NCBI GenBank assembly: GCA_016748015.1
Contig: JAAOMT010000523.1
Span: 186,001 to 250,000, forward strand
DNA from: Geosiphon pyriformis uo1
Lineage: Eukaryota > Fungi > Glomeromycota
Length of the DNA stretch: 64,000 bases
Reading direction: 5' to 3'
The notes beneath the pieces were generated by a model. It was not told the origin of the DNA. It saw only the letters and a program-made list of their open reading frames with translations, and did no database searches. This document shows positions 1 to 64,000 of this stretch, piece by piece (positions within the stretch are counted from its first letter, which is position 1; the number at the start of each line of letters is the position of its first letter). Both the position numbers and the translations under genes were made by a program.

Positions 1-1113
1 TTATAACACTTGTCAGCAAAGAGGAGGAACAAGACCCAGTGAACCATTAAGACCAATCAAAGTGAGACAATCATTCAACTGTATTAGAATTAATTTAGTC
101 AGACCATTAACAATCATCAGCAGAGGAAACAGATACATAGCAGTAGCCATGGACTATCTCACTAAATGGCCAGAGGCGAAAGCAATTCAAAGAGCGGATG
201 CAGAATCTGTTGTCAAATTCATTCATCAGGATTTGATTTGTCGACATGGATGTTCAAAAGAATTATTATCAGACCAAGGAACTCATTTGTGAACAGAACA
301 TTAACAGAATTGAGCCAAAGATTCGGAATTAAAAGACTATTATCATCACCATACTATTCACAAACCAATGGATTAGTCGAAAGATTCAATAGAACATTGT
401 GTGAAGCAATAGCTAAGCTCAGCCAAAAAAACCAGGACAATTGAGATTTGTTAATACCATTAGTATTATTTGCTTATCGGACAATGAAGCAAGATACTAC
501 ACAAGCAACACTATTTAAATTAGTATATAGTAGAACAGCAATATTACCTGTAGAGAGAAAAATTAATACATATCCAGCTGAACCAATAACAGAAGAGAAT
601 TTTCAAGAAACATTGCTGAGAAAAACATATGACTTAATGGAAACATTGGAAAACAAACAAAGAAGAGCAGCTGATAATATTCAGAAGTCACAAGAAAAAC
701 AGAAAAAAAGACATGATAGTCAACTACCAAACAAACCAGTTGAATTCAAGATTGGAGACAAAATACTTTTACATCGTACCAAAGTGAAAAAACAATGGAG
801 TAGAAAATTTGATCCCAAATGGGACAGACCATTTCACATAGAAAAAATTCTAGGAAATGGAGCTTACAAATTAAAACTGGAAAACAAAATCTTAACCAAA
901 GCAGCACATGGAGATCAGCTGAAACCATACCACAACACCACACCACCTTTCACCAGTAATACTCCACAATTAGGGATACAGAGAATACTGGTCCAACCAA
1001 ATGAGATTCCACAAGATCTGGAACCAATCATTATTATTGACAACAACATGTAAAATTGATTCATTAAAAGAATATATAAAGACATGGCAGACATGACAGA
1101 AAAGATCAGAAAA

Positions 1114-1745
1114 ATGGAAATTACAGACAACATTCACTCACTAGCACAACAACTTTTTCAATTGATCCAACACCAAGAAATGAAGATTACAATCAATCAA
1201 CAAACCATTCGATATCAAGATACCAGAAGGACAGTACAACACAGAAGACAGAAAAAAAACCAGAAAATACCATCAACAAAATCATGGTAAAAATAAAATT
1301 GGCAATAAAAAAATCAAAAAAAGAGTCAATATATCAAGAATTGACTAAGGAAACTTGGAATTGGTGGATACAACAATTTCCAAGAAACTATTGTTATTTT
1401 TACTTAGAACAACACATGAATATCCAAAACTTATACATGGATAAAACAAAGTGGTTATTTAACACAATAATATTACAACAACTAGAACATTTTGTGAGGA
1501 AAAACAACTTATCTACACAAGCTCAAGCTGTATACCGAATACACACAGCCTTTCAGGATTGACCAGAAATCCTACTCAGCAAAGCAATGGATATGGTTAC
1601 TAGTAATCAATTGGGAAAAATCACCAATGCTCAATTTGAAGAATTACAAACTCAAATAACACAAGTAATTCTTGAAAACGAAATCCAGGAAATACTTCAA
1701 GAGAGGGAATTAAACAAGTTGGATTTCAATGGAGCTCAATATTAA
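1114..1745 (+). pseudogene. Extra ORF of element A between integrase and PPT (unknown function; frameshift and stop)
   Basis: MEITDNIHSLAQQLFQ...AVYRIHTAFQD...LDFNGAQY*. Homologous segments occur in elements B, C, D and F. Confidence 0.8.
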
Positions 1746-1761
1746 AAAAAGGAGGGAATAA

Positions 1762-2626
1762 TGTTACTTACAAAAATATAGGAAATATAGTAGCATGATT
1801 ATTAGCCAATCAGAAGTAAACATAGTAAATGTGGAATTTCAGAATTCCTCCCAGAAATTATAGGATTCCAGGAATTACAGGATTCTCACACAAGGAATTG
1901 CAGGATTCCAGAATTCTAGGATTTCTCTCAAAGGAATTGCAGAATTCCAGAAATTCCAGAATTCCTGTCATGAAGAATCAAGGAATTAAGGAATCTCAAT
2001 TATGTATATATAACAGTAGTATTAGAAGCTGAAAGAAGAAACCTCTCAGTTTAGATTTGATCTAAACAATCTTCTAGTTTCAATCATCAAATAAATAATT
2101 ATTTCATATCTCAATCCACTTTCTACTATCAACACTTCATGTTGATAGTAATTGATACTTAACCACACTGGAACAATAGCTTTTGATCATGGCTATTGAT
2201 AAGATACTAACTTACCAAATTGTCTTGGCTTATTTTTATTTTTGTTATTTTCTTTATTTGATTTTTTTTCTTTGATTTTGTTGTGTATACTAATTGATTA
2301 AGGATTAAAAGTGCTAAGTTATTGATGTCACAAATAGTCTGGTAAAAGACCCAGAAATAAGAGTAGATTTATATATATTATCAGTTAGCTTACCAGAAGG
2401 GCACAACTGCCAGAATAAATCCAGCCACCAAGCTGAAAAAAAAATTGGGAAACAACTGACAACAAACAACAAATTGCCACACTATTGAATCTCTGTCCAT
2501 TATACAAAGGATTCCATCAAAACCTTCAGATACAACACCTTCAGAATATCATTGATGGAAATAGCTTTTGAGCACCAAGTTACGGGTTTGCATTTAATTC
2601 AACACTAGAAATTGTTACCTGTAACA
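1762..2626 (+). repeat. 3' LTR of element A (LTR family A)
   Basis: TGTTAC/GTAACA termini. CCAAT ~1806, GGAATTCC-type repeat array 1830-1995, TATA-like tatgtatatata ~2001, AATAAA ~2090. Homologous to 12289-13136. Confidence 0.93.
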
Positions 2627-3364
2627 TCGTGCTTCCAAACTCACTAAATCTTTGAGAGCTAAGAAAGCAAACATTAGGTCTATTATTGATAAGAGAATGG
2701 AGAGCTTTAAGGTCAACAAGAGTCATATGATCAGGAGTATGCTGGAGCATCTATTTCATAAAGTGGTGTTAGACTATCTGATGGTTAATGATAATCTGAT
2801 TTTGGAATCTGATTTAGTTAAGTCTAAGATGGATGTGATCATGGAAGGATAAACCAGAAAGCATCATGTGGCTAATGATGTGTTAATTGATTGGCGCCAT
2901 CAATATCAACCTTTGGAATACATTTTTGATAAGGCCTTTTCTGGTGTGATATGTCCAATTGGTTTTGATGAGTTCTTTGGGGTGGTTTTTGACTTGCCTG
3001 ATAGAAAAACTGCTGGTTTGTCTGGTATCTTGAATGAACTTTGAAAACATTGCAATAAGTCTATTCTGAATATGCTTTTGGTGATTTTGAACCTCTGTCT
3101 GTTTGATGAATTGGTGTCTGGCCCTTGGAAAAAGGCCTGGGTCTCAATAATTCTCAAACCATATAAGTGAGAGGGTGTTTTGACCAATACTTGTCCTATT
3201 GCTTTGATCGAAACGGCTCGTAAGATTCTTTCTAAGGTTTTTTCTGACAGGATTTCCTTGGCATGTAGTGCTTTTGATGTCCTTCATGAAGACAATTTCT
3301 CAGTTTTAAAAAATACAAAAACTCAGTCTCCTATTTTTGCAATTGGTTCAGTGGTTGAAGACGC

Positions 3365-4373
3365 TGTTACCAGAGATTTTTGGTCTCTTTTCTTAAATGT
3401 TATTAATGTCTGTTTGTTTTAAATTCACGTTTTCTAGAAATAGTTGAACCTCCAATAACTGAATTTATTTTCAAATTATTTCCTATAATTTGAACTGCTG
3501 GGCTTATAAGTGAAATGACCAATTCTATGCCAGTTACTTTGTATAGTTACGTTGTAGTAAATGCCAACTTTTTTCCAGGAATTGCTCATCTGGAAACTCA
3601 CTAAAATGTGTAGTTACTTTGCTGTGAAAGTCAACTCTTCTACAGAAATCTTGTCTGTAGACTACCCTAATGATTACAATAAGAAAATAAAAGAAAATAA
3701 AAGAAATGTAAAAGAAATTAAATTCTGTCAAGGGAAACGTTTTCTATCCAGGCCTGGAGTCACTAATAGTTTACTGAAATTGGTAGTTAATCAATTTTAA
3801 AACGTTAGTTGAGTTTTGGGAATTTTCCAAGTGCAATAATTAAAAAATTTGGTTTTTCGAATTATTTAATATTTATTTTTTTTTGTGTGTGTAAGAATGG
3901 TTCTAGTGATAAAATCTAAAGTAAGATACATTTTTTTGAAGAGAAAAGCTCTTCTTTTATACAACTTGTTATAGTACTAGTCTATAAACTTGCACTTTTT
4001 TTCTTTGCTCAAATTTTGGTGAACTAAAGATACATTTTGATGAATTACAAGTTATTTTGCTGAACTATTGATTAATTTGGATGAACTATTCATAATTTTG
4101 GCAAATTTCTATAAATTTCGGCAAATTTCATATAAATTTCGGCAAATTTCTGTAAATTTTGGTGAATTTTAGAATGTTACAAAGTTTAGGGTATTGTGTA
4201 ATTTGATCATCTTACTTTCTGTTGTACTAATTGGATTATTAATTGAATCGTAATATGTGATAAATTGATTGAATAATAAGTGATAATTTGGATTGATATT
4301 AACATGTTAATTACTGATAGGAATTATAAGGATAATTTCATGCTAATTAATAGCTAAAATTCTACTGGTAACA
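3365..4373 (-). repeat. 3' LTR of element B
   Basis: Direct repeat of 13314-14321, adjacent to the PPT (plus strand taacttcctcctt, 4374-4386). aaatttcggc tandem array at 4093-4170. Confidence 0.96.
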
Positions 4374-4384
4374 TAACTTCCTCC

Positions 4385-5061
4385 TTAAGACTGAGCTTCG
4401 TCGAAGTCCAAGTACTATCTGTAATATCAAGATAGTAGTCCAAGATGATTGAAGTGATTTGCTCTGAAAATTGTTGAAATTTCAGTTCTGTGAGCTTTCC
4501 AATGTATTGTATTTTCAATGGTTGAAGTATTGGGCTTTGTAGGACATTTTCACAAGTATTAAACAAATCATAGAGTCTAAGAGCTGCTCTAAGTTTGTAG
4601 TGAGTGTTTGTTGATCCAGCTGCTGTCTTGAATTCATTGTGAATTTGTTTTTGTATGGCTTTTGGAATGGTATTTGTTGCTTCAAGTTCTAGTTTTTATT
4701 CATAAAGTGTTTTTCCCATGTGAAAGTATTTATAGATAGGGGTGTGTTCATTGTCTTGTTCATTGAGAAGTAGTAGAAGTTTTTGTTGCATTGTAGCATT
4801 TGGTAAAATGTCAATAGGGGCAATTAAAAAATTTTCTTCCAGTGCTTGCTTCAAAAGTCTTGGTAACTTATTTTCAGAGTGACTTCTTGTTTTTCTTTTA
4901 TAAAGGTGATAGTTCTGTAGATGGTTTACTACTGGGGCTGTGGTTTCTTTTTGAATGTAATTAATTTGACTTCCATTAATTGTTATAGATAAGTCAGGAA
5001 GTGTTTTCAAGGCTAATATTAACTTTTGGGATATTTGTTGAATATTTCGAGAAATAATCAT
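4385..5061 (-). pseudogene. Extra ORF of element B
   Basis: MIISRNIQQISQKLILAL...YFHMGKTLYE...AALRLYDLF...IGKLT, ending DFDEAQS* after a frameshift. Homologous to the extra ORF of A. Confidence 0.75.
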
Positions 5062-5099
5062 AGTAAAATTGACTAATTATGAAAAGGGAAAATAAAAAA

Positions 5100-5144
5100 A
5101 ATTATTTTTGGGTATGGGGTTTTTGTTTTTTTTTGGATTTGGGT

Positions 5145-5223
<79 letters not shown>

Positions 5224-5295
5224 TTTTTTTTTTTATTTTTTTTTCTTTTTTTTTTTTTTTTTTTTTGGGTTTTTTTTTTTTTTTTTTTTTTTGTG
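5100..5295. repeat. Poly(T)/low-complexity tract between integrase and the extra ORF of element B
   Basis: Near-homopolymeric T run. May be partly an assembly artefact. Confidence 0.85.
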
Positions 5296-8200
5296 TAATT
5301 ATTTACTATTTTTGTCTTTGTGTTTTTTTATTAAAAAATTATTGTAAAATTTAAGTGTTCAAGTTTGGTTGTTGTTCTATTATAATTATTGGTTCTAAAT
5401 TTCGGGGAATATCTTCAGGATTAATTAAAAGAAAATGTGTACCAATTTGTGGAATTAATAATTCAGGATTGTTTCTGAAATGATAGTGTTTCAATCTGTC
5501 TTCATGTGCAACTTTTGCTAGTATTTTGTTATCAAGTCTTAACTTGTATGATCCATTGCCTAGAATTTTGTGAATATAAAATGGTCCATCTCATTTGTTT
5601 TCAAATTTCCCATTCCATTGTTTTTTAGCCTTAGTTCTGTGTAAGAGAACTTTATTTCCAACTTTAAATTCATTGGTAATGGGTGGTAATTTGTTGTCAT
5701 GTCTTTCTTTTGTTAAGCTTGAGAATGTTCGATATGAGTTGCTGCTATTCTTCTTTTTTCTTCCAGTATACTAAGAAGAGTGTAGGCCCTTCTTTGAAGT
5801 ATTTCTTGAAAGTTTTCTTCATTAATTGGTTGCACAGGGTATGTTTCCATTGTGAAATTAATTAGTAATATTGCTGTTCTTCCATAAATAAGATCAAATA
5901 ATGTGTGTTTTGTAGTATCTTGTTTTAGTGTTCTGTATGCTAGTAACACTGATGGAATAAAAATATCCCATTCCTGCTCAAAATCTGTTGAGACTTTGGC
6001 CAATAATTCACACAATGTTCTGTTAAAATGTTCTACAAGTCCATTTGTTTAAGGGTGATAAGATGATGATAGAGGTCTTTTGACATTGAATTGTTCACAA
6101 ATTTTTTGTATCAAGTTGTTCACAAAATGTGTTCTTTGATTAGATAAAAGTTCAATTGAACATCCATGTCTATAAATAATGTCTTTATAGATGAAATTTG
6201 CTACTGATTTTGCATCTGCTCTTTGGATAACTCTAGCTTCAGGCTATTTGGTAAGATAATCTACTGCTACTGCAATATAGTGATTTTCTTGGGTTGTGAT
6301 AAGTAATGGTCCAACTAAATCAATTCCAACTCTGTTAAATGGTTGTCCAATTTTGATTGGATTTAAAAGTTCTGTGGGGTGAGTTTCTTCTCTTCTTTGA
6401 CAACTATCACAAGATTCTACATATTGTCAAATGTTTTTTTGCATGTGAGACCAAAAATAATGTTCAAAAGTTCTTTGAATTGTTTTATCTCTTCCCAAGT
6501 GTGCTGAAGACGGATTTGTGTGCATGTTATATAAAATTGTTTCTTTTTCATTTTCCTGTACTAATCTGAATGGTTGGTTTGGGTTTTTGTGATTTTTATA
6601 ATAGATTTTGTTGTGGTGTATGACATATTGCTTTGATTGGTGTTGTAAACAATGTTTTTTACTTGGAGACCAATTCTCTGGCATGGTAAGAGTCTCCAAA
6701 TAGTTTTTAAGATTGCTGTAGTTTCTGGAATCTATTGTTGTTTGGTTATTTTGTTGGTAGGTTGGTAAGTTATGGTGGAATTGTTGTTGGTGTTAGTTTT
6801 GTCTCATTCTTGAAAGGCTATCAACATTGGTGTGTAGTTTTCCTGGTTTGTGATGTACAATGTATCTGTAGTCTGCTAAGAAGTCATTTCATCGAGACTG
6901 TTTGGCACTTTGTTCAATTTTCTTTTTATTAAGCCATTTAAGGCCAATATTGTCAGTTATTATGTCAAATTCTTTTCCATTCTTCAAGTATTGTTGAAAA
7001 AGTTTAAGAGCCCAGATGACTGCAGCAGCTTCCAATTCAGTTGAGTCATATTTGAGTTCTGTTGACTTGAGTGTTTTACTGGCATAAGCAATGACTTGTT
7101 CCTGGCCATTTTTATTCAATTGTGATAAAATAGCACCAAATCCTATATGTGAAGCATTAGTGGCTAATTGGAACCGTTTGTTGAAATCTGGATAAGCAAG
7201 AACTGGGGCTGTTGTCAATTTTGTTTTGAGAGTTTTAAAAGCTTTTTATTGTTCTTCAGTCTATTTGTATAACACATTTTTGTTGGTAAGATAATTAAGT
7301 AGTTTGGCAATTTCTGAGAATTTTTTTATGAATTTTTGATAGTAAGAGGCTAATCCTACAAATTCTCGTAGTTTTGTAGTATTTCTAAGAGTTTGAAAGT
7401 TTTTGACAGCACTAATTGTTCCAGGATTTGGTTTGACTCCATTTTTGTTAACAATGTGTTCGAGAAAGATTAAGCTTGTTTTTCCAAAGTGACATTTTTC
7501 AATGTTTAACTTCAATCCTGCTTTCTGTAATCGTTGAAAAACTTTTCACAGGTGGATAAGATAAGTCTTAAAGCTTGGTAAGTATACATTAGTATTATCA
7601 AGATAGACAACTACTGATTGCCACAAGAGCCCTTCATATACAACATCCATGAGTTGCTAAAATGTTGCTGGTGCATTGCAAAGTCTAAAAGACATAACAT
7701 TAAACTCATAGTTTCTTTCTTGAGTGGTAAATGCTGTTTTGGGTCTATCTTTTGGATCTATTTTGACTTGTCAGTATCCACTTTCCAGGTCTAAAGTTGA
7801 GAAAAACTTGGCTTTTTCTAGAGCATCTAACATGTCATCAATTCTTAGAAGAGGGTAAATATCTCTAATTGTAACACTATTCAGTTGTCTATAATCAACA
7901 CAGAATCTGATTTTTCCGTTTTTCTTTTTAACTAAAACTACTGGTGAGGCCCAAGAACTTCTTGATGGTTGAATCAATCCATTATTGAGCATTCTTTGGA
8001 TCTCTTCTCTGATGAATTGGTGGCTGGCAGGTGGCATTCGATAAGCTTGTTAACATTTTGGTGGAGCATCTCCTGTATGGATCTGATGTTGAACAATGTT
8101 CGTTTTTCCCAAATCATTGTTGTCTTTTGCAAATATATCTGCAAATTCAGCTATTAATTGTTTTAATTGTCTTTGTTGTTGAGATTCTAAGGGACCCATG

Positions 8201-8639
8201 TTGATTCAAGAGAGTTTTTCTTTCAAAATGTGGTAGTTTTTAGTGGTAGAAATGATATTTGGATTTAGGAGTAGAGTGTGCTTTACAATTCAATGAAATT
8301 AGAGACAATTTGAGGGTTTTTTTCTTGAAAAATATTGCTGTGTATGATTCTAATTTCTAATTTGTTTAATAAGACAATAGGGTAATTATTGGGGTTGTAG
8401 AATATAACTTGAAATTTTTTCATTCCTTTGGAAATATAAACGTTTAGAATTGATATTTCATGCTTCAAACAAATTTGTTCATTGGATTCAAAGATTTGTT
8501 GAGTAGTAATGGGTTTTGAGCAAGTGTAAATTTCATGATGTTCTCCAAAAAGTGAAATAGTAATTGGTTGTGGAAGTTGAAGAATCTGGTAAGATTCATT
8601 TTGTGTATTAAGAGCTATATTTACTGAAACTGTAAATCG

Positions 8640-9030
8640 TCCAGTTGAACCAAAACCTTGAGTTCCTCTTTCACTTTTTCCCAATTGTTCTCTGTTGTTT
8701 ACTAATTGTAAACCCGAAATGCTGATTAAGAGTAAGTAAATTGCTTAAGCAATTTTTTCAGCATGTTCAATTTTGAATGGTTTGTCTGTCTCATTTTGTA
8801 ACATAATGGTAATGTTTCCAGTGTATTCTGCATCTATAACTTCTCCTCTAATATTGATTTCTTTGCTTGCCAATGATGATCTGGAGGCAATTTGAACCAT
8901 TGCTCCTGGTGGAATTTTAAGAGCAATTTTGAGATTGATTTTTGTCAAGGACTTTGGTTGGAGAACCAAAGTATCTTTTTCTGGGTATTTTAGGTCATAT
9001 CCAGCATCAATTTTATGTGCTTTTTCTGGT
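8640..9030 (-). pseudogene. dUTPase domain within pol of element B
   Basis: All five trimeric-dUTPase motifs: AGYDL, ASRSSLA, (G)VIDAEYTG, EKIA*A, RGTQGFGSTG. Confidence 0.92.
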
Positions 9031-12000
9031 CTGATTCCTTGGCCATGGTTGTCGAAATATTTAAGTTGTAGAGATGGTTGCTTTTTAAGAAGATAGATGG
9101 GAGTGGTTGGTAGTTCTTCTACTAGTTCAGATACTCCAAATTCGATTTTATTTTCATCATTCTCATCTGGCAGAGGAATGCTAAGAGCATAATATTCTAA
9201 ACACTATTGGTCATCACAAGGCATAACACATTCTTTACACAATTGAATGTTCATTTGCTCTAATCATTAAATTTGAGCTTCTTTGATCGGATATGTGTGA
9301 CTTGCAATTTGGTGGTAGGTTTCTACTTCATTTTCATAATCAAATCTAGCTAATTCTATGGTATACTCAATATATTCAGCTTTTTTCATTTAGCAGACAT
9401 CTTCTTGGGTGGCTCCATTGATCAATGCTATTGCTAGGTCAAAAATTATTTTAGTATCATGAGGGTAATGGTAAAGTTTATTGAGAGTACTGTTGTATGC
9501 TGCATCAAATGGTGTTCCTCTTCTGACTTTTTTCGAAATTAATAGAGCATATTGACAAATCTGATCACATACTCCTCTTCTTATTGCTACATTAATCCAA
9601 TTGCATTCTTCTGGTAGTTTTTTTCCACAAGTAAGGCAAGGAGTTTTGTCCCATTTTCCACTTCTCTTTGGGGATTCAAATTGTTTTCTATGGCATGCCT
9701 TATAGAAGTAGCAGGTGCAAGTTTCATATTCCTTTTTTGGAGAAATACAGGCTCTCATAGATGAAAGCTTCTTTTTGCAATTTTTGCATTTTAGTGGAAT
9801 GTATGGTGGTTCTTTTTGTGGTTCTAGTGTGGAATATCTAACTTTCTTCCATCCTCTTGATTCTTCAAAAATCTCTTGTTCTGTTTCCTCAGCCCAATTG
9901 GATGGTGATCTAAAAGCCATGTAGGTTTCAGTAAGTGGCATTTTCTTCTCTTTTTTAAATTCAAATACTGGAGCTTTTTCTGATTATTTGTTAAAGGTAC
10001 CACAGGTTGCAGATACTATGGTATATTGTCCTTGGTATAAGATTTTAAGTTTTTGAGTTTCCCAGTTCAGGTTTGTATTGGCCTTAAGAAGCCAATCATT
10101 TCTGACTAGAGCTTAGTATTGGGGTGCATCCATAATAAGAACTTTAACTGGAATGATGATTCCATCAATTGTAAAAAAGAAATCATCAATTTCTCCTACT
10201 AGAGTCTTCTTCATATCATCAGCTGTGACAATAACTGTTTGAGCTAGTCTGTCTATATTTTGTTTGAGTTGTTGCATCAGCTGGTAAGTGATGATACTTT
10301 CAGCCAATCCACTATCTGAGATTAAATGAATGGGGTTTTCTTCCACTGTAGCTTCTGTGTACATAGCAGTAATTGCTTTCTGTTCATTGACTGCTGCATT
10401 ATTAAGCAGAAATGGTGATTTATTTGCTTCAAATTCAAATGGAAATATATCTGACAGATTGGCATTTTGGGCAATTTGAGCTGGTGGAATGGTGTGGTTG
10501 GAAGGGTTTGATCTTGGTGCTGCAACTTCACCTTCAGAAAGTGCAGTTTGTTGAAAATCCGATTCCTCTGGTATTGTAAGATAACTGGGTTGAGTGTGAT
10601 AGTGATTGGGTTTTTGCTGACCAGAATTTCGGGGAACCAACTGGTTATTTGGATTGATTCTGTTGTTGTTACTCTGCAATTGATTTTGGGATGTGAATTG
10701 GTTATGTTGAACCAATCTTTTTGCTGATACTTGATATTGTTGAGTGGGTGGTGTTTAATATGGCTGAATTGGTAAAGGTTGCTGATATTGTTGCTGTATT
10801 GGTTGTGGAGCTGGTAGATAGTAACTGTTTTGATTTTGTGGTCTTGGTGAATAATAGGTTGGTGGTAGAGATTGGTAATAAGATTGTTGTGGTAAAGAGT
10901 AATATTAATTACTCCTGTTTTGTTGGTCTCTTTGTAATTTCCTACAATCTCATTTCCAGTATCCTGGAATTCTACAATAATAACAATTTTGAGGTTGGTT
11001 GTTGGATGGTGATCCAAAATTGTTTTGGTTGCATCATTGTGGGAGTTGATATCTTTGTGGTTGTTGTTGCTGTTGTTGTTGGTTTGTGAAGTAGCTTTCA
11101 ACCTTTTTTGTGAGTTGGTCTATTTTCTCTTCAGCTGCTGAGCTGGTTTCTCCAATTGTAAGATTTACAAGCTTGGTGTGATTTGCTTCTTCTATTGCCA
11201 TTTTATAGCTCTTTACATATTTAATAGCAGTTGCTAAGTCTGCTGGAGCATGTGAACAGACTTTTTTAATTAGTTTGTCTTTTAACCCTGCTATAAACTA
11301 ATCCAGAATTTGAGCATCAGAATAGTAGTCATTGGTTTCCAATTGTCGGATTTGTCTGAGAAGTTTGTTAAATCTTCCAAAATAGGTCATAACAGTTTCA
11401 GATGTTTCTTGTTTGATATTGCAAAAGCGGTTTCTGAGAGTGATAGAGGTATTGTTGTTGGTGAATTGTTGTAGAAAAGCATCTTTGAATGCTTGCCAGT
11501 TTTTAAATGGTTTTTCTAAATTTTCAAACCATTTTCCTGTTGTTTCTTAGAAAAAGTAGGGAATTGTTTTAAGCATTTTTGCTGCAATCCAACTATTTAC
11601 ATCTCCTGCTTTTTGAACTTTGTTGAGCCATTCTTGAGGACTGGTATCATTATCTTCACCTGTGAATTTTGGAATCTTTGCAATATAAGCAGTTGCTATT
11701 TTCTCTTCATTTTCTGTGGTTTTTTTTTGTTCTGATTCAGTTTCTTCACTTTCCAAATTTTCTGAATGATCACTTTCGTTTTCCTGCAAGTATTCAATAA
11801 TATTGGTGCTTGTTGATATAGGTTCCTGCTGTTGAGTAGAATTTCTAGGTGACTGAAAATCTTCTGGTCTGGAGAAACGGTTAAGTGGTGAATTTGGTGT
11901 TTGTGGTCGAGCAAGTGAAATTGAAAATGGTGTGATAAAAAGTGGTAATTTGATACTGGTTCCTTGTTCAGATGTTTGCAAGTGTTTGGCAGTTGTCTTT

Positions 12001-12288
12001 GGTAGTATTGGAGTGTTTGGAGCAGTTTTTGAGTGTTGTTTCACTTTTTGTTTGCCTTTGTTGCCTGTTTCTGTTTTTAATTCAAAGTCAAAAGAGTATT
12101 TAGACTGTACTGGGTATTTTTCTTCACAATACTTGATAATGTTGTAATTGAGTTCTTGAAAGTAGGTGGCAAGTGTTTTACTGTTAAGGTCTTCAGTTCT
12201 CAATTGTGAATAGTGTACTAGATTATTGTAGAGGTTGCTTCTTACTTCTGAAATGTTGTAATTTCTAAGAAGATAATTGTTGATATAG

Positions 12289-13136
12289 TGTTATTCATAG
12301 AATAGAGGAAGTATATTATTATTAGCAAGTAAAGATTAGCCAATCAGAAATAGACATAATAAATGTGGAATTCCAGAATTACTCTCAGAGGAATTGCAGA
12401 ATTCCAGGAATTGCAGAATTCCTGTTGCAAGGAATTGAAGAATTGAGGAATCTCAAATATGTATATATAGCAGTAGCATTAGAAGCAAAAAAGACAGAAT
12501 TAACACCAAGAATCCTTAGCTTAGTTACCACAATCCTCAAATAAATAATTATTCACTATATCAAATTCATTCTTCACTATCAACACTTTATGTTAATAAT
12601 AACTGATACTTAACTATACTGGAACAATAGCTCTTGATTACAGCTATTGATGAGATACTAACTTGCAAATTGTCTTGGCTTATTTCTTATTTTTTCTTTT
12701 ATCTTTTCTTTATTTTCTTTGTTGTCTACTAACTTGATTAAAAAATTTACTCTTGGAAAACTTACGGAGAAATAAAACTTACTTAAAAAATACTTATTCT
12801 TGGAGAACTTACAGAGGAATAAACTTGCTTAAACAATACTTACTCTTGGAGGACTTATGGAAAAACTGACATCAGGAAACAGCACTGGTATACACTTATG
12901 AAAGATATCGTACCAGAAAAATCATCAACCATCAAGCTGAGCAAGCAATCGATAAAACTATGGTTTCAGAAAACTACTGATAAACTGTTACCATTGAATT
13001 TCTGTCCATTATACAAAGAACTCGATTGAAAAACCTTCAGACAAAATACCTTTAGATTATTATCATCATCCATTGCTTTGTGCACCAAGTTACGGATTTG
13101 TTATTTACTTGACACCCCAAAGAATCACCTGTAATA
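12289..13136 (+). repeat. Solo LTR (family A) inserted in gag of element B
   Basis: Homologous to 1762-2626. Termini tgttat/gtaata, TSD atag/atgg. The gag frame of B rejoins across it. Confidence 0.9.
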
Positions 13137-13295
13137 ATGGTTTTCAATGTATTAGTAGAGTGTTTTTTCAACAATTTCAATTCCATCTGGGATGTTGAAT
13201 CTCTGCTTGCAATGAGTGTAAATTGACTAATAATACTTTAGAGTTGCTGTGTCTGGTGTGGTTGCCACTTTGAAATTGTTATTGCTGTGTTATTT

Positions 13296-13313
13296 CCGTG
13301 AAAGAGCACCAAA
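13296..13313 (-). other. Primer-binding site of element B
   Basis: tttggtgctctttcacgg immediately internal to the 5' LTR. TGG is complementary to a tRNA CCA end. Confidence 0.85.
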
Positions 13314-14321
13314 TGTTACTGGAGATTTTTGGTCTCTTTTTTTGAATGTTGTAAATGTTGATTTGCTGTGAATTCATGTTTTTTAGAAGTAGTTAAACCT
13401 CTAATAACTGAATTTATCTTCAAATTATTTCCTATAATTTGAACTGCTGGGCTTATAAATGAAATGGCCAATTTTATGCCAGTTATTTTGTATAGTTACA
13501 TTGTAGTAAATGCCAACTTTTTTTCAGGAATTGCTCATCTGGAAGCTTACTAAAATGTGTAGTTACTTTGCTGTGAAAGTCAACCCTTTTACAGAAATTT
13601 TGTCTATAGGCTACCCTAATGATTACAGTAAGAAAATAAAAGAAAATAAAAGAAATGTAAAAAAAATTGAATTCTGTCAAGGGAAACGTTTTCTATTTAG
13701 GCCTGAAGTCACTAACAGTTTACTGAAATTGGTAGCTAATTAATTTCAAAACATTAGTTGAGTTTTGGGAATTTTCCAAGTGCAATAATTAAAAAATTTG
13801 GTTTTTCGAATTATTTGATATTTATTTCTTTTGTGTGTATAGGAATAATTCTAGTGATAAAATCTAAAGTAAGATACATTTTCTTGAAAAGAAAAGCTTT
13901 TTTTTTATATAACTTGTTGTAGTACTAGTCTATGAACTTGCACTTTTTTTTTTTGCTCAAATTTCAGTGAACTAAAGATACATTTTGATGAACTACAAGT
14001 TATTTCACTGAACTATTGATTAATTTGGATGAACTATTCATAATTTCGGCGAATTTCTATAAATTTTGGCGAATTTCATATAAATTTTGGCGAATTTTTG
14101 TAAATTTTGGTGAATTTTAGAATATTACAAAGTTCAGAGTATTGTGTAATTTGATCATCTTACTTTCTGTTGTACTAATTGGATTATTAATTGAATCGTG
14201 ATATGTGATAAATTGATTAAATAATAAGTGATAATTTGGATTGATATTAACATATTAATTACTAATAGAAATTATATGGATAATTTTATGCTAATTAATA
14301 GCTAAAATTCTACTGGTAACA
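13314..14321 (-). repeat. 5' LTR of element B
   Basis: Direct repeat of 3365-4373; differences are mostly transitions. Confidence 0.96.
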
Positions 14322-17300
14322 ATGCTTTGGAAAAAAACCAAGAGTTCTGACTAGTTCTACAGGACATGTAGAAAGCATATAATTTGGTTGGCTGGAAACA
14401 TCTCAAAAATAGTTTGATCAGAATTAAGATGTGTAGCAAATTCATTCGTTTTTTTGGCAATATTCACAATAATCATACCAACCAGGTTATGACAGATTTC
14501 GGTTTGATGGATGGTTATCATGTACATGATGGCCTGGATCAGGAAGAAGTTTTCTCCCTCCTTTTGTGGCAAATATTTTATGATTCTTTGTTGTGTAAAG
14601 TCAAGTATCAGAAAAGTGTATATGGATATATGGGCTGGACATTTTTTCTTTTTTGCTGCTGGCACCTTCGTGAATGATACAATTTGGGTTGGTAGCAGTC
14701 AAAGTGCTACTCAACATATTCTCAATATTGCCAGTAAGTTTTTTCAGATCAATGATATCTTAATTAACAATAACAAAACAGTGGCAATTCCTATCAACAG
14801 CAGGGTCAACAATCCTTCTCTTTCTATCAGTGGTCTACCTATTTCAATCACAAAAAAGAGGAGTCTCATAGATACTTGGATATTTTTCTTTCAACTGAGA
14901 GCCTTTCTAAACCTAGTTTGATGAGAGCGCATTCAAATGTTTGTTTTTTCACTAATTTGGTATTGAAAAAAGCTGTCTCAGATAAACAGTTTTTGTATTT
15001 GGTTTTGGTGGTTCTCCATCCTATTGTAAACTATAGAACACAGTTTAGCTTTGTTTCTGTTGGTGTGTGCAACAAATGGGATGCTTTGATTCACAAGGAC
15101 TTGAAGCTAAAATCTGGTCTTCTATGGGACTTTCCTAGTGATACAATTCATTACCCCTTCTTTTATGGTTTAAAATCTTTTTCACAGTGTTAATTTGAAG
15201 GTAAGATTGCTTCACTTATTAGTTTTGCAAACTCTGATGGGATTTTGGGACACTTGTTTAGTTACAGGTCTTATGACTTATAGATTCTGTGTTAGTGACT
15301 TGTCCATCTATTGGTTTCCTCTGCTCATATTCATGTCAATGTTTCCAATAATTTCTTAGCTGGTATGGTTCACATTTTTTTTGACTGCAAGTTGTCTTTG
15401 GATGGCTCTTTGGCCAGCTCTTTCTGGTTTCATAGTGGAGTACCTATGTCTGTTGTTCTTGGTGAGTCTTTGTTTTGCAAGTTTTTATCTTCTCTCTGGT
15501 GTTATGGTGTCGTCTTTGTGGACCAGCTTTGTAATTGTTATGGTAGTGTTTTTAGCTGACACACCTTTAAGCAGTTGAAGAGACTGGACTCTTGTGGTCC
15601 AGTTTCTGAGTGGTTCAAACTTTTTATTGTATTTCTTGTGGCTTCTTGTTCTTTTTCTTCGACATTGGCTGGTGTTGGCCCTCTGAACATTTATTGTTCT
15701 GATGATTTTGTATCTGTCTGTGATCGTTTTTTCCAGGTTGGTGCTGATAGCTTGTCTGTGTACATGGATGGTTTATTGAAAAATTTGGACATGATTAATT
15801 GTAGAGCTAGAGCTGCTGCCTTTTTTGAGAACATTAATTTGGGTTTGGATGTCAGTGTTCAGGGCTTAGTGTTATCCACTTTGATAGAACTGTAGGCTAT
15901 AGTGTTGGCTCTAGAGTGCATGCCTACAGCTTGTTCTGTTTATCTGTTTTCAGATAGTCAGACAGCTTTGGATGCTTGCAGATCGAAGTCTGACTTAAGA
16001 TGTCCTGATTTTTACAATCAGTGTTGGGTCAAGTGCCGGCATATTAGGAATGTTATTTGTAGTAAGAATTTGAGAGTTAAATGGCACAAAGTTAAGGGCC
16101 ACTCTGGTATTTCAGAGAATGATTATGCCAATAGCCTCACTAATGCTGCATCTCTCTCCGGTTGGTATCTTCCTTCTCATATTAGTGAACATTTTTTGTT
16201 GGCGGATGGTGGTGTTGTTTCTGGTAATTCTAAGCATTTTGTTCATGATGTTTTTCATACTGTTTGTTGTGTGTATTGGGAGGTCGGTTCTGGTTCTGGA
16301 TTTCTAGATGGTGATTTGCATTCAGATGTTGATTGGCTTTGTTCTTTTGGGGTTTGGCACCCTAATTTGCATATGGCCACTGGTTTTACTAGCAGGCTGA
16401 CTGCTGATACTCGAACTTACTTCATGAAGGCTTTGCACTGTCAGCTTTCTGTGGCTGTTCAGAAGCACATTTACAATAAATATTACTCTAGTGTTCTGTG
16501 TCTGTATTGTGGTGAGGTGGAGGTATCTGATCATGTGTTTTCTTGTGTAATTAATAATTCAGGTCATTGTCAGGTCTTGGAATCTTGTATGTCTTCTTAG
16601 AGAGTACTTTCTGGTTTCTCTCTTCCTTCTTTGGATGTATTGCAGCTGTTGTCAACTTGTGCTTTAGACTTTTCAGTTTCTTCAGCTCTTTTCAAGAGTT
16701 TTGTTTTTAATGGATGGCTTTAGAAGATCATTTTCATCTTCCATGATCCAAAAATTGCTGGTGTTAAAATTTTTGATTTTGTGCAATCTATTTGTCTTGC
16801 TTTCAGGAATAACATTTGATTGGTCTGTGCTAAGCATTACACATTTATGGAAAAAAATGGCCTGATTCCTATAGATAACTTGATTTCCATCTTGGTTTCT
16901 GGTTTGGTTTCTGGGTTTTTGACTGGTATAATTAAATTGCTTGGTATTGCTGAAGCTTTTGGTGTCTGTTTTGGCTTTCACAAGTCTTGTTCGTTTTTTT
17001 CAGGTATTGGTGACCTGGTTTCTGTCAATATAAGTGCATAGTGTTGTCCTGACTGGTTCAAGTGACTGGTCACATGTAGAAAATGCATGATTCACACTTA
17101 GTTTAGATTATTTTCTTAATGTATAGTTCTAAATGGTGTTTAGACTTCATTCATTAAATCAATAAAAAAAAAAAATTAATTACCAAAAATTAAATTAAAA
17201 AAAAAACAACAGTTTACAAAAATGCTTTTTTTATATAATATAAACATAGATATTTATTAACTATTAAAAAACACTTTTTTTGGTTTTAAGTAAAAATCTA

Positions 17301-17989
17301 AAATAATATATTAAAAGTTGCTATTATTATATTAAAGTTTTAAAGTTTTTAATAATAAATTAATAATTAAACTACTGTTTTTTTATTGTTATTTAAATAA
17401 TAAAAAAGATTAAAACAATATTATTAATTGAAATTTAAATTATAATTAATGTAAAATTAAACCAAAATAATTATTATAATTAATTAAAAAATCAATTAAA
17501 TTTTAATATTATTAATTATTTTATTAATTATTAATTTTTATTTTGTTAATTTTGTTTTTTTATTATTTAAATTATTATAATTAATATAATATATTTTTTT
17601 TTTATTGATTTTTTAATTTTTTTTAAGCTATTTTTTTCAATATATTTTTGTTATAAAATTAAATACAATAAACATTTTTACTATTAATATAATTAAAAAA
17701 TAAAATAAAATAAACTTGTTTTAATGATAAAAAAATATTATTAAATATGTTTCTAGTAAAATAAATAAAAAAACCAAAAAATTTAGTATTAAAACATTAA
17801 TATTATATTTTTTATTAATAATTTTAGAATAAAAATAATATATTAAATTAAAAATCAAGAAATATTTTAATATTTAATAATAAAATAGTTATTTCTTTAA
17901 TATATAATATTATATTAACAAATTTTTGCTTTTTGTTTAAATTAATAAAAAAATTTTAATAATTAATAATAAAATAGTTTTAAAAATAT

Positions 17990-18790
17990 TATTTAAGTAA
18001 AAAAACAATTTTTTTTATTAATTAATAAGTAAGATCTAAATATAACTTAATATAATATATTAAACTAAATAATTTAAATTAAGTATAAATTATGTATTAT
18101 CTATATGTAACCAGTTACTTAACTAGTTAAAGCAATATTATGGTTTTATATTAATATTAATAATATTATTAATACTTAAAAAAAATAAACAAAACTTATA
18201 TAAGCTAAAACAGATACTAAAATTTTTATTTAAACCAAGTAATTTTATAATATTAATAAAAAACAAAAATAACAAACCAATAACAACAAAAGGCAAAAAA
18301 CTATTACAGAAAATTAAATCACTTTTTTTTAATAAAACTTTATATTTAATATGTATTAGCTAAATTTCTTTATAGTAAGTCATCTTTAAATTATACACAA
18401 AATTCACAATTTTATTAATAATACTCTTAATATTTTTAAATATAACAAAAACTTTTAAATATTAATATTTAAATACTAAGTTTTTATATAAAATAATATA
18501 TAATATAATATCTAATGTAATTATTAAAAGTAATTAAAAAACACAAAATTTAAATTAACAAAAACCAGAAAAAATTTTTCATAATTTAATATAAAAATTC
18601 AATAAACTTTAATAAATAACAAAGTTTATTATACCAAAAAAATAATAATCTAAAAGTTTGATCTTTTTATAATGTAAATACAAAATATTAAGATATTTAT
18701 TATTAAACAAATGCTTGTAAACAATTATAAGTAGATAATAATACAAAAATTTTATAAAATATAGATACAAATTTGTTGTCTTACTACTTA
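17990..18790 (-). mobile_element. Hypermutated LINE 3' end relic, inverted relative to 16380-17175
   Basis: ttaatacttaaaaaaaataaacaaaacttatataagctaaaacagatactaaa (~18170) aligns to ccaatacctgaaaaaaacgaacaagacttgtgaaagccaaaacagacaccaaa (reverse complement of ~16960-17010). 3' UTR motif at 18100-18140. Confidence 0.8.
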
Positions 18791-20717
18791 TATATCTAAT
18801 TATTATATAAAATTAATTATAAAAAACATAATTAATATATAATAACATAGAATTAATTAATAATAATATAAAATAATATAAAATAACATAAAATATTAAA
18901 TTATAATTAATTATAATAAAATAATTTAAAAAATAATAAAATAATAAGATTTAAAACGTATTTTATAAAACAAAAAATATAAATATACAAATAGTTTTAG
19001 TTTAAAAAAACCAAAAAAAAATACAAAAATAATTTAATATTATAAAAATTTATTATTAAAAAACAATAATAAATTCTATTAATTATAATTAAATAGTGTA
19101 AATTAAATTGAATATAATTAAAAGCAATTATAATAACTTAACTAAATATTAACTATTAAAATTATTATTATTATTATTATTATTATTATAAGTATTTAAA
19201 ATGTCTTACTATTTTTGTTTTTTATAAAAAAACTTTTTATAAATATATTATTTAAAAAATTATTAAAAATTATTTAATATATTAAAAACTAATATTATAT
19301 AATTAAATATTTATAACAATATTTTATTAAAAATTTGAATAAGTTTATTAATGTAGTTTAATAAAAAACAAATATGTTTTTAGTATTTAAATTTTTCTTT
19401 AAAAATTTTAACTAAATAAAAACAATTTTAGTTTAATATCTTAACAATTATATAATATAATTAATTTTTATATGTATTTAATAATTTTATATAAAAAACT
19501 TTTTAATTTAAGTTATTTTAATATAATATATATTAAATATATTAAAATAAAAACTTTAATTATTTGTTTTTGTGTATTTTAATATTGTTATTTAAAAAAA
19601 AATTTAAAAATAATATTAATAAATAAATAGCTTTGTTAAATTATTTTGTTATTAAATCTTAAATTTTATTAATTTTTAATGATATAATTATAATTAAGAA
19701 GTTTGTTTTTAAAAATTAATATAAAATTTTTTTAAAACTATTTAGTATATTATAGTTTATATATAAAAAAAATTTAATAATAAATAACAATTTTGTTTTA
19801 TAATTTGGTAATTAATAAATTTAAAATCTTTACTTATAAAAAAATATTAATTATAATTTATTAATGTATTTTAATTTAATAATAAATTTTATAAAGTTTT
19901 TAAAATAATTAATGTATTATGTTTAAATATTATATAATATAATCTTAATTGGTTTAATAATTGGTTATATATAAACAAAATATAAATTATATTTATTTTA
20001 TTTGCTGTATTATAATAAATAATAATTAAACTATATTTATAAGCTTTTAAATTATTGTTAATATTTATTTTTACAAATTTTGGTTTAAATTTAAAATAAT
20101 TAATTAATTAAAAAACTTTTATTTTATAAATTTGTTAATCTGTTTTTGTTTAAAATATAATATTTTTATAAATTAAATATATATATATGTATATTAATGT
20201 TAAATATTTTAAAATAATTTGTATTTTTAATTTTGCAAATATTTGTTTTAAGTTAAACATTTCAATTATTGATATGTTAATTAATACATTTTATCTATTA
20301 AATATTATTTTAAGCAGTTCAATAATACAAGTGTATTATTTCTAATGTAAATGTGTAACAAAATGATTTTTAATCATAACAATAATTGTATGTCAATAAT
20401 AAATGATAAATATAATTTAGTTCCATGTAATGATTGATTGCAAAACAATAATACTAATGATTGTATATTTTATTCAATTAACAGCATTTTGAAATCCACC
20501 CGGCTCAGAGTTTGCTATAATTATTCCTGCTAAGGTCTTTCCAAAGAAAATGCATATTTTGGAAAAAATCAAGCATACGAAATTCCCATTCCAACCCAAA
20601 GTAAATTTACACACCATATTTTACCGGTTTCACAAAATATGCAATAAAGAAAATAACAGAACATATCCTAAATTGTACAATAACAAATCCACAAATACAA
20701 ACTATAAAGATAAAGGC

Positions 20718-22584
20718 TTACTTACGTTCGGGCCAATGGTATTCCTGAGCGGGTCTTTTATAGCCATGTTTGGTCACAAACTCATCCAGGCCTTTGGGTC
20801 CACGGGACCCAAAGGTATAAGGCTCAGGTTTGATCTTTTCTTTATCAATTTTATGCAAGATTGGCGTGAAAATTTTCCAAGCGGCATCCAATTCGTCGTT
20901 ACGTACAAAATTAGAATGATCTCCTTTTAGCACGTCCAAAATCAGTGCTTCATATGCGTCAGGGATCTTTAGATCTGAAAAACGACGATGGTAGGTAAGG
21001 TCGAGCTCAGAAATCACCGTGTCCATTGAGAGACCGGGACGTTTATTGTTGAATTTCATGTAGACAGCTTCCCCAGGTTGTACCCGGATAACTAATTCAT
21101 TGCGAGCCACTCGCTTGAATATATTTCCAGGCACATCATGAAACTGTATGCGTATTTCCGTTTTCGATTCATTAAGACCTATAAAAATATAAAAGTGAAT
21201 GCCTGAAACCAAATTTATTGATGAATTTATTGAAAACTATGTACCTTTTCCGCATTTCAATATGAATGGGACACCTTCCCAGCGATCATTATTGATCCAA
21301 AGAGTAGTAGCTGCAAAAGTTGGGCAGTTGCTGTCCTTCGGAACTGTTTCGTCTTGCAAATAGCCTTTTACTTTGCCATCTTCTGACGGGCCGTATTGGC
21401 CAAGGAGGGTATCTTCAGGCTTTGCTGGGGGAATACACCGAAGTACTCGAACCTATAAGAAAGTAAGATGATGAAAAATCAACGGAAAATCTTCTTAATT
21501 GACAAACTCACTTTTTCATCTCGGACATCTTCAGCATTCAAAGACACAGGCCTTTCCATCGCAACAATACTCAGTATTTGAAGGAGATCTAGTTGAAGAA
21601 TATACAAAGAGAAATAAAGACGACATGAAAAAAGAGTGACGAGTGGCATACTAACTCAATTTCATGTGATCTAAAGAATCCAAAATTGAAAACCTACGGT
21701 TTTGCATCACGTCACGAATTATTCCGAATTCATCAAAATAACCCCCTCGTCCTTCCGTTCCAATTTTTTCTTTGAAAGTTATTTGAACATTGGCAATGGA
21801 ATGCCGATTCCAATTTGAACCAAAAAACACGTTTGCGAAACGGATAATCAAGATATTTTTGACCATTTCCTTTCCGAGATAGTGATCGATTCGATAAATC
21901 TATAGAAAGTAGAAGGCAAACTAATATGACAACCATGAAACACTTTGCTATCGAAATTAAATCGATCCCACCTCATCTTCTTTCCATAGTGGAGCCAAAG
22001 ATTTGGCTAATTCGCGAGAGCTTTCCAAGTCCATACCAAAGGGTTTTTCAACAATTAATCGGTTAATGCCTCTTTTAGAGTAGACGTTTTTCTTTATACC
22101 TGTTGCAACCGCAACAAAGACACTTGGTGGCAATGCCATGTAAAATACGCGATTTTTGTCAACGTCTTGATTGCCCTCAATTTCAACAATCGCTTTATTT
22201 AATCTTTGGTAGTCTTCGTCATTGTCATAAGAACCAGATATGTATGTGCATATTTTAAGAAATTCAGGAATCTTTTGGTTGTTACCCTCTAATGGAGTTT
22301 TGAGATAAGCGGATATACGTTCATGAAATTGAGCAAGAGTTAATTTGGAACGCGCATAGCCTATAATTCGTGTACTTTCAGGGAGAAACCCATTATAATA
22401 TAGACCGAAAAGGGCAGGATAAGTTTTTTTCTTAGCAAGGTCACCAGAAGCACCAAAGACTGTTGGGGGAAAGTGATAAATCGGAGAATTTATGTATTTA
22501 TTGAAAAATCAAACCGATTTATAAAATGTATCGCTTACCAACAATGGTGGTGATTCCGGTAAGTGGAAGCTTTTGACTTTGCAT
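20718..22584 (-). CDS. ZWF1: Glucose-6-phosphate 1-dehydrogenase. Exons ~22584-22539, 22459-21972, 21899-21698, 21588-21512, 21452-21245, 21178-20718
   Basis: [44 protein letters not shown] and AWKIFTP motifs, with GT-AG introns. The extreme C-terminus could include one further small exon. Confidence 0.97.
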
Positions 22585-22766
22585 ATTTTCTGGCTTCAAT
22601 GAAAGCGACGAAACATTGCAGTCTAAAGAGGAAACGCCGCGATATTTATATGATTTAAATAACAATAGGCTGAATAATCATGGGAATAATTTTTCGCCGA
22701 TGACTGATCACGTGCTTGCTAAAACACATTTATTCCCATATTTTGACTGGGAAAGTAGGTTTCTTT
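22585..22766. promoter_or_regulatory. Putative bidirectional promoter (182 bp) between G6PDH and the BTB gene
   Basis: Head-to-head ATGs. tataaata on the minus strand ~22643-22650 and TCACGTG E-box at 22708-22714. Confidence 0.6.
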
Positions 22767-23821
22767 ATGGAAAAGTTATTTACCGTTATAGTCGGAGGCC
22801 GTAGTTTTTCTCTTTCCGAGTCAAGGTAAGAAAGATTTGGTTCATGATATTACATCTTATCCCATTTAGCCCCTAACCTCTGGGATTCCTTTAAAGCATT
22901 CGCCGAGATGCACCTAATTATTTTACAGCAGCCTTTCTTGGTTCATTCTCAGAAACTTCAACTCAACTCCTTGTAATTGATCGCAATCCGATTCTTTTTC
23001 AATTAATTCATGAACACTTGCAAGGTTATGATATTTTTTCGTTGCCTACCTCTAGTGGAATTTCTTCACGGGGACAGTTAGACGAATGCCATAATAATTT
23101 ATTACTTGATGCCCAATATTACGGATTATCAGGACTAATCAAACAACTGGAAGAAATATATAAACCAACAAGATATACATCTCGGCACACATACCATAAT
23201 CCATTTTTAATGCATAAAAAACATCTCGCCTGCAACTTACGTGACCTTGACGTACAAAAACTTTTACTAGATGATTCCGGATTTTTGGTGTGGCAAGATC
23301 CTAGTTTACCAGATGCCAAAAAGTACGGTCTTCATATTCATGCACAAGAATGTATACTTGCACTTGGTCTACACCGATCCGATGAAGTGGTCAAAGTTTC
23401 ATTAGAATTTCATGATGTTCGTGATATCAAAATAATAGAAGAACTGACTAACCATTTCGGACCACAAAAGATCAAGTCAGAAAAAATTGCCGAAGATAAA
23501 GTTAAAATTAGCGCGATACTCAAAGGCAAGACGGATATTTCAGATGTCTTTCTTGATGTTGATGATATTCCGTGCACTCTTTGGGAATTACTTCATTTTC
23601 GTGATTACTTGGTTGATATAAATGTAACAGGACCAAAAAGACAAAGAATGTTGGAGCTTGATAATATTATTTATAATGATTGGGTTTTTGGTGATAAAAT
23701 TTACGGACGATTTTACGTGGTTGATATTGACTTCACATTGCCACCTCTTTACATGCATCGAGCAAAGTTAATGAGTGAACAGCGGTGGACGCGTGATTTA
23801 CGATTTGTAAAATCTTCTTGA
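22767..23821 (+). CDS. BTB/POZ-domain protein. Exons 22767-22825 and 22897-23821
   Basis: Spliced N-terminus MEKLFTVIVGGRSFSLSESSIRRDAPNYFTAAF...IDRNPILFQLIHEHLQGY...LLDAQYYGL is typical of fungal BTB proteins. Intron gtaag...ctaac...aaag. Confidence 0.85.
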
Positions 23822-24271
23822 GTCTAGGTTAATATACTTTTTGTATTGATCATATTAAACTTATTCTTGAAAGCTAAAATTGGATAGTGTAAAGGTATCG
23901 GAATTATTGACCATGGTTCATATAACTGCGATTGTTGATTTCAAATCAATGGGATTTATTTCCATTTGAATAAGCCCCTCATTATTATCGTCTTTCTGCA
24001 CAGTATTTTAATTTAAGGATTCGTTTCACTAGTTGCCTTTCTATAATATCCTATGAAACTTTCCCAAACACAACTGCAAAAGTCCCAGCATAATGAATAG
24101 AATGTTTCACAAATTGATGGGTGCATGTGCGTAAAATGACACAAAAATGACATTTTCACATATTAAAGAAGAGAGCTTCAAAGGCCCCCACCAGAATTTT
24201 GGTATAATATCGTAAAAGACTCGGTTTTTCTTGTCAGGTCAACACGCTGAAATTTGACTTTATATTTCAAA

Positions 24272-26688
24272 ATGGCAGAAAGAATACGTTTTAGAGCGAG
24301 GGCGTCAAATTATTTAAAAACTAAAGTAGGGCTTAATATCGCCCTAACTTGTGAAGAAAAAACTAATAGTAGGGTGCTAGGCACCGATCCAAATGATCTC
24401 CATGTTCCGTTATTTGCTGAGCCCGCGATGGGCAACGATTCTACAGTTGTGGTTGGAGATCAAAACTCTTTACCTATCGAAGCGTTGGCAGAAATGGAAC
24501 AACAATGCATCTTAATACCCACCTATGCATTTCGTGATCAGAACGGAGGTAAATCAAAGCTCATTTTGCAAAGGAAAATGATAATGCCGTTTGCATCATC
24601 ATTGTGGAAAATTTCAAAGTGGAATGTCGTGATTTTTTTAAAATTTGCAATACTTGAATTATTAATTCGGATTCCACTATTGTAACAGCTTTGGATGAAT
24701 GGACTGTCCGCGTTCGAGGTTGGGCATACGCGACTCGAAGAACAAGTCGTAAACGAAAAATCATGATGGGTAAATCATAATACTTTATTCCATGTTAATT
24801 ATCAAAAATAATCTTTTAACACTCTTGATCAAAATTTAAAAAGGGGTTGCGCGTCGAATAATGGTCAAAGATGATCAGCAAGGAAAATATCTTGAGGACC
24901 GATTTGGCATGTTTTTAACCAAGAACCTTCGTGATCAAGAGTATACTGTAAAAGTTATTGGACTTGCGCATCCATCACATATGAAAATTGGTGGCGATCC
25001 AGATTCAGATGATTCATCCGAATCTGGGAGTAATGAGGCTGATGAAAAAACTTTAGTGGAGAGTGAATCAGGAGAAGATAGTCCTGAAGAAGATATTATA
25101 TCATTAGAAAAAGGTTCTCATCCATCCCCTCCAACGATTCATGTCACAACGAATACTGGACATTTTGAGGGGATCATTAAGATATCTAATGACCTTGTTA
25201 AAGAATGGATTTCAAAAAGAAATAAAGAATGTATTTCAAAAGGAAATAAAGAATATGACGGGTTTGGAAATCACATGCGATTATTAAAGCTACAGGCTCG
25301 AAACCTAGGAAATAAAAATGGTAGGTAAATATAGATCTCAGAATTTACTTATTTATTTTAAAAAGTTTCATATTGAAGATACTTATGGTGTATTTATGAC
25401 AATTTCGTAGCTAGTTCAGTACTTGGTTATGCTGACCTAATCGATGCCGAAGGGATTTCAATTATTTCGGTATATTTAATCGATTTATATATTACTATTA
25501 AACGTTTGAAACTCAAAGGTTTTTAAAATTATTTTTTAAAATCAAATAAGGATATTGATGATACTATTAAAGAGACGGATATATCTAGTGGGCCGCGTGC
25601 AATTATTTCGAACACTTTTTTGAAGGACAGTTTAGAGGTGAGTTCGAATCTCGTGTTGTTTAATTCGTTTTATCCTTCTCATAAATTTCTACATATCATG
25701 GCAGGTTTCTGATATGGCTCTCCGTTATTTGGAATGGGTAAATACAATAAGGTTTCTTCTTCACCTTGAATTTTTCCAATACTAGTAGCAAACTCATTTT
25801 TTATCATTCTGAAAATTTCCATTATCAGTATCAGAAAGGTGCATCTATTCACTATGTTTCGAACTCACCTTGGCAATTATTTCCAACACTTAAACTATTT
25901 TTCGATGAAAAAAATTTTCCTCCGGGTTCGGCTCATTTGAAATTTTATAATGATCTAATCAAAAGTATAACCGAGAATACCGGCCAAAATAAAAAAGCAG
26001 CGATTCGGCAAATAATCGAGGTCAGCATTTTTTCATCTGAAATCGAGGATATTTCCAAGATAATTAGAACATTGATTGATATTTTTACTACTTAGGATTT
26101 TCCTTTGCGAAAGTTTATCCTCATTGGGGATAGTGGTGAAATCGATATGGAGATGTATGTTAAAATCTTTGAAAGCATTTGTGTTAAGCAAAATTTTGTA
26201 AATTCGAGTATTCTAACTTTCTATTCTCGATAATTAGTTATTCTAGCATCGTCACCGAATTTCCCAAAAGAATTTTGCATATCTTTATACGTGATGTTTC
26301 CACAAAACGCCTTGAAGCTCAACCTGGTAAACGATCTCGATCATTTCCATTTATTACTCGACGTACTTCCTCAGGAGAATCTTTTCGTCTAGCCAAGACA
26401 ATGCCCAATCTGCACAAATCTTCGCCAAATGAATGTGAAGATGATGTGAGTTTATTCACGGGTTCAAAAAATTCATCTCAAACTTCAACCCCGTCACAGG
26501 AATATGAAGGTTTTGATTTCCTGTCCCCTTTGCAAATCTTTCAAGAAAGAGTCGAAAGAATCCGGAAAGAGGTAGAATCCTTTGGAACCGAATTTACGTT
26601 GTTTAAAGAAGGGAAAGATTTGCTAGGCCATGCGAAAGTTGACCAAGCCTTTGAGGAACTATCAAGACATGGATTCTGTACCTTTTAA
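24272..26688 (+). CDS. APP1: App1-like phosphatidate phosphatase, multi-exon
   Basis: Spliced catalytic DxDxT 'IIS|DIDDTIK' (~25460-25570), 'HYVSNSPWQLFP', 'LIGDSGEIDME' and 'IFIRDV'. GT-AG introns, first at 24549-24688. Confidence 0.85.
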
Positions 26689-29600
26689 TCAAAGAAACTC
26701 AATTCATTTTAATCACTTGTTTATACTCATAGATTTAATATTTACACACTAGAGAAACTTTGTATTTATAATTTAAATAGTTATATATATGTTTGTAATA
26801 ATTAGAGATATAAATCGTATCTAAAAGAAATGAGTTAGTGATATTACATAAAGATCGGAACACCTGTATTTATAGTTGATTATCTTTGATGACAGCTGTT
26901 GTTACCAATCAAAGTATCTTTTTACAAGATTTTTAATAAAAAATATGTTAATTCAATTATTTAAAATAATAAAGTTTTTATTTCAATTAACAAAATTTTA
27001 ATATTCAGATATTTATATGTGCAAAATTAAAGCTTAAATTAAAAATTAAATTTAAAAAACTTTGATTAATCATGTTTAAAAATATTTAACACCATTTATA
27101 CCAGTTTTTTAATTTCATAAATTTTAAATAAGTTAAAAAAATGCTGTATTTTTTATTATATTAAAACTTAAATTATTGTTGTTTTTATAATTTTTTTGTG
27201 TTAAGCTTTTAATTTGGTTAATAATATTTAAATTTGCTTACAATAAATAATTAAACAACTTTAAACCAATTTTACCAATTTTAAATAAGTTAATTTATTA
27301 TTTTTAAAAACTTTAAAGCTTTAACATATTATTTTTTAAATACAAAATTTCTAATTAAGATTATATTAATTTTTTTATTGGTATTTGTATTTGTATATAG
27401 CAATATTAAATCTTTTAAATATTAAAATATTAATAAGTTTTTACAAAATATATTAACAAATTTTAATATTTATTTATTATGTTAATTTTTATTTAGTATT
27501 AATAATACATATAATATATAATATATAATATATATTTTTAATCTTGATTTTATTATATTTATTACATATATTTTTTTAATAAACTTTTTTTTTTATCAAA
27601 ATTCTTTAAAAAAAAAAAAATTTTGAAAAAAAGTTTTTTATTTTGTTTATAATTTTCTCAATATTTTATAAAATACAATTTTATTTATTTAAAAACTTAT
27701 AACTATTAATAATAATAATATAACCAAAAAATTTTGTAGAAAATATTGTACATAGCTTTATTAAAAATAATTTTACTTAAAAATTAAAAAAAAGTAAATA
27801 AAAATATTAAAAACTTGAAAAATAAAACTGTTTTTTTTTAGCTAAACAGCAAAATAATTGTTTTTGATGTTTTTAATAATATAAAAAAATTTTTAAGTAT
27901 ATAATAAAAAATCTATAATAATTAATATTAGTTTTAATATTAATAGTAAAAACAAAGCTTTTTTTAATTCCAAAATAAATACTTTTAAAATAAAAAGAGT
28001 AAATATTAAAAAATTAAAGATGTTATTATTAAATGCAATTTATTATAATACTGAAAATAAAAAAATGTTTTTTTTTTGTTTAAGTCAAATTAGTTTACTT
28101 TTGTAATTATTAAAAAAAATTGAAAACTGTTATTAAAAAAATTTTATATTTTAAATATTGATTTGTTAACTATTAAAAAAAAACTTAATAAAAAATATAA
28201 ATTGTTAAAAAAAAATTATTAATAAATAAGTTTAAAAAAACTTTTATTTTTTTAAAATTTCAAAAAATTTATAATATTAATTAAAAATAAAAAGATATTT
28301 ATAAACAATAATTTCAACAAACTGATTACTATTAACTTAAATTATAATTATTAAAAAAAATTTTATAAATATTTCTAAAAAAGCTGTTTTTTTAACTTTG
28401 TTTAAATTTGGTAAAAATATATTAATTTAATTATAATTAATTAAACTATAATAAAAAACTGTAATAAAAAACTGTAATAAAATTTACCAAATTAAAGCAA
28501 ATTAATTTTTTAGCTTTTAAATAGTTAATATTAATTGGCAAAAATTATGTTTATATTATTAAAATTATTAAAAAGTCCCTGGGAAGTAACGGAATCAGAG
28601 AAAGAACAAGAAAAAAAAGAAAAAGAATCTAAAAATCAAGAATTTACTTACTAGAACCTGATCTCAGAGAACCCAAACATTGAAACCCCGAATTTCCAGA
28701 CTCAGCAAAATCTAAATTTAGAAAATCTGGAAATTGAAACTCCAAATTTTTAAATGCAGCCAAATCAGAACAACCAAAACCCTAACTTAATTAATCAACA
28801 AAACTTATCTCCTGGAATCATTATTAATCAACCACTAGCCGAACCCATATGACAGCCACCCCAACAAAATTATCAGCCACCTGTACCACAACAACAACAA
28901 CAACAAATGGCATATGCACCAATCACGAAGCTTAATAAATTCACCGGCAAAGAAGACAATGCCCAAGTCTAGCTGAATGATGTAGCTAAAGCAATTACAG
29001 CCAATAACTGGGACAATGCTAGAGCCATGTAAGCAATTCCCTACTTTCTTCAGGACACCACTGATGCATGATACCAAAGCCTTACCATTAAACCCTAAAA
29101 TTTTAACAAATTTAAAACCAAATTCTTGAGGTACTTTAATAACAATAATAGCATTAACAAGTTAGCCAACACCTTCACCACAATCAAACAAGAGGAAACT
29201 GAAGCAGTTACCACTTACTTGAGACAGTTCCACAGAAACCTACACCAAATTCAAGCAATCCAAGCTGACTATTTTACCATGTCACAAATTCTAAACCAAT
29301 TCATCTGTGGATTGCATAGTAGTATCCTCCAATATGTATGCCCAATACACCCACAAACTCTCCAGGACGCAGTTACCAATGCATGAGATTTCGAAGCAGC
29401 TGAACTAGAAGCCAATCATGCTCAAGCCGTAAATTTGGTCATGAATGGATCATTTGAATTGGATTCCAAATTGAAACAATTTAGTAATTTAATTAATCAG
29501 AAATTGGAAAGATACTTAGCTGACAATCATACAATATATCAACCACCACAATGACGCAATAATTCTGGAAACACAGATTGTTTTCAGAATCAGTCATGTC

Positions 29601-31939
29601 CAAAATTCTCGACCAATCAACAGTGGCAGCAGGAAATGTGTATTTGCCACTATTGTGGTAAATAAGAACATTTGCAATTTGAATGTCAAAAAAGGATAAG
29701 TGACCAGAGATCAGTTAATCAGTATCAAAACTCTGATTGCTGACTACAAACTCAGAATTACGTCAGTAATTAATCAAACCTAGCTCTATATCAACAAAAT
29801 TATCTACCTATGATGCAGCTGATATATCAAACACCAATGACACAGCAATTATATTCACCTCCAATCTATCAGTCTTCAGTAGCAATTTATCAACTGCAGT
29901 CCTAACCCAATTATTAGCTGCAGTCTCAGGTAAATTATTTGCCCCAACAACATCAAACACCACCACAGAATTTACCTCAAAACAGAACTCAAAGACCAAG
30001 ATTAACACAGCAAAGCTGGAGATCATTGATGGTAGTTCATCAACTGATCTCCAGTTTCATGGCACAACCATCAGGATCTCGACCACAAAATTCGGGCACC
30101 AAGTACACCCAAAACCCAAATTCCCAGAACTATTTAAGTCTCCTGGTTATTTCAGAAGACGCCTCACCCAATAATCTGGAAACCAACCAAAAACAATCAT
30201 TTACCAACAACATACCTCCAGCCACTGTCACCAATGATGAATTACTAGCAGCAATCTTTCTATTTGAACTTGAAAAAAATACACCAGTCCCATTATTCAG
30301 TGGAGCCACTTTTGACACCAAACCAATCACCACTATGTACACTGATGCCAAAGTTAATAAACACTCCATCAAACTGATTCTAGATAGTGAATCAGCTGGC
30401 AGCATTATTACAAAGCAACTCATGGACCAATTAGGTCACTGAGTTGATCACACTGCCAGTGCCAGAATCATAACCACCAATGGAGCAACCAAAACTCCTA
30501 TTGGTAAGATTGATGACTTTTCTATAAAAGTCAATGGCATCATCGTATCAATCAAAGTATTAGTTATGGAAGCCATCTAATATCAAGCACTTATTGGTAA
30601 TGATTGGCTATCTAAAACCAATGCATTGCTTGATTGGAATATGCAGAAGCTTCAAATCAGCCAGAATGGATGACACACACGTGTACCAGCCATATGTGGC
30701 CACTTCACGACCACCAACCCGACAGCACCACTTATAGAGTTCGAAAAAGAAAAAAAAAAACCTACCTGGGAAGCTTATCAAGTGTCCTGGACTGGTGAAG
30801 AACACAACAAGCTGCCACCAGTATCTTCATGGGACAACAATAACAGAAAAAGAAAAAAAAGAGAAAAACTTACTTAGAATGCTGACCAAAACTAGGAAAC
30901 CCATAATGATTAGGACAAATTATCAACAACCTGGGAATGGGAAGAAGATAAAATAAAAAAAAAAGGGAAAAAGAAAGAAGAAAATTCCATACCAACCCCT
31001 ATTCATTCTACATATATGTACACAACACCACAATCAAGCTATCATTACCCAAAACTCATATGTATTGATTGCAGCAAGAAATTGTCATCAATGGGCACGT
31101 GTTGTGGTAACAATAAGGAATACTCAACAGTGACCAAATTCTATTATTACATGTGCATCATAGAACACTTTAAACATCCAAAATGAAAAGAGAAATAGGA
31201 CAATGAACCATGCTTGGCTTGTGGAGAAACTTTTCTGAATGAAGAAATATGGAACAACATTCCTGGGCAAAGAGGAACATGCAACGAATCATGTCAATAT
31301 ACAATTCTCATAAGTGACTGGATAAGAAAAGAAATGCCCATAAACGCTGCCTAAAAACAAGCCATCAAATGTCTGAACAGATGTCCACACGACAACAAAA
31401 TCTGGCAAATGGCACTTGCCAAAATCGAAGGAGCAACTCCAGAAGAAATAAAAACAATCAAAGACAACCCATCTGAACCCATAGAACTTGACTGGGATTC
31501 AGAACCAGTCATAAATCTACTAGATCTGAAACAATTCTATGAACACTACCAGAAATTAGCACCCACTAAAGAGGAACAAGAGCAATAGTTGGAAAAAATC
31601 AATACTCAACTATATGACCATTGTTTAATTTCCTGTGACTTCTAATATTGTAATGAGTGTGATCTCATTTACAATCTACCATCACGTATAATCTACACAA
31701 TCCCAAAAGAAGAAGAACCAATTAGCAGCTGTGCATTGGAATCGGAATCAGTTCCCAATCCCAATTCAGACTCCAACAATGATAACAACAAAAATAACAG
31801 TTTCAGTTCCATTCAAAATGGCAATAACAATGACAATAATTCCAACTCAGATTCAAACTCTGATTCAAACTACGAACAATATATTGTGCTTCCTAACCTC
31901 ACCAAGAAGCAGGAACTAAAATGGTTCAGCGATAATAAT

Positions 31940-32350
31940 GAAGATATTATGCCAGAACACGCACATAATATTAACACAGGGTTTGATCTAAAATATCTGA
32001 AGAAAGATCCCATCAAATTGGAACCACATTTGTGCACTTGCATTGATCTGAAAATAGCACTGGAAATTCCAGCAACAATAATGGTTCAACTAGCATCTAG
32101 GAATAGTTTAGCAAAAAAAAAATTAGCATTAGAGGAGGAATAATTGACACAGGATATGTAGAAAATATCATTGCTATGCTACAAAATAATTCAGAAAAGG
32201 CATATATCATAGATCCAAATGAAAAAATAACACAGACAATATTCCTACCTCTGGTGAAAATAGCTCAATTAGTGTTAGTAGAAAACAGGGAAGAATTAGG
32301 GATTACAGCTAGAGGGATACAGAAATTCAGATCAATAAGTAGAATAGATA
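31940..32350 (+). pseudogene. dUTPase domain within pol of element C
   Basis: TGFDL, ASRNSLA, GGIIDTGYV, EKITQ and RGIQKFRS (decayed motifs I-V). Confidence 0.88.
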
Positions 32351-35300
32351 TACCAGTCAATATGACAGAGGAAGAAATTGTTGACAAAGAAGAAATTATC
32401 TCAACTCATCAAGCAATTTCTATTCTATCCTATAACCAGTATATATTAGCCATAAAAAGAAAAGTGAAGGATCAAGCTTAATTGTTTAAAGCAGAAGCCA
32501 CCATTTGTGAATCAGGAGAGATTGGACTCACCAATCTCTATATCTTAGCCAACAGCCCAAAAAATATTAAAATTTCCATCCACAACACAACTGGAAACGT
32601 CATTGAAATACCAAAGGAAACCATTATTGGATATTTAACCACTAAAGTTGAGGATCAACCATCAAACTACATTTCAGATTTTCCACAACTGTGTAGATAT
32701 ATAGACATTACATTACAAACCATCTATGGACGAAGTAAATGCTATCTGCTCTAACTAGAACAATTGGAACAGATAAATATGGGAAATCTAAATCCACTCC
32801 AACAGATGCAACTAAAGATGTTACTCAACAACTTCAATAACATCTTTGCTAACAAAAATGAATTTGGCCACACCAACATTATCCAGCATCAGATCAAAAC
32901 TGGAGATGTGATGCCAATTAAACAAAGAGCATACAGAGTACCACCAGCTAGCCATAAGATCATTCATCAAGAAATCAATTGGATGCTTGACAATGGGCTA
33001 ATTCAGTCATCAATGAGTCCATAGTTGTCATTAATGGTACTAGTCCAGAAGAAGAATGGAAAAATTCACTTTTGTGTAGATTACTGGAAATTGAATGGAG
33101 TAACCAAGGGAAACAACTATCTAACTCCAAAAATCCAAGAACTATTCGATGCTTTTGAAAGAAACAAATGGTTTTCGATACTGGATCTAGATAGTGGCTA
33201 CTAACAAATAGCCATGGATCTAGCTGACAAAGAAAAAACTGCATTTACAACAAGAAAAGGGAATTTCAAATTTGAAGTTATGCTATTTGGCTTGATAAAT
33301 GCTCCAGCAATATTCCAATAACTCATGGAAATTGTATATACTGGACTACTATGGAAATCAGTAGTCATATACTTAGATGACACCAATGTATTCTCAAAAA
33401 CATTTGATGATTATCTACATCACCTTCAACAGGTGTTTGAAAGACTAAGAAGAGCTGGATTGAAACTAAATGCAATGAAGTGTTTCTTTGGAAAAACTGA
33501 ACTCAAGTTTTTGGGACATGTTATAAGCAAAGATGATATCAAAATGAATCTAAATAAGATCGCAATAGTAAAGAACTTTTCAGTACCAACAAACTTGCCA
33601 GAACTAAGGGCATTTTTGGGATTTGTAGGCTATTATTGCCGCTTTATCAAGGACTTTTCCAAACTAGCTCAGCCACTTCACCAGCTACAAACTAAGAATA
33701 TAAAGTATGAATGGACTGAAGCTCAACAAAAAACATTCGACACATTGAGAAGAAAGCTTATTCAAGCTCCAGTGTTGATGTATCCAGACCACAGCAAACC
33801 ATTCATCATCACTACGGATGCATCAGGTCAAGCATTGAGAGCAGTACTATTGCAGAAAGGACCAGATGGAAGAGAACATCCAGTAGCTTATGCCAGTAAA
33901 AGCTTAAGTCCAGCTGAAAAAAACTATGGAACTCCAGCACTGGAACACTTAGCAATCTATTGAGCAGTCATAAAATGGAGAAAATACTTGAGCCAAAAGT
34001 TTGAAATATACACAGATCACAAAGGACTGACTTCAATTCAGAAACAAAAATTTGCAGACAATTGTCATGCCAGATGAAAAATAGAACTCTCATCATTTAA
34101 CTATACAGTACATTATAAAAAGGGAAAAGATAATAGAAATGCCAATGGATTGTCATGAATGAGACAAATCTAAAAACATTCCAACCCAAAAATATAACAA
34201 AAGATGAATATACAAAAATACCAACAACTACAACATTATATAAAGACTCAATTGTTCAAGGAAAAATTATCTCAAAAAGAACAAAAAGACATAAAACAAC
34301 AATCCAAATATTTTATCAACCATCAAAATATACTTTACTGGAAAAACAAAAGAAATCCAGATCAACCAACCAAAGTAATCACAGAACCAGAGAAAGAAAC
34401 AATATTATTTAATATGCATTCAGACCCAACAGCAGGGCATTTTCACAAAGAAGCAACCATGGAAAGAACCAGAAAAAGATACTATTGGCCATCAATGTAT
34501 CCAGACATCATCTAATACGTGCAAAATTGTGATGCTTATCAGAGAAGAGGAAAAGCAAGACCAAGTAAACCATTAAGACCAATCAAAGTGAGACAACTAT
34601 TTGATCACATTGAAATTGACTTAGTTGGACCATTAACAATCACCAGCAGAGACAACAGATATATTGTAGTAGCCATGGACTATCTTACCAAATGGCCAGA
34701 AGCAAAAGCCATTCAAAGAGCAGATGCAGAATCCATTGCCAAATTCGTTCATCAAGATTTGATTTGTCAATATGGATGTCCAAAAAAACTATTATCAGAT
34801 TAAGGAACTCACTTTGTGAACAGAACATTAGTAGAATTAAGTCAAAGATTTGGAATTAAAAGACCATTATCATCACCATATCATCCACAAATCAATGAAC
34901 TAGTTGAAAGATTCAATAAAACATTGTGTGAAGCAATTGCCAAAATCAGTCAAAAAAATCAAAACGAATGGGATTTGTTCATATCATTAGTATTATTTGT
35001 TTATCAGACAATGAAGCAAGATACCACACAAGCAACACTATTTGAACTAATATATGGTAGAACAGCAACATTACCAGTTGAGATAGAGATCAATACATAT
35101 CCAACTGAACCAATAACAGAAGATAATTTTCAAGAAACATTGTTAAGAAGAACATATAACTTAATAGAAACACTAGAAAACAGATGACAAAAAGCAGTTA
35201 ACAACATACAAAGATCACAAGAGAAACAAAAAAAGAGACATGATAACCAACTATCAGACAAACCAATTGAATTCAAGATTAGAAACAAAGTACTTTTACA

Positions 35301-35639
35301 TCATACTAAAGCGAAAAAACAATAGAGTGGAAAATTTGATCCCAAATGGGATGGACTATTTCACATTGAAGAAATTCTTGGAAATGGAGCTTACAAATTA
35401 AGATGGAACAACAAAATCTTAACCAAAGCAGCACATAATAATCGACTGAAACAATATTACCAGATAGCATCATCATCTACCAATAACATTTCACAATTAG
35501 GAGTACAAAGAATACTAGTTCAACCAGATGAGATTCCATGAGATCTAGAACCAATTATAGTTATTGAACCAAACACGTAAAATCAAACAATCAAAAAGTA
35601 TATAAAGACACAGTATACGCGACAAAAGCAATCAAGAAA

Positions 35640-36274
35640 ATGGAAATACCAGATCATATTCACACTATAGCTCAACAACTATTTCAGGCCTTAAGTTAAT
35701 AACAGTTAGACATGGAAATTATCATTAACAACCAAACAATTTGCTATCGAAACACTAAAAGAAAGACAAAGAACACACCATATTAGTGGGTACCAAAGAA
35801 TGATAAAAACTGGTCAGATAACATAATAGAAAAAGTAAAGAACATGTTTGAGAAAATATCTATTATAGCACCAACAGAAAAACTTACAAAAGAGAATTGG
35901 AAGCAATAAACAAAACAACTTTCAATATCATATTGTTACTACCAATTAGGTTAGAAGTTGAATATTCAGGAGTTGTATATTAACAAATCTAAGAGAATAT
36001 TCAACCAAGACATAATACAACAAATTAAAGAATTTATTGGAAAGAAAACAAATTCAATACTACATATTAGAACAATGTACCGACTACACAACATATTTCA
36101 AAACTATCCAAAAATACTGTTACACTCTGACATGGAAACCATAACCATTAACCAATGGGAAAAATGAACAATACACACGTGGAAGACATGAGAAACAGAA
36201 TCAAACAAACAATACTTGAAAAAGAAGTATTAAAATTAATTCAAAACAAAGATTTCAATAAAGCTTAATATTAA
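35640..36274 (+). pseudogene. Extra ORF of element C
   Basis: MEIPDHIHTIAQQLFQAL...TMYRLHNIFQNYPKILL...DFNKA*Y*. Confidence 0.75.
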
Positions 36275-36288
36275 AAAGAAAGAGATAA

Positions 36289-37129
36289 TATTACTCATAG
36301 AAAAGAAAAACAGATATAGAAAAATAGTACACCAATAAGAGAGTAGTAGTTAGCACGTGAGCACATTGCTCAGCAATGTGGAGCAATGTCAGAAATCACA
36401 GCACATCACTCAGCAATATGAAGCAATGTCAAAAAAATATGGCATATTGCTTAGCAATATGAGCATTGCTTAAAAAATTATAGCACATTGCTTGGGAATG
36501 TGAGCAATTTTGTAGAACCCAAATTATGTATATATAGCAATAGTATTAAAAGTAGAAAGAACAGACCTTTCAGTTTAGATTTAATCTAAGCAATCTTCTA
36601 TTCACAAATATCAATAAATAATTATTCACCATTTCAATCCACCCTCCACTATTAACACTTCATGTTAATAGTAAGTGATATTTAACTACATGAGAACAAT
36701 AGCTTTTGATTATGGCTATTGATAAGATACTAACTTGCAATTGCTTTTGTTTATTTCTTTATTTTTTCTTTTATTTCTTTTGTTTTGTCATTTCGTTGGT
36801 TTTACTAAACTGATTAAAAATTAAGTGCTGAGTTATTAATGTCAAGGATAGCCTGGTAAAAAACCCCAAAGGAAGGGTATAGAAATTGAGAATTTAAAGA
36901 TAGCTTACCAGAAGGACATCTCTGCCAAGATTACTGGCCACCATGCTGAGAAAGAAATTTGATGAAATTGCAATTCTAGGAAGCTATAAGAAAGACAACA
37001 CTTGAATCTCTGTTCATTATACAAAAGATTCCACAACAAAACCTTCAGATATTGACACCAGAATACCAATCCAGCACCAAGTTACAGATTTGTTATTTGA
37101 CTTAAGATTCCAAATAATCATCTGTAACA
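36289..37129 (+). repeat. 3' LTR of element C
   Basis: tattac/gtaaca termini. R-U5 homologous to family A, but U3 carries CACATTGCT-N-AGCAATGTG palindromes. Confidence 0.92.
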
Positions 37130-40100
37130 CCACAGAATTATAAGCCTTTTGCATGTTTTGCAAAACCAGCCAGAATTCATGGTTCTTTTCCAAAGCATCC
37201 TCTACTACAGAGCTGACAACATAAATAAGAGATTGTATAGTCATATTTTTTAAAACAAAAAAATTGTCTTTATAAAAAACATCAAAGATGCTGTATGCAA
37301 ATGAAATTCTATCAGACAGAATCTTGAAGAGAATTTTATGAACTGTTTTAATCAAAGCAATAGAGTGAGTATTTGTGAAAACACTCTTCCATTTATATGG
37401 TTTGGGAATTATCGAGACCCAAACCTTTTTCTAAGAACTGGGCACAAATTCATAAGATAAACAAATATTTAAAAACACCAGAAGCATATCTAAAACTAAT
37501 TTGTTGTAATGTTTCCAGGACTTATTTGAGATACCAGAAAAACCAGTGGCTTTGCCATTGAGTAGAATGAAAGTCATACTAAATAATTCATTAAAGCCAA
37601 CTAGACACATCACATCTGAAAAAACATCATCAAAAACATGCTCTAGCAGTTAATATTAATAAGAACAGTCACTAAAAATATCAGAAACCATAACATATTT
37701 CTTAGTCCAGTCTTCCATTATCTGGTTTTAACCAAATCAAGTTTCAGAATCAATTTATCACCAATAATTAGATAATTCAATTCTATCTTATGGAAAGGAC
37801 ATTTCAATATGTTCCTGATAGTATAACTTTTATTAGAAGCAAAACTTTCCATCTGCCTATCAATAGCAGACTTAATACTTAACTCTTTAGCTTTTAAAGA
37901 TTTAGCAAGCTTGAAAGCATGATAAAACTTTCTTATGTCAAAAAAAACAGATCTCATATAATCAAAATTTGCACCAAATTCCATCAGAGCTTAAACAGTT
38001 GAAGTCTTATTAGCATTTAGAACTGCTCAGCTGTTTATTAAAAATGCAAACCCAACATTGTACTTCTTATAAGAAGCCTTAACAATCCTTAAAATCAAAA
38101 CTTCTAATTTGTGAAATTTAAAAAATTTCTTAGTAAAAACACCATCAAAGCTCTTGAACTATTTTTTCTTAAATGTTTTTCTAGCCAAAAAAATCATCAT
38201 CTTGTGAACAATATTCTACATAGCATCCAGATCTGAAAATTTATTAGAAGAGATAAACTTATTAGAGAACAAGACCATATTAGCTATTAAAGCATTCTTA
38301 AAATTAGCTTATTTTGTCTTATTAGCATGTTTGATGTCAAACTTCCAATGGTCTTTATTAGTCTGTTTGCACAAAAGATTTAGATGTATATTCAATAGGC
38401 CATTCAAACCAACAAAAACAAAAATGGCTTGGTAATCTATATTAAAGTAATCACTAATATTCTTAATCTCATAATCTACTATTGCATTAACCAAATTTGA
38501 AGAGACAAACACATAATCAATTGTTTTGAACACACCTCTGAAATTCTTCTATGTAAACAACTTTACAAGCAAACTACCAACTAATAAATTAACTAGGCTC
38601 AAATCAAGGCATCTCTTGAAACTAGCATATTTACAAGAATCATTTTCATTGAAATTGCCACTTAAAATAACAAAAGATAATTTATTTATAGTCTTAACAA
38701 CCAAAGAGTTAATTTTACCAGTTTGAAAAAACCAAACTACCAAGGAAGTTTCAGCATAAAACCCCAAAATTAAAACAAAAAGTTTATTCTTGAAAAACAA
38801 CTTAATAGCCAGGCATTTCAGAAACTTTATATACATGTTTTGCCAAAAAAAATTTAAGACAATTACAACACCAGCATTCAGATATCCAGAATCTACACCA
38901 GAAGTAAACACTTAAACGCCATCAAATTTGTTAACAATTTATGGGTGGATCTTTCCTTTTAGCTTTGTTTCTGTGAAAATAAAAATCAAATTGTTTATGT
39001 TTTCATGCCAATAAATAATATTTACCTGTTTAGTAAGATTGTTTATTTCTCTAATATTACATGTTGTAATTTTTTATACCAGACCACTTATTGAGAAAAA
39101 GGTTTAGAAAACACATTACCAGTTAAAACCAAATTATTAAAACATACTGATAGATTTAGCACTGAAACAGCAAGTTTTTCAAGCATGTTTTCTAATCACA
39201 TCACACTAAAAGAAGCAGAAGAGCCCAAAACCACAACAGTCTTATTACTAGTAATCTTACTTAAGCCTTTTTTCATTACTATATTACCCATCTGATTCTG
39301 TAATACAGAGGTTACCAACAGCTGATGTTTAGGACTAGACTGGAAAACTGCCAGCATGAGTAATTCCAACTTTTTAGCCAACTTACTAATTTGTCATGTA
39401 AGACTGATAAAACTGTTTTTAATGATAACCAAACATAATTCTAATTCATTAATGACAGGCAAGAGAAGTTTTATCTCTAAAGAAAAACCAGGATTAGCCA
39501 AACCAATATATGCAGGAAAAAGGGAAAAAGAAGATCCACTAACAATCTTTATCCAAAAAGCACCACCAAAAAAAACAAAGCAAATAATAGGTGCTAAACA
39601 TTTGGCATAAATGGTTGCCAGTCTGCTTTTATCTTTATCAGATAGTATCTTACAAAAAGAAGCACCAAGAGAAATTTTCTCACTGAAAGCACAACTTAAT
39701 GATGTATGCCCTATTTTTTTACACTTAACATATTTAAAAAAGCCCAGCTGAGACCAATGCAGATTGGCACTTTTTAAAACTGAAGTAGTTCCTATGATGG
39801 CATTAAGAAAATCAGCAGAGTCAAAACACACCACAACACATTTAGATTGGGCATATATAACTGGATAACAATTAATAATGCAAGTCTTGTTACCAACTAA
39901 TCCAATGAAGTTCCAGATATCATGTGCATTTGTTCTTATCAGCAATATGTACAATAATGCTTTATGACTATTTCTTGCATTCTATGATTCTTTGTCCATA
40001 TTAGCCTTAGCAACACAAGCTGTATCTTTTCCAATCAAGATAGACCACTTTGCTGCAGCCAAATTGGCTTGATCTACTTGCTTAAATTTTATAATAGCTT

Positions 40101-40990
40101 TCTGCCAAAGACCTACCAACTGCATTTTGATTGACTTAATAACACCAAACTCAGATAGTGCAGCATGTACAGTCTTAATTGATGTTCTAACTGGAATATT
40201 TTTCACCACCACAGTCCAATTTGAATGTCCAGAAGATTTTTTGAGATCAGTGTTTACTAGAATCTTTACATTTTTTGCTATATTAAAAGCTTAGACCAAA
40301 CTCAATTTGGAAGTAAACATCACTTGGATAATCCCAGAAAATTTTAAAGGAGTAGAGACCTCTTTAAAACTATTGATTTTTGAAAATAATTTCCTAACTG
40401 CCACCAGCTTTTCTTGAGAGGATTTTCCAACCATCTTATTCAAACCAATATCTAAAGCAAATGATTTTTAACTGAAATGTCAACCAGAATTTTCAAGAGA
40501 AAAGAAAGTGTTAAGAGAATATCCAACAAATTATTATCACTATTATTAACCAAAAAATTAATTTTTCTCAGTGGTTTTCTCAATGCTCTTTTGGTCAGTA
40601 CTTTTGAATTCTTAAGTATTTAATCTGAATCTTCTCTAGTGAAAGCACCATCTTTACTATAATCAAAGCTGATTTCTTTAACCAAACACTTTTCCTCCAT
40701 ATTTACACTATTAGACTTGATAGTATCACTAGTCTCAAAATTCTATAAACAACCATTCAGCTCTTTAACAGAAATCTTTCTATTACTAATACTATTTTCC
40801 AAAGCACCACTTTTTTTTTTCTTTTTAAACACAACAAACTTGACACCAGTACCAAAACCAGAATTTTTAAGAGCCTTTTTCATGACAGTAATATTAGAGC
40901 CAACAATGACTTTGTAATCAAGCAAAAATAGTTTGGATTTATTATACTAAATGATAAAAAACTCCTTTCAAAAAAACTCTTTGACTCTTT
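37130..40990 (-). mobile_element. LINE 5' part: ORF1 (RRM + CCHC) ~40920-39088, then ORF2 APE endonuclease and start of RT 39091-37130
   Basis: ORF1 'VVKNIPV...EFGVIKSIKM' and 'KCKKIGHTSLSC'. APE 'TCNIR', 'TETKL', 'SGNFNE', 'IDYVF'. RT 'VVEDALEKNHEFWLVLQNMQKAYNSV' is cut by element C. Confidence 0.9.
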
Positions 40991-42036
40991 TTTGGAAATT
41001 TGAAATAAAGAAAAGAAAGAAGTTTTTTTATTTTTTATGTTTTTTTTAATATATTTTTTATTTATTAATAAATTTTTATTATAATAATTATAAAATTTTG
41101 TAATTAATATTTATTTGAATATTAATAAAGCTTTTTAAATAATTTTGTTTTACAAATATTAAATTTTTTTCAAAATACAATTAATATATTAGTAAATATA
41201 AAAATTAAAAATTGATTTTATTAATATATAAATATATAATAATTCTAAATTTTTCTAAAAATAATTATATAATACTTATATAAATAAAAAATAATTTGTT
41301 TTTATATATTTTATTTTTACTACTTTGATAATTATTATAAATAATAGAGTAACTAGTCACATATAAAAAAACATGAGCTAATACTTAATCTAGAATCTTA
41401 TATAATTGTATTTTTTTAGGTAATAGTTAAATTGTACTTGTAAAATACAATAAAAATAAATAAATAATATTTTTTAAAAAAATTTTTATAACTTAATAAT
41501 ATTAATTAATTAATTAATTAATTTAAAAATTTGTGTATTTAAAATTTTTTAATAAAATTTTTTATATAAAAAAACAAAATTTCAAAAATTTATTGGTTTT
41601 TAATAGTTAATATTAATATTTTTTGTTTTTTTCTAATGTTTTTTGTTTTTTAATAGGCTATTCAATTTTAATAAGTTAATTTTATGCTTATAATATGTGT
41701 TTTTATTAAATTATTTTATAATATTATATTTTTAATAAGTTAACAATAAATAATTATAAAAAAAAATTAATATTATATTAATAATTATAATTAAAAATAA
41801 TAAATTTAATAATTATATTTTTGGTATTTATAGATATAATTTATAATTTAATAAATTTATATATTTAATTTTTATTTTTTATTTTTAATAATATAAATTA
41901 TTTTTTTATTATTGTTTTTAATAGTATTTAAAAAATATTAAAGATTTTTTAAGTAAATAATCTTTATTTTAATGTTTAATACTATTATTAAAAATTAATT
42001 AGATTATATTAAAATTGTATTCTAATATTTACATAA

Positions 42037-43027
42037 TATTATAAGTTAACTTAATAAAGTATAATAGTAATGTTTAATGTTTTATATTTAAATTATAAAA
42101 CTTAAAAAAATTTTTTTATTATAAAAGATAAATCAGAATTATTAATTTCTAAAGATTTTTAATAAATGTAAATTTATCTGTAAAGTTTTTTAATTATAAA
42201 ACACAGAAATATGGTCTAATTGTTTGTAGTTTAATGTATGTGAACTATTTTTTTGAGTTAATTAAATATAATTGTTAGAGTTTGGCATTGTTTTTTTTGC
42301 TTTTCTGATAAGCTAACAAAATAAAGTTAATATTTAAACTTAAAAAAAGCTTCTAGACAGTCAATTTTTTTAATGTTGCCACTTTACTAAAAAAAAAAAA
42401 GAAGAAAAAAAGAAGAAAAAAAAAATTGAAAATAAGAAAAAAAAGAAAAGAAATTAATATTATTAATTGTTATAATTAAGAACAATTAATCCAAGTTATT
42501 AAGATTTTAAAGCTGTTTATGCTAAGAGTATCTGACTTAAAATAAAAATAAAAACATAATTAATTTGATTTTGACAACACAAATTTTAAGATTATATACA
42601 AGTAGATTAAATTATATTTTTATTTAATAGAGAATAAAAAAATATAAAAAAAATAAGATAAAAAGTTTTTTTTTAAGTTAGAAATAAAATATGTTTTAAG
42701 AAAATTAGTTTTTGTTTTCTGTTTTTTTTTTATTTGCTAAAAACTTCTTGTTTTTTATACATATTTTCTAGTTTTATAAGATTGCTTTTAATTATTTATT
42801 ATTACTAGTTATTACTTATTACTTTTGTTATTGCTTTATTTTTTATACTATAACTTGTTATTCTATATTATGGCTAGTTATTTTGTGTTATTGTGTGTTA
42901 TTTTGTATTATTCTGCATTATTACATATTATTTTGTGTTATTTTGTATTATTACACTTTTTTATTTTATTATATATTAATTATATTTTTTTTAATATTTT
43001 TAAATTGGTTTTTTTACTTAAGTAACA
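42037..43027 (-). repeat. Hypermutated solo LTR (family E)
   Basis: Collinear with 53722-54800 (e.g. agacagtcaattt...tgttgccact, tatgctaagag). Ends gtaaca, TSD ataa/ataa. Confidence 0.8.
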
Positions 43028-44752
43028 ATAATTTTTTTGAATTTAATTTAATTATTAAAAACAATATTATACTTTTTTACATGAAGTTTGTGTTTTAAAC
43101 TTTTTTAAATACTACTATATAAATTAAGTTTGCTAATTTACTTTGGTTTTTTTTTTGGTTGTTGTTTTTTATAATATTTTTATTAATGCTATTTTTAATA
43201 ACATTAAAATTGTTTTAAGTATTTTTGGTATTATTAAAAAAAAAGTACAGATTTGGTAATCTTTTTAGCAATAATAATTTTTTTTTAAACAATATATATT
43301 ATTATATATATAATTAATAATTATAGTATATATATAGATATATAGATTATTTTAGTATTTAAAAAAATAAAAAAAGTGTTAAATAAATTATTAAAGTAAA
43401 AAAAAATATTGCTATTATTATTTATTTTTGAACAAAAACCAATCTTGTTATTTAATTTTAATAATATTTATATTAACACTTTTTATTAACTGTTTTGTAA
43501 TAAAACCAGAGTTTTTTATTTGTTATTTTTAAAAAAAAAATTTTTTTAAAAGCTTAATAATAATTTATTTCTTAATTAAATTAAGCATTTAAAAATGTAA
43601 TTACACATATTTTTGTAATAATAAACAAAATTAAGAATACTGTAAACATTTTTTAAATTACAATTACAGTTTACTAAATTGAAAAAAAAGTTTATATTGA
43701 AGGTTTAAAAGTTAAAACAATTAAAAATATTAACCTAAATCTGAATGGCTGGTCACATGTAAAAAGTGCAAAATATATTTCATTTTATATCCTGGCATTG
43801 AAATAATTCAACAGAATTATATTCTTAAGATAATAAATGCTAATTCTTTAATTAAATCTATTGTACCATCTTCTTTTAAAAAGTATATATATATATTACA
43901 AATACAATATAATTTACAATAATTTCCCTAATTATAAAATGGCAAGATGATGACTACCCGACGAACGCGCGCAGGTTTCATGGAAAATGACCGACTAGCT
44001 TTCAAAATCTCTGGTAAAGAAAGCAAAAATGAATTGGAGGAAACTAAGCAACAATTAGAGAAAGAGAAAAAAGGCAATTTAAGTCGAATATCGCCTATAT
44101 TAATTACAAAAATCTTAATGGCAGCAGGAATAACAGCGACGATATTTATGGAGGAAGAAAAAAGATATCTTAATGCTGGGCAAATCGAAATGAATCTTTA
44201 ATTATAATCATTATCATCATCATCATCATCAATGGAATAACAAAGACCCTTACCACTCCTTGATTGTGTCATCCTTGATGATAGAATTCTAAAACCTTTT
44301 TCGTTAGTTGATTGGTGTAAAAGTGCGTCAGGCTGATGTCATGCAAAAAAAGAGGGCTCATTACAAATACCCCAATAACTTATCCATTCTTGATTTTATC
44401 TCTCTTACCCCAGTGTCAGTCTAAGTATCGTCATCATCTCTTTGTTCTTTTTTTTGCTGCCGTCACTCAACTTGTCATCACAAAAGAGTAACGTCGTCCA
44501 AAATAAAGGTTGACGAAACGCGACTCTTTTTTTTCATATTGGAAGAATACCTTTTCTCAAAAAGTTTTGATTTATTCGACAAAAGAATTAACCATCACCT
44601 TTTTTATACCTAACATTAGTGACTTTAGCTCCGCCTTGTTCTCATCTATAAGAAGAGAGATTCACGTCAACAGAATTCCCTTAAAATATCTTCATTCTAA
44701 CCCTCCGCCGCCTCCCTGTCGTGTAGTCAATCAAATAAAAAAGTCAACTGCA

Positions 44753-45095
44753 ATGACGCAAGACCTGCTTACGACACAAGCAATTAAAGTTGACGTAGAC
44801 GAAAGGTCAACCGTAACAGAAACTGACGATAGTTCTGGAACCGATGCTAGTGACCCGGAACCTCCGACAACGAGAAGCGGTCTTAAAAGAACCGCTCCTA
44901 TCGGTGGTGCTCGACAAGGTGATCCCAAGAGAAAAGATACAAGAAAAGGAACTGAAAATAAATCATTTTCAATAACAGAAAAAGAGAAGGTCTCTTTTAC
45001 TGACCCAAACTCAACTACGACTAATACGTTGGCTGCTAGTGCTGCCGCATTCCTTTCAACTGTACCTGCCCAAAATCTTGTTTCCTCCAAAGATG

Positions 45096-45137
<42 letters not shown>

Positions 45138-45853
45138 CTAATCATCATCACCATCATCATCACCATCATAATAATAATAATAATAATAATGAAGGAGCTA
45201 TATCGGCTGCAGCACCCATCTTAACAAATCAACAACAACAACAGTTTGCTGAGGTTATTTCCGCTGCCACAAATCTCGCAAATCAAATAAATTCTCCAAT
45301 TGCAGTTGCTCCCTTGCTTAATGGTCAATCAGGAATCTCTAACAATAGCTCCTTAGGTGTGGGAATTCATGCTGATGTACAAGAATTTCTGAGTCATCCT
45401 GCTGTCGCTGCAGCTGCAGCAGTTCAAGCTCAGGCCCAAGCACAACAATTACAACAGAGTATATCTGCTCAAAATGATTCAATTCAGTCGCCTACCGGTA
45501 GTGGTAAACGAAATAGCCAGCTTCGCAATATGACAAATGATGAACGTCGACAAAGAAGGCTACTGAGAAATCGTGTTGCTGCTAAAGAATGTCGACGTAA
45601 AAAGAAAGCTTATGTCGCTGATCTTGAAGAGAAAGTAACGCGTCTTGAAGATGAAAATACTCTTTTACGCAAAGAACTTGATGAGTTGAATACAAGATTG
45701 ACTTTGGGGGCCACGAGAATCGAAGAAAATAGTCGTCTTATCATAGAAGTGGAAGAATTAAATGCTAAATTGACACATAAAGGTCTAGTGCAGCAGGTTA
45801 AGAGAGACTCGGAAAATCATGAGTCCATCGAACCAAAGGCATCCTCGATTTAA
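44753..45853 (+). CDS. bZIP transcription factor (ATF/CREB-like basic region), apparently intronless
   Basis: RQRRLLRNRVAAKECRRKKKAYVADLEEKVTRLEDENTLLRKEL leucine zipper. First in-frame ATG at 44753. Poly-N/H/Q/A low-complexity tracts. Confidence 0.92.
45095..45190 (+). repeat. Coding trinucleotide repeat (AAT)n-(CAY)n-(AAT)n encoding poly-Asn/poly-His/poly-Asn
   Basis: Directly visible in the sequence. Confidence 0.95.
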
Positions 45854-46852
45854 TTATGATTAAGATCAATTTACCTACCTTCGCCATTTAATTCTCGAAC
45901 ATTATTCATATTATATTTCGCTTTGCATTCTATTATCACTGAAGCCTGAGGGGCAATTCTCCATTTTTCCATTCTCCCTTCCCAAAAATATTTTCTCTTA
46001 GTTATTCTTGTGATGCTATATATTTTGATTAAGAAGTATCATATGGTGGTCTTTCAAAAGCCATCGTTATCTTTTAGGTCATTAAAAAACTCTCATTTGG
46101 CTTACAGTCCGAGCTAAATTTTTTGAATTGGAATTAGCCCTATACTTTGGCATTACAATTTCTGAATCATCATCTCTTGTGAGGCTTATCAACCGAGACT
46201 CTGAACGGCCATACTTTGGTGATTGATCAATGACATTGACAGCATATAAACGTTTGTCAACGTTCAACGCGGAGGAAATGAACATAAGGTTCTTTGATTG
46301 GTGACTGACCGTGCCAAATAATCGGCCGTGGTCGGTGGGTGGATCGATTTTGTGAGGAAAAACTCAATTACCGAAAACGATGTTCGTTGACAAATAGATA
46401 GGAAAAGAATGTCTCTTGATATCGATCTTGAAGGATTTTTGGCCAAAAAACGGACATTTCGTCTTGGTCTTTTTTTTGAAAAATGCCATAATCGTAAAAA
46501 ACATAGCCCCAGCATTTTAAAGAAATTTAATCATAATTATTCTTGATTTTTTATTTACAATGCAAGTTTTGAACAGTTACTTGCAGTAAAAGCTGTATAT
46601 AAGGTATATTTAGGCTTATTATTTTTTAAATATAATGTGTAATATCATTTGAAAATAATAAATTAAAATATAAGAATTTGAATTATTATTAAAAAGATTT
46701 TTGTTTATTATTATTTTTAACATATTTTTAATGTTTACTTTTAATATTATTCTTTAAATTTTTTATAAAAAAAATCAGTATTATATAAAAAAATAAATAT
46801 TTTGCAAAAAAATTCTTAGCTATACACCTATTTTGAAAACTTCGCGAAAAAA

Positions 46853-47345
46853 ATGGAAAGCATCATCGAACAACAGCGTAAAGCTCATGAAGAGATAGAA
46901 AGACTGGAACAGGCGATCGTTGACCAGTTTATGAAAGATCCCAAATCAGTGAGTTTACATTGTTGCGAATTTTTAGCTTCTTACCTATTTAACTTTGCAA
47001 CCTTTGCAGCATAAAGAAAGATTAACTCGGGAACATCGTGTAAGCGATTTCCTCGATAGAATAAGTTCACGTAGCAAATTTTTGTTTGAGCTTTACGAAG
47101 ACTCCGACGGGTGGGTTTATTTTTAAAGCGAATATAATACCATAGTAAACTAACATTGAAAACTTTTTTGTCAGAGCGAGGAAAACAGAAATTGATGCTT
47201 TATCTGGAACTTCGGAATTTAGCGAATTTTATGGGCGTTTAAAAGCAATAAAAGATTATCATCGTCGATATCCCAACGAAACTGTCGAACCACTAGAATT
47301 AGAATTCATAAATCAGTCGAAAGAAAATGGCGAGGATGATGGTAA

Positions 47346-47378
<33 letters not shown>

Positions 47379-49112
47379 TTTAAGTAAAAGTTTTATTTCT
47401 CTATCCAATTACATTATGCTTATCTTCTTTTTTTTCAGACTTAGACAAGTTATTCTCTGGGGAAGAAGGGAGTGGTCGATTCCTTGATTTGCATGCCCTT
47501 CACGAGCAGTATGTGAATCTCAAAAGTATTAAAAAGTTAGACTACCTGACTTATCTCGGTGAATTTGATCATTTTTCCGATTATCCTAAAGAAAACAAAC
47601 ACGGGGAATATATAAAGTATTTAATATAGTTTCATTCTTTGTTCAGTTCTGTTAACCCATATTTAAAATGAAATAAAACCAATTTGCTTTTCCTACTTTT
47701 CAGATATTTAAAAGATTTACGCACCTATCTTGAAAGTTTTTTCAGAAGAGTGAAGCCTCTTTCAAACTTAGAAGATATAAGGCAAGAAACAGAGGTGGAT
47801 TTCAAAGGAAAATGGTTGCAAGGAAAATTTCCTGGTTGGGAAAGGCCATTCGGTGGTGATAAATTCATAAATGATTTATTTTGTGTTGCATGTAAGTATT
47901 ATCATTCCAAGACATTGAAGGTTAAATTTTGACTTCTTTGTTAATCTAGTTTCACCCCAATTTCCATTGTAGGCCGCAAAGGGTACGCAAAGAAGACTGT
48001 ATTTGACGCTCACTTAAAAAGTAAGAAACACTTAAAAGGGGCTAATGCCATGATGAGACAAGGGATTACTAATGTCGATAGTGACACTGAGGAAAAGTTG
48101 AGAACACGGGTAGCAGAAGAAAAAGACAGCAGCGAAAGGGAAATTGCTTTTTCGGAGGCTTTAGTTCAAAAATACGCACAAATTTTAGGCTCCCAACGAG
48201 AGGATACCAAGGCTAATGTTGAAAGAAAACGAGCATTAACTGACAGAGAGCGGAGAGTAAGTTTCGAAATTTTCTTTGTCTTTTTGATTATTCCTAATGG
48301 CGTCGCATCGGGATTTGTAGAAATAATATCGTTTCTCAACTGTCAGTGCTCGTCGTGTGGCTTATCGGGATCGCCATTTCGATATATAATATAGGAAGAG
48401 TCTTGCCCATTGAAACATATCGAATTATTTTCGAGATTTTTGCGACAATATGTGTAAAGTTTGTTACTCTAAATATTAACCAATTTATTTTGATTTTGCA
48501 GATGGAGCTAGAAGCAGAGGAGGTAGATGATGTAGAAACTGAGTCAGAAGATGAGGATAAAATTTATAACCCTCTTAAATTGCCACTTGGCTGGGACGGT
48601 AAACCGATACCTTATTGGCTATATAAATTGCATGGGCTAGGAGTAGAGTATCCCTGTGAAATATGTGGAAATTATGTCTACATGGGACGCAAAGCTTTTG
48701 ATCGTCATTTTCAGGTATAAATTCTCCCTATTTTGAATTCATTTGTTCCCCAAAATGCCTTCTTTTCTTTTATAGTTAAAATCTTGGATTATTTGGCTTT
48801 AGGAATGGAGGCATGCTCACGGGATGCGCTGTCTTGGCATTCCAAATACCCGTCATTTCCATGAGATAACTTTGATTGAGGATGCATATGCACGTAGGTT
48901 TATCAAAGTTATTTATTTGACCTAAATTCCACCAATCAAAATCACTATATCTTATGTGTATTGGGCCTTGTTTATCAGTATGGGAGAAACTAAAAAGTAC
49001 AAGCAAGACGGATGATTTTAAGGCAGATACTATGGAAGAATTTGAAGATATTGAGGGAAATGTTTTCAACAAGAAAACATATGATGATTTAAAAAGACAG
49101 GGATTGTTATAA
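46853..49112 (+). CDS. PRP9: Splicing factor 3A subunit 3 (Prp9/SF3a60), 9 exons
   Basis: [67 protein letters not shown] zinc finger, [10 protein letters not shown]. Confidence 0.96.
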
Positions 49113-52039
49113 ACTTCCCAATTACTTGTATAGATAAAAAAGTCATATAAACTAAAGAAAATATTACGCAGAGGACTAGAATTTTGAAAGGTAAGAAAAT
49201 TTTCAGTATGTAACCCAAATAATCTGGTCATGTCACTTCAATTCAACCATTAATACGCACAATATTAATAATATTAATACAATCACAAAACATATGAAAA
49301 GAGCAAAAGAGAAAATGCCTGTAGATTGTAATGATAAAGTTAAGCGAATTGAGTTCTATTTTCGTAAAACCTGGCAAAGATTTATAAGAAAACAATTGCG
49401 TATTTTTTTAAATTATCAAGCCAGTTTTTAAAATGTTTCAATAAAAATATTTTCATATGGTTGATAGAATTTCTGTTTTGATAACATTACATTTAAACAA
49501 ACCCGTATATAGATGTATACATAAGTGTTTGTTTAAAAATTAATTAGAGATAATTGATTTTAAACAAAGGTTTGATTTAACAAAATATTGTGCAAGAAAT
49601 ATTAAATAATCATTAATTTTAAAATTATTAAATTATATTTTTTTGTTAATGTTAAGTATCAAATGTTTATTTTATTATTCTTGGTTTAAAAATTCTTTAT
49701 ACATTGTGATATGTGTAAAATAAAAAATTAAGTATTTTGAATTATTATAATATTTTAATTAAAACAAAAAAAAACAACTATTATTAATATTTATAATAAT
49801 AACAAATTTTAAAATTTAAATTTTTAAAGTATTAATTTTGTATTTTTTAAAAATTTTAAATTTGTTAATATTGTTTTTAAATTAATAAATAAAGCTTTGA
49901 TTTAAATTTGATTTACAACTTTATTTTTATTATTTATTTAAATTATACAATATTTTAAACTATATAATATTAAAAAAAAAATTTTATTAATAGTTTAAAA
50001 GTTTTAATACTTAAAATAATATGTAAATATTTTTTTTCATAATTTTATAATTATACTTAAAATAAAAAATAAGTTTTATTTTATTTATAATTTTTTTAAT
50101 ATAATTACTTTAAAAGTTTTTATAATAAAAAAACACTATTTTATTAAAATATTTTTTTAAAATAATAAAAATATAAAGCATTATTACTTATAAAATAATA
50201 TAAAAAATAAATAGTAATAAAATATAGTATAAATTAATCAATAATATAATAGAAATTATCAAAACATATAATATTAAAATTTTAATAATAACTTAAAAAA
50301 ATTTATATTTATATAGTAATAAAATTAAAAACAAAAAAAAATAATCAAACTTATTAGATTTTTATTATAATAACTTTAACTATTAGAAATTTAGTATTTA
50401 AAGTAAATATTTTTTTTAATAAAAATCACAATTAAAATTATTTATTATTCAACTTTTATAAACTACTATTTATTTTATTAAAAATTATTTACTTTTAACT
50501 AATATTAATAACGTTAATTTAAAATTATTAATTATACTAAAACAATAATTTTTAATAATAACTATTAATAAAATACTAATTTTTTTTTTATTTTTTTATT
50601 TTTTTTGTGTATTTTATTTTGTTTTATTAATTAATTAAAAAAAAGTACTGAAATTATAATATTAAGAATTGTTTGATAAAAAATACAAGAATAAGTATAG
50701 AATTAATTTATTAAATTGTTTATTAAAAAAATAAAAAACATTAAAATAACCAGTTATTATATTAAAAAAATTAAATACCAAGTATTATTTATTATTATTA
50801 ATAAATTTTTGTCTATTATACTATTTAATTAAATTAATAAATTAATAAATAACAAAAAAAAACAGTATTATATAACAATAAACTAATTAAAAAGATAATT
50901 CAACTTTAATAAATAAATTAGATTAATAAAAATTCAATATGCAAGATTAGTTTTATAAATATTTTAGTTGCTATTTTTTTAAAAAGATAAAAAAAAATCT
51001 AAAACTAAAAGAATAATTTATATTATTAATAAAAAATAATATATTAATATAATTTTATACTTTATATTAACACTTTTAAAATTTAATATTAGATATTTTA
51101 TTTTTTAGTAAATATTTATTTAATATACTTTACAAAAATTAATAATTGTACAAATTAAGAAAAAAAAATAGTAAAAAAAAATAAAAAAATTAATATTATT
51201 ATATTAATCTGAATATAATTCAAGTAAAAATATTTTTTTTCTATTTTAAAGAGTTTTATTAATATATTTTTTAAAAAAAATTAATTATTAAATTAATAAC
51301 TAAATTAATAATTAAGTTAATAATTAAGTTATTAATCAAGTTAATAATTATATTAATAACTAATTTTAAAAATAAAATAACTAATTAATAATATTAATAG
51401 TTAATACATTTAATAAACTATGATTAAATAAAATAAATAAAGCCTAAAAAATAAAAATTTTAATTATAATACAAAAAACTTTATTAATTAAAAATTTTAA
51501 ATTAATTATTAATATTAAAACATTAATTTATAAGTTAATATATAATATAATTGCAATTTTTAATTATTAATAAAGTATTTTTTGGTTTTTAAATAAAAGT
51601 TTTATTTTATTTTAAATAAATATATTAAAAACAATTTTAATTACAAATTAGTGATTAAGCTATTTTTTTTAATAATTTTATTATTATTATTTAAATAACT
51701 AAAAAGCAAAAAAACAATTTTTTAAAAAATATTGCTATTAGTTTTTTTAAAATATTTAAAAAAAAATTATTTTTAATGTTTTTAAATCATTATTTTTAAT
51801 TTAAAACTGGTTTGGTATTTTGTTATAATTATATTAATTATAATATTTAATTTTAATTTAACTATAAACAATATTTTTTTAATTTAAATAATAATAATAG
51901 CAATATATTTATTAAAACTAGTATAAATTATCATATAACTAATTTGTTTAATATTTTAAATTTTAATTAATTATTATTAATTTAAAAATTAAAAAAATAT
52001 ATCTTTAAATATAATTTTAATTAATAAAATAAAATTAAG

Positions 52040-52187
52040 TATTTTTTTTATTTTATTAACGTTTTATGAGTGTAGTCCAATCACTATTTAATATACAGAG
52101 TCAAAACTATGGACTTCAGCTAGATGCAATTCACATATTTACCACATATAACCAGTTATTTAAACTAATCAAAGCAATACTAAGCTC
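52040..52187 (-). mobile_element. LINE 3' UTR/poly(A) remnant; target of element D
   Basis: Reverse complement gcttagtattgctttgattagtttaaataactggttatatgtgg matches the LINE end at 17036-17080. Confidence 0.7.
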
Positions 52188-53008
52188 TATTACTCATAGA
52201 AAAAGCATACAAGAAAATAGTAGAAAAAACAGATAGACCAATAAGAAAATAGTAGTTAACATGTGAGCATATTGCTTAGCAATGTAAGTATTGCTTGAAA
52301 AATTATAGCACATTGCTTAGAAATGTAAGTAATTTCATAAAACTCAAATTATGTATATATAGTAAGAATGTTAAAAGCAAAAAAGACAAAATTCCCAGCT
52401 AGAATCAATACTAAGATTTTTTAATTAAAACATCTTAGCTAAAATCATCAATATCAATAAATAATTATTTACTATCTAAATTATTCTCTACACTATCAAT
52501 ACTTTATCTTGATAGTATTTATTACTTAATCATACTGAAACAATAGCTCTTGATTATGGCTATTGATAGGATACTAACTTTTTTTGTCTTGGCTTATTTT
52601 TTTATTTTATTTTTTATTTTTTTTTTTGTTATTTACTAATTAATAAAAAGAATTAACATATAGGATACTGATGTTAGAATATAGTATTAATAAAAGACCC
52701 AGAAATAAGAATAGACACTTAGATTTGAGAATAACTTACTAAAAGATTGCTGGCCATCATGCCAAAAAAAAATTAATGAAATTGCAATTTCAGGAAATGA
52801 TGGACAACAAAGCATACCAACTTAAGGGTTAAAGAAACTAAAAACATTACATTAAGATACCAACATTGAATCTCTGTCCATTATATAAAAGACTCAACCA
52901 AAATCTTCAGATCACAAAACCTTTAGATAATACTAATCATAACAATTATTAAGTACCAAGTTACAAATTTGTTATTTGATCTGAGACCTCAAATAATTAC
53001 CTGTAACA
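52188..53008 (+). repeat. 5' LTR of element D
   Basis: Direct repeat of 62252-62845, followed by the PBS. Confidence 0.93.
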
Positions 53009-53721
53009 TTTGGTGCTCTCTGTAAGGTTTAATCTAACAGAGATTTAGCACTAACAGCAACCATCTAAAACAGTGGCAGAATCAGAAAAAATAGGAACCA
53101 ATCACTTGAGATTTGCAAAATTTTTATTCCAGCATTATCATATTCATCTCAAATTAACAAATAGTAATTAGCTAACAGAATCTGCTTTTAATTATTACAT
53201 CAACAAAAAAATTGCATACTACTTGGGAAATCAAAGAGATCCAAAATCTGCTTTTAACAATTTCTTTAGTAAGTTACTTTAAAGCACTACACTTCTATAA
53301 AACTATTTATTTGCACCTCTAATTACAAAAATAAACAGAGAAATTGAAAAATACACCAAGCAATGATTTTCTATTATCTTTGAAGACAAAAAAAAAGAAA
53401 ATTACAAATACTAACAGAAACACCAAAGCCAATACAACCACTTACTTGTAAAAAACCAAGAGTAAATCTACTAATTAATTCATCATACTATCACACACCC
53501 AGAAGTACTATCAATATAATATTAATAGGTATGTCCACAACAAACACAAGAACACTATTAGCTAAAATTCTATTTCAAAGTAGACAAAAAAAAGCTAAAC
53601 TATTGGAAACTTATGGTAATTACTTTAAGGAATTTAATTTGTGACCAAATATGCCATCAGAATATTAATTACTATTACTACTACCAGATTTTTGAGCCAC
53701 TAGTCTTTGGAAATTAACCAA

Positions 53722-54800
53722 TATTATGAGTAAACTTGGTAAGTAATGAAGATGGTAATATTTGGTGCTCTCAATTATTGGTAATATGTCTTCCATGTAA
53801 TTTTGTTGACTTAGTCTCAATTATCAGTCTCTGAAGGTCTATTTCTGGATGTGAATTTACTTGTTAAGTTCTTTGATTATAAGGCACAGAGTTTGTCTTT
53901 TGTCAATTGCAATGTCTTCCATAAATATAAGCTTTCTTTTCTGAGCTAACGAGTGCAGTTGTTAGGGTCTGGTGATGTTTTTTCGCTCTTTTGATAAGCT
54001 AAAAAGATAATATTAATATCTAAAACCTAGGAGGAGCCTCCCTCTTTTACTAGGCTATCACGAAGTCTATTTCTAGACAGTCAATTTTACTATGTTGCCA
54101 CTCCACAAAAAAAAATAAAAAAGAAAGAAAAAGAAAAAAAAAGAAAAAAAAGAAAAAAATAAATTAGTATTATCAATCACCATGATCAAGAGTGATTGGT
54201 CCAAATTGTTAATAGTCTAAGATAGTTATGCTAAGAGGATCTGTTCTAAAACAAAGGTATGAAACAACGATTTATTCATGTAAATTTCACACAGTTTGAG
54301 AACATGAATTCGTAATTTTGATTTCTTTGATAATTGATTTATTTCAGAAGATGAATATGGAAATATAATAACTGAAGAGGAGTGATAAATATTTGTTTCT
54401 TGTCTAGTAGTTCATATCTATCTGTCTTTTTTTTTTTCTACAACTACTTGCTTTTATATATTCTTTTGGTTTTACAGGATTGCTTCTGATTGTTTCATTA
54501 TTGCTAACTATTGCTTTTGTTATTTCTATTATTGCTTCATTCTTCTATGTTATTTCCAGTTATTTTATGTTATAATACGTTATCTGGTGTTATTATATGT
54601 TATTCTGTGTTGTCCTTCGTTATAACACATTATTTGGTGTTATTACATATTATTCTGTGTTATTCTATGTTATAATGTATTATTCTATGCTATCCTAAGT
54701 TATAATGCATTATTCAATATTATTGTGCACTATTCTGTGTTATGTCACATTCTGGTCACATTTTTTCTAACTTCAAATTGGTTTTTCTACTTGGGTAACA
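53722..54800 (-). repeat. Solo LTR (family E) inserted in gag of element D
   Basis: tattat.../...ggtaaca termini, TSD ccaa/ccga, gag resumes on the right. tattctgtgttat tandem array 54540-54760. Confidence 0.88.
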
Positions 54801-57800
54801 CCGATTTTGAAGAAGAAAAAAATAGCAATCAGGAAATTAATACTTAAAATCCAATCTAAAAAAATCTGAAAATTCAAACTTCAATTGTTCCAACTCAGCA
54901 AAATCAGAACAATCCAAACACCATTCTTATTGTTTCCTAAAACTTTCAATAATTGTGATCAATCTACTATCAGTTTCACCAATTATTAAACAGCAACAAC
55001 AACAGCTGCCACCATCTACTTAGTCACAATCTCAACAACCAAACCTATCACAACAACTGATTACAGCACCAATGATCTATGCACTAATTGCCAAACTAGA
55101 AAAATTTACTGGCAAAGAAGATAATGCACAAGTATGATTAAACAATGTTAAAAAAGCCATTATAGCCAATAAATAAAACAATGCCAGAGCACTACAAACC
55201 ATACCATATTTTCTACAGGATATTGCTAACTCATGGTATCAAAGCTTGGCAAATAAACCACAAGATTTCAATGCTTTTAAACTTGAGTTTCTAAGATATT
55301 TTAGTAACAATAACAGCATTAACTGCCTGGCCAATATACTTACTACTATAAAACAAGAAGATGCCAAAGCAGTCACCACTTACTTGAGACACTTTTGTTG
55401 AAATCTGTGCCAGATTTAAGTGATTAATGCCAACTATTTTACAGCACCACAAATCTTGAACCAGTTTATCCATGGTCTGTACAGTAACATCATCCAATAC
55501 ATATATTTATTACATCTAACCAACCTATAAGCAACAGTTATATACACTAAAGACTTTGAATCAGTAGAATTTGAAGCCAATCATGCCCAAGCCATAAATC
55601 TAATGATGAATAGATCATCTAAATTGGACTCCAAGCTAAAACAAATCAGTGATTCCATTAATCAGAAAATTGAGAGATATTTAGTTAACAATTAGACAAT
55701 TTATCAACTTTCACAATGTTATGACAATTTCAGAAACTCCAGTTGTTCTCAGAATCAGATGCATTTCTTATCATCAGTTAATCAACTGTGGCAACAAAAG
55801 ACACATATGTGTTATAATTATAATAAACAAGGCCATATAAGAACTAATTGCTGTGTTAAATTTAATAATAACTATTTATGATCAGAAAATTGATATCAAA
55901 GTCCTGATTACAGATTTCAAATTTCGAATCATTATCCAAATTAGAATTAGTATTAATTTTATTACACCCAAATAATGTATTAACTAATTTACCAACCTCC
56001 AGCATCCATAATATATTAATTGCAGCCACAAATCATCTATCAACTTCAACAACTTCAAACATTGCCACCAATTCCAGCTCAGACACCTAGAAACCAATGG
56101 CTGAAAATGACCCAAAACTGGAAATTGGCAATAATTGTTTATCAGCCAATTCCAAACTCCTAAAACCAATTATTAGAATCATGCTAGCAAAGTTCAGAAA
56201 CTAGTTACACCCAAAACCCAAATGCCCAATACTATTTAAGTCTTCTAGTTACCCCAGAAGACATCCAACCCAATCATCAGAAAACCAACCAAAAGCCACT
56301 CACCAACAATATACTTCCAGCCACTATTACAAATAACAAATTACTAGCTGCAATTTTTTTTTTGAACTTGAGAAACCAACAATAACTCTATTATTTAGTA
56401 GAACTGCCCTAGACACAAAATTCATCACTGTGATATACACCAATGCTAAGATTGATAGTCAGTTTATCAAACTGATCTTAGACAGTGGTTCAACAGGCAG
56501 CATTATCACATCTCAACTTATAGACCAATTAGGTAGCCAAGTTAATTGCACTGTTAGTGTCAGAATAATAACAGTTAATAAAGCAACTAAAACCCCTATT
56601 AGCAAAATTGATAACTTTCCATTTAAAGTCAACAGTATTGTTATACCCATAAAGGTTTTTATTATAGAAGCCACTCAGTACCAAGCTCTTGTTAATAACA
56701 ACTGGCTATCTAAAACCAACATCATACTCGACTAAATCACCCAAGAATTGCAACTAAGCCAGAATAGTCAAAACATACAGATACCAGCCATTTGTGATTA
56801 TTTCAAGACCAATACTAATGAACAGCCACTAATTAAGTTCAAAAGAAAAGAAAAAAAACCTACATGGAAAATGTATCAGGTATGATGAGCTGAAAAAGAA
56901 CACAACAAATTGCCATTAGTATCTGTCTGAGAAAAAAAAGGAAAGGGAAAAGAAAAAAAAAAAACTCCCCCAAGCAAACATCTTTACATATACACCATAC
57001 ACCACTACAATTCAACATCAGCCAAATTATTGTTAACCAAAATTAATTTGCATTAATTGTGGTAAAAAATTGTTCATAATAGACATATGTTGTGGTAATA
57101 ATAAAGAATAGCCAACTGCAACCAAGTTTTACTGTTACTTATGTATTTTTAAACACTTTGGACGACTTAAACAACAAAAAAAATAGGACAATAAACTATG
57201 TCTGGCTTGTGGAGAAATTTTTTTAGATAAAGAAATGTGAAATGATATTCCTGAAAGAGAAAAAACATGTAACAAATTATGCCAATATATGATTCTAATC
57301 AGTAATTGGATATGCAAAAATGCATTAATAGATACTGCCTAGAGAAAAATAATAAAATACTTAAATAGTTGTCCACATAATAATAACAAAATTTGGTAAA
57401 TGGCCCTCACCAAAATTAAAAGTGTGTCAAAAGAAGAAATAAAAAAAATAAAAAATAATCTGCCAGAACTTATAGAACTTAATTGAATTCTGAATCTCAA
57501 TATTATCTTTAATGCTATGAACTCAGAACAATTTCATAAACATTATCAAAACTTAGCACTTACTAAGAAAGAGCAAGAGCAATGTTTAGAGCAACTAAAC
57601 ATTCAACTATATGATTACTGTTTAATTTCATGTGATTTTCAATATTGTAATGAGTGTGACCTTATTTACAATTTATTACTACACATGATTTACACGATTC
57701 CAGAAGAAAAAAAACCAATCAGCAGCTGTGTATCAGAATTAGAATTGAAATTCAATTCCAATTCAAACTCTAATGATGATAACAAAAACAATGATTTCAG

Positions 57801-60800
57801 CTCAATCCAAAATGGCAACATTAATAACAAAAATTTAGACTCTGATTCAAACCCAAAACAGTACATCACCCTTCTTAATCTTTCTAAGAAGCAGGAATTA
57901 AAATGGTTCAGTGATAATAATGAAGGTATTATGTCAGAATGCATACATAATACTAATGCAGGGTTTGATTTAAGATATTTTGGAAAAGATGCCATCAAAT
58001 TGGAACCACATTTGCATACATATATTGATCTAAAAGTAGCACTAGAAATTTCAACAATAACAATAATTCAACTAGTATCTAAAAGTAATTTAGCAAAAAA
58101 AGAAATCAACATTAGAGAAAGAATAATTAACACAGGATATATAAAAAATATTATTGCAATACTATAAAATGACTCAAAAAAAAATATATTATTGAACAAA
58201 ATAAAAAAATAGCATAGAGAATATTCTTATCTTTAGTTAAAATAGTTCAGTTAGTATCAATAAAAAATAGAAAGAAATTAGGAATAACAGCAAAAAAGAT
58301 CAGTGAATTTAGATTTACAAATAGAATAAATATACTAGTTAATATGGCAGAGAAAAAAGTTATTAACAAGAAAGAAATTATCTTCACTTATCAATCAATT
58401 TCTATTCTATTCTATAACCAGTACATGTTAGCCATAGAAAAGAGAGTAAAGGATTAAACTCAAATTTTTGAAGTGAAAATTACAATTTGTAAATCAGAAA
58501 ATATTGGACTTACCAATCTTTACATATCAACCAAAAGCTCTAAACACATTAAAATTCCTATCTATAATATAACTGGAGACATTATCAAAATACCAAAAGA
58601 AACTATCATTGGATATTTAAGCACTGAAGTTAAAAATCAACCACCAAACACCATTCCAGATTTTTTACAACTATGCAGATATGTAAATATCACATTACAA
58701 ATAATATATGGACAAAAAAAATGTTATTTGCTCTAACCAAAACAATTAGAACAAATGAACTTGGAAAATCTAAATTTACTTTAAAAAATGCAGCTTAAGA
58801 TGTTATTCAACAATTTTACAGATATTTTCACAAGTGAAAATGAATTTGGCAGAACCAACATTATTTAACATCAAATCTAGACTATAGATGCAATGCCAAT
58901 TAAACAATGAGCATACTAAGTACCACTAGTCAGCCATGAGATAATCTGACAAAAAATCAATCAAATATTAGACAATAGATTAATTCAATTATTAATGAGT
59001 CCATGGTTATTACCAGTGGTATTAGTCCATAAGAAGAATGAAAAAATTCACTTTTGTATGGATTATAGAAAGCTTAACAATATAACTCCTAAAGACAACT
59101 ACTCCATTCCATAAATCCAAAAATTATTTGATGCTTTTAAAGAAAAGAAATGGTTTTTCACATTAGACTTGGATAGTGATTACTGACAGATAGCCATAAA
59201 TTCAGCCAACAAAAAAAAAACTGCATTTACTACCAGAAAAGAAAATTTCAAATTTGAAGTCATATCATTGAGCTTAACTAATACTCCAGCCATATTTCAA
59301 TGACTTATGAAAATTGTTTATACTAAACTGCTATAAGAATTAGTAGTTGTATATCTGAATGACATCAATGTGTTTTCAAAAATATTTGATGATCATTTGC
59401 ATTATCTTCAGCAAGTGTTTAAGAGATTAAAAAGAGCAGAATTGAAACTGAATACAACTAAGTGCTTTTTCGGCAAAATGGAATTGAAATTTTTAGAACA
59501 TATTATGAGCAAAAATGGTATTAAAACAGATTCAGATAAGATTGAGATAGTAAAAAACTTTTTAGTACCAACAAACTTGACAAAATTACAGACATTTTTG
59601 GAATTTGCTGAATATTACTATCACTTTATACAGAATTTCTCAAAAATAGCTCAACTATTCTACCAGCTTTAAGCCAAAAATGTAAAATACAAATGAACTA
59701 AAAAGCAACAAAAAGCTTTCAACACTTTAAAAAAAAAGCTTATTCAAGCACCAGTATTGATCTATTCAAATCATAACAAGCCATTCATCATTACTACCAA
59801 TGCATTTGCCCAAGCATTGAGAGCAGTATTATTACAAAGAGGACTAAATGAAAGAGAACATCCAGTAGCATATGCCAGCTGAAGTTTAAGTCCAGCTAAA
59901 AAAACTATGGAACACCAGTACTAAAACATTTAATTATTTATTGAGCAGTTATGAAATAGAAAAAATACTTAAGCCAGAAATTTGACATATACACTAATTA
60001 CAAAGGATTGACATTAATCTAAAAGCAAAAATTTGGAGATAATCATTATGCAAGATAGAAAATAAAACTTTTACTATTCAAATATACCATACATTATAAA
60101 AATGGAAAAAAAATAAAAATGCTAATGGTTTGTTGTAAATAAAACAAATCTAAGAATATTTCAACCCAAAAATATAACAAAAGATAAATATTATATTAAT
60201 ACCTAGCAGTTTAAGGAGAAATTATTTCCAAAGAAATAGAACAACATAAAACAACAATCCAAATATTTTTTCACTCACCAAAATATATTATATCGGAAAA
60301 ACAGAAAGAATCTAGATCAACCACTCAAAGTAATTACAAAATCAGAAAAAGAAACAATACTATACAACATGTATTCAGATCCAACAGCAGAACACTTTTA
60401 TAAAGAAGCAATCATGAAAAAAACCAGAAAAAAATACTATTGGCCATTAATATATCCAGATATTATCCAATATGTTCAAAATTGTAATGCTTGTCAGAAA
60501 AAAGGAAGAACAAAACATAGCAAACCACTAAGACCAATTAGAATAGAACAACTATTTGATAGAATTGGGATTAACTTAGTTAGACCACTAACAATAACCA
60601 GCAGAGGCAATTATTATATAGCAGTAGTTATGAATTATTTCACAAAATAATTAGAGGCAAAGGCAATTTAAAGAGTGAATGCAGAATTTGTAGCCGAATT
60701 CATTTACCAAGATTTAATTTACCAATATGAATGTTCAAAAAAATTGTTATCAGATTAAGGCATTCATTTTGTAAACAGAATATTAACAAAATTAAGCCAA

Positions 60801-61595
60801 AGATTTGGAATCAAAAGACTATTATCATTATCATATTATTCACAAACCAATGACTTAGTCAAAAGATTCAATAAAATATTATATAAAGCAATCACCAAAA
60901 TTAGCCAAAAAAACCAGGACAAATAGAATTTGTTTATACCATTAGTACTATTTGCTTATCGAACAATAAAGCAAGACACTACACAAGCAACACTATTTGA
61001 ACTTGTTTATGATAAAACAGCAACATTACCAATTGAGATAGAAATCAATACATATTTAACTGAACCAATAAATGAAGCCAATTTTCAAAGAACATTACTA
61101 AAAAGAATGTATAAACTAATAGAAACATTAGAAAACAAAAAATAGAGAGCAGCTGATAGCATTCAAAGGTCACAAAAAAAATAAAAAAAAAGACATGATA
61201 ACTAATTATTAGACAAACTAGTTAAATTTAGAATTGGAGACAAAGTACTCTTACATTATATCAAAGTAGAAAAACAATGGAGTGAAAAATTTGACTCCAA
61301 ATGAGATAGACTATTTTACATTGAAAAAATTCTAGGAAATGAAGCTTACAAATTAAGATAGAACAACAAAATTTTAATTAAAACAGCACATAAAGATCAA
61401 CTAAAATCATATTATAATACAGTATTATCATTTATCAATAATATTTTACAACTAAGAGTACAACAAATACTAGTTCAACCAAATGAGATCCCATGAGATT
61501 TGGAACCAATTATAATCATTGATTTAAATGCATTAAACTGATTAACCAAAAGAGTATATAAAGACACAGTATATGTAACAAAAGAACTAAAAAAA

Positions 61596-62238
61596 ATGGA
61601 AATATTAAACTATATTCACACCTTAGCTTAACAATTATTTTAGGCCTTAACCCAACAACAATTTCCATGTTCAATTGTTGTCAACCACCAAACAATCTGC
61701 TATTGAAACACCAAACAGAAAAAAAAAACAAAAAATACACTATATCAGCGACCACAAAACCAAACAAGAAACTGGTCAGATAAAATAGTAAAAAAAGTGA
61801 AAAGCACTTTTGGGAAAATACCCATTATGATTCCAACTGAAGAATTCACAAAAAAAAAATTGGAATCAGTAAATGGAACAACTTCTAATACCATATTGTT
61901 ATTATCAATTGAGACAAAAATCAAATATTCAGAAATTATATCTTAATAAATTTAAAAGAATATTTAATCCAAAAATAATATAGAACATCAAAGACATTAT
62001 TGGAAAGAAAACAAATCTGATACTACACATTAGAACAATTTATTAATTACACACAAAATTTCAAAACTACTCAGAAATATTGCTATATCTCAACATGGAA
62101 ACAATAATTATTAACCAGTGAGAGAGAATGAACAACTTACAAATCGAAAATATAAGAAACAGAATTGAATAAACAATATTAGAAAGAGAAGTTATGAACC
62201 TAATTCAAAATAAAAATTTTAACAGAGCTTAATATTAA
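61596..62238 (+). pseudogene. Extra ORF of element D
   Basis: MEILNYIHTLA*QLF*AL...NFNRA*Y*. Same position and upstream TATA as in A and C. Confidence 0.7.
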
Positions 62239-62251
62239 AAAGAGGAGATAA

Positions 62252-62845
62252 TATTACTTATAGAAAAAACATACAAGAAAATAGTAGGAAAAACAAATAA
62301 ACCAATAAGAAAATAATAATTAACACATAAGCACATTGCTTGAAAAATTATAGCACATCACTCAAAAATATAAGTGATTTTATAGAACTCAAATTATGTA
62401 TATATAGCAAGAATGTTAGAAGCAAAAAAGACAAAATTCTCAAATAGAATTGATACTAAGATCTTTTAGTTAAAACATCTTAGCTAGAATTATTAATATT
62501 AATAAATAATTATTTACTATCTAAATTACTTTCCACATTATCAACATTTTATGTTAATAGTATCTAATGCTTGATTATACTGAAACAATAGCTCTTAATC
62601 ACAACTATTGATAAGATACTAATTTTTCTTGCCTTGGCTTATTTCTTTATTTTTTTTGTTATTTACTAATTAATAAAAAGAATTAACATGTGAGATACTA
62701 ACATCAAGATATAGCACTGGTAAAAATCTAGGCATAAAGGTAAACACTCAGATTTGAAAATAGCTTATTAAGAGATTGTCAGCCATTATGCCAAGAAAAG
62801 AATTGATGGAATTGCAATTTTGAGAAGTGGTGGACAACAAAGCAT
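62252..62845 (+). repeat. 3' LTR of element D (interrupted)
   Basis: Matches 52188-52815 up to ...ggacaacaaagcat. Confidence 0.9.
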
Positions 62846-64000
62846 TGTTACAGGATGGTTTTCTTGTTATATTTAATTGCTGATATCCCATTTTAATTGC
62901 AATCAGTCTTTCGTGAGTTCCTCAATTCTATTTGTGTGATAATGTTACTGTTATACTGAAGGCTTTTTTTTTAATGTTGTGATGTAAGTTATTCTTCAAT
63001 TCCTGATTGTTGTGTGTGTTTATGTACTTCTTCTCAGAGGCTGAACTGAAATCTACCCACTGTCTGGGGTCTTCTCTGAGGCTATCCTTGCAATTGCCTG
63101 ATGTGTTTTTCTAATCTAGAAACACAGAATGTTAATGGTCTTTAGCACTTTTTCTAATTCTTACAATAAAGCTTTTATCAATTAGTAACAATGTAAATAA
63201 TCTTGATCAAGAATTATTCTTCCAAAAGATTCAGTTGATGAATAATAGTTTTATTCAATAAATAATAAAAGTAAGTTTCTTAATACTTTGGGTTATGATA
63301 ATTTAGTTTTAAATATTCTTTTTCATTTCTTTTTAATTTAAAGGTTTCTTGGGATATTTAATTTGAAAGTATGATTTAAAGTGGAGTTTGTTAGATAAAA
63401 TTGGATCTATTGCTTGATAAGTTATGATTTTTATTACTTTATTTCTTTTCCTAATATTAAAACTACTGTATATATACATGTTTGTAGTTCTATGAGAAAA
63501 CACATTGTAATACTTTCTTTTTGATATTTCAATCTGGTGTTTTCTGCTATCACCAGTTAGTGTTGGCTGCTATTGTGAACTGGTGCTTGCCACTATCGCG
63601 AGATGGTATTTGCTATTATGTTAATCATTACTTTTCTAAGATTATTACTGCGCTATATTATGATTGAATAGTTTGTATTATTTTTATGATTCTTTTTGCT
63701 AAATTTTTAAACCATAACATTATCCCCTCCTTTCAAAATTGAGCTTCGTCGAAATTGAAGTTAATTTCTTCATTAAATTCTAAGTTACTATAGTGGTTCA
63801 ATACTGTGTTATTAATTTGTTGTTGTAATTCTTGAAATTGCGAATTGGTAAGTCATCTAATACTGTTGGTTGTTATTATGTTTATGGTTGGGTCCAACAA
63901 TAATTTGTGACAGTTTTCAAATGCTTTGAAAATTCTGTAAACTGTTTTTGAATGGAATGTAGTGTTGGTTTTTCCAATGAAAGGTTCTAATAGTTGAATA
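62846..64000 (-). mobile_element. 3' end of Ty3/Gypsy element F (3' LTR 62846-63719, PPT, C-terminus of extra ORF), inserted in the 3' LTR of D
   Basis: tgttac.../...ataaca termini. Minus-strand PPT gaaaggaggggataa. The ORF ...KTVYRIFKAFENC...FNFDEAQF* ends at 63733. Confidence 0.88.

Follow-up and report, generated by a model that had tools for sequence, protein, structure and literature searches.

A conserved accessory gene between integrase and polypurine tract in Ty3/Gypsy elements of the fungus Geosiphon pyriformis

Extra ORFs of retrotransposons and the Geosiphon elements

Extra open reading frames (ORFs) in the env position of LTR retrotransposons form a known class, most of which are listed without an assigned function in the relevant part of a review (PMC7264820). 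Two described groups, the sense-oriented aORF-3S of that review and the 'add. ORF' of fungal Gypsy elements (PMC2864245), are similar to the ORF reported here in position, sense orientation, the presence of many copies per family and, in the sections concerned, the lack of an assigned function. The fungal 'add. ORF' is a label in a figure legend (PMC2864245). The aORF-3S are treated in the review as env-like, and some have transmembrane domains (PMC7264820), whereas the Geosiphon ORF is predicted to encode a soluble protein and matched no sequence family. Another example is gene23 of maize Grande, which, judged by its description in the same review, is also an accessory gene of the 3' internal region, has a promoter of its own and codes for a nuclear protein, but is antisense and belongs to a plant element (PMC7264820).

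Other systems are related to the Geosiphon ORF by the logic that we propose below. Foamy-virus Tas is encoded beside the 3' LTR by an accessory ORF, is associated with an internal promoter and binds U3 motifs, and one accessory ORF of these viruses runs into the LTR (PMC3185757), a feature also seen here in the B-type ORF. Unlike the Geosiphon elements, foamy viruses are retroviruses with env, and Tas is described as also binding upstream of the internal promoter (PMC3185757), where the Geosiphon U3 motifs are absent. VANC21 and VANC6 of Arabidopsis VANDAL elements act on their own family via a short tandem motif; however, they are encoded by plant DNA transposons, induce demethylation of cognate elements and had no detected homology to the Geosiphon protein (PMC6719617). 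By analogy, the accessory protein may act like Tas or VANC, but it is a member of neither group. No viral transactivator family occurred among its Pfam matches up to E 1, and the likeness to Tas is one of analogy only. With regard to the elements themselves, PosPlaTy3, a dUTPase-bearing fungal Gypsy element, has its dUTPase between protease and reverse transcriptase (RT), as do elements B, C and D described below (PMC2864245). The Geosiphon elements differ from PosPlaTy3 as presented in that paper (PMC2864245) in the extra ORF and in a stop that separates integrase from RNase H, and no chromodomain was found on the integrase C-terminus scanned.

The region analyzed here is a 64,000-nucleotide stretch of the G. 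pyriformis genome (contig JAAOMT010000523.1, positions 186,001 to 250,000; hereafter the window), in which decayed Ty3/Gypsy elements are interspersed with host genes. Pfam searches and a tblastn map showed that elements B, C and D contain gag, protease, dUTPase, RT-RNase H, integrase, the extra ORF, a polypurine tract (PPT) and an LTR; the gag-PR-RT-RH-IN order, the PPT before the 3' LTR and the LTR pairs detected for B and D are those of Ty3/Gypsy. In element A, the C-terminal part of integrase, including a Tf2-1-like SH3 region, is located at 445–1053 (+) and ends with a stop before the spacer, as seen in the ORF list and by tblastn with the integrase of an independent locus (L001, see below). 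The only Pfam family found on this C-terminus, in the one copy scanned, was SH3_Tf2-1 (E 1.6e-6, below cut-off), and no chromodomain was present there. The 3' LTR of element A (TGTTAC...TGTAACA) occupies 1762–2626 (+) and has its TATA box near 2001. Element B, on the minus strand, has a 3' LTR at 3365–4373 and a 5' LTR at 13314–14321 with 92% identity to each other, 72 of the 75 changes being transitions; its gag, protease, dUTPase, RT-RNase H, stop and integrase lie at 5408–11720 (Pfam, tblastn map and junction). The matched part of the 5' LTR of element D (52188–52815, +) carries a C/D-type U3 palindrome.

The initial annotation of this DNA had placed a conserved ORF between integrase and PPT in elements A, B, C, D and F. 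Both the places and the homology of these ORFs were borne out; however, the B ORF spans 5061–4354 rather than ending at 4385, and none of the five copies is intact, as stops occur in all of them and frameshifts in A, C and D. The A-type ORF of element A (1114–1745, +) is interrupted by one in-frame stop and by a frameshift at about 1230–1284, and its G. pyriformis relatives include proteins P0161, P0170 and P0179. The B-type ORF of element B (4354–5061, −) has one in-frame stop, extends across the PPT and terminates within the LTR; the intact B-type protein P0012 aligns with 5061–4357 in a single frame, with 82% identity over 235 residues. Two ORFs are of the C/D type, that of element C (35640–36274, +), which has five stops and a late frameshift and is 78% identical to the intact protein P0010, and that of element D (61596–62238, +), which has many stops and a frameshift near 61856. 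Only the 3' part of the F-type ORF (63733–64000, −) is visible since it is cut by the window end; this part has one stop and is 91% identical to P0058 over 65 residues. Altogether, identities between window copies and G. pyriformis proteins were 78–91%. A profile built from the non-B lineages detected the window B copy with an E value of 2.7e-11 (Z set to 1e6; 49.6 bits), and the metagenomic proteins P0162 and P0171 at 67–72 bits, compared with 15.6 bits for the best of 600 shuffles, and the five window ORFs are thus homologous.

Elements A, C and D form one clan, with pol DNA in common at 76–82% and the LTR from the TATA box onward at 71–76%; U3 is the sole LTR part that differs between A and C/D. 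Thus, the previous suggestion that these three elements have different LTRs applies to U3 alone (A versus C/D), and five independent families are not supported.

Relatives of the ORF and constraint on its protein

A database search with the accessory ORF returned 238 matches, and all those among the 120 listed were G. pyriformis 'hypothetical proteins', including 110 of the B type, 8 of the C/D type and 2 of the F type. An exhaustive profile search identified 87 representatives and added the A type, a further 'G' type and distant proteins. The source was checked for 10 of these 87, which comprised six G. pyriformis proteins, one unnamed NCBI record and three metagenomic proteins; three more metagenomic proteins came from a second search. 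No named species besides G. pyriformis occurred among the matches listed and the 10 representatives with a checked source. In a tree of 17 rows, P0162 and P0171 formed a supported pair; its union with the B type had values of 93/85, below the level that the tool stars, and the P0209 group was placed outside. The Atlas returned unnamed, mostly Mucoromycota clusters with scores of 0.93–0.95 that may be related. Relatives were absent from viral contigs in two single queries, and from 50,697 phage records. The ORF is conserved as a protein across at least six lineages and in more than one source. In G. pyriformis, the annotation of many copies of this unnamed family is that of hypothetical host proteins, which should be corrected to retrotransposon genes.

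One locus outside the window, L001 on an independent contig, could be placed in its genomic context. It contains RT-RH, a stop, integrase, a 316-nt AT-rich spacer, an open ORF in another frame, the PPT and an LTR starting with TGTTAC. The layout seen in the window is thus repeated on that contig. We found no description of the accessory ORF family in the literature covered, in which subscription papers were thinly represented. The accessory gene of these fungal Gypsy elements is real, selected and undescribed, and belongs to the already known class of extra ORFs in the env position.

Selection was examined by the distribution of differences among codon positions. In frameshift-free segments, the numbers of differences at positions 1/2/3 were 29/15/39 (C–D), 49/28/66 (A–C) and 48/23/56 (A–D). 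The resulting third/second-position ratio of 2.4–2.6 in the three pairs was reached in only 0–2 of 400 neutral simulations matched for transition and transversion counts, with the qualification that the protein-guided alignment may slightly inflate the test for the A pairs. The ORF is constrained as a protein, i.e., it is under purifying selection, and the codon-position bias supports the original proposal of an accessory gene kept under selection. The test was used because pN/pS partly reflects transition-rich decay. Plain Nei-Gojobori pN/pS values of the ORF were 0.42–0.78, and 0.33–0.46 on strict segments; although all are below 1, neutral transition-only decay alone yields 0.49 (0.33–0.67), and a transition weight of 48 lifts the ORF values to 0.60–0.89. 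A pN/pS below 1 was therefore dropped as stand-alone proof of selection, being partly an artefact of such decay.

The adjoining integrase stretch had transition:transversion counts of 76:12, 67:17 and 83:16 in the three pairs and showed little codon-position bias, a pattern of mostly decay. The ORF outpaces this stretch: transversions per codon were 0.62 in the ORF versus 0.10 in integrase for A–C (6 times) and 0.22 versus 0.07 for C–D (3 times).

The C-terminus of the ORF needed a different interpretation. A common C-terminal protein motif, 'F(D/N)xAQ', had been proposed, but in B-type elements it lies in another frame. In an alignment of A, B, C, D, F and L001, the DNA itself is conserved, with ..GAGCTCA.. 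and then the PPT (1722–1761, +, in element A), and this motif is read in two frames. The 'FDEAQS*' of element B is in a different frame from the B ORF, which places the motif outside the B protein, and the L001 ORF, like that of B, continues through the PPT and ends in the LTR. Among 206 proteins tallied, 92 had an end of this type ('SLEEEIML') and 21 a 'GAQY/F' end, the other 93 being partial or chimeric. The two types of protein ending come from reading the same stretch of DNA, GAGCTCA and then the PPT, in different ways, and 'FDxAQ' probably corresponds to a DNA element beside the PPT that is overlapped by the gene.

The candidate internal promoter and the U3 repeats

Upstream of the ORF in elements A, C and D, a tatataaa box had been noted about 35–40 nt before the ATG. 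The sequence TATATAAA is indeed present at 1073, 35599 and 61555, but the distance to the ATG is 41 nt in each case. It begins a 12-nt block, TATATAAAGACA, located on the plus strand at 1073–1084 in A, 35599–35610 in C and 61555–61566 in D, which is a candidate internal TATA promoter. This block is identical in all three elements, with no indel between it and the ATG, compared with 17 of 38 identical sites in the rest of the spacer and a longest three-way-identical run of 8 nt in the ORF; the rough chance of a 12-nt identical run is 0.003 if kinship is ignored. Within positions 1–1745 of element A, TATAWAW occurs in the TATATAAAGACA block alone, and C and D each carry two others in pol. A transcription start site typically lies 25–30 nt downstream of a TATA box, so a transcript started in this way would skip the two upstream ATGs of element A and have the conserved ATG as its first. 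There is no TATA at −41 in B and L001, the latter having a TATAAAT about 127 nt upstream. In element B, most of the spacer is a poly-A run whose quality is doubtful. Because A, C and D are one clan, the TATA block amounts to two lineages of evidence. An internal promoter is thus plausible for one clan, for which we consider such a TATA promoter somewhat more likely than not.

Most lineages have their own U3 repeat. The A-type U3 repeats are GGAATT-N4-AATTCC, with palindromes at 1833, 1894 and 1933 in element A, and the C/D-type repeats are CACATTGCT-N-AGCAATGTG. In element C, the latter palindromes are part of a tandem repeat with a period of 40–41 (36360–36508, +), and this U3 has five palindrome centres, a number reached in 0 of 100 shuffles. 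Element B has AAATT(C/T)GCC direct repeats and L001 repeats TTGCCCTAG; the F U3 has no repeated 7-mer and no clear repeat. Palindromes were enriched in 4 of 8 U3s (the C/D type and, weakly, the A type), for which shuffles reached the observed level in 5, 0, 0 and 1 of 100, and no palindrome centres were found in the U3s of B (both LTRs), F and L001. Around the internal TATA of A, C and D, exact U3 half-sites showed no clustering.

Alignments between U3s were confined to elements with the same ORF type, i.e., A with a solo A-type LTR, and C with D. Measured per 100 nt, A and C were 72–90% identical in integrase, 53–69% in the ORF, 53–59% in U3 and 72–84% in the first 400 nt past the LTR TATA. 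The ORF and U3 are therefore a diverged island on a common pol/R-U5 backbone. Their co-divergence, which has one informative contrast, A versus C/D, fits a lock-and-key cassette and also fits plain linkage. Repeats in U3 are common in LTRs as host-factor enhancers.

The predicted protein and its possible roles

The accessory protein is predicted to consist of a compact core of six to seven helices, a basic linker and an acidic tail. The core model of P0171 had a pLDDT of 91.8, a pTM of 0.85 and seven helical segments; the full model of P0010 (pLDDT 76) includes an N-terminal helix and two strands of lower confidence. Among nine database proteins, the linker (residues 36–75) is net basic in eight and the C-terminal 30 residues net acidic in seven. 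The distant P0209 group has neither the basic linker nor the acidic tail.

With the accessory ORF, no Pfam, PHROGs or NCBIfam entry reached its cut-off, nothing below E 0.026 came from a PDB sequence search and nothing at E 0.001 from Foldseek searches of PDB and BFVD with the fold model, in which the best match was an uncharacterised phage protein (E 0.06) and a DUF3102 protein had E 1.5. When the core was compared with 48,161 chains, the best 50 included three ParB-family DNA-binding domains, Spo0J (1vz0, Z 5.0, rmsd 4.7, 93 aligned), ParB (6s6h, Z 4.4, rmsd 2.6, 59 aligned) and KorB (1r71, Z 4.2, rmsd 5.2, 97 aligned); the Spo0J and KorB alignments span the whole core with an rmsd near 5. 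Unrelated proteins outranked them, such as the PNPase helical domain (Z 6.0) and Orc6 (Z 5.7), each covering about half of the core. The VIA structure search gave no Z of 8 or above for the core and none of 5 or above for the full-length model, for which a ParB-family match had Z 3.0; a second VIA look gave no Z of 5 or above and no ParB-family chain among its best 50 rows. According to the VIA guide, helical-bundle Z values under about 13 may reflect a mere common arrangement, and all structural leads fall in this range.

Another lead involved DUF1016_N (PF17761), a domain that binds DNA and is also suggested by the motif of the ORF. Its best Pfam score was 14.1 bits (E 0.05), in 2 of 22 members, compared with a gathering score of 32.8 bits. 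An hhalign comparison with a nine-sequence DUF1016_N profile, picked after the fact from 24,736 families, had a probability of 28.6% over 71 nearly gap-free columns and a score of 27.6, and none of 30 controls exceeded 21.3. Over these 71 columns, DUF1016_N aligns with the pattern Y-[FW]-x-I-G ... G-K-[TG] ... R-x-[YF]-x-x-F. The ParB/Spo0J/KorB domain and DUF1016_N (the N-terminal domain of YhcG) are alike to the core in size and helix order, at scores below significance; unlike in the ParB and DUF1016_N systems, the accessory protein has no attached nuclease or CTPase domain. In the relevant passage of one study, DUF1016 is described as a nuclease family (PMC4316617). Atlas rows for coat proteins and RegA were leads only. 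Overall, the recurring weak leads are nucleic-acid binders, which shifts the odds and does not establish the fold; the case for DNA binding through a ParB/DUF1016_N-like helix-turn-helix appears evenly poised.

We tentatively favor a role of the protein as a family-specific DNA-binding activator or anti-silencer that would act on the U3 repeats of its own family. An early, low-level, short internal transcript would make a small nuclear protein, whose helical core would bind the repeats in the U3 of its own family and whose acidic tail would recruit the transcription machinery or displace silencing, and the full-length RNA of that same family alone would go up. The separateness of the gene, its selection and its divergence together with U3 are shown, and the promoter, the DNA binding, the target and a positive effect would be the proposed parts of this model. 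However, a neighbouring ORF and U3 could move by a single recombination without any binding, no structural match was significant, and the U3s of B, F and L001 lack enriched palindromes. The complete version, in which a fungal Gypsy clade has its own transcription factor with a bacterial-type ParB/DUF1016_N-like helix-turn-helix, an internal promoter, private U3 repeats and an ORF-U3 pair exchanged as a cassette, is rather unlikely as a whole. If true, it would represent Tas- or VANC-like self-activation in an LTR retrotransposon and may have driven the expansion of LTR elements in Geosiphon. Natural intact proteins of several lineages, together with candidate cognate U3 repeats, make the pairing directly testable, and cognate-specific binding would make the protein the equivalent of Tas or VANC in a retrotransposon and help explain spread under silencing.

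Alternatively, the protein could be a cofactor of the particle or integration complex that binds element RNA, cDNA or chromatin and aids packaging, nuclear entry or target choice, replacing a chromodomain. The absence of a chromodomain from the integrase C-terminus of element A would fit such a role, as would the basic linker, and nuclear or import roles have been proposed for accessory ORFs in the part of the review that deals with them (PMC7264820). A closterovirus coat-protein cluster was also found at 0.93 in both Atlas look-ups, and the filamentous-virus coat chain 6v7b had Z 5.2 against the core. However, the coat-protein leads had 149–156 features in common, under the guide of 170, and received no support from Foldseek; in addition, an ORF that gains transversions 3–6 times faster than the adjoining integrase is awkward for an integrase partner. 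We regard this role as possible but somewhat unlikely.

The rapid divergence of the ORF would be accommodated by an arms race, in which the protein would counter host defence by protein contact (as an RNAi suppressor or a blocker of methylation or restriction) or exclude competing families, with U3 linked only. Cytosine methylation would give the nearly all-transition decay seen between the B LTRs, and transposable elements of the related fungus R. irregularis are reported, in the portion of the source considered, to be methylated and to yield small RNAs (10.1101/2021.03.30.436303). On the other hand, the codon positions indicate constraint and not amino-acid change in excess, all recurring weak fold leads are nucleic-acid binders, and the counter-silencers of transposable elements described in the section concerned are narrow and family-specific (PMC6719617). 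We regard this role as somewhat unlikely. The same U3 co-divergence and fold leads that suggest an activator would also suit a protein that represses its own U3 and limits copy number, and KorB is a repressor; yet the acidic tail argues against this, and LTR sequences are reported to constitute 41.2% of the genome (PMC11952901), with no sign of strong self-restraint. We consider self-repression improbable.

A further reading, in which the ORF would extend integrase at its C-terminus by read-through, is very improbable and largely refuted. In A and D, the ORF shares the frame of integrase, from which one or two stops separate it, and TATATAAAGAC gives Y-K-D in that frame, in which case the TATA would be merely codons. 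Read-through is nevertheless disfavored since the C ORF is out of frame, the L001 ORF starts 316 nt past the integrase stop in another frame, the B spacer is about 300 nt, and the 42 nt in frame upstream of the ATG, compared between A and C/D, have neither a codon-type pattern nor a third-position bias (5/5/3 and 6/3/5). The accessory ORF is a gene separate from pol. Like the sense aORF-3S, it lies sense-oriented between pol and the 3' LTR, is separate, has many copies and encodes a conserved protein. An integrase family was listed in 0 of 14 longer proteins. An Env-like entry protein has the position and sense orientation alone in its favor and, in the membrane-anchored form, is refuted by the nine database proteins, which, as the initial annotation had claimed in seeing no signal peptide, transmembrane segment or fusogenic Env, have no transmembrane-strength segment (highest 19-residue hydropathy 0.27–1.29 in all nine, assessed without a dedicated signal-peptide predictor), no hydrophobic N-terminus, 0–4 cysteines and a core predicted to be a soluble helical bundle.

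Gene models are consistent with the separate start of the accessory gene. Although such starts are predictions, 74 of 81 N-complete models begin at most one residue from the profile start, three A-type models begin 10 residues earlier and four differ otherwise. None of 221 models crosses the spacer, and in 17 of them a piece of integrase is fused to an internal stretch of the ORF, with junctions that vary as those of predicted introns would.

Integrase junction and coding domains

A TAA stop codon was found directly 3' of the RNase H domain in all four elements with a visible junction: the decayed Ty3/Gypsy elements B (window ~6793, minus strand), C (~34173) and D (~60150), and the element on L001 (L001:772-774), a metagenomic contig outside the window with the same layout. 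An ATG in the integrase frame was present downstream of this stop in L001 and C. Judging from these sequences, the integrase seems to form its own ORF, apart from RNase H, an arrangement which is unusual for Ty3/Gypsy elements. The L001 integrase contained one in-frame TGA (L001:1564-1566), and the accessory ORF (the extra sense gene between integrase and PPT) of the same metagenomic element was open. In element B, most of the spacer that precedes this ORF (5105-5330) consisted of simple repeats and a poly-T/A run of 147 nt, which may be an artefact of sequencing or assembly.

Mapping with Pfam and tblastn placed a dUTPase domain after the protease and before RT in elements B (8748-9038, minus strand), C (31946-32232) and D (57925-58182). 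Within the protease-dUTPase interval of B, we also observed a stretch (9390-9983, minus strand) that was rich in cysteine, including several CxxC pairs; a Pfam scan of this stretch returned no match, and its only NCBIfam match was weak.

LTRs and nested elements

An A-type LTR (12335-13063, plus strand) was located inside element B, between its 5' LTR and gag, and is probably a solo LTR. Tandem repeats in the U3 regions of A (1862-1964), B (4012-4100), this A-type LTR (12367-12451) and C (36360-36508) had a common period of 39-41 nt despite being unrelated in sequence. Between the two LTRs of B (3365-4373 and 13314-14321), transitions accounted for 72 of the 75 substitutions, and inspection of the neighbouring bases by eye revealed no single strong dinucleotide context.

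The 3' LTR of element F (62845-63720, minus strand) adjoins or breaks into that of D, and no second match to the F LTR was detected anywhere in the window. Among database relatives of the accessory ORF, one G. pyriformis gene model (P0041) consisted of fused B-type and G-type copies, a fusion which probably arose from nested elements.

Other genes and repeats

RNase H (by Pfam) and related fragments were detected at 15896-16600, 2906-3283 and 37017-37430, and belong to a probable non-LTR retrotransposon family. The window also contained host genes at 20718-22508 (minus strand), assigned by Pfam to a bZIP factor, and at 44507-45853 and 47149-48720, whose translations we recognised as presumably those of glucose-6-phosphate dehydrogenase and splicing factor SF3a60, respectively.

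Follow-up and report, generated by a model that had tools for sequence, protein, structure and literature searches.

Elements, deserts and gene islands

The window (the whole 64-kb stretch of Geosiphon pyriformis DNA under analysis) holds transposable elements (TEs) in different states of decay, AT-rich deserts and two gene islands that serve as controls. The features are listed below, with a strand where one applies.

2626..3364, plus strand: upstream part of the LINE at 14322..17175, split off by the insertion of an LTR element that occupies 3365-14321
3365..4373: LTR B, left copy, with TG...CA ends and a 4-bp target duplication whose copies are one CpG C>T apart
13314..14321: LTR B, right copy, separated from the left copy by 74 transitions and 4 transversions
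14322..17175, plus strand: 3' part of the younger LINE, carrying RNase H (PF00075, E 1.6e-6) as well as poly(A); its CpG o/e is 0.15, and stops have replaced W and Q codons
17176..20420: AT desert 1, eroded TE relics; GC 0.09, 1 CpG, TpC o/e 0.43, GpC o/e 2.2
18009..18863, minus strand: eroded 3' end of a LINE, covering the C-terminus of ORF2 plus the 3' UTR, with its A-tail around 17995-18010
19931..20040, plus strand: second eroded LINE 3' end, 110 bp (score 83, null maximum 56)
20480..26800: gene island 1 (control), CpG o/e 1.03; includes G6PD (20718-22584, minus strand)
26900..28600: AT desert 2, in which 28278-28567 is an eroded relative of the LINE at 40002-40280
40900..43800: AT desert 3, with eroded LINE 3' ends and a relative of 53813-54808
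43900..49300: gene island 2, the second control, with a CpG o/e of 0.97; it carries a bZIP gene and another, spliced gene of 484 aa
46565-46830: mini-desert
49400..52150: AT desert 4, in which lie an eroded LTR (50528-50821) and the 3' end of a LINE
52188..52815, plus strand: LTR D, 5' copy (aligned part)
62252..62845, plus strand: LTR D, 3' copy, following a polypurine tract and interrupted by a later insertion; 89 transitions and 4 transversions separate it from the 5' copy

The G6PD intron ends are approximate, having been fitted to an open frame. The spliced 484-aa gene is one we take to be SF3A3/Prp9; a Pfam scan of one of its exons returned no match. TE copy number is high, with 20,014 short-read contigs mapping to 5.5 kb, 5,093 of them at least 95% alike.

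Genes and TEs differ sharply in composition. CpG o/e is 0.97-1.03 in genes and 0.02-0.21 in TEs, in agreement with the initial annotation, which had described CpG as depleted in younger elements and kept in the adjacent genes. Introns (GC 0.276, CpG o/e 1.09) show no TpC deficit, intergenic spacers have a GC of 0.32 and a CpG o/e of 0.97, and GC at 4-fold sites is 0.25-0.37. Single-copy genes and spacers are spared (CpG o/e ~1, GC 0.28-0.32) when judged by composition, which is what this control captures rather than a measured mutation rate; on the same compositional measure, unique non-coding DNA keeps its GC and CpG and does not share the spectrum of the TEs.

The eroded LINE in desert 1

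Desert 1 had been interpreted as a LINE erased by C>T and G>A changes in all contexts, collinear with the reverse complement of the neighbouring LINE end and with few indels. The collinearity is borne out: 18009-18812 aligns with the reverse complement of 16367-17171 at a local score of 395, compared to 45 +/- 5 (maximum 68) across 200 shuffles, and only 3 of the 803 alignment columns are gaps. Relics were detected with an asymmetric aligner and shuffles, permissive self-BLAST having yielded AT-rich chance matches. In a tblastn search, 71 Geosiphon LINE proteins gave 53 matches on the minus strand in the 18 kb bin (best E ~5e-28), extending the relic to 18863, and a profile built from these proteins recovered 235 codons in one frame (E 5e-56). 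All 71 LINE homologues come from Geosiphon pyriformis (Glomeromycotina), to which the window also belongs by its G6PD, a 100% identical match. The relic and the younger LINE at 14322..17175 are arranged tail to tail.

As a description of the whole desert, the LINE reading holds only in part. Some 0.85 kb plus the 110-bp second LINE end (~0.95 kb of 3225 bp) can be assigned to LINEs; local scores in other desert stretches are 39-83 as against 395, and 17176-17995, 18813-19160 and 19190-19700 score at null level in the LINE search by asymmetric alignment and profile. Short-read contigs are identical to the desert at 17419-18076 and 18174-18481, with 0 differing letters, and may come from a run that is the window's own source.

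Relative to the younger LINE, the relic is 57% identical and carries 175 C>T/G>A changes, 24 T>C/A>G changes and 148 transversions, with 58 C/G retained, so that about 75% of its C/G is gone; on both strands, cytosines have disappeared whichever base (A, C, T or G) follows them. The transversions might suggest simple age, that is, an old LINE in ordinary mutational decay. Yet A<>T changes are concentrated at codon position 3 (45/150, where position 2 has 11/143 and the UTR 4/91; p 1e-6) and therefore arose under selection in active lineages, whereas C>T/G>A changes are spread evenly over codon positions and UTR (p 0.40). Since the transversions fall mostly at third codon positions, the relic is a member of a different subfamily and not a copy of its neighbour. 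The scarcity of gaps and the single 235-codon frame likewise argue against age, an account that is barely credible and that we reject on the codon-position test together with the LTR-pair spectrum described below.

The mutation spectrum

The two LTR pairs, both from this one window, differ by 163 transitions and 8 transversions (Ts/Tv 20), and indels are few; under simple age, transversions and indels would be proportionally as high. Among the transitions with clean context, 129 of 158 lie outside CpG. Non-CpG C sites are changed at 129 of 437 positions, with no influence of the 3' base (CA 0.29, CC 0.32, CT 0.29; p 0.88), and CpG sites at a rate of 0.66 (15/30 in pair B, where TCG is the CpG context changed most, at 8/11). 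Expressed per copy, the young pair B shows non-CpG C/G change of ~0.12 and CpG change of ~0.33 against 0.002 transversions per site: CpG changes about 3 times as fast as non-CpG, and non-CpG C>T occurs at about 60 times the per-site transversion rate. Plain CpG decay through 5mC deamination does not account for such non-CpG change. The context analysis takes the C/G allele as ancestral, with polarity checked for 13 of 74 differences; 11 of these 13 are C/G>T/A and 2 run in the opposite direction.

The base on the 5' side does matter. In the LTR pairs, changed sites make up 68/161 of TC (0.42), 17/62 of CC, 31/135 of AC and 13/79 of GC (0.17; p 7e-5), with TCA changed at 32/70 and TCT at 29/65 sites. 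The effect recurs in the pooled desert alignments (TC 185/234 vs 295/459, p 6e-5). In the deserts, the cytosine survival index falls from 0.43-0.50 after RR through 0.35-0.40 (YR) and 0.19-0.20 (RY) to 0.10-0.11 (YY), an approximately four-fold drop from RRC to YYC with no +1 effect. The process is therefore not truly context-free: the all-context loss that had been described stands for the 3' base on both strands, but a clear 5'-pyrimidine preference had been overlooked.

Both strands are changed in all four LTR copies (13+18, 22+19, 20+24 and 18+24), and strand runs are significant in one of the four (p 0.017). The mutational load on C/G increases in the order pair B (0.12), pair D (0.27), desert (0.75). 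Older TE copies have lost ~75% of their C/G, and deserts stand at 7-10% GC with reading-frame register kept. In the internal pol region of element D, 118/347 C/G sites are changed, a count that includes subfamily drift and is not below the 0.27 of the linked LTRs. The LTR D copies, at 46 changes near the gene and 43 far from it, show no kilobase-scale gradient with distance to genes.

Protein comparisons point the same way genome-wide. Across the 71 LINE proteins, deviations per opportunity are 0.083 for C>T/G>A-reachable replacements, 0.013 for the reverse and 0.007 for transversions (counted as cells, which are not independent events), and necessarily non-CpG replacements such as S>F (99), G>D (74) and H>Y are in excess. 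The stops in the younger LINE, attributed from the outset to W and Q codons, align to W or Q in four of five cases and to mixed residues in the fifth. In sum, TE copies lose C:G to T:A on both strands and in every 3' context, fastest at CpG and after pyrimidines, while genes are spared; the proposal of repeat-confined hypermutation beyond CpG in a non-Dikarya lineage is thus supported.

Sources of the C:G to T:A change

APOBEC3 enzymes favour TC/YTC motifs, which the order YYC > RYC > YRC > RRC resembles, so that one might suspect an AID/APOBEC-like DNA deaminase recruited to repeats; the 5'-pyrimidine preference and the lack of a +1 effect fit. However, RC sites are still often changed (AC 31/135), changes cluster little by strand, and CpG has the highest rate. 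Editing of cDNA before insertion is excluded, since both LTRs of an element carry changes in both directions relative to each other. We regard such a deaminase as very unlikely.

Geosiphon lives at the soil surface, and UV-driven deamination of (methyl)cytosine in pyrimidine dimers would also prefer C after a pyrimidine. But CC>TT doublets are not in excess (5 observed, 5.05 expected), non-dipyrimidine ACA sites are changed (8/37 in pair B), and CT does not exceed CA. With no tandem excess and no restriction to dipyrimidines, we reject a UV origin as highly improbable.

It might also be that there is no targeted mutator, and that normal deamination of cytosine escapes repair in heterochromatin, or that an AT bias acts across the whole genome and is countered close to genes by selection or GC-biased conversion. 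This would predict all-context C>T confined to silent DNA; the deserts are richer in GC in their gene-side 300 bp (0.146 vs 0.082), and our unique-DNA control is compositional rather than a direct mutation rate. Nonetheless, it appears decidedly unlikely: introns and 4-fold sites, which predate every TE here, retain 25-37% GC, the introns without a TpC deficit; the restriction of CpG loss to TEs is indicative of methylation; and non-CpG C>T at ~60 times the transversion rate means that other damage is being repaired.

True RIP would be homology-recognising, premeiotic and dependent on RID and/or DIM-2, here with a weak effect per cycle over many cryptic rounds of sex and with a 5'-pyrimidine preference in place of CpA. 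RIP requires roughly 80% identity. The LTR Ts/Tv, the confinement of changes to repeats with sharp borders, the strand runs in one LTR copy and desert 1's composite RIP index, which is positive (+0.32), are in its favour, and a 5'-T preference is known from a RIP-like TpCpG pattern in Pucciniomycotina (PMC3318451). The literature conflicts on RID in arbuscular mycorrhizal fungi (AMF): one account states that they have it (PMC8298701), whereas a survey of 633 proteomes, Rhizophagus included, lists no Masc1/RID for Glomeromycotina (PMC5751038). Against RIP, a CpA preference is absent, strands are mixed in three of four LTR copies, TE families remain very abundant, the LINE relic has lost about 75% of its C/G although its identity to its neighbour, 57%, lies below that requirement, and the internal pol of element D is not less mutated than its LTRs. 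We therefore consider RIP possible but unlikely, and hold with similar or slightly greater reserve that Geosiphon might possess a true homology-directed RIP-like defence with its own 5'-YYC code, invisible to CpA-based indices. Were this so, RIP would predate the Mucoromycota/Dikarya split and, if premeiotic, would constitute a genomic footprint of cryptic sex in an arbuscular-mycorrhizal lineage.

Gradual accumulation on both strands, CpG change at ~3 times the non-CpG rate and erosion to 7-10% GC lead us to favour a chronic chromatin- or methylation-linked mutator over classical premeiotic RIP. Specifically, we judge it moderately likely that the erasure results from a putative DIM-2-like enzyme that chronically methylates cytosines in silenced repeats. 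In this scenario, a new insertion would be packed into heterochromatin and methylated by two enzymes, one specific for CG (like DNMT1 or DNMT5) and one active in all contexts (like DIM-2); methyl marks would become T through deamination, spontaneous or enzyme-assisted, combined with poor T:G repair. The AT-richer relic may keep attracting heterochromatin, so that decay would persist after similarity to other copies is lost, and nested insertions might push the oldest elements outward, which would explain why deserts adjoin gene islands. Precedents exist for several steps: Dim2 causes mitotic C>T in Zymoseptoria repeats (PMC8016269), Phycomyces TEs carry CG and CHH 5mC (PMC11258239), DIM-2 is stated to be present in the AMF clade (PMC8298701), and DIM2 methylates CG and non-CG sites without base-specific +1 contacts (PMC11315935). 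A 5'-pyrimidine preference of DIM-2 was not found in the literature searched, the available text of the structure paper leaving flanking preference open (PMC11315935).

Relation to known systems

Mutagenesis directed at repeats is generally regarded as a trait of Dikarya, and RIP signatures are said, at second hand, to be undetected in Gigaspora margarita and Mucoromycotina. A screen of 1,239 genomes reports strong RIP signatures in four ascomycete classes only and concludes that a CpA preference is shared (PMC12543289); Geosiphon is absent from its 19 supplementary files. The closest parallel is Dim2 mutation in Zymoseptoria tritici, as far as the available text describes it (PMC8016269): C>T exceeds 95% there (163/171 LTR differences are transitions here), and non-CpG C>T falls in methylated TE regions without a need for meiosis (129 non-CpG changes here). 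Unlike in Geosiphon, where CA, CC and CT are equal, CpG changes fastest and it is the 5' base that introduces a bias, more than 98% of changes are at CA and CG is spared; moreover, Zymoseptoria is an ascomycete with experimental proof, whereas the Geosiphon process is known from sequence.

Neurospora and other Pezizomycotina share with Geosiphon repeat-confined C:G>T:A change, AT-rich relics beside untouched genes and W/Q codons turned to stops, as described in the available portions of PMC12543289 and PMC4352252, but here there is no CpA preference, accumulation looks gradual and TE families stay abundant; young elements even have a negative composite index (-0.18 to -0.66) despite a Ts/Tv of 20. 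TpCpG hypermutation in Pucciniomycotina similarly shows 5'-T raising C>T in TEs outside Ascomycota, yet needs a 3' G according to the text available (PMC3318451), whereas most changes here are non-CpG. TE-restricted methylation in Rhizophagus irregularis, whose TEs are CG-methylated (PMC8647823), and in Phycomyces (PMC11258239), in the same or a sister lineage, would explain a TE CpG o/e of 0.02-0.2 against ~1 in genes; the available parts of both accounts concern silencing rather than erasure of non-CpG cytosines. RIP-like change outside Dikarya has been claimed for Zoophthora radicans (Entomophthorales) from dinucleotide indices and with the authors' caveats (PMC11105155, in the part available); our evidence is alignment-based and concerns Glomeromycotina and a different context.

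We found no description of C>T erasure of TEs in Geosiphon in the literature searched, which includes few subscription journals, and a prior mention in the species' genome paper is possible. Within that literature the 5'-pyrimidine signature is unreported, in a lineage where RIP was reported undetected. The window thus reveals, in a fungus from the arbuscular-mycorrhizal lineage, a mutator as strong as RIP. Because standard indices give negative scores for its 5'-pyrimidine code in young elements, it can escape screens of that kind. If mitotic, the process would represent sex-independent TE destruction in fungi long thought clonal and reveal the flanking preference of a non-CG methyltransferase; if premeiotic, it would bear on sex in AM fungi. 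LTR dating and TE-derived 'gene' models in the Geosiphon genome would also be distorted.

An eroded LINE among deserts and gene islands

The initial annotation had read the AT-rich desert at 17176-20400 (within desert 1) as an erased LINE, collinear with the reverse complement of its neighbour and with few indels. The collinearity is borne out: 18009-18812 aligns to the reverse complement of the LINE end at 16367-17171 with a local score of 395, against 45 +/- 5 in 200 shuffles, and an asymmetric alignment scan recovers the same place. Indels are indeed scarce (3 gap columns in 803). A tblastn search with Geosiphon LINE proteins gives 53 desert matches in the 18 kb bin (best E ~5e-28, extending to 18863), the LINE protein profile covers 235 codons in a single frame, and another LINE end is present at 19931-20040. 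Assignment to LINEs reaches 18009-18863 and 19931-20040, ~2.2 kb of the 3.2 kb falling outside these parts. The first alignment contains 175 C>T/G>A changes against 24 transitions in the reverse direction, besides 148 transversions; 58 C/G are kept, and C is lost ahead of each of the four bases and on both strands. C>T/G>A changes outnumber the reverse in seven of all eight desert-to-reference alignments scored, the eighth being a short one (12 vs 12). Two contigs assembled from short reads agree with the desert over 658 and 308 bases with zero differences, in a run that may be the window's own source.

All DNA statistics come from the 64-kb window; proteins and short-read contigs served for checks at the level of families. 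Deserts of 7-12% GC border two gene islands:

~20480-26800, gene island 1, desert on both sides
~43900-49300, gene island 2, desert on both sides

The younger LINE and Ty3/Gypsy elements (28-37% GC) occupy the ground between deserts. At 20721-21236 a G6PD exon matches a G. pyriformis protein with 100% identity, its next-best matches being other Glomeromycotina at 74-80%, and each of the 71 homologues of the LINE RNase H frame bears the label G. pyriformis. Among the hypothetical proteins annotated for the species, many are pieces of the decaying LINE family (proteins P0001-P0071).

All four deserts (17176-20420, 26900-28600, 40900-43800 and 49400-52150) adjoin a gene island, with younger transposable elements nested between, the layout one would expect were the oldest insertions to finish outermost. 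Their gene-side 300 bp (20121-20420, 26901-27200, 43481-43780 and 49401-49700), edges picked once the gradient had been seen, have a GC of 0.146 vs 0.082 in the interiors, which may reflect protection near genes or an admixture of unique DNA. The LINE parts at 2626-3364 and 14322-17175 are one element, split by an inserted 11-kb LTR element that itself contains an LTR of another family (~12368-12723); from 62846 onward another element, with a TG start, breaks into the 3' LTR of element D.

Direction of change and the age of the elements

LTR pair B (3365-4373 and 13314-14321) is bounded by TG...CA and has a target duplication of 4 bp. Over 1008 sites its copies show 74 transitions and 4 transversions, and those of pair D (52188-52815 and 62252-62845) 89 and 4 over 593. 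The resulting Ts/Tv of 20 exceeds 4 at p 8e-9; the initial annotation's mark of simple age, transversions proportionally as high, is not seen. With the C/G allele assumed to be ancestral, an assumption that also exposes CA/TG pairs as former CpGs, non-CpG sites were hit at 57/269 (B) and 72/168 (D), and CpGs at 15/30 and 14/14, the last figure being inflated because CpGs are visible only where copies differ. Per copy, pair B has lost 0.12 of non-CpG and 0.33 of CpG sites, with 0.002 transversions per site. Both strands are hit in every LTR copy, and strand runs are significant in one of the four.

Family contigs from short-read run X1 provide a check on direction. Among the 40 places listed of 712, 30 lie in LTR B; 15 of those listed fall on pair differences, namely one transversion, one difference that is not polarisable and 13 polarised ones, 11 of which run C/G>T/A and two the other way. 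All places listed for this run comprise 596 transitions and 92 transversions. Across 258 conserved columns of 71 LINE proteins, which are related rather than independent sequences, 1235 deviations can be reached by C>T/G>A, against 185 reverse, 470 transversion-only, 129 mixed and 328 multi-step (per opportunity, 0.083, 0.013 and 0.007 for the first three); raw counts in columns at least 80% conserved are 288, 57 and 180.

Might simple age, the ordinary decay of an old LINE, suffice? Along with the LTR-pair Ts/Tv, codon positions leave this account next to no credence. A<>T differences in the LINE frame (23/135, 11/143 and 45/150 at positions 1, 2 and 3; UTR 4/91) concentrate at position 3 relative to position 2 (p 1e-6), the imprint of subfamilies that diverged under selection while active. 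Counted over C/G either kept or transitioned, C>T/G>A changes are instead even across positions and UTR (60/90, 51/82, 40/75 and 24/37; p 0.40), as expected for change after element death. Position-2 transversions (25/225) lie above the 0.02 per site scaled from LTR pairs, so the neighbouring LINE is not the relic's direct ancestor.

Sequence context and unique DNA

The claim that C is lost in all contexts holds for every 3' base and both strands, but the 5' base matters. Outside CpG the LTR pairs show no 3' effect (CA 53/184, CC 23/72, CT 53/181; p 0.88), whereas loss depends on the base before (TC 68/161, CC 17/62, AC 31/135, GC 13/79; p 7e-5). In the deserts TpC is scarce (o/e 0.43-0.58) and GpC over-represented (2.1-3.4). 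C survival in deserts relative to young elements, by purine (R) or pyrimidine (Y) at -2 and -1, is 0.43-0.50 for RR, 0.35-0.40 for YR, 0.19-0.20 for RY and 0.10-0.11 for YY, with no influence of the +1 base; the LTR pairs match the -1 effect, the -2 order being less clean (pair B RR 0.15 vs YR 0.12). UV damage is a highly improbable source, as CC>TT doublets in LTR pairs show no excess (5 seen, 5.05 expected), and a DNA deaminase seems very unlikely. Surviving C/G in all four deserts gather in the motifs ACCA/TGGT, AGCT and AAAC (o/e 2.3-4.6), a code of protection more detailed than the rule of purines at -1/-2.

Unique non-coding DNA keeps its GC and CpG, by a control that measures composition, not rate: GC is 0.276, CpG o/e 1.09 and TpC 1.13 in 13 introns from two genes (1076 nt), and GC is 0.32 and CpG 0.97 in seven spacers/UTRs (2982 nt). 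At 4-fold sites GC is 0.25-0.37. A low value (0.12) occurs in one intron core that contains a microsatellite. We regard a deficit of repair, or a bias across the whole genome, as distinctly unlikely. Excluded from the pool as desert-like was an eighth spacer, a 265-bp mini-desert between two genes (46565-46830; GC 0.14, no CpG, TpC 0.56, GpC 3.7), which matches none of the window's transposable elements; should it be the relic of a short repeat, small isolated inserts would be within reach of the process.

Likeness to known systems and a possible mechanism

C>T change here is repeat-restricted, two-stranded and cumulative, takes CpG first, favours a 5' pyrimidine, and is near-exhaustive with almost no indels. 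We consider the feature real and well supported in this member of the Glomeromycotina: non-CpG C>T hypermutation, restricted to repeats and marked by a 5' pyrimidine. Of the proposed RIP-like process, action beyond CpG and confinement to repeats stand. Classical RIP is opposed by the absence of a CpA bias and by the mixed strands. RIP has an identity threshold for duplicated DNA. Desert decay has gone far past it, and many family contigs are near-identical, which also speaks against classical RIP. Many weak rounds of RIP could still yield this picture, and RIP itself remains an unlikely, if serious, candidate.

Published accounts describe signatures at CpA, CpT and CpG for Dikarya (PMC4352252), TpCpG hypermutation in Pucciniomycotina (PMC3318451) and RIP suggested from indices in Zoophthora (PMC11105155); RIP signatures are stated, second-hand, to be undetected in Gigaspora margarita and Mucoromycotina (PMC8647823). 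A kingdom-wide screen describes 130 strong cases, all within four ascomycete classes, and its 19 text supplements contain zero occurrences of Geosiphon (PMC12543289). Our literature search, whose reach did not extend to the species' genome description, found no report for Geosiphon. The composite RIP index is +0.32 in the desert and -0.18 to -0.66 in the three LTR copies and LINE tested, so index screens would miss young elements.

We think it somewhat probable that a methylation-linked chronic mutator is at work: heterochromatic repeats would receive CG methylation plus all-context DIM-2-like methylation, and their methylated cytosines would be converted to T. Published work describes mitotic, Dim2-driven C>T change in Zymoseptoria repeats (PMC8016269), CG and CHH 5mC on Phycomyces transposable elements (PMC11258239), and a DIM2 without base-specific +1 contacts, its flanking preference being left open (PMC11315935). 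Arbuscular mycorrhizal fungi (AMF) are stated to have DNMT1, DNMT5, DIM-2 and RID (PMC8298701); one survey places Masc1/RID outside Pezizomycotina in only a few Taphrinomycotina and Agaricomycotina (PMC5751038), and a review table gives RID for Ascomycota only (PMC13297926). The outcome resembles that of both RIP and Dim2-driven decay, but this decay, with a putative enzyme behind it, shows neither the CpA preference of the one nor the CA preference of the other.

A Ty3/Gypsy element carries a dUTPase domain at 8748-9203 (-) (PF00692, E 6.5e-17), and similar frames, judged from translation similarity only, lie at 31646-32481 and 57487-58167; a dUTPase in such elements is of note given the heavy cytosine loss of the genome.

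What the first reader, a model, noticed from the sequence alone, without database searches (positions are those of the whole stretch)
30680..31920. Large Cys-rich insert between protease and dUTPase in pol
Seen in B (~9200-9800), C (~31050-31680) and D (~57040-57680): several conserved CxxC/CxxxC pairs ('LKCKNCKKKLSS', 'PCLTCG', 'GVCDQICQY', 'HCLISCDFQYCNECDL'). Established: canonical Ty3/Gypsy pol is PR-RT-RH-IN with no such domain. Inference: a multi-zinc module. The integrase here ends at 'LEPIIII' with no chromodomain, yet every insertion is nested in another TE, so this domain is a candidate chromatin or methyl-DNA reader. C and D add an Asn/Ser-rich linker after it.
Basis: partly seen in the sequence, partly recalled or inferred. 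Interest (0 to 1): 0.75.

Follow-up and report, generated by a model that had tools for sequence, protein, structure and literature searches.

The report
Triple zinc module before retrotransposon dUTPase
Decayed Gypsy-type jumping genes of the fungus Geosiphon carry a conserved, unclassified 210-residue protein module with three predicted zinc sites between their protease and dUTPase; it likely works inside the element's particle as a tether for the dUTPase rather than as a chromatin reader that picks insertion sites.

Summary
The insert is real. Copies B, C and D carry an in-frame module of about 210 aa between protease and dUTPase. Twelve Cys are shared by three Geosiphon pyriformis families and an undecayed metagenomic element (772 of 843 aligned residues are Cys). 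The module was under purifying selection like protease and RT. No Pfam family reaches its cut-off. AlphaFold (pLDDT 71) gives a LIM-half-like treble clef, a second four-Cys finger packed on a helical bundle, and a poorly modelled third site. It lacks the zf-CXXC, PHD, LIM and RING patterns.

The chromatin-reader reading is weakly supported. The module is net acidic, and integrase lies behind a stop codon. Insertions sit on CpG (5 of 6 ends), as Ginger1 transposases do without such a module. The AT-rich spacers here hold almost no CpG, which is enough to explain the nesting.

Best guess (0.4): an accessory extension that tethers the dUTPase in the particle, like betaretroviral NC-dUTPase. Unchecked scan notes report Cys/His modules in this slot in other genomes; my look-ups matched none to this one.

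The parts
28580..30301 (+). Copy C gag (Ty3 capsid-like, decayed CCHC knuckle near 29650), same frame as protease and module
   Evidence: Ty3_capsid and Retrotrans_gag Pfam hits; frame read; start approximate
30326..30670 (+). Copy C aspartic protease
30671..31048 (+). Copy C Trp/Lys/Glu-rich linker before the module; not conserved across families
31049..31190 (+). Finger 1 (C-x2-C-x24-C-x2-C; Cys codons at 31061, 31070, 31145 [now Tyr], 31154) with a basic tail; predicted treble clef
31193..31297 (+). Finger 2 (C-x2-C-x19-C-x3-C; Cys codons at 31211, 31220, 31280, 31292), acidic
31298..31597 (+). Predicted helical bundle (model pLDDT 83-91 over residues 81-140) and connecting helices
31613..31660 (+). 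Site 3 (C-x2-C-x3-[C/S]-x4-C-x2-C; first Cys now Tyr in C); poorly modelled
31670..31912 (+). Asn/Ser-rich acidic linker, long form specific to the C/D family
31913..32343 (+). Copy C dUTPase, broken by a frameshift near 32105
33046..34098 (+). Copy C RT and RNase H
34171..34173 (+). In-frame TAA after RNase H, at the same place in B and D
34201..35580 (+). Copy C integrase (H2C2, rve, GPY/F-SH3 tail), no chromodomain hit
36289..37129 (+). Copy C 3' LTR; right flank CCAC
9192..9794 (-). Copy B module (second family, about a third identical to C); element spans LTRs 3365-4373 and 13314-14321, TSD ACGC/ATGC
57037..57660 (+). Copy D module (same family as C); element spans LTRs from 52188 and from 62252

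Best explanation
A selected, lineage-restricted module with three predicted zinc sites sits in frame between protease and dUTPase of Ty3/Gypsy elements, and it likely stays joined to the dUTPase and likely tethers that enzyme to nucleic acid or Gag inside the particle, where reverse transcription would need dUTP removed. Shown: in-frame position, Cys conservation across four lineages, purifying selection, dUTPase motifs retained, and a stop between RNase H and integrase. Predicted: treble-clef finger 1 and a helical bundle. Inferred and untested: zinc binding, no protease cut between module and dUTPase, the binding partner, and the tethering role. Finger 1 with its basic tail is the likely nucleic-acid contact; the acidic remainder would contact basic proteins.
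For: Wherever both flanks were read (copies B, C, D, families B, C/D and E, P0232), the module lies directly upstream of a dUTPase, 42-85 aa away where measured. The five motifs of a trimeric dUTPase, as I recall them, are present in P0232 and P0110. Transversion-only pN/pS for C vs D is 0.16 in the module, 0.17 in protease and 0.22 in RT. Finger 1 plus tail is net basic in 15 of 18 rows, while finger 2 is acidic in 17 of 18. Precedent: betaretroviral NC-dUTPase keeps zinc-finger NC fused N-terminally to dUTPase, and the authors say this localises the enzyme at polynucleotides during reverse transcription (PMC1802613; abstract and passages read).
Against: Unlike NC the module is net acidic (about -13 in P0232), and gag already has its own CCHC knuckle. 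A related element with similar protease and dUTPase (L001; 34% and 48% identical to P0232) has a 166-aa gap instead of 330-440 aa and none of this module, so the dUTPase does not need it. No cleavage map, binding data or significant fold match exists. Adjacency in a polyprotein does not show a functional link.
Confidence: 0.4

Rival explanations
1. The module is released by the protease and acts on the host or on the element's own DNA, as a LIM-like protein adaptor or a treble-clef DNA binder that counters silencing or drives LTR transcription.
Against: All fold matches are below significance (Foldseek best E 0.11). Pol-level products are usually scarce for a regulator (general knowledge). Within the C/D family the selection is as strong as on the enzymes. 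No target motif was sought.
Confidence: 0.25
2. One reading: the module reads methylated CpG or heterochromatic histones and steers integration into other TEs, replacing the missing chromodomain.
For: No chromodomain on integrase. 5 of 6 readable LTR ends are flanked by a 4-mer centred on CG or its decay product (P = 0.003). One E-family protein gives a sub-threshold hit to the PHD-like Pfam zf-HC5HC2H over finger 1 (E 0.0019; 18.8 bits, cut-off 29.1). PHD-like (VAL1/2) and ZZ fingers appear among weak fold matches. An acidic surface could bind a histone tail.
Against: The zf-CXXC, PHD, LIM and RING patterns are absent from P0232, P0243 and P0003; P0110 has one CxxCxxC only. The zf-HC5HC2H hit falls to E 0.15 on the trimmed domain and appears in 2 of 10 members. 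Integrase lies behind a stop, so no covalent link like a chromodomain's is expected. Ginger1 transposases, which are Gypsy-integrase relatives without any pol, make CCGG or CCGT/ACGG duplications in 99% of cases (PMC2836005, passages). AT-rich spacers hold 0-2 CpG per kb and genes 29-33, so surviving CpG-targeted insertions would fall in TEs anyway.
Confidence: 0.12
3. The acidic module is a docking site that loads the separately translated integrase into the particle.
For: In-frame stop after RNase H in B, C and D, and separate RT-RH and integrase gene calls on the P0232 contig. A free integrase needs some route into the particle (inference). The module is acidic.
Against: No interaction evidence. 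Readthrough of the stop is not excluded. The P0232 contig has another in-frame break inside RT, so its gene calls may partly reflect decay. Co-occurrence of module and split integrase across lineages was not tested.
Confidence: 0.13
4. A passenger: a captured fragment or spacer kept only as open frame, with no function of its own.
For: L001 lacks it. The low-complexity linker also shows low pN/pS (0.13, on only 10 changes), so that measure alone does not single out the module.
Against: 12 Cys plus Trp, Tyr, Gly and Pro positions are shared by four lineages only about 37-48% identical, while the linkers do not align. The helical core folds with pLDDT 83-91.
Confidence: 0.05

Closest known systems
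dUTPase-bearing fungal Ty3/Gypsy elements, especially PosPlaTy3-5 of Postia placenta (PMC2864245, passages read)
   Same: dUTPase placed between protease and RT in pol.
   Different: The main text mentions Cys motifs only for the Gag CCHC and no module before the dUTPase (its .doc supplement was not seen). Here there is no chromodomain and integrase lies behind a stop.
Betaretroviral NC-dUTPase fusion (Mason-Pfizer monkey virus; PMC1802613, abstract and passages read)
   Same: Zinc-finger module N-terminal to a trimeric dUTPase; this is the working analogy.
   Different: There the module is the Gag nucleocapsid itself and the fusion is basic. Here it is a separate, net acidic, all-Cys module downstream of the protease, with no sequence relation.
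LIM and GATA treble-clef zinc fingers
   Same: Predicted fold of finger 1 (rmsd 1.5-2.1 A over 37-38 residues to half LIM domains); weak sequence hit to the CRIP LIM domain (E 0.16).
   Different: No LIM His, and the fingers are 18-22 residues apart rather than 2. Finger 1 spacing is 24, longer than GATA's. No significant profile or fold score.
Chromovirus integrase chromodomain (recalled)
   Different: A chromodomain is fused to the integrase C-terminus. This module is upstream of RT and separated from integrase by a stop.
Ginger1 DNA transposons (PMC2836005, passages read)
   Same: TGT-type termini, Gypsy-like integrase, 4-bp CpG-centred target duplications.
   Different: They have no gag or pol, hence no such module. 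They show that this kind of integrase can choose CpG without it.

Membership tests
Ty3/Gypsy LTR retrotransposon | Order PR-RT-RH-IN after a gag | tested here: met
   Pfam hits in copy C and on the P0232 contig
Ty3/Gypsy LTR retrotransposon | LTRs with TG...CA ends, primer-binding site and target duplication | tested here: met
   B: 92% identical LTRs and ACGC/ATGC duplication; B and D share the sequence next to the 5' LTR
Ty3/Gypsy LTR retrotransposon | RT falls in Metaviridae on a reference tree | not tested
   No reference set was on hand
Chromovirus | Chromodomain at the integrase C-terminus | tested here: not met
   No Pfam chromo hit in the C integrase or the A tail; the tail ends 72-73 aa after the GPY/F-type motif in 4 of 4 copies
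zf-CXXC | Two CxxCxxC motifs (pattern recalled), basic surface | tested here: not met
   0 motifs in 3 of 4 representatives, 1 in the family B representative; net acidic; no Pfam hit
PHD finger | C4HC3 ligand pattern (recalled) | tested here: not met
   Absent in 4 of 4 representatives; no His column shared by all families
PHD finger | Fold or profile likeness | tested here: inconclusive
LIM domain | C2HC-x2-C4 double finger (pattern recalled) | tested here: not met
   Absent in 4 of 4 representatives
Treble-clef zinc finger (fold class) | Zinc knuckle, beta hairpin and helix with two Cys pairs | tested here: inconclusive
GATA finger | C-x2-C-x17-20-C-x2-C (recalled) | tested here: inconclusive
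   Cys pairs 2 and 3 fit this spacing in 4 of 4 representatives, but the model places helices after pairs 2 and 4 and treats residues 1-44 as one finger; no Pfam GATA hit
TRASH/MYM(FCS)-type finger | C-x2-C-x19-22-C-x3-C (recalled) | tested here: inconclusive
   Finger 2 fits the spacing in 4 of 4, but the profile hit is negligible (TRASH_HVO_1752_C, E 8.9, 1 of 10)
RING finger | C3HC4 cross-brace (recalled) | tested here: not met
   Absent in 4 of 4
Betaretroviral NC-dUTPase | NC zinc knuckles fused to dUTPase at the gag-pro frameshift | tested here: not met
   The module is not a CCHC knuckle and lies after the protease; analogy only
Betaretroviral NC-dUTPase | Fusion resists the element's protease and binds nucleic acid | not testable with these tools
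   Needs expression

The most novel reading that the evidence does not exclude
The module is a new kind of targeting factor. Released from Gag-Pol, it binds methylated CpG or heterochromatin and docks non-covalently on the separately translated integrase, so that the CpG-centred, TE-nested insertions are steered in trans without a chromodomain.
Probability: 0.1. Interest if true: 0.8.

Novelty: new variant of a known kind. Interest (0 to 1): 0.48.

Why it matters
LTR elements cover 41.2% of the G. pyriformis genome (PMC11952901, passage read), and hundreds of its 'hypothetical proteins' are fragments of this module (402 representatives at E up to 0.001). Recognising it cleans up annotation. 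It also adds an unclassified zinc-domain family to the accessory repertoire of Ty3/Gypsy pol. If it tethers the dUTPase, fungal retrotransposons reached the betaretroviral NC-dUTPase solution independently. If it acts on chromatin in trans, it would be a targeting or anti-silencing route not seen in my searches. The undecayed protein P0232 makes both testable.

Tried and rejected
Arg>Cys deamination as the origin of the Cys: rejected. It explains 5 columns in family C/D and 3 in family B, but not the 16 Cys-rich columns in each.

Profile searches gave nothing at cut-off: Pfam on the window copies, on 11 and 10 alignment members, and on P0232. PHROGs gave only weak hits for P0353 (an integrase family at E 4e-4, an unknown family at E 0.003). 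PDB sequence searches gave a best E of 0.04. That best hit, to the histone-fold subunit HapE, was dropped: it came from a B plus C/D profile, and no histone fold appeared in the listed fold matches.

Range: scans for the module found nothing in metagenome contigs or viral contigs. A protease-pattern scan gave two loci, L001 and the uninformative L002. A word search with the P0232 module returned only itself.

No RNA holder was listed. Contigs of one DNA run cover the stretch but may be the source sample. No whole genome was held. No DNA was returned for P0232 or P0312. The complex prediction of module with dUTPase gave no verdict. A protease tree left L001 on a long branch and settles nothing about gain or loss.

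Full report
Setting. The window is fungal DNA with host genes (glucose-6-phosphate dehydrogenase, APP1, a bZIP gene), AT-rich spacers and decayed TEs. Every named homologue of the module is labelled Geosiphon pyriformis: 99 of 99 hits for copy C and all 120 listed of 237 hits for copy B. Two of these models match window copies in their aligned stretches (P0012 = C, P0106 = B). They were left in the column counts. TEs are CpG-depleted (o/e 0.02-0.28) and genes are not (0.93-1.06). B's two LTRs differ by 74 transitions and 4 transversions, so deamination artefacts were a real risk.

Observation. In copy C, gag, protease (30326-30670), a linker, the module (31049-31663), an Asn/Ser linker and the dUTPase start (31913) read in one frame. 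RT, RNase H and integrase follow. B and D carry the module at 9794-9201 (-) and 57037-57660. Its layout is C-x2-C-x24-C-x2-C, then C-x2-C-x19-C-x3-C, about 100 aa predicted helical, then C-x2-C-x3-[C/S]-x4-C-x2-C.

The refutation test. Cys-rich columns fall into two classes. In family C/D, 16 columns hold 769 Cys and 70 Tyr with under 5% Arg plus His, while 5 columns mix Cys, His, Arg and Gln, as CpG decay of an Arg codon would give. In family B the figures are 16 columns (1279 Cys, 88 Tyr) and 3 mixed. Across the 86-row alignment of four lineages, the 12 core columns hold 772 Cys among 843 residues, 42 Tyr and at most 2 Arg. That alignment used 86 of the 353 proteins held, chosen for coverage. 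In B and C, the core positions that are not Cys are TAT, the G-to-A product of TGT. Counting transversions only, C vs D gives pN/pS 0.16 in the module (P = 2e-8), 0.17 in protease and 0.22 in RT. C vs B gives 0.47, 0.28 and 0.28. The Asn/Ser linker also scores low (0.13, on 10 changes), so the cross-family Cys conservation is the stronger evidence.

Range. A profile search of 1.84 billion representatives gave 402 hits at E up to 0.001; 150 were shown and 252 were not seen. Of 20 that I looked up, 18 were G. pyriformis and 2 were unnamed ENA proteins. One of them, P0232, is a 1064-aa open frame of protease, module, dUTPase and part of RT. Its 19-kb contig also has gag, RT-RH, integrase and two further genes. 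It keeps all core Cys. A third G. pyriformis family (E) also carries the module. The four lineages are about 37-48% identical over it. L001, a metagenome locus with related protease and dUTPase, has only a 166-aa gap with one small Cys cluster. So the module is lineage-restricted. I cannot say how far it extends, because the word-based and pattern searches miss distant relatives.

The targeting argument. Integrase ends without a chromodomain hit. But B, C and D share an in-frame TAA just after RNase H, and the P0232 contig has separate gene calls there. I checked this after reading earlier scan notes. The module is therefore unlikely to be covalently tied to integrase. A second note led me to the target sites. 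B has ACGC/ATGC and the solo LTR ATAG/ATGG. Single flanks are TCGT (A), CCAC (C), GCAT (element at 62846) and GCTC (D). Five of 6 are centred on CG or a decay product, against a background of 23% (P = 0.003). Ginger1 transposases, Gypsy-integrase relatives with no pol, duplicate CCGG (75%) or CCGT/ACGG (24%) (PMC2836005, passages). AT-rich spacers in this window hold 0-2 CpG per kb, genes 29-33, and TEs would hold 21-33 before decay. An integrase that picks CpG would thus hit genes, where insertions are likely purged, or TEs. Nesting needs no reader. The hosts of A, B and C look like RNase H-bearing LINEs; this is read from translations, and only the RNase H has a Pfam hit.

Mechanism. I commit at 0.4 to an accessory N-terminal extension of the dUTPase that tethers it inside the particle. 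Shown: fixed position, selection, retained dUTPase motifs. Inferred by analogy with betaretroviral NC-dUTPase, whose fusion resists the protease and is said to place the enzyme at the nucleic acid (PMC1802613): no cleavage, and tethering. Against it stand the acidic charge, Gag's own knuckle and L001. Rivals are a released host- or LTR-acting factor (0.25), a docking site for the free integrase (0.13), the chromatin reader (0.12) and a passenger (0.05).

Novelty. A dUTPase between protease and RT is described for PosPlaTy3-5 (PMC2864245, passages; its .doc supplement was not seen). I found no paper on this module in nine searches. The library lacks most subscription papers, and the Geosiphon genome paper did not appear. 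Three unchecked scan notes describe Cys/His modules in the same slot in other genomes. Sequence look-ups with P0232, P0110 and the window found no look-alike among the scan's windows, though such look-ups miss distant relatives. Verdict: a real, unclassified zinc module in a known kind of element; new variant of a known kind; interest 0.48.

Noticed in passing
window 34171-34173 (+), near 60100 (+), near 6790 (-): In-frame TAA after RNase H in C, D and B; integrase appears to be a separate ORF, as on the P0232 contig.
   Followed up: partly
window 2627, 3361-3364/14322-14325, 12285-12288/13137-13140, 37130, 52184, 62842: 4-bp target duplications centred on CpG or its decay product at 5 of 6 insertions.
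   Followed up: yes
window 35640-36260 (+); also about 1114-1682 and 61596-62218: An extra sense ORF of about 200 aa between integrase and 3' LTR in A, C and D, with no Pfam hit. B has a stop-poor frame there that did not match it. The P0232 contig has 136- and 234-aa genes in this position.
   Followed up: partly
window 12289-13136 (+): Solo LTR of the A/C/D type inserted in the 5' untranslated region of element B.
   Followed up: yes
window 62846-64000: A further LTR element interrupts D's 3' LTR; its minus strand resembles the extra 3' ORF.
   Followed up: partly
window 32344-32760 (+): About 140 aa between dUTPase and RT, weakly conserved, ending in a weak Spuma_A9PTase hit. By eye it resembles a degenerate dUTPase-like beta domain; not tested.
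   Followed up: no
window 49736-51616: A 1.9-kb AT-rich stretch matching its own reverse complement at 64%; may be low complexity or an old hairpin element.
   Followed up: no
window 53009-54800 and 42351-42975: D has a 5' leader of about 1.8 kb; part of it matches an isolated 620-bp stretch at 68%.
   Followed up: no
window 2627-3364 plus 14322-17000 (+), and 37130-41000 (-): Decayed LINE-like elements, the first with an RNase H Pfam hit, host A, B and C.
   Followed up: partly
L001:947-1855: Related Gypsy element with protease and dUTPase but a short acidic gap holding one CxCxxC cluster instead of the module.
   Followed up: partly
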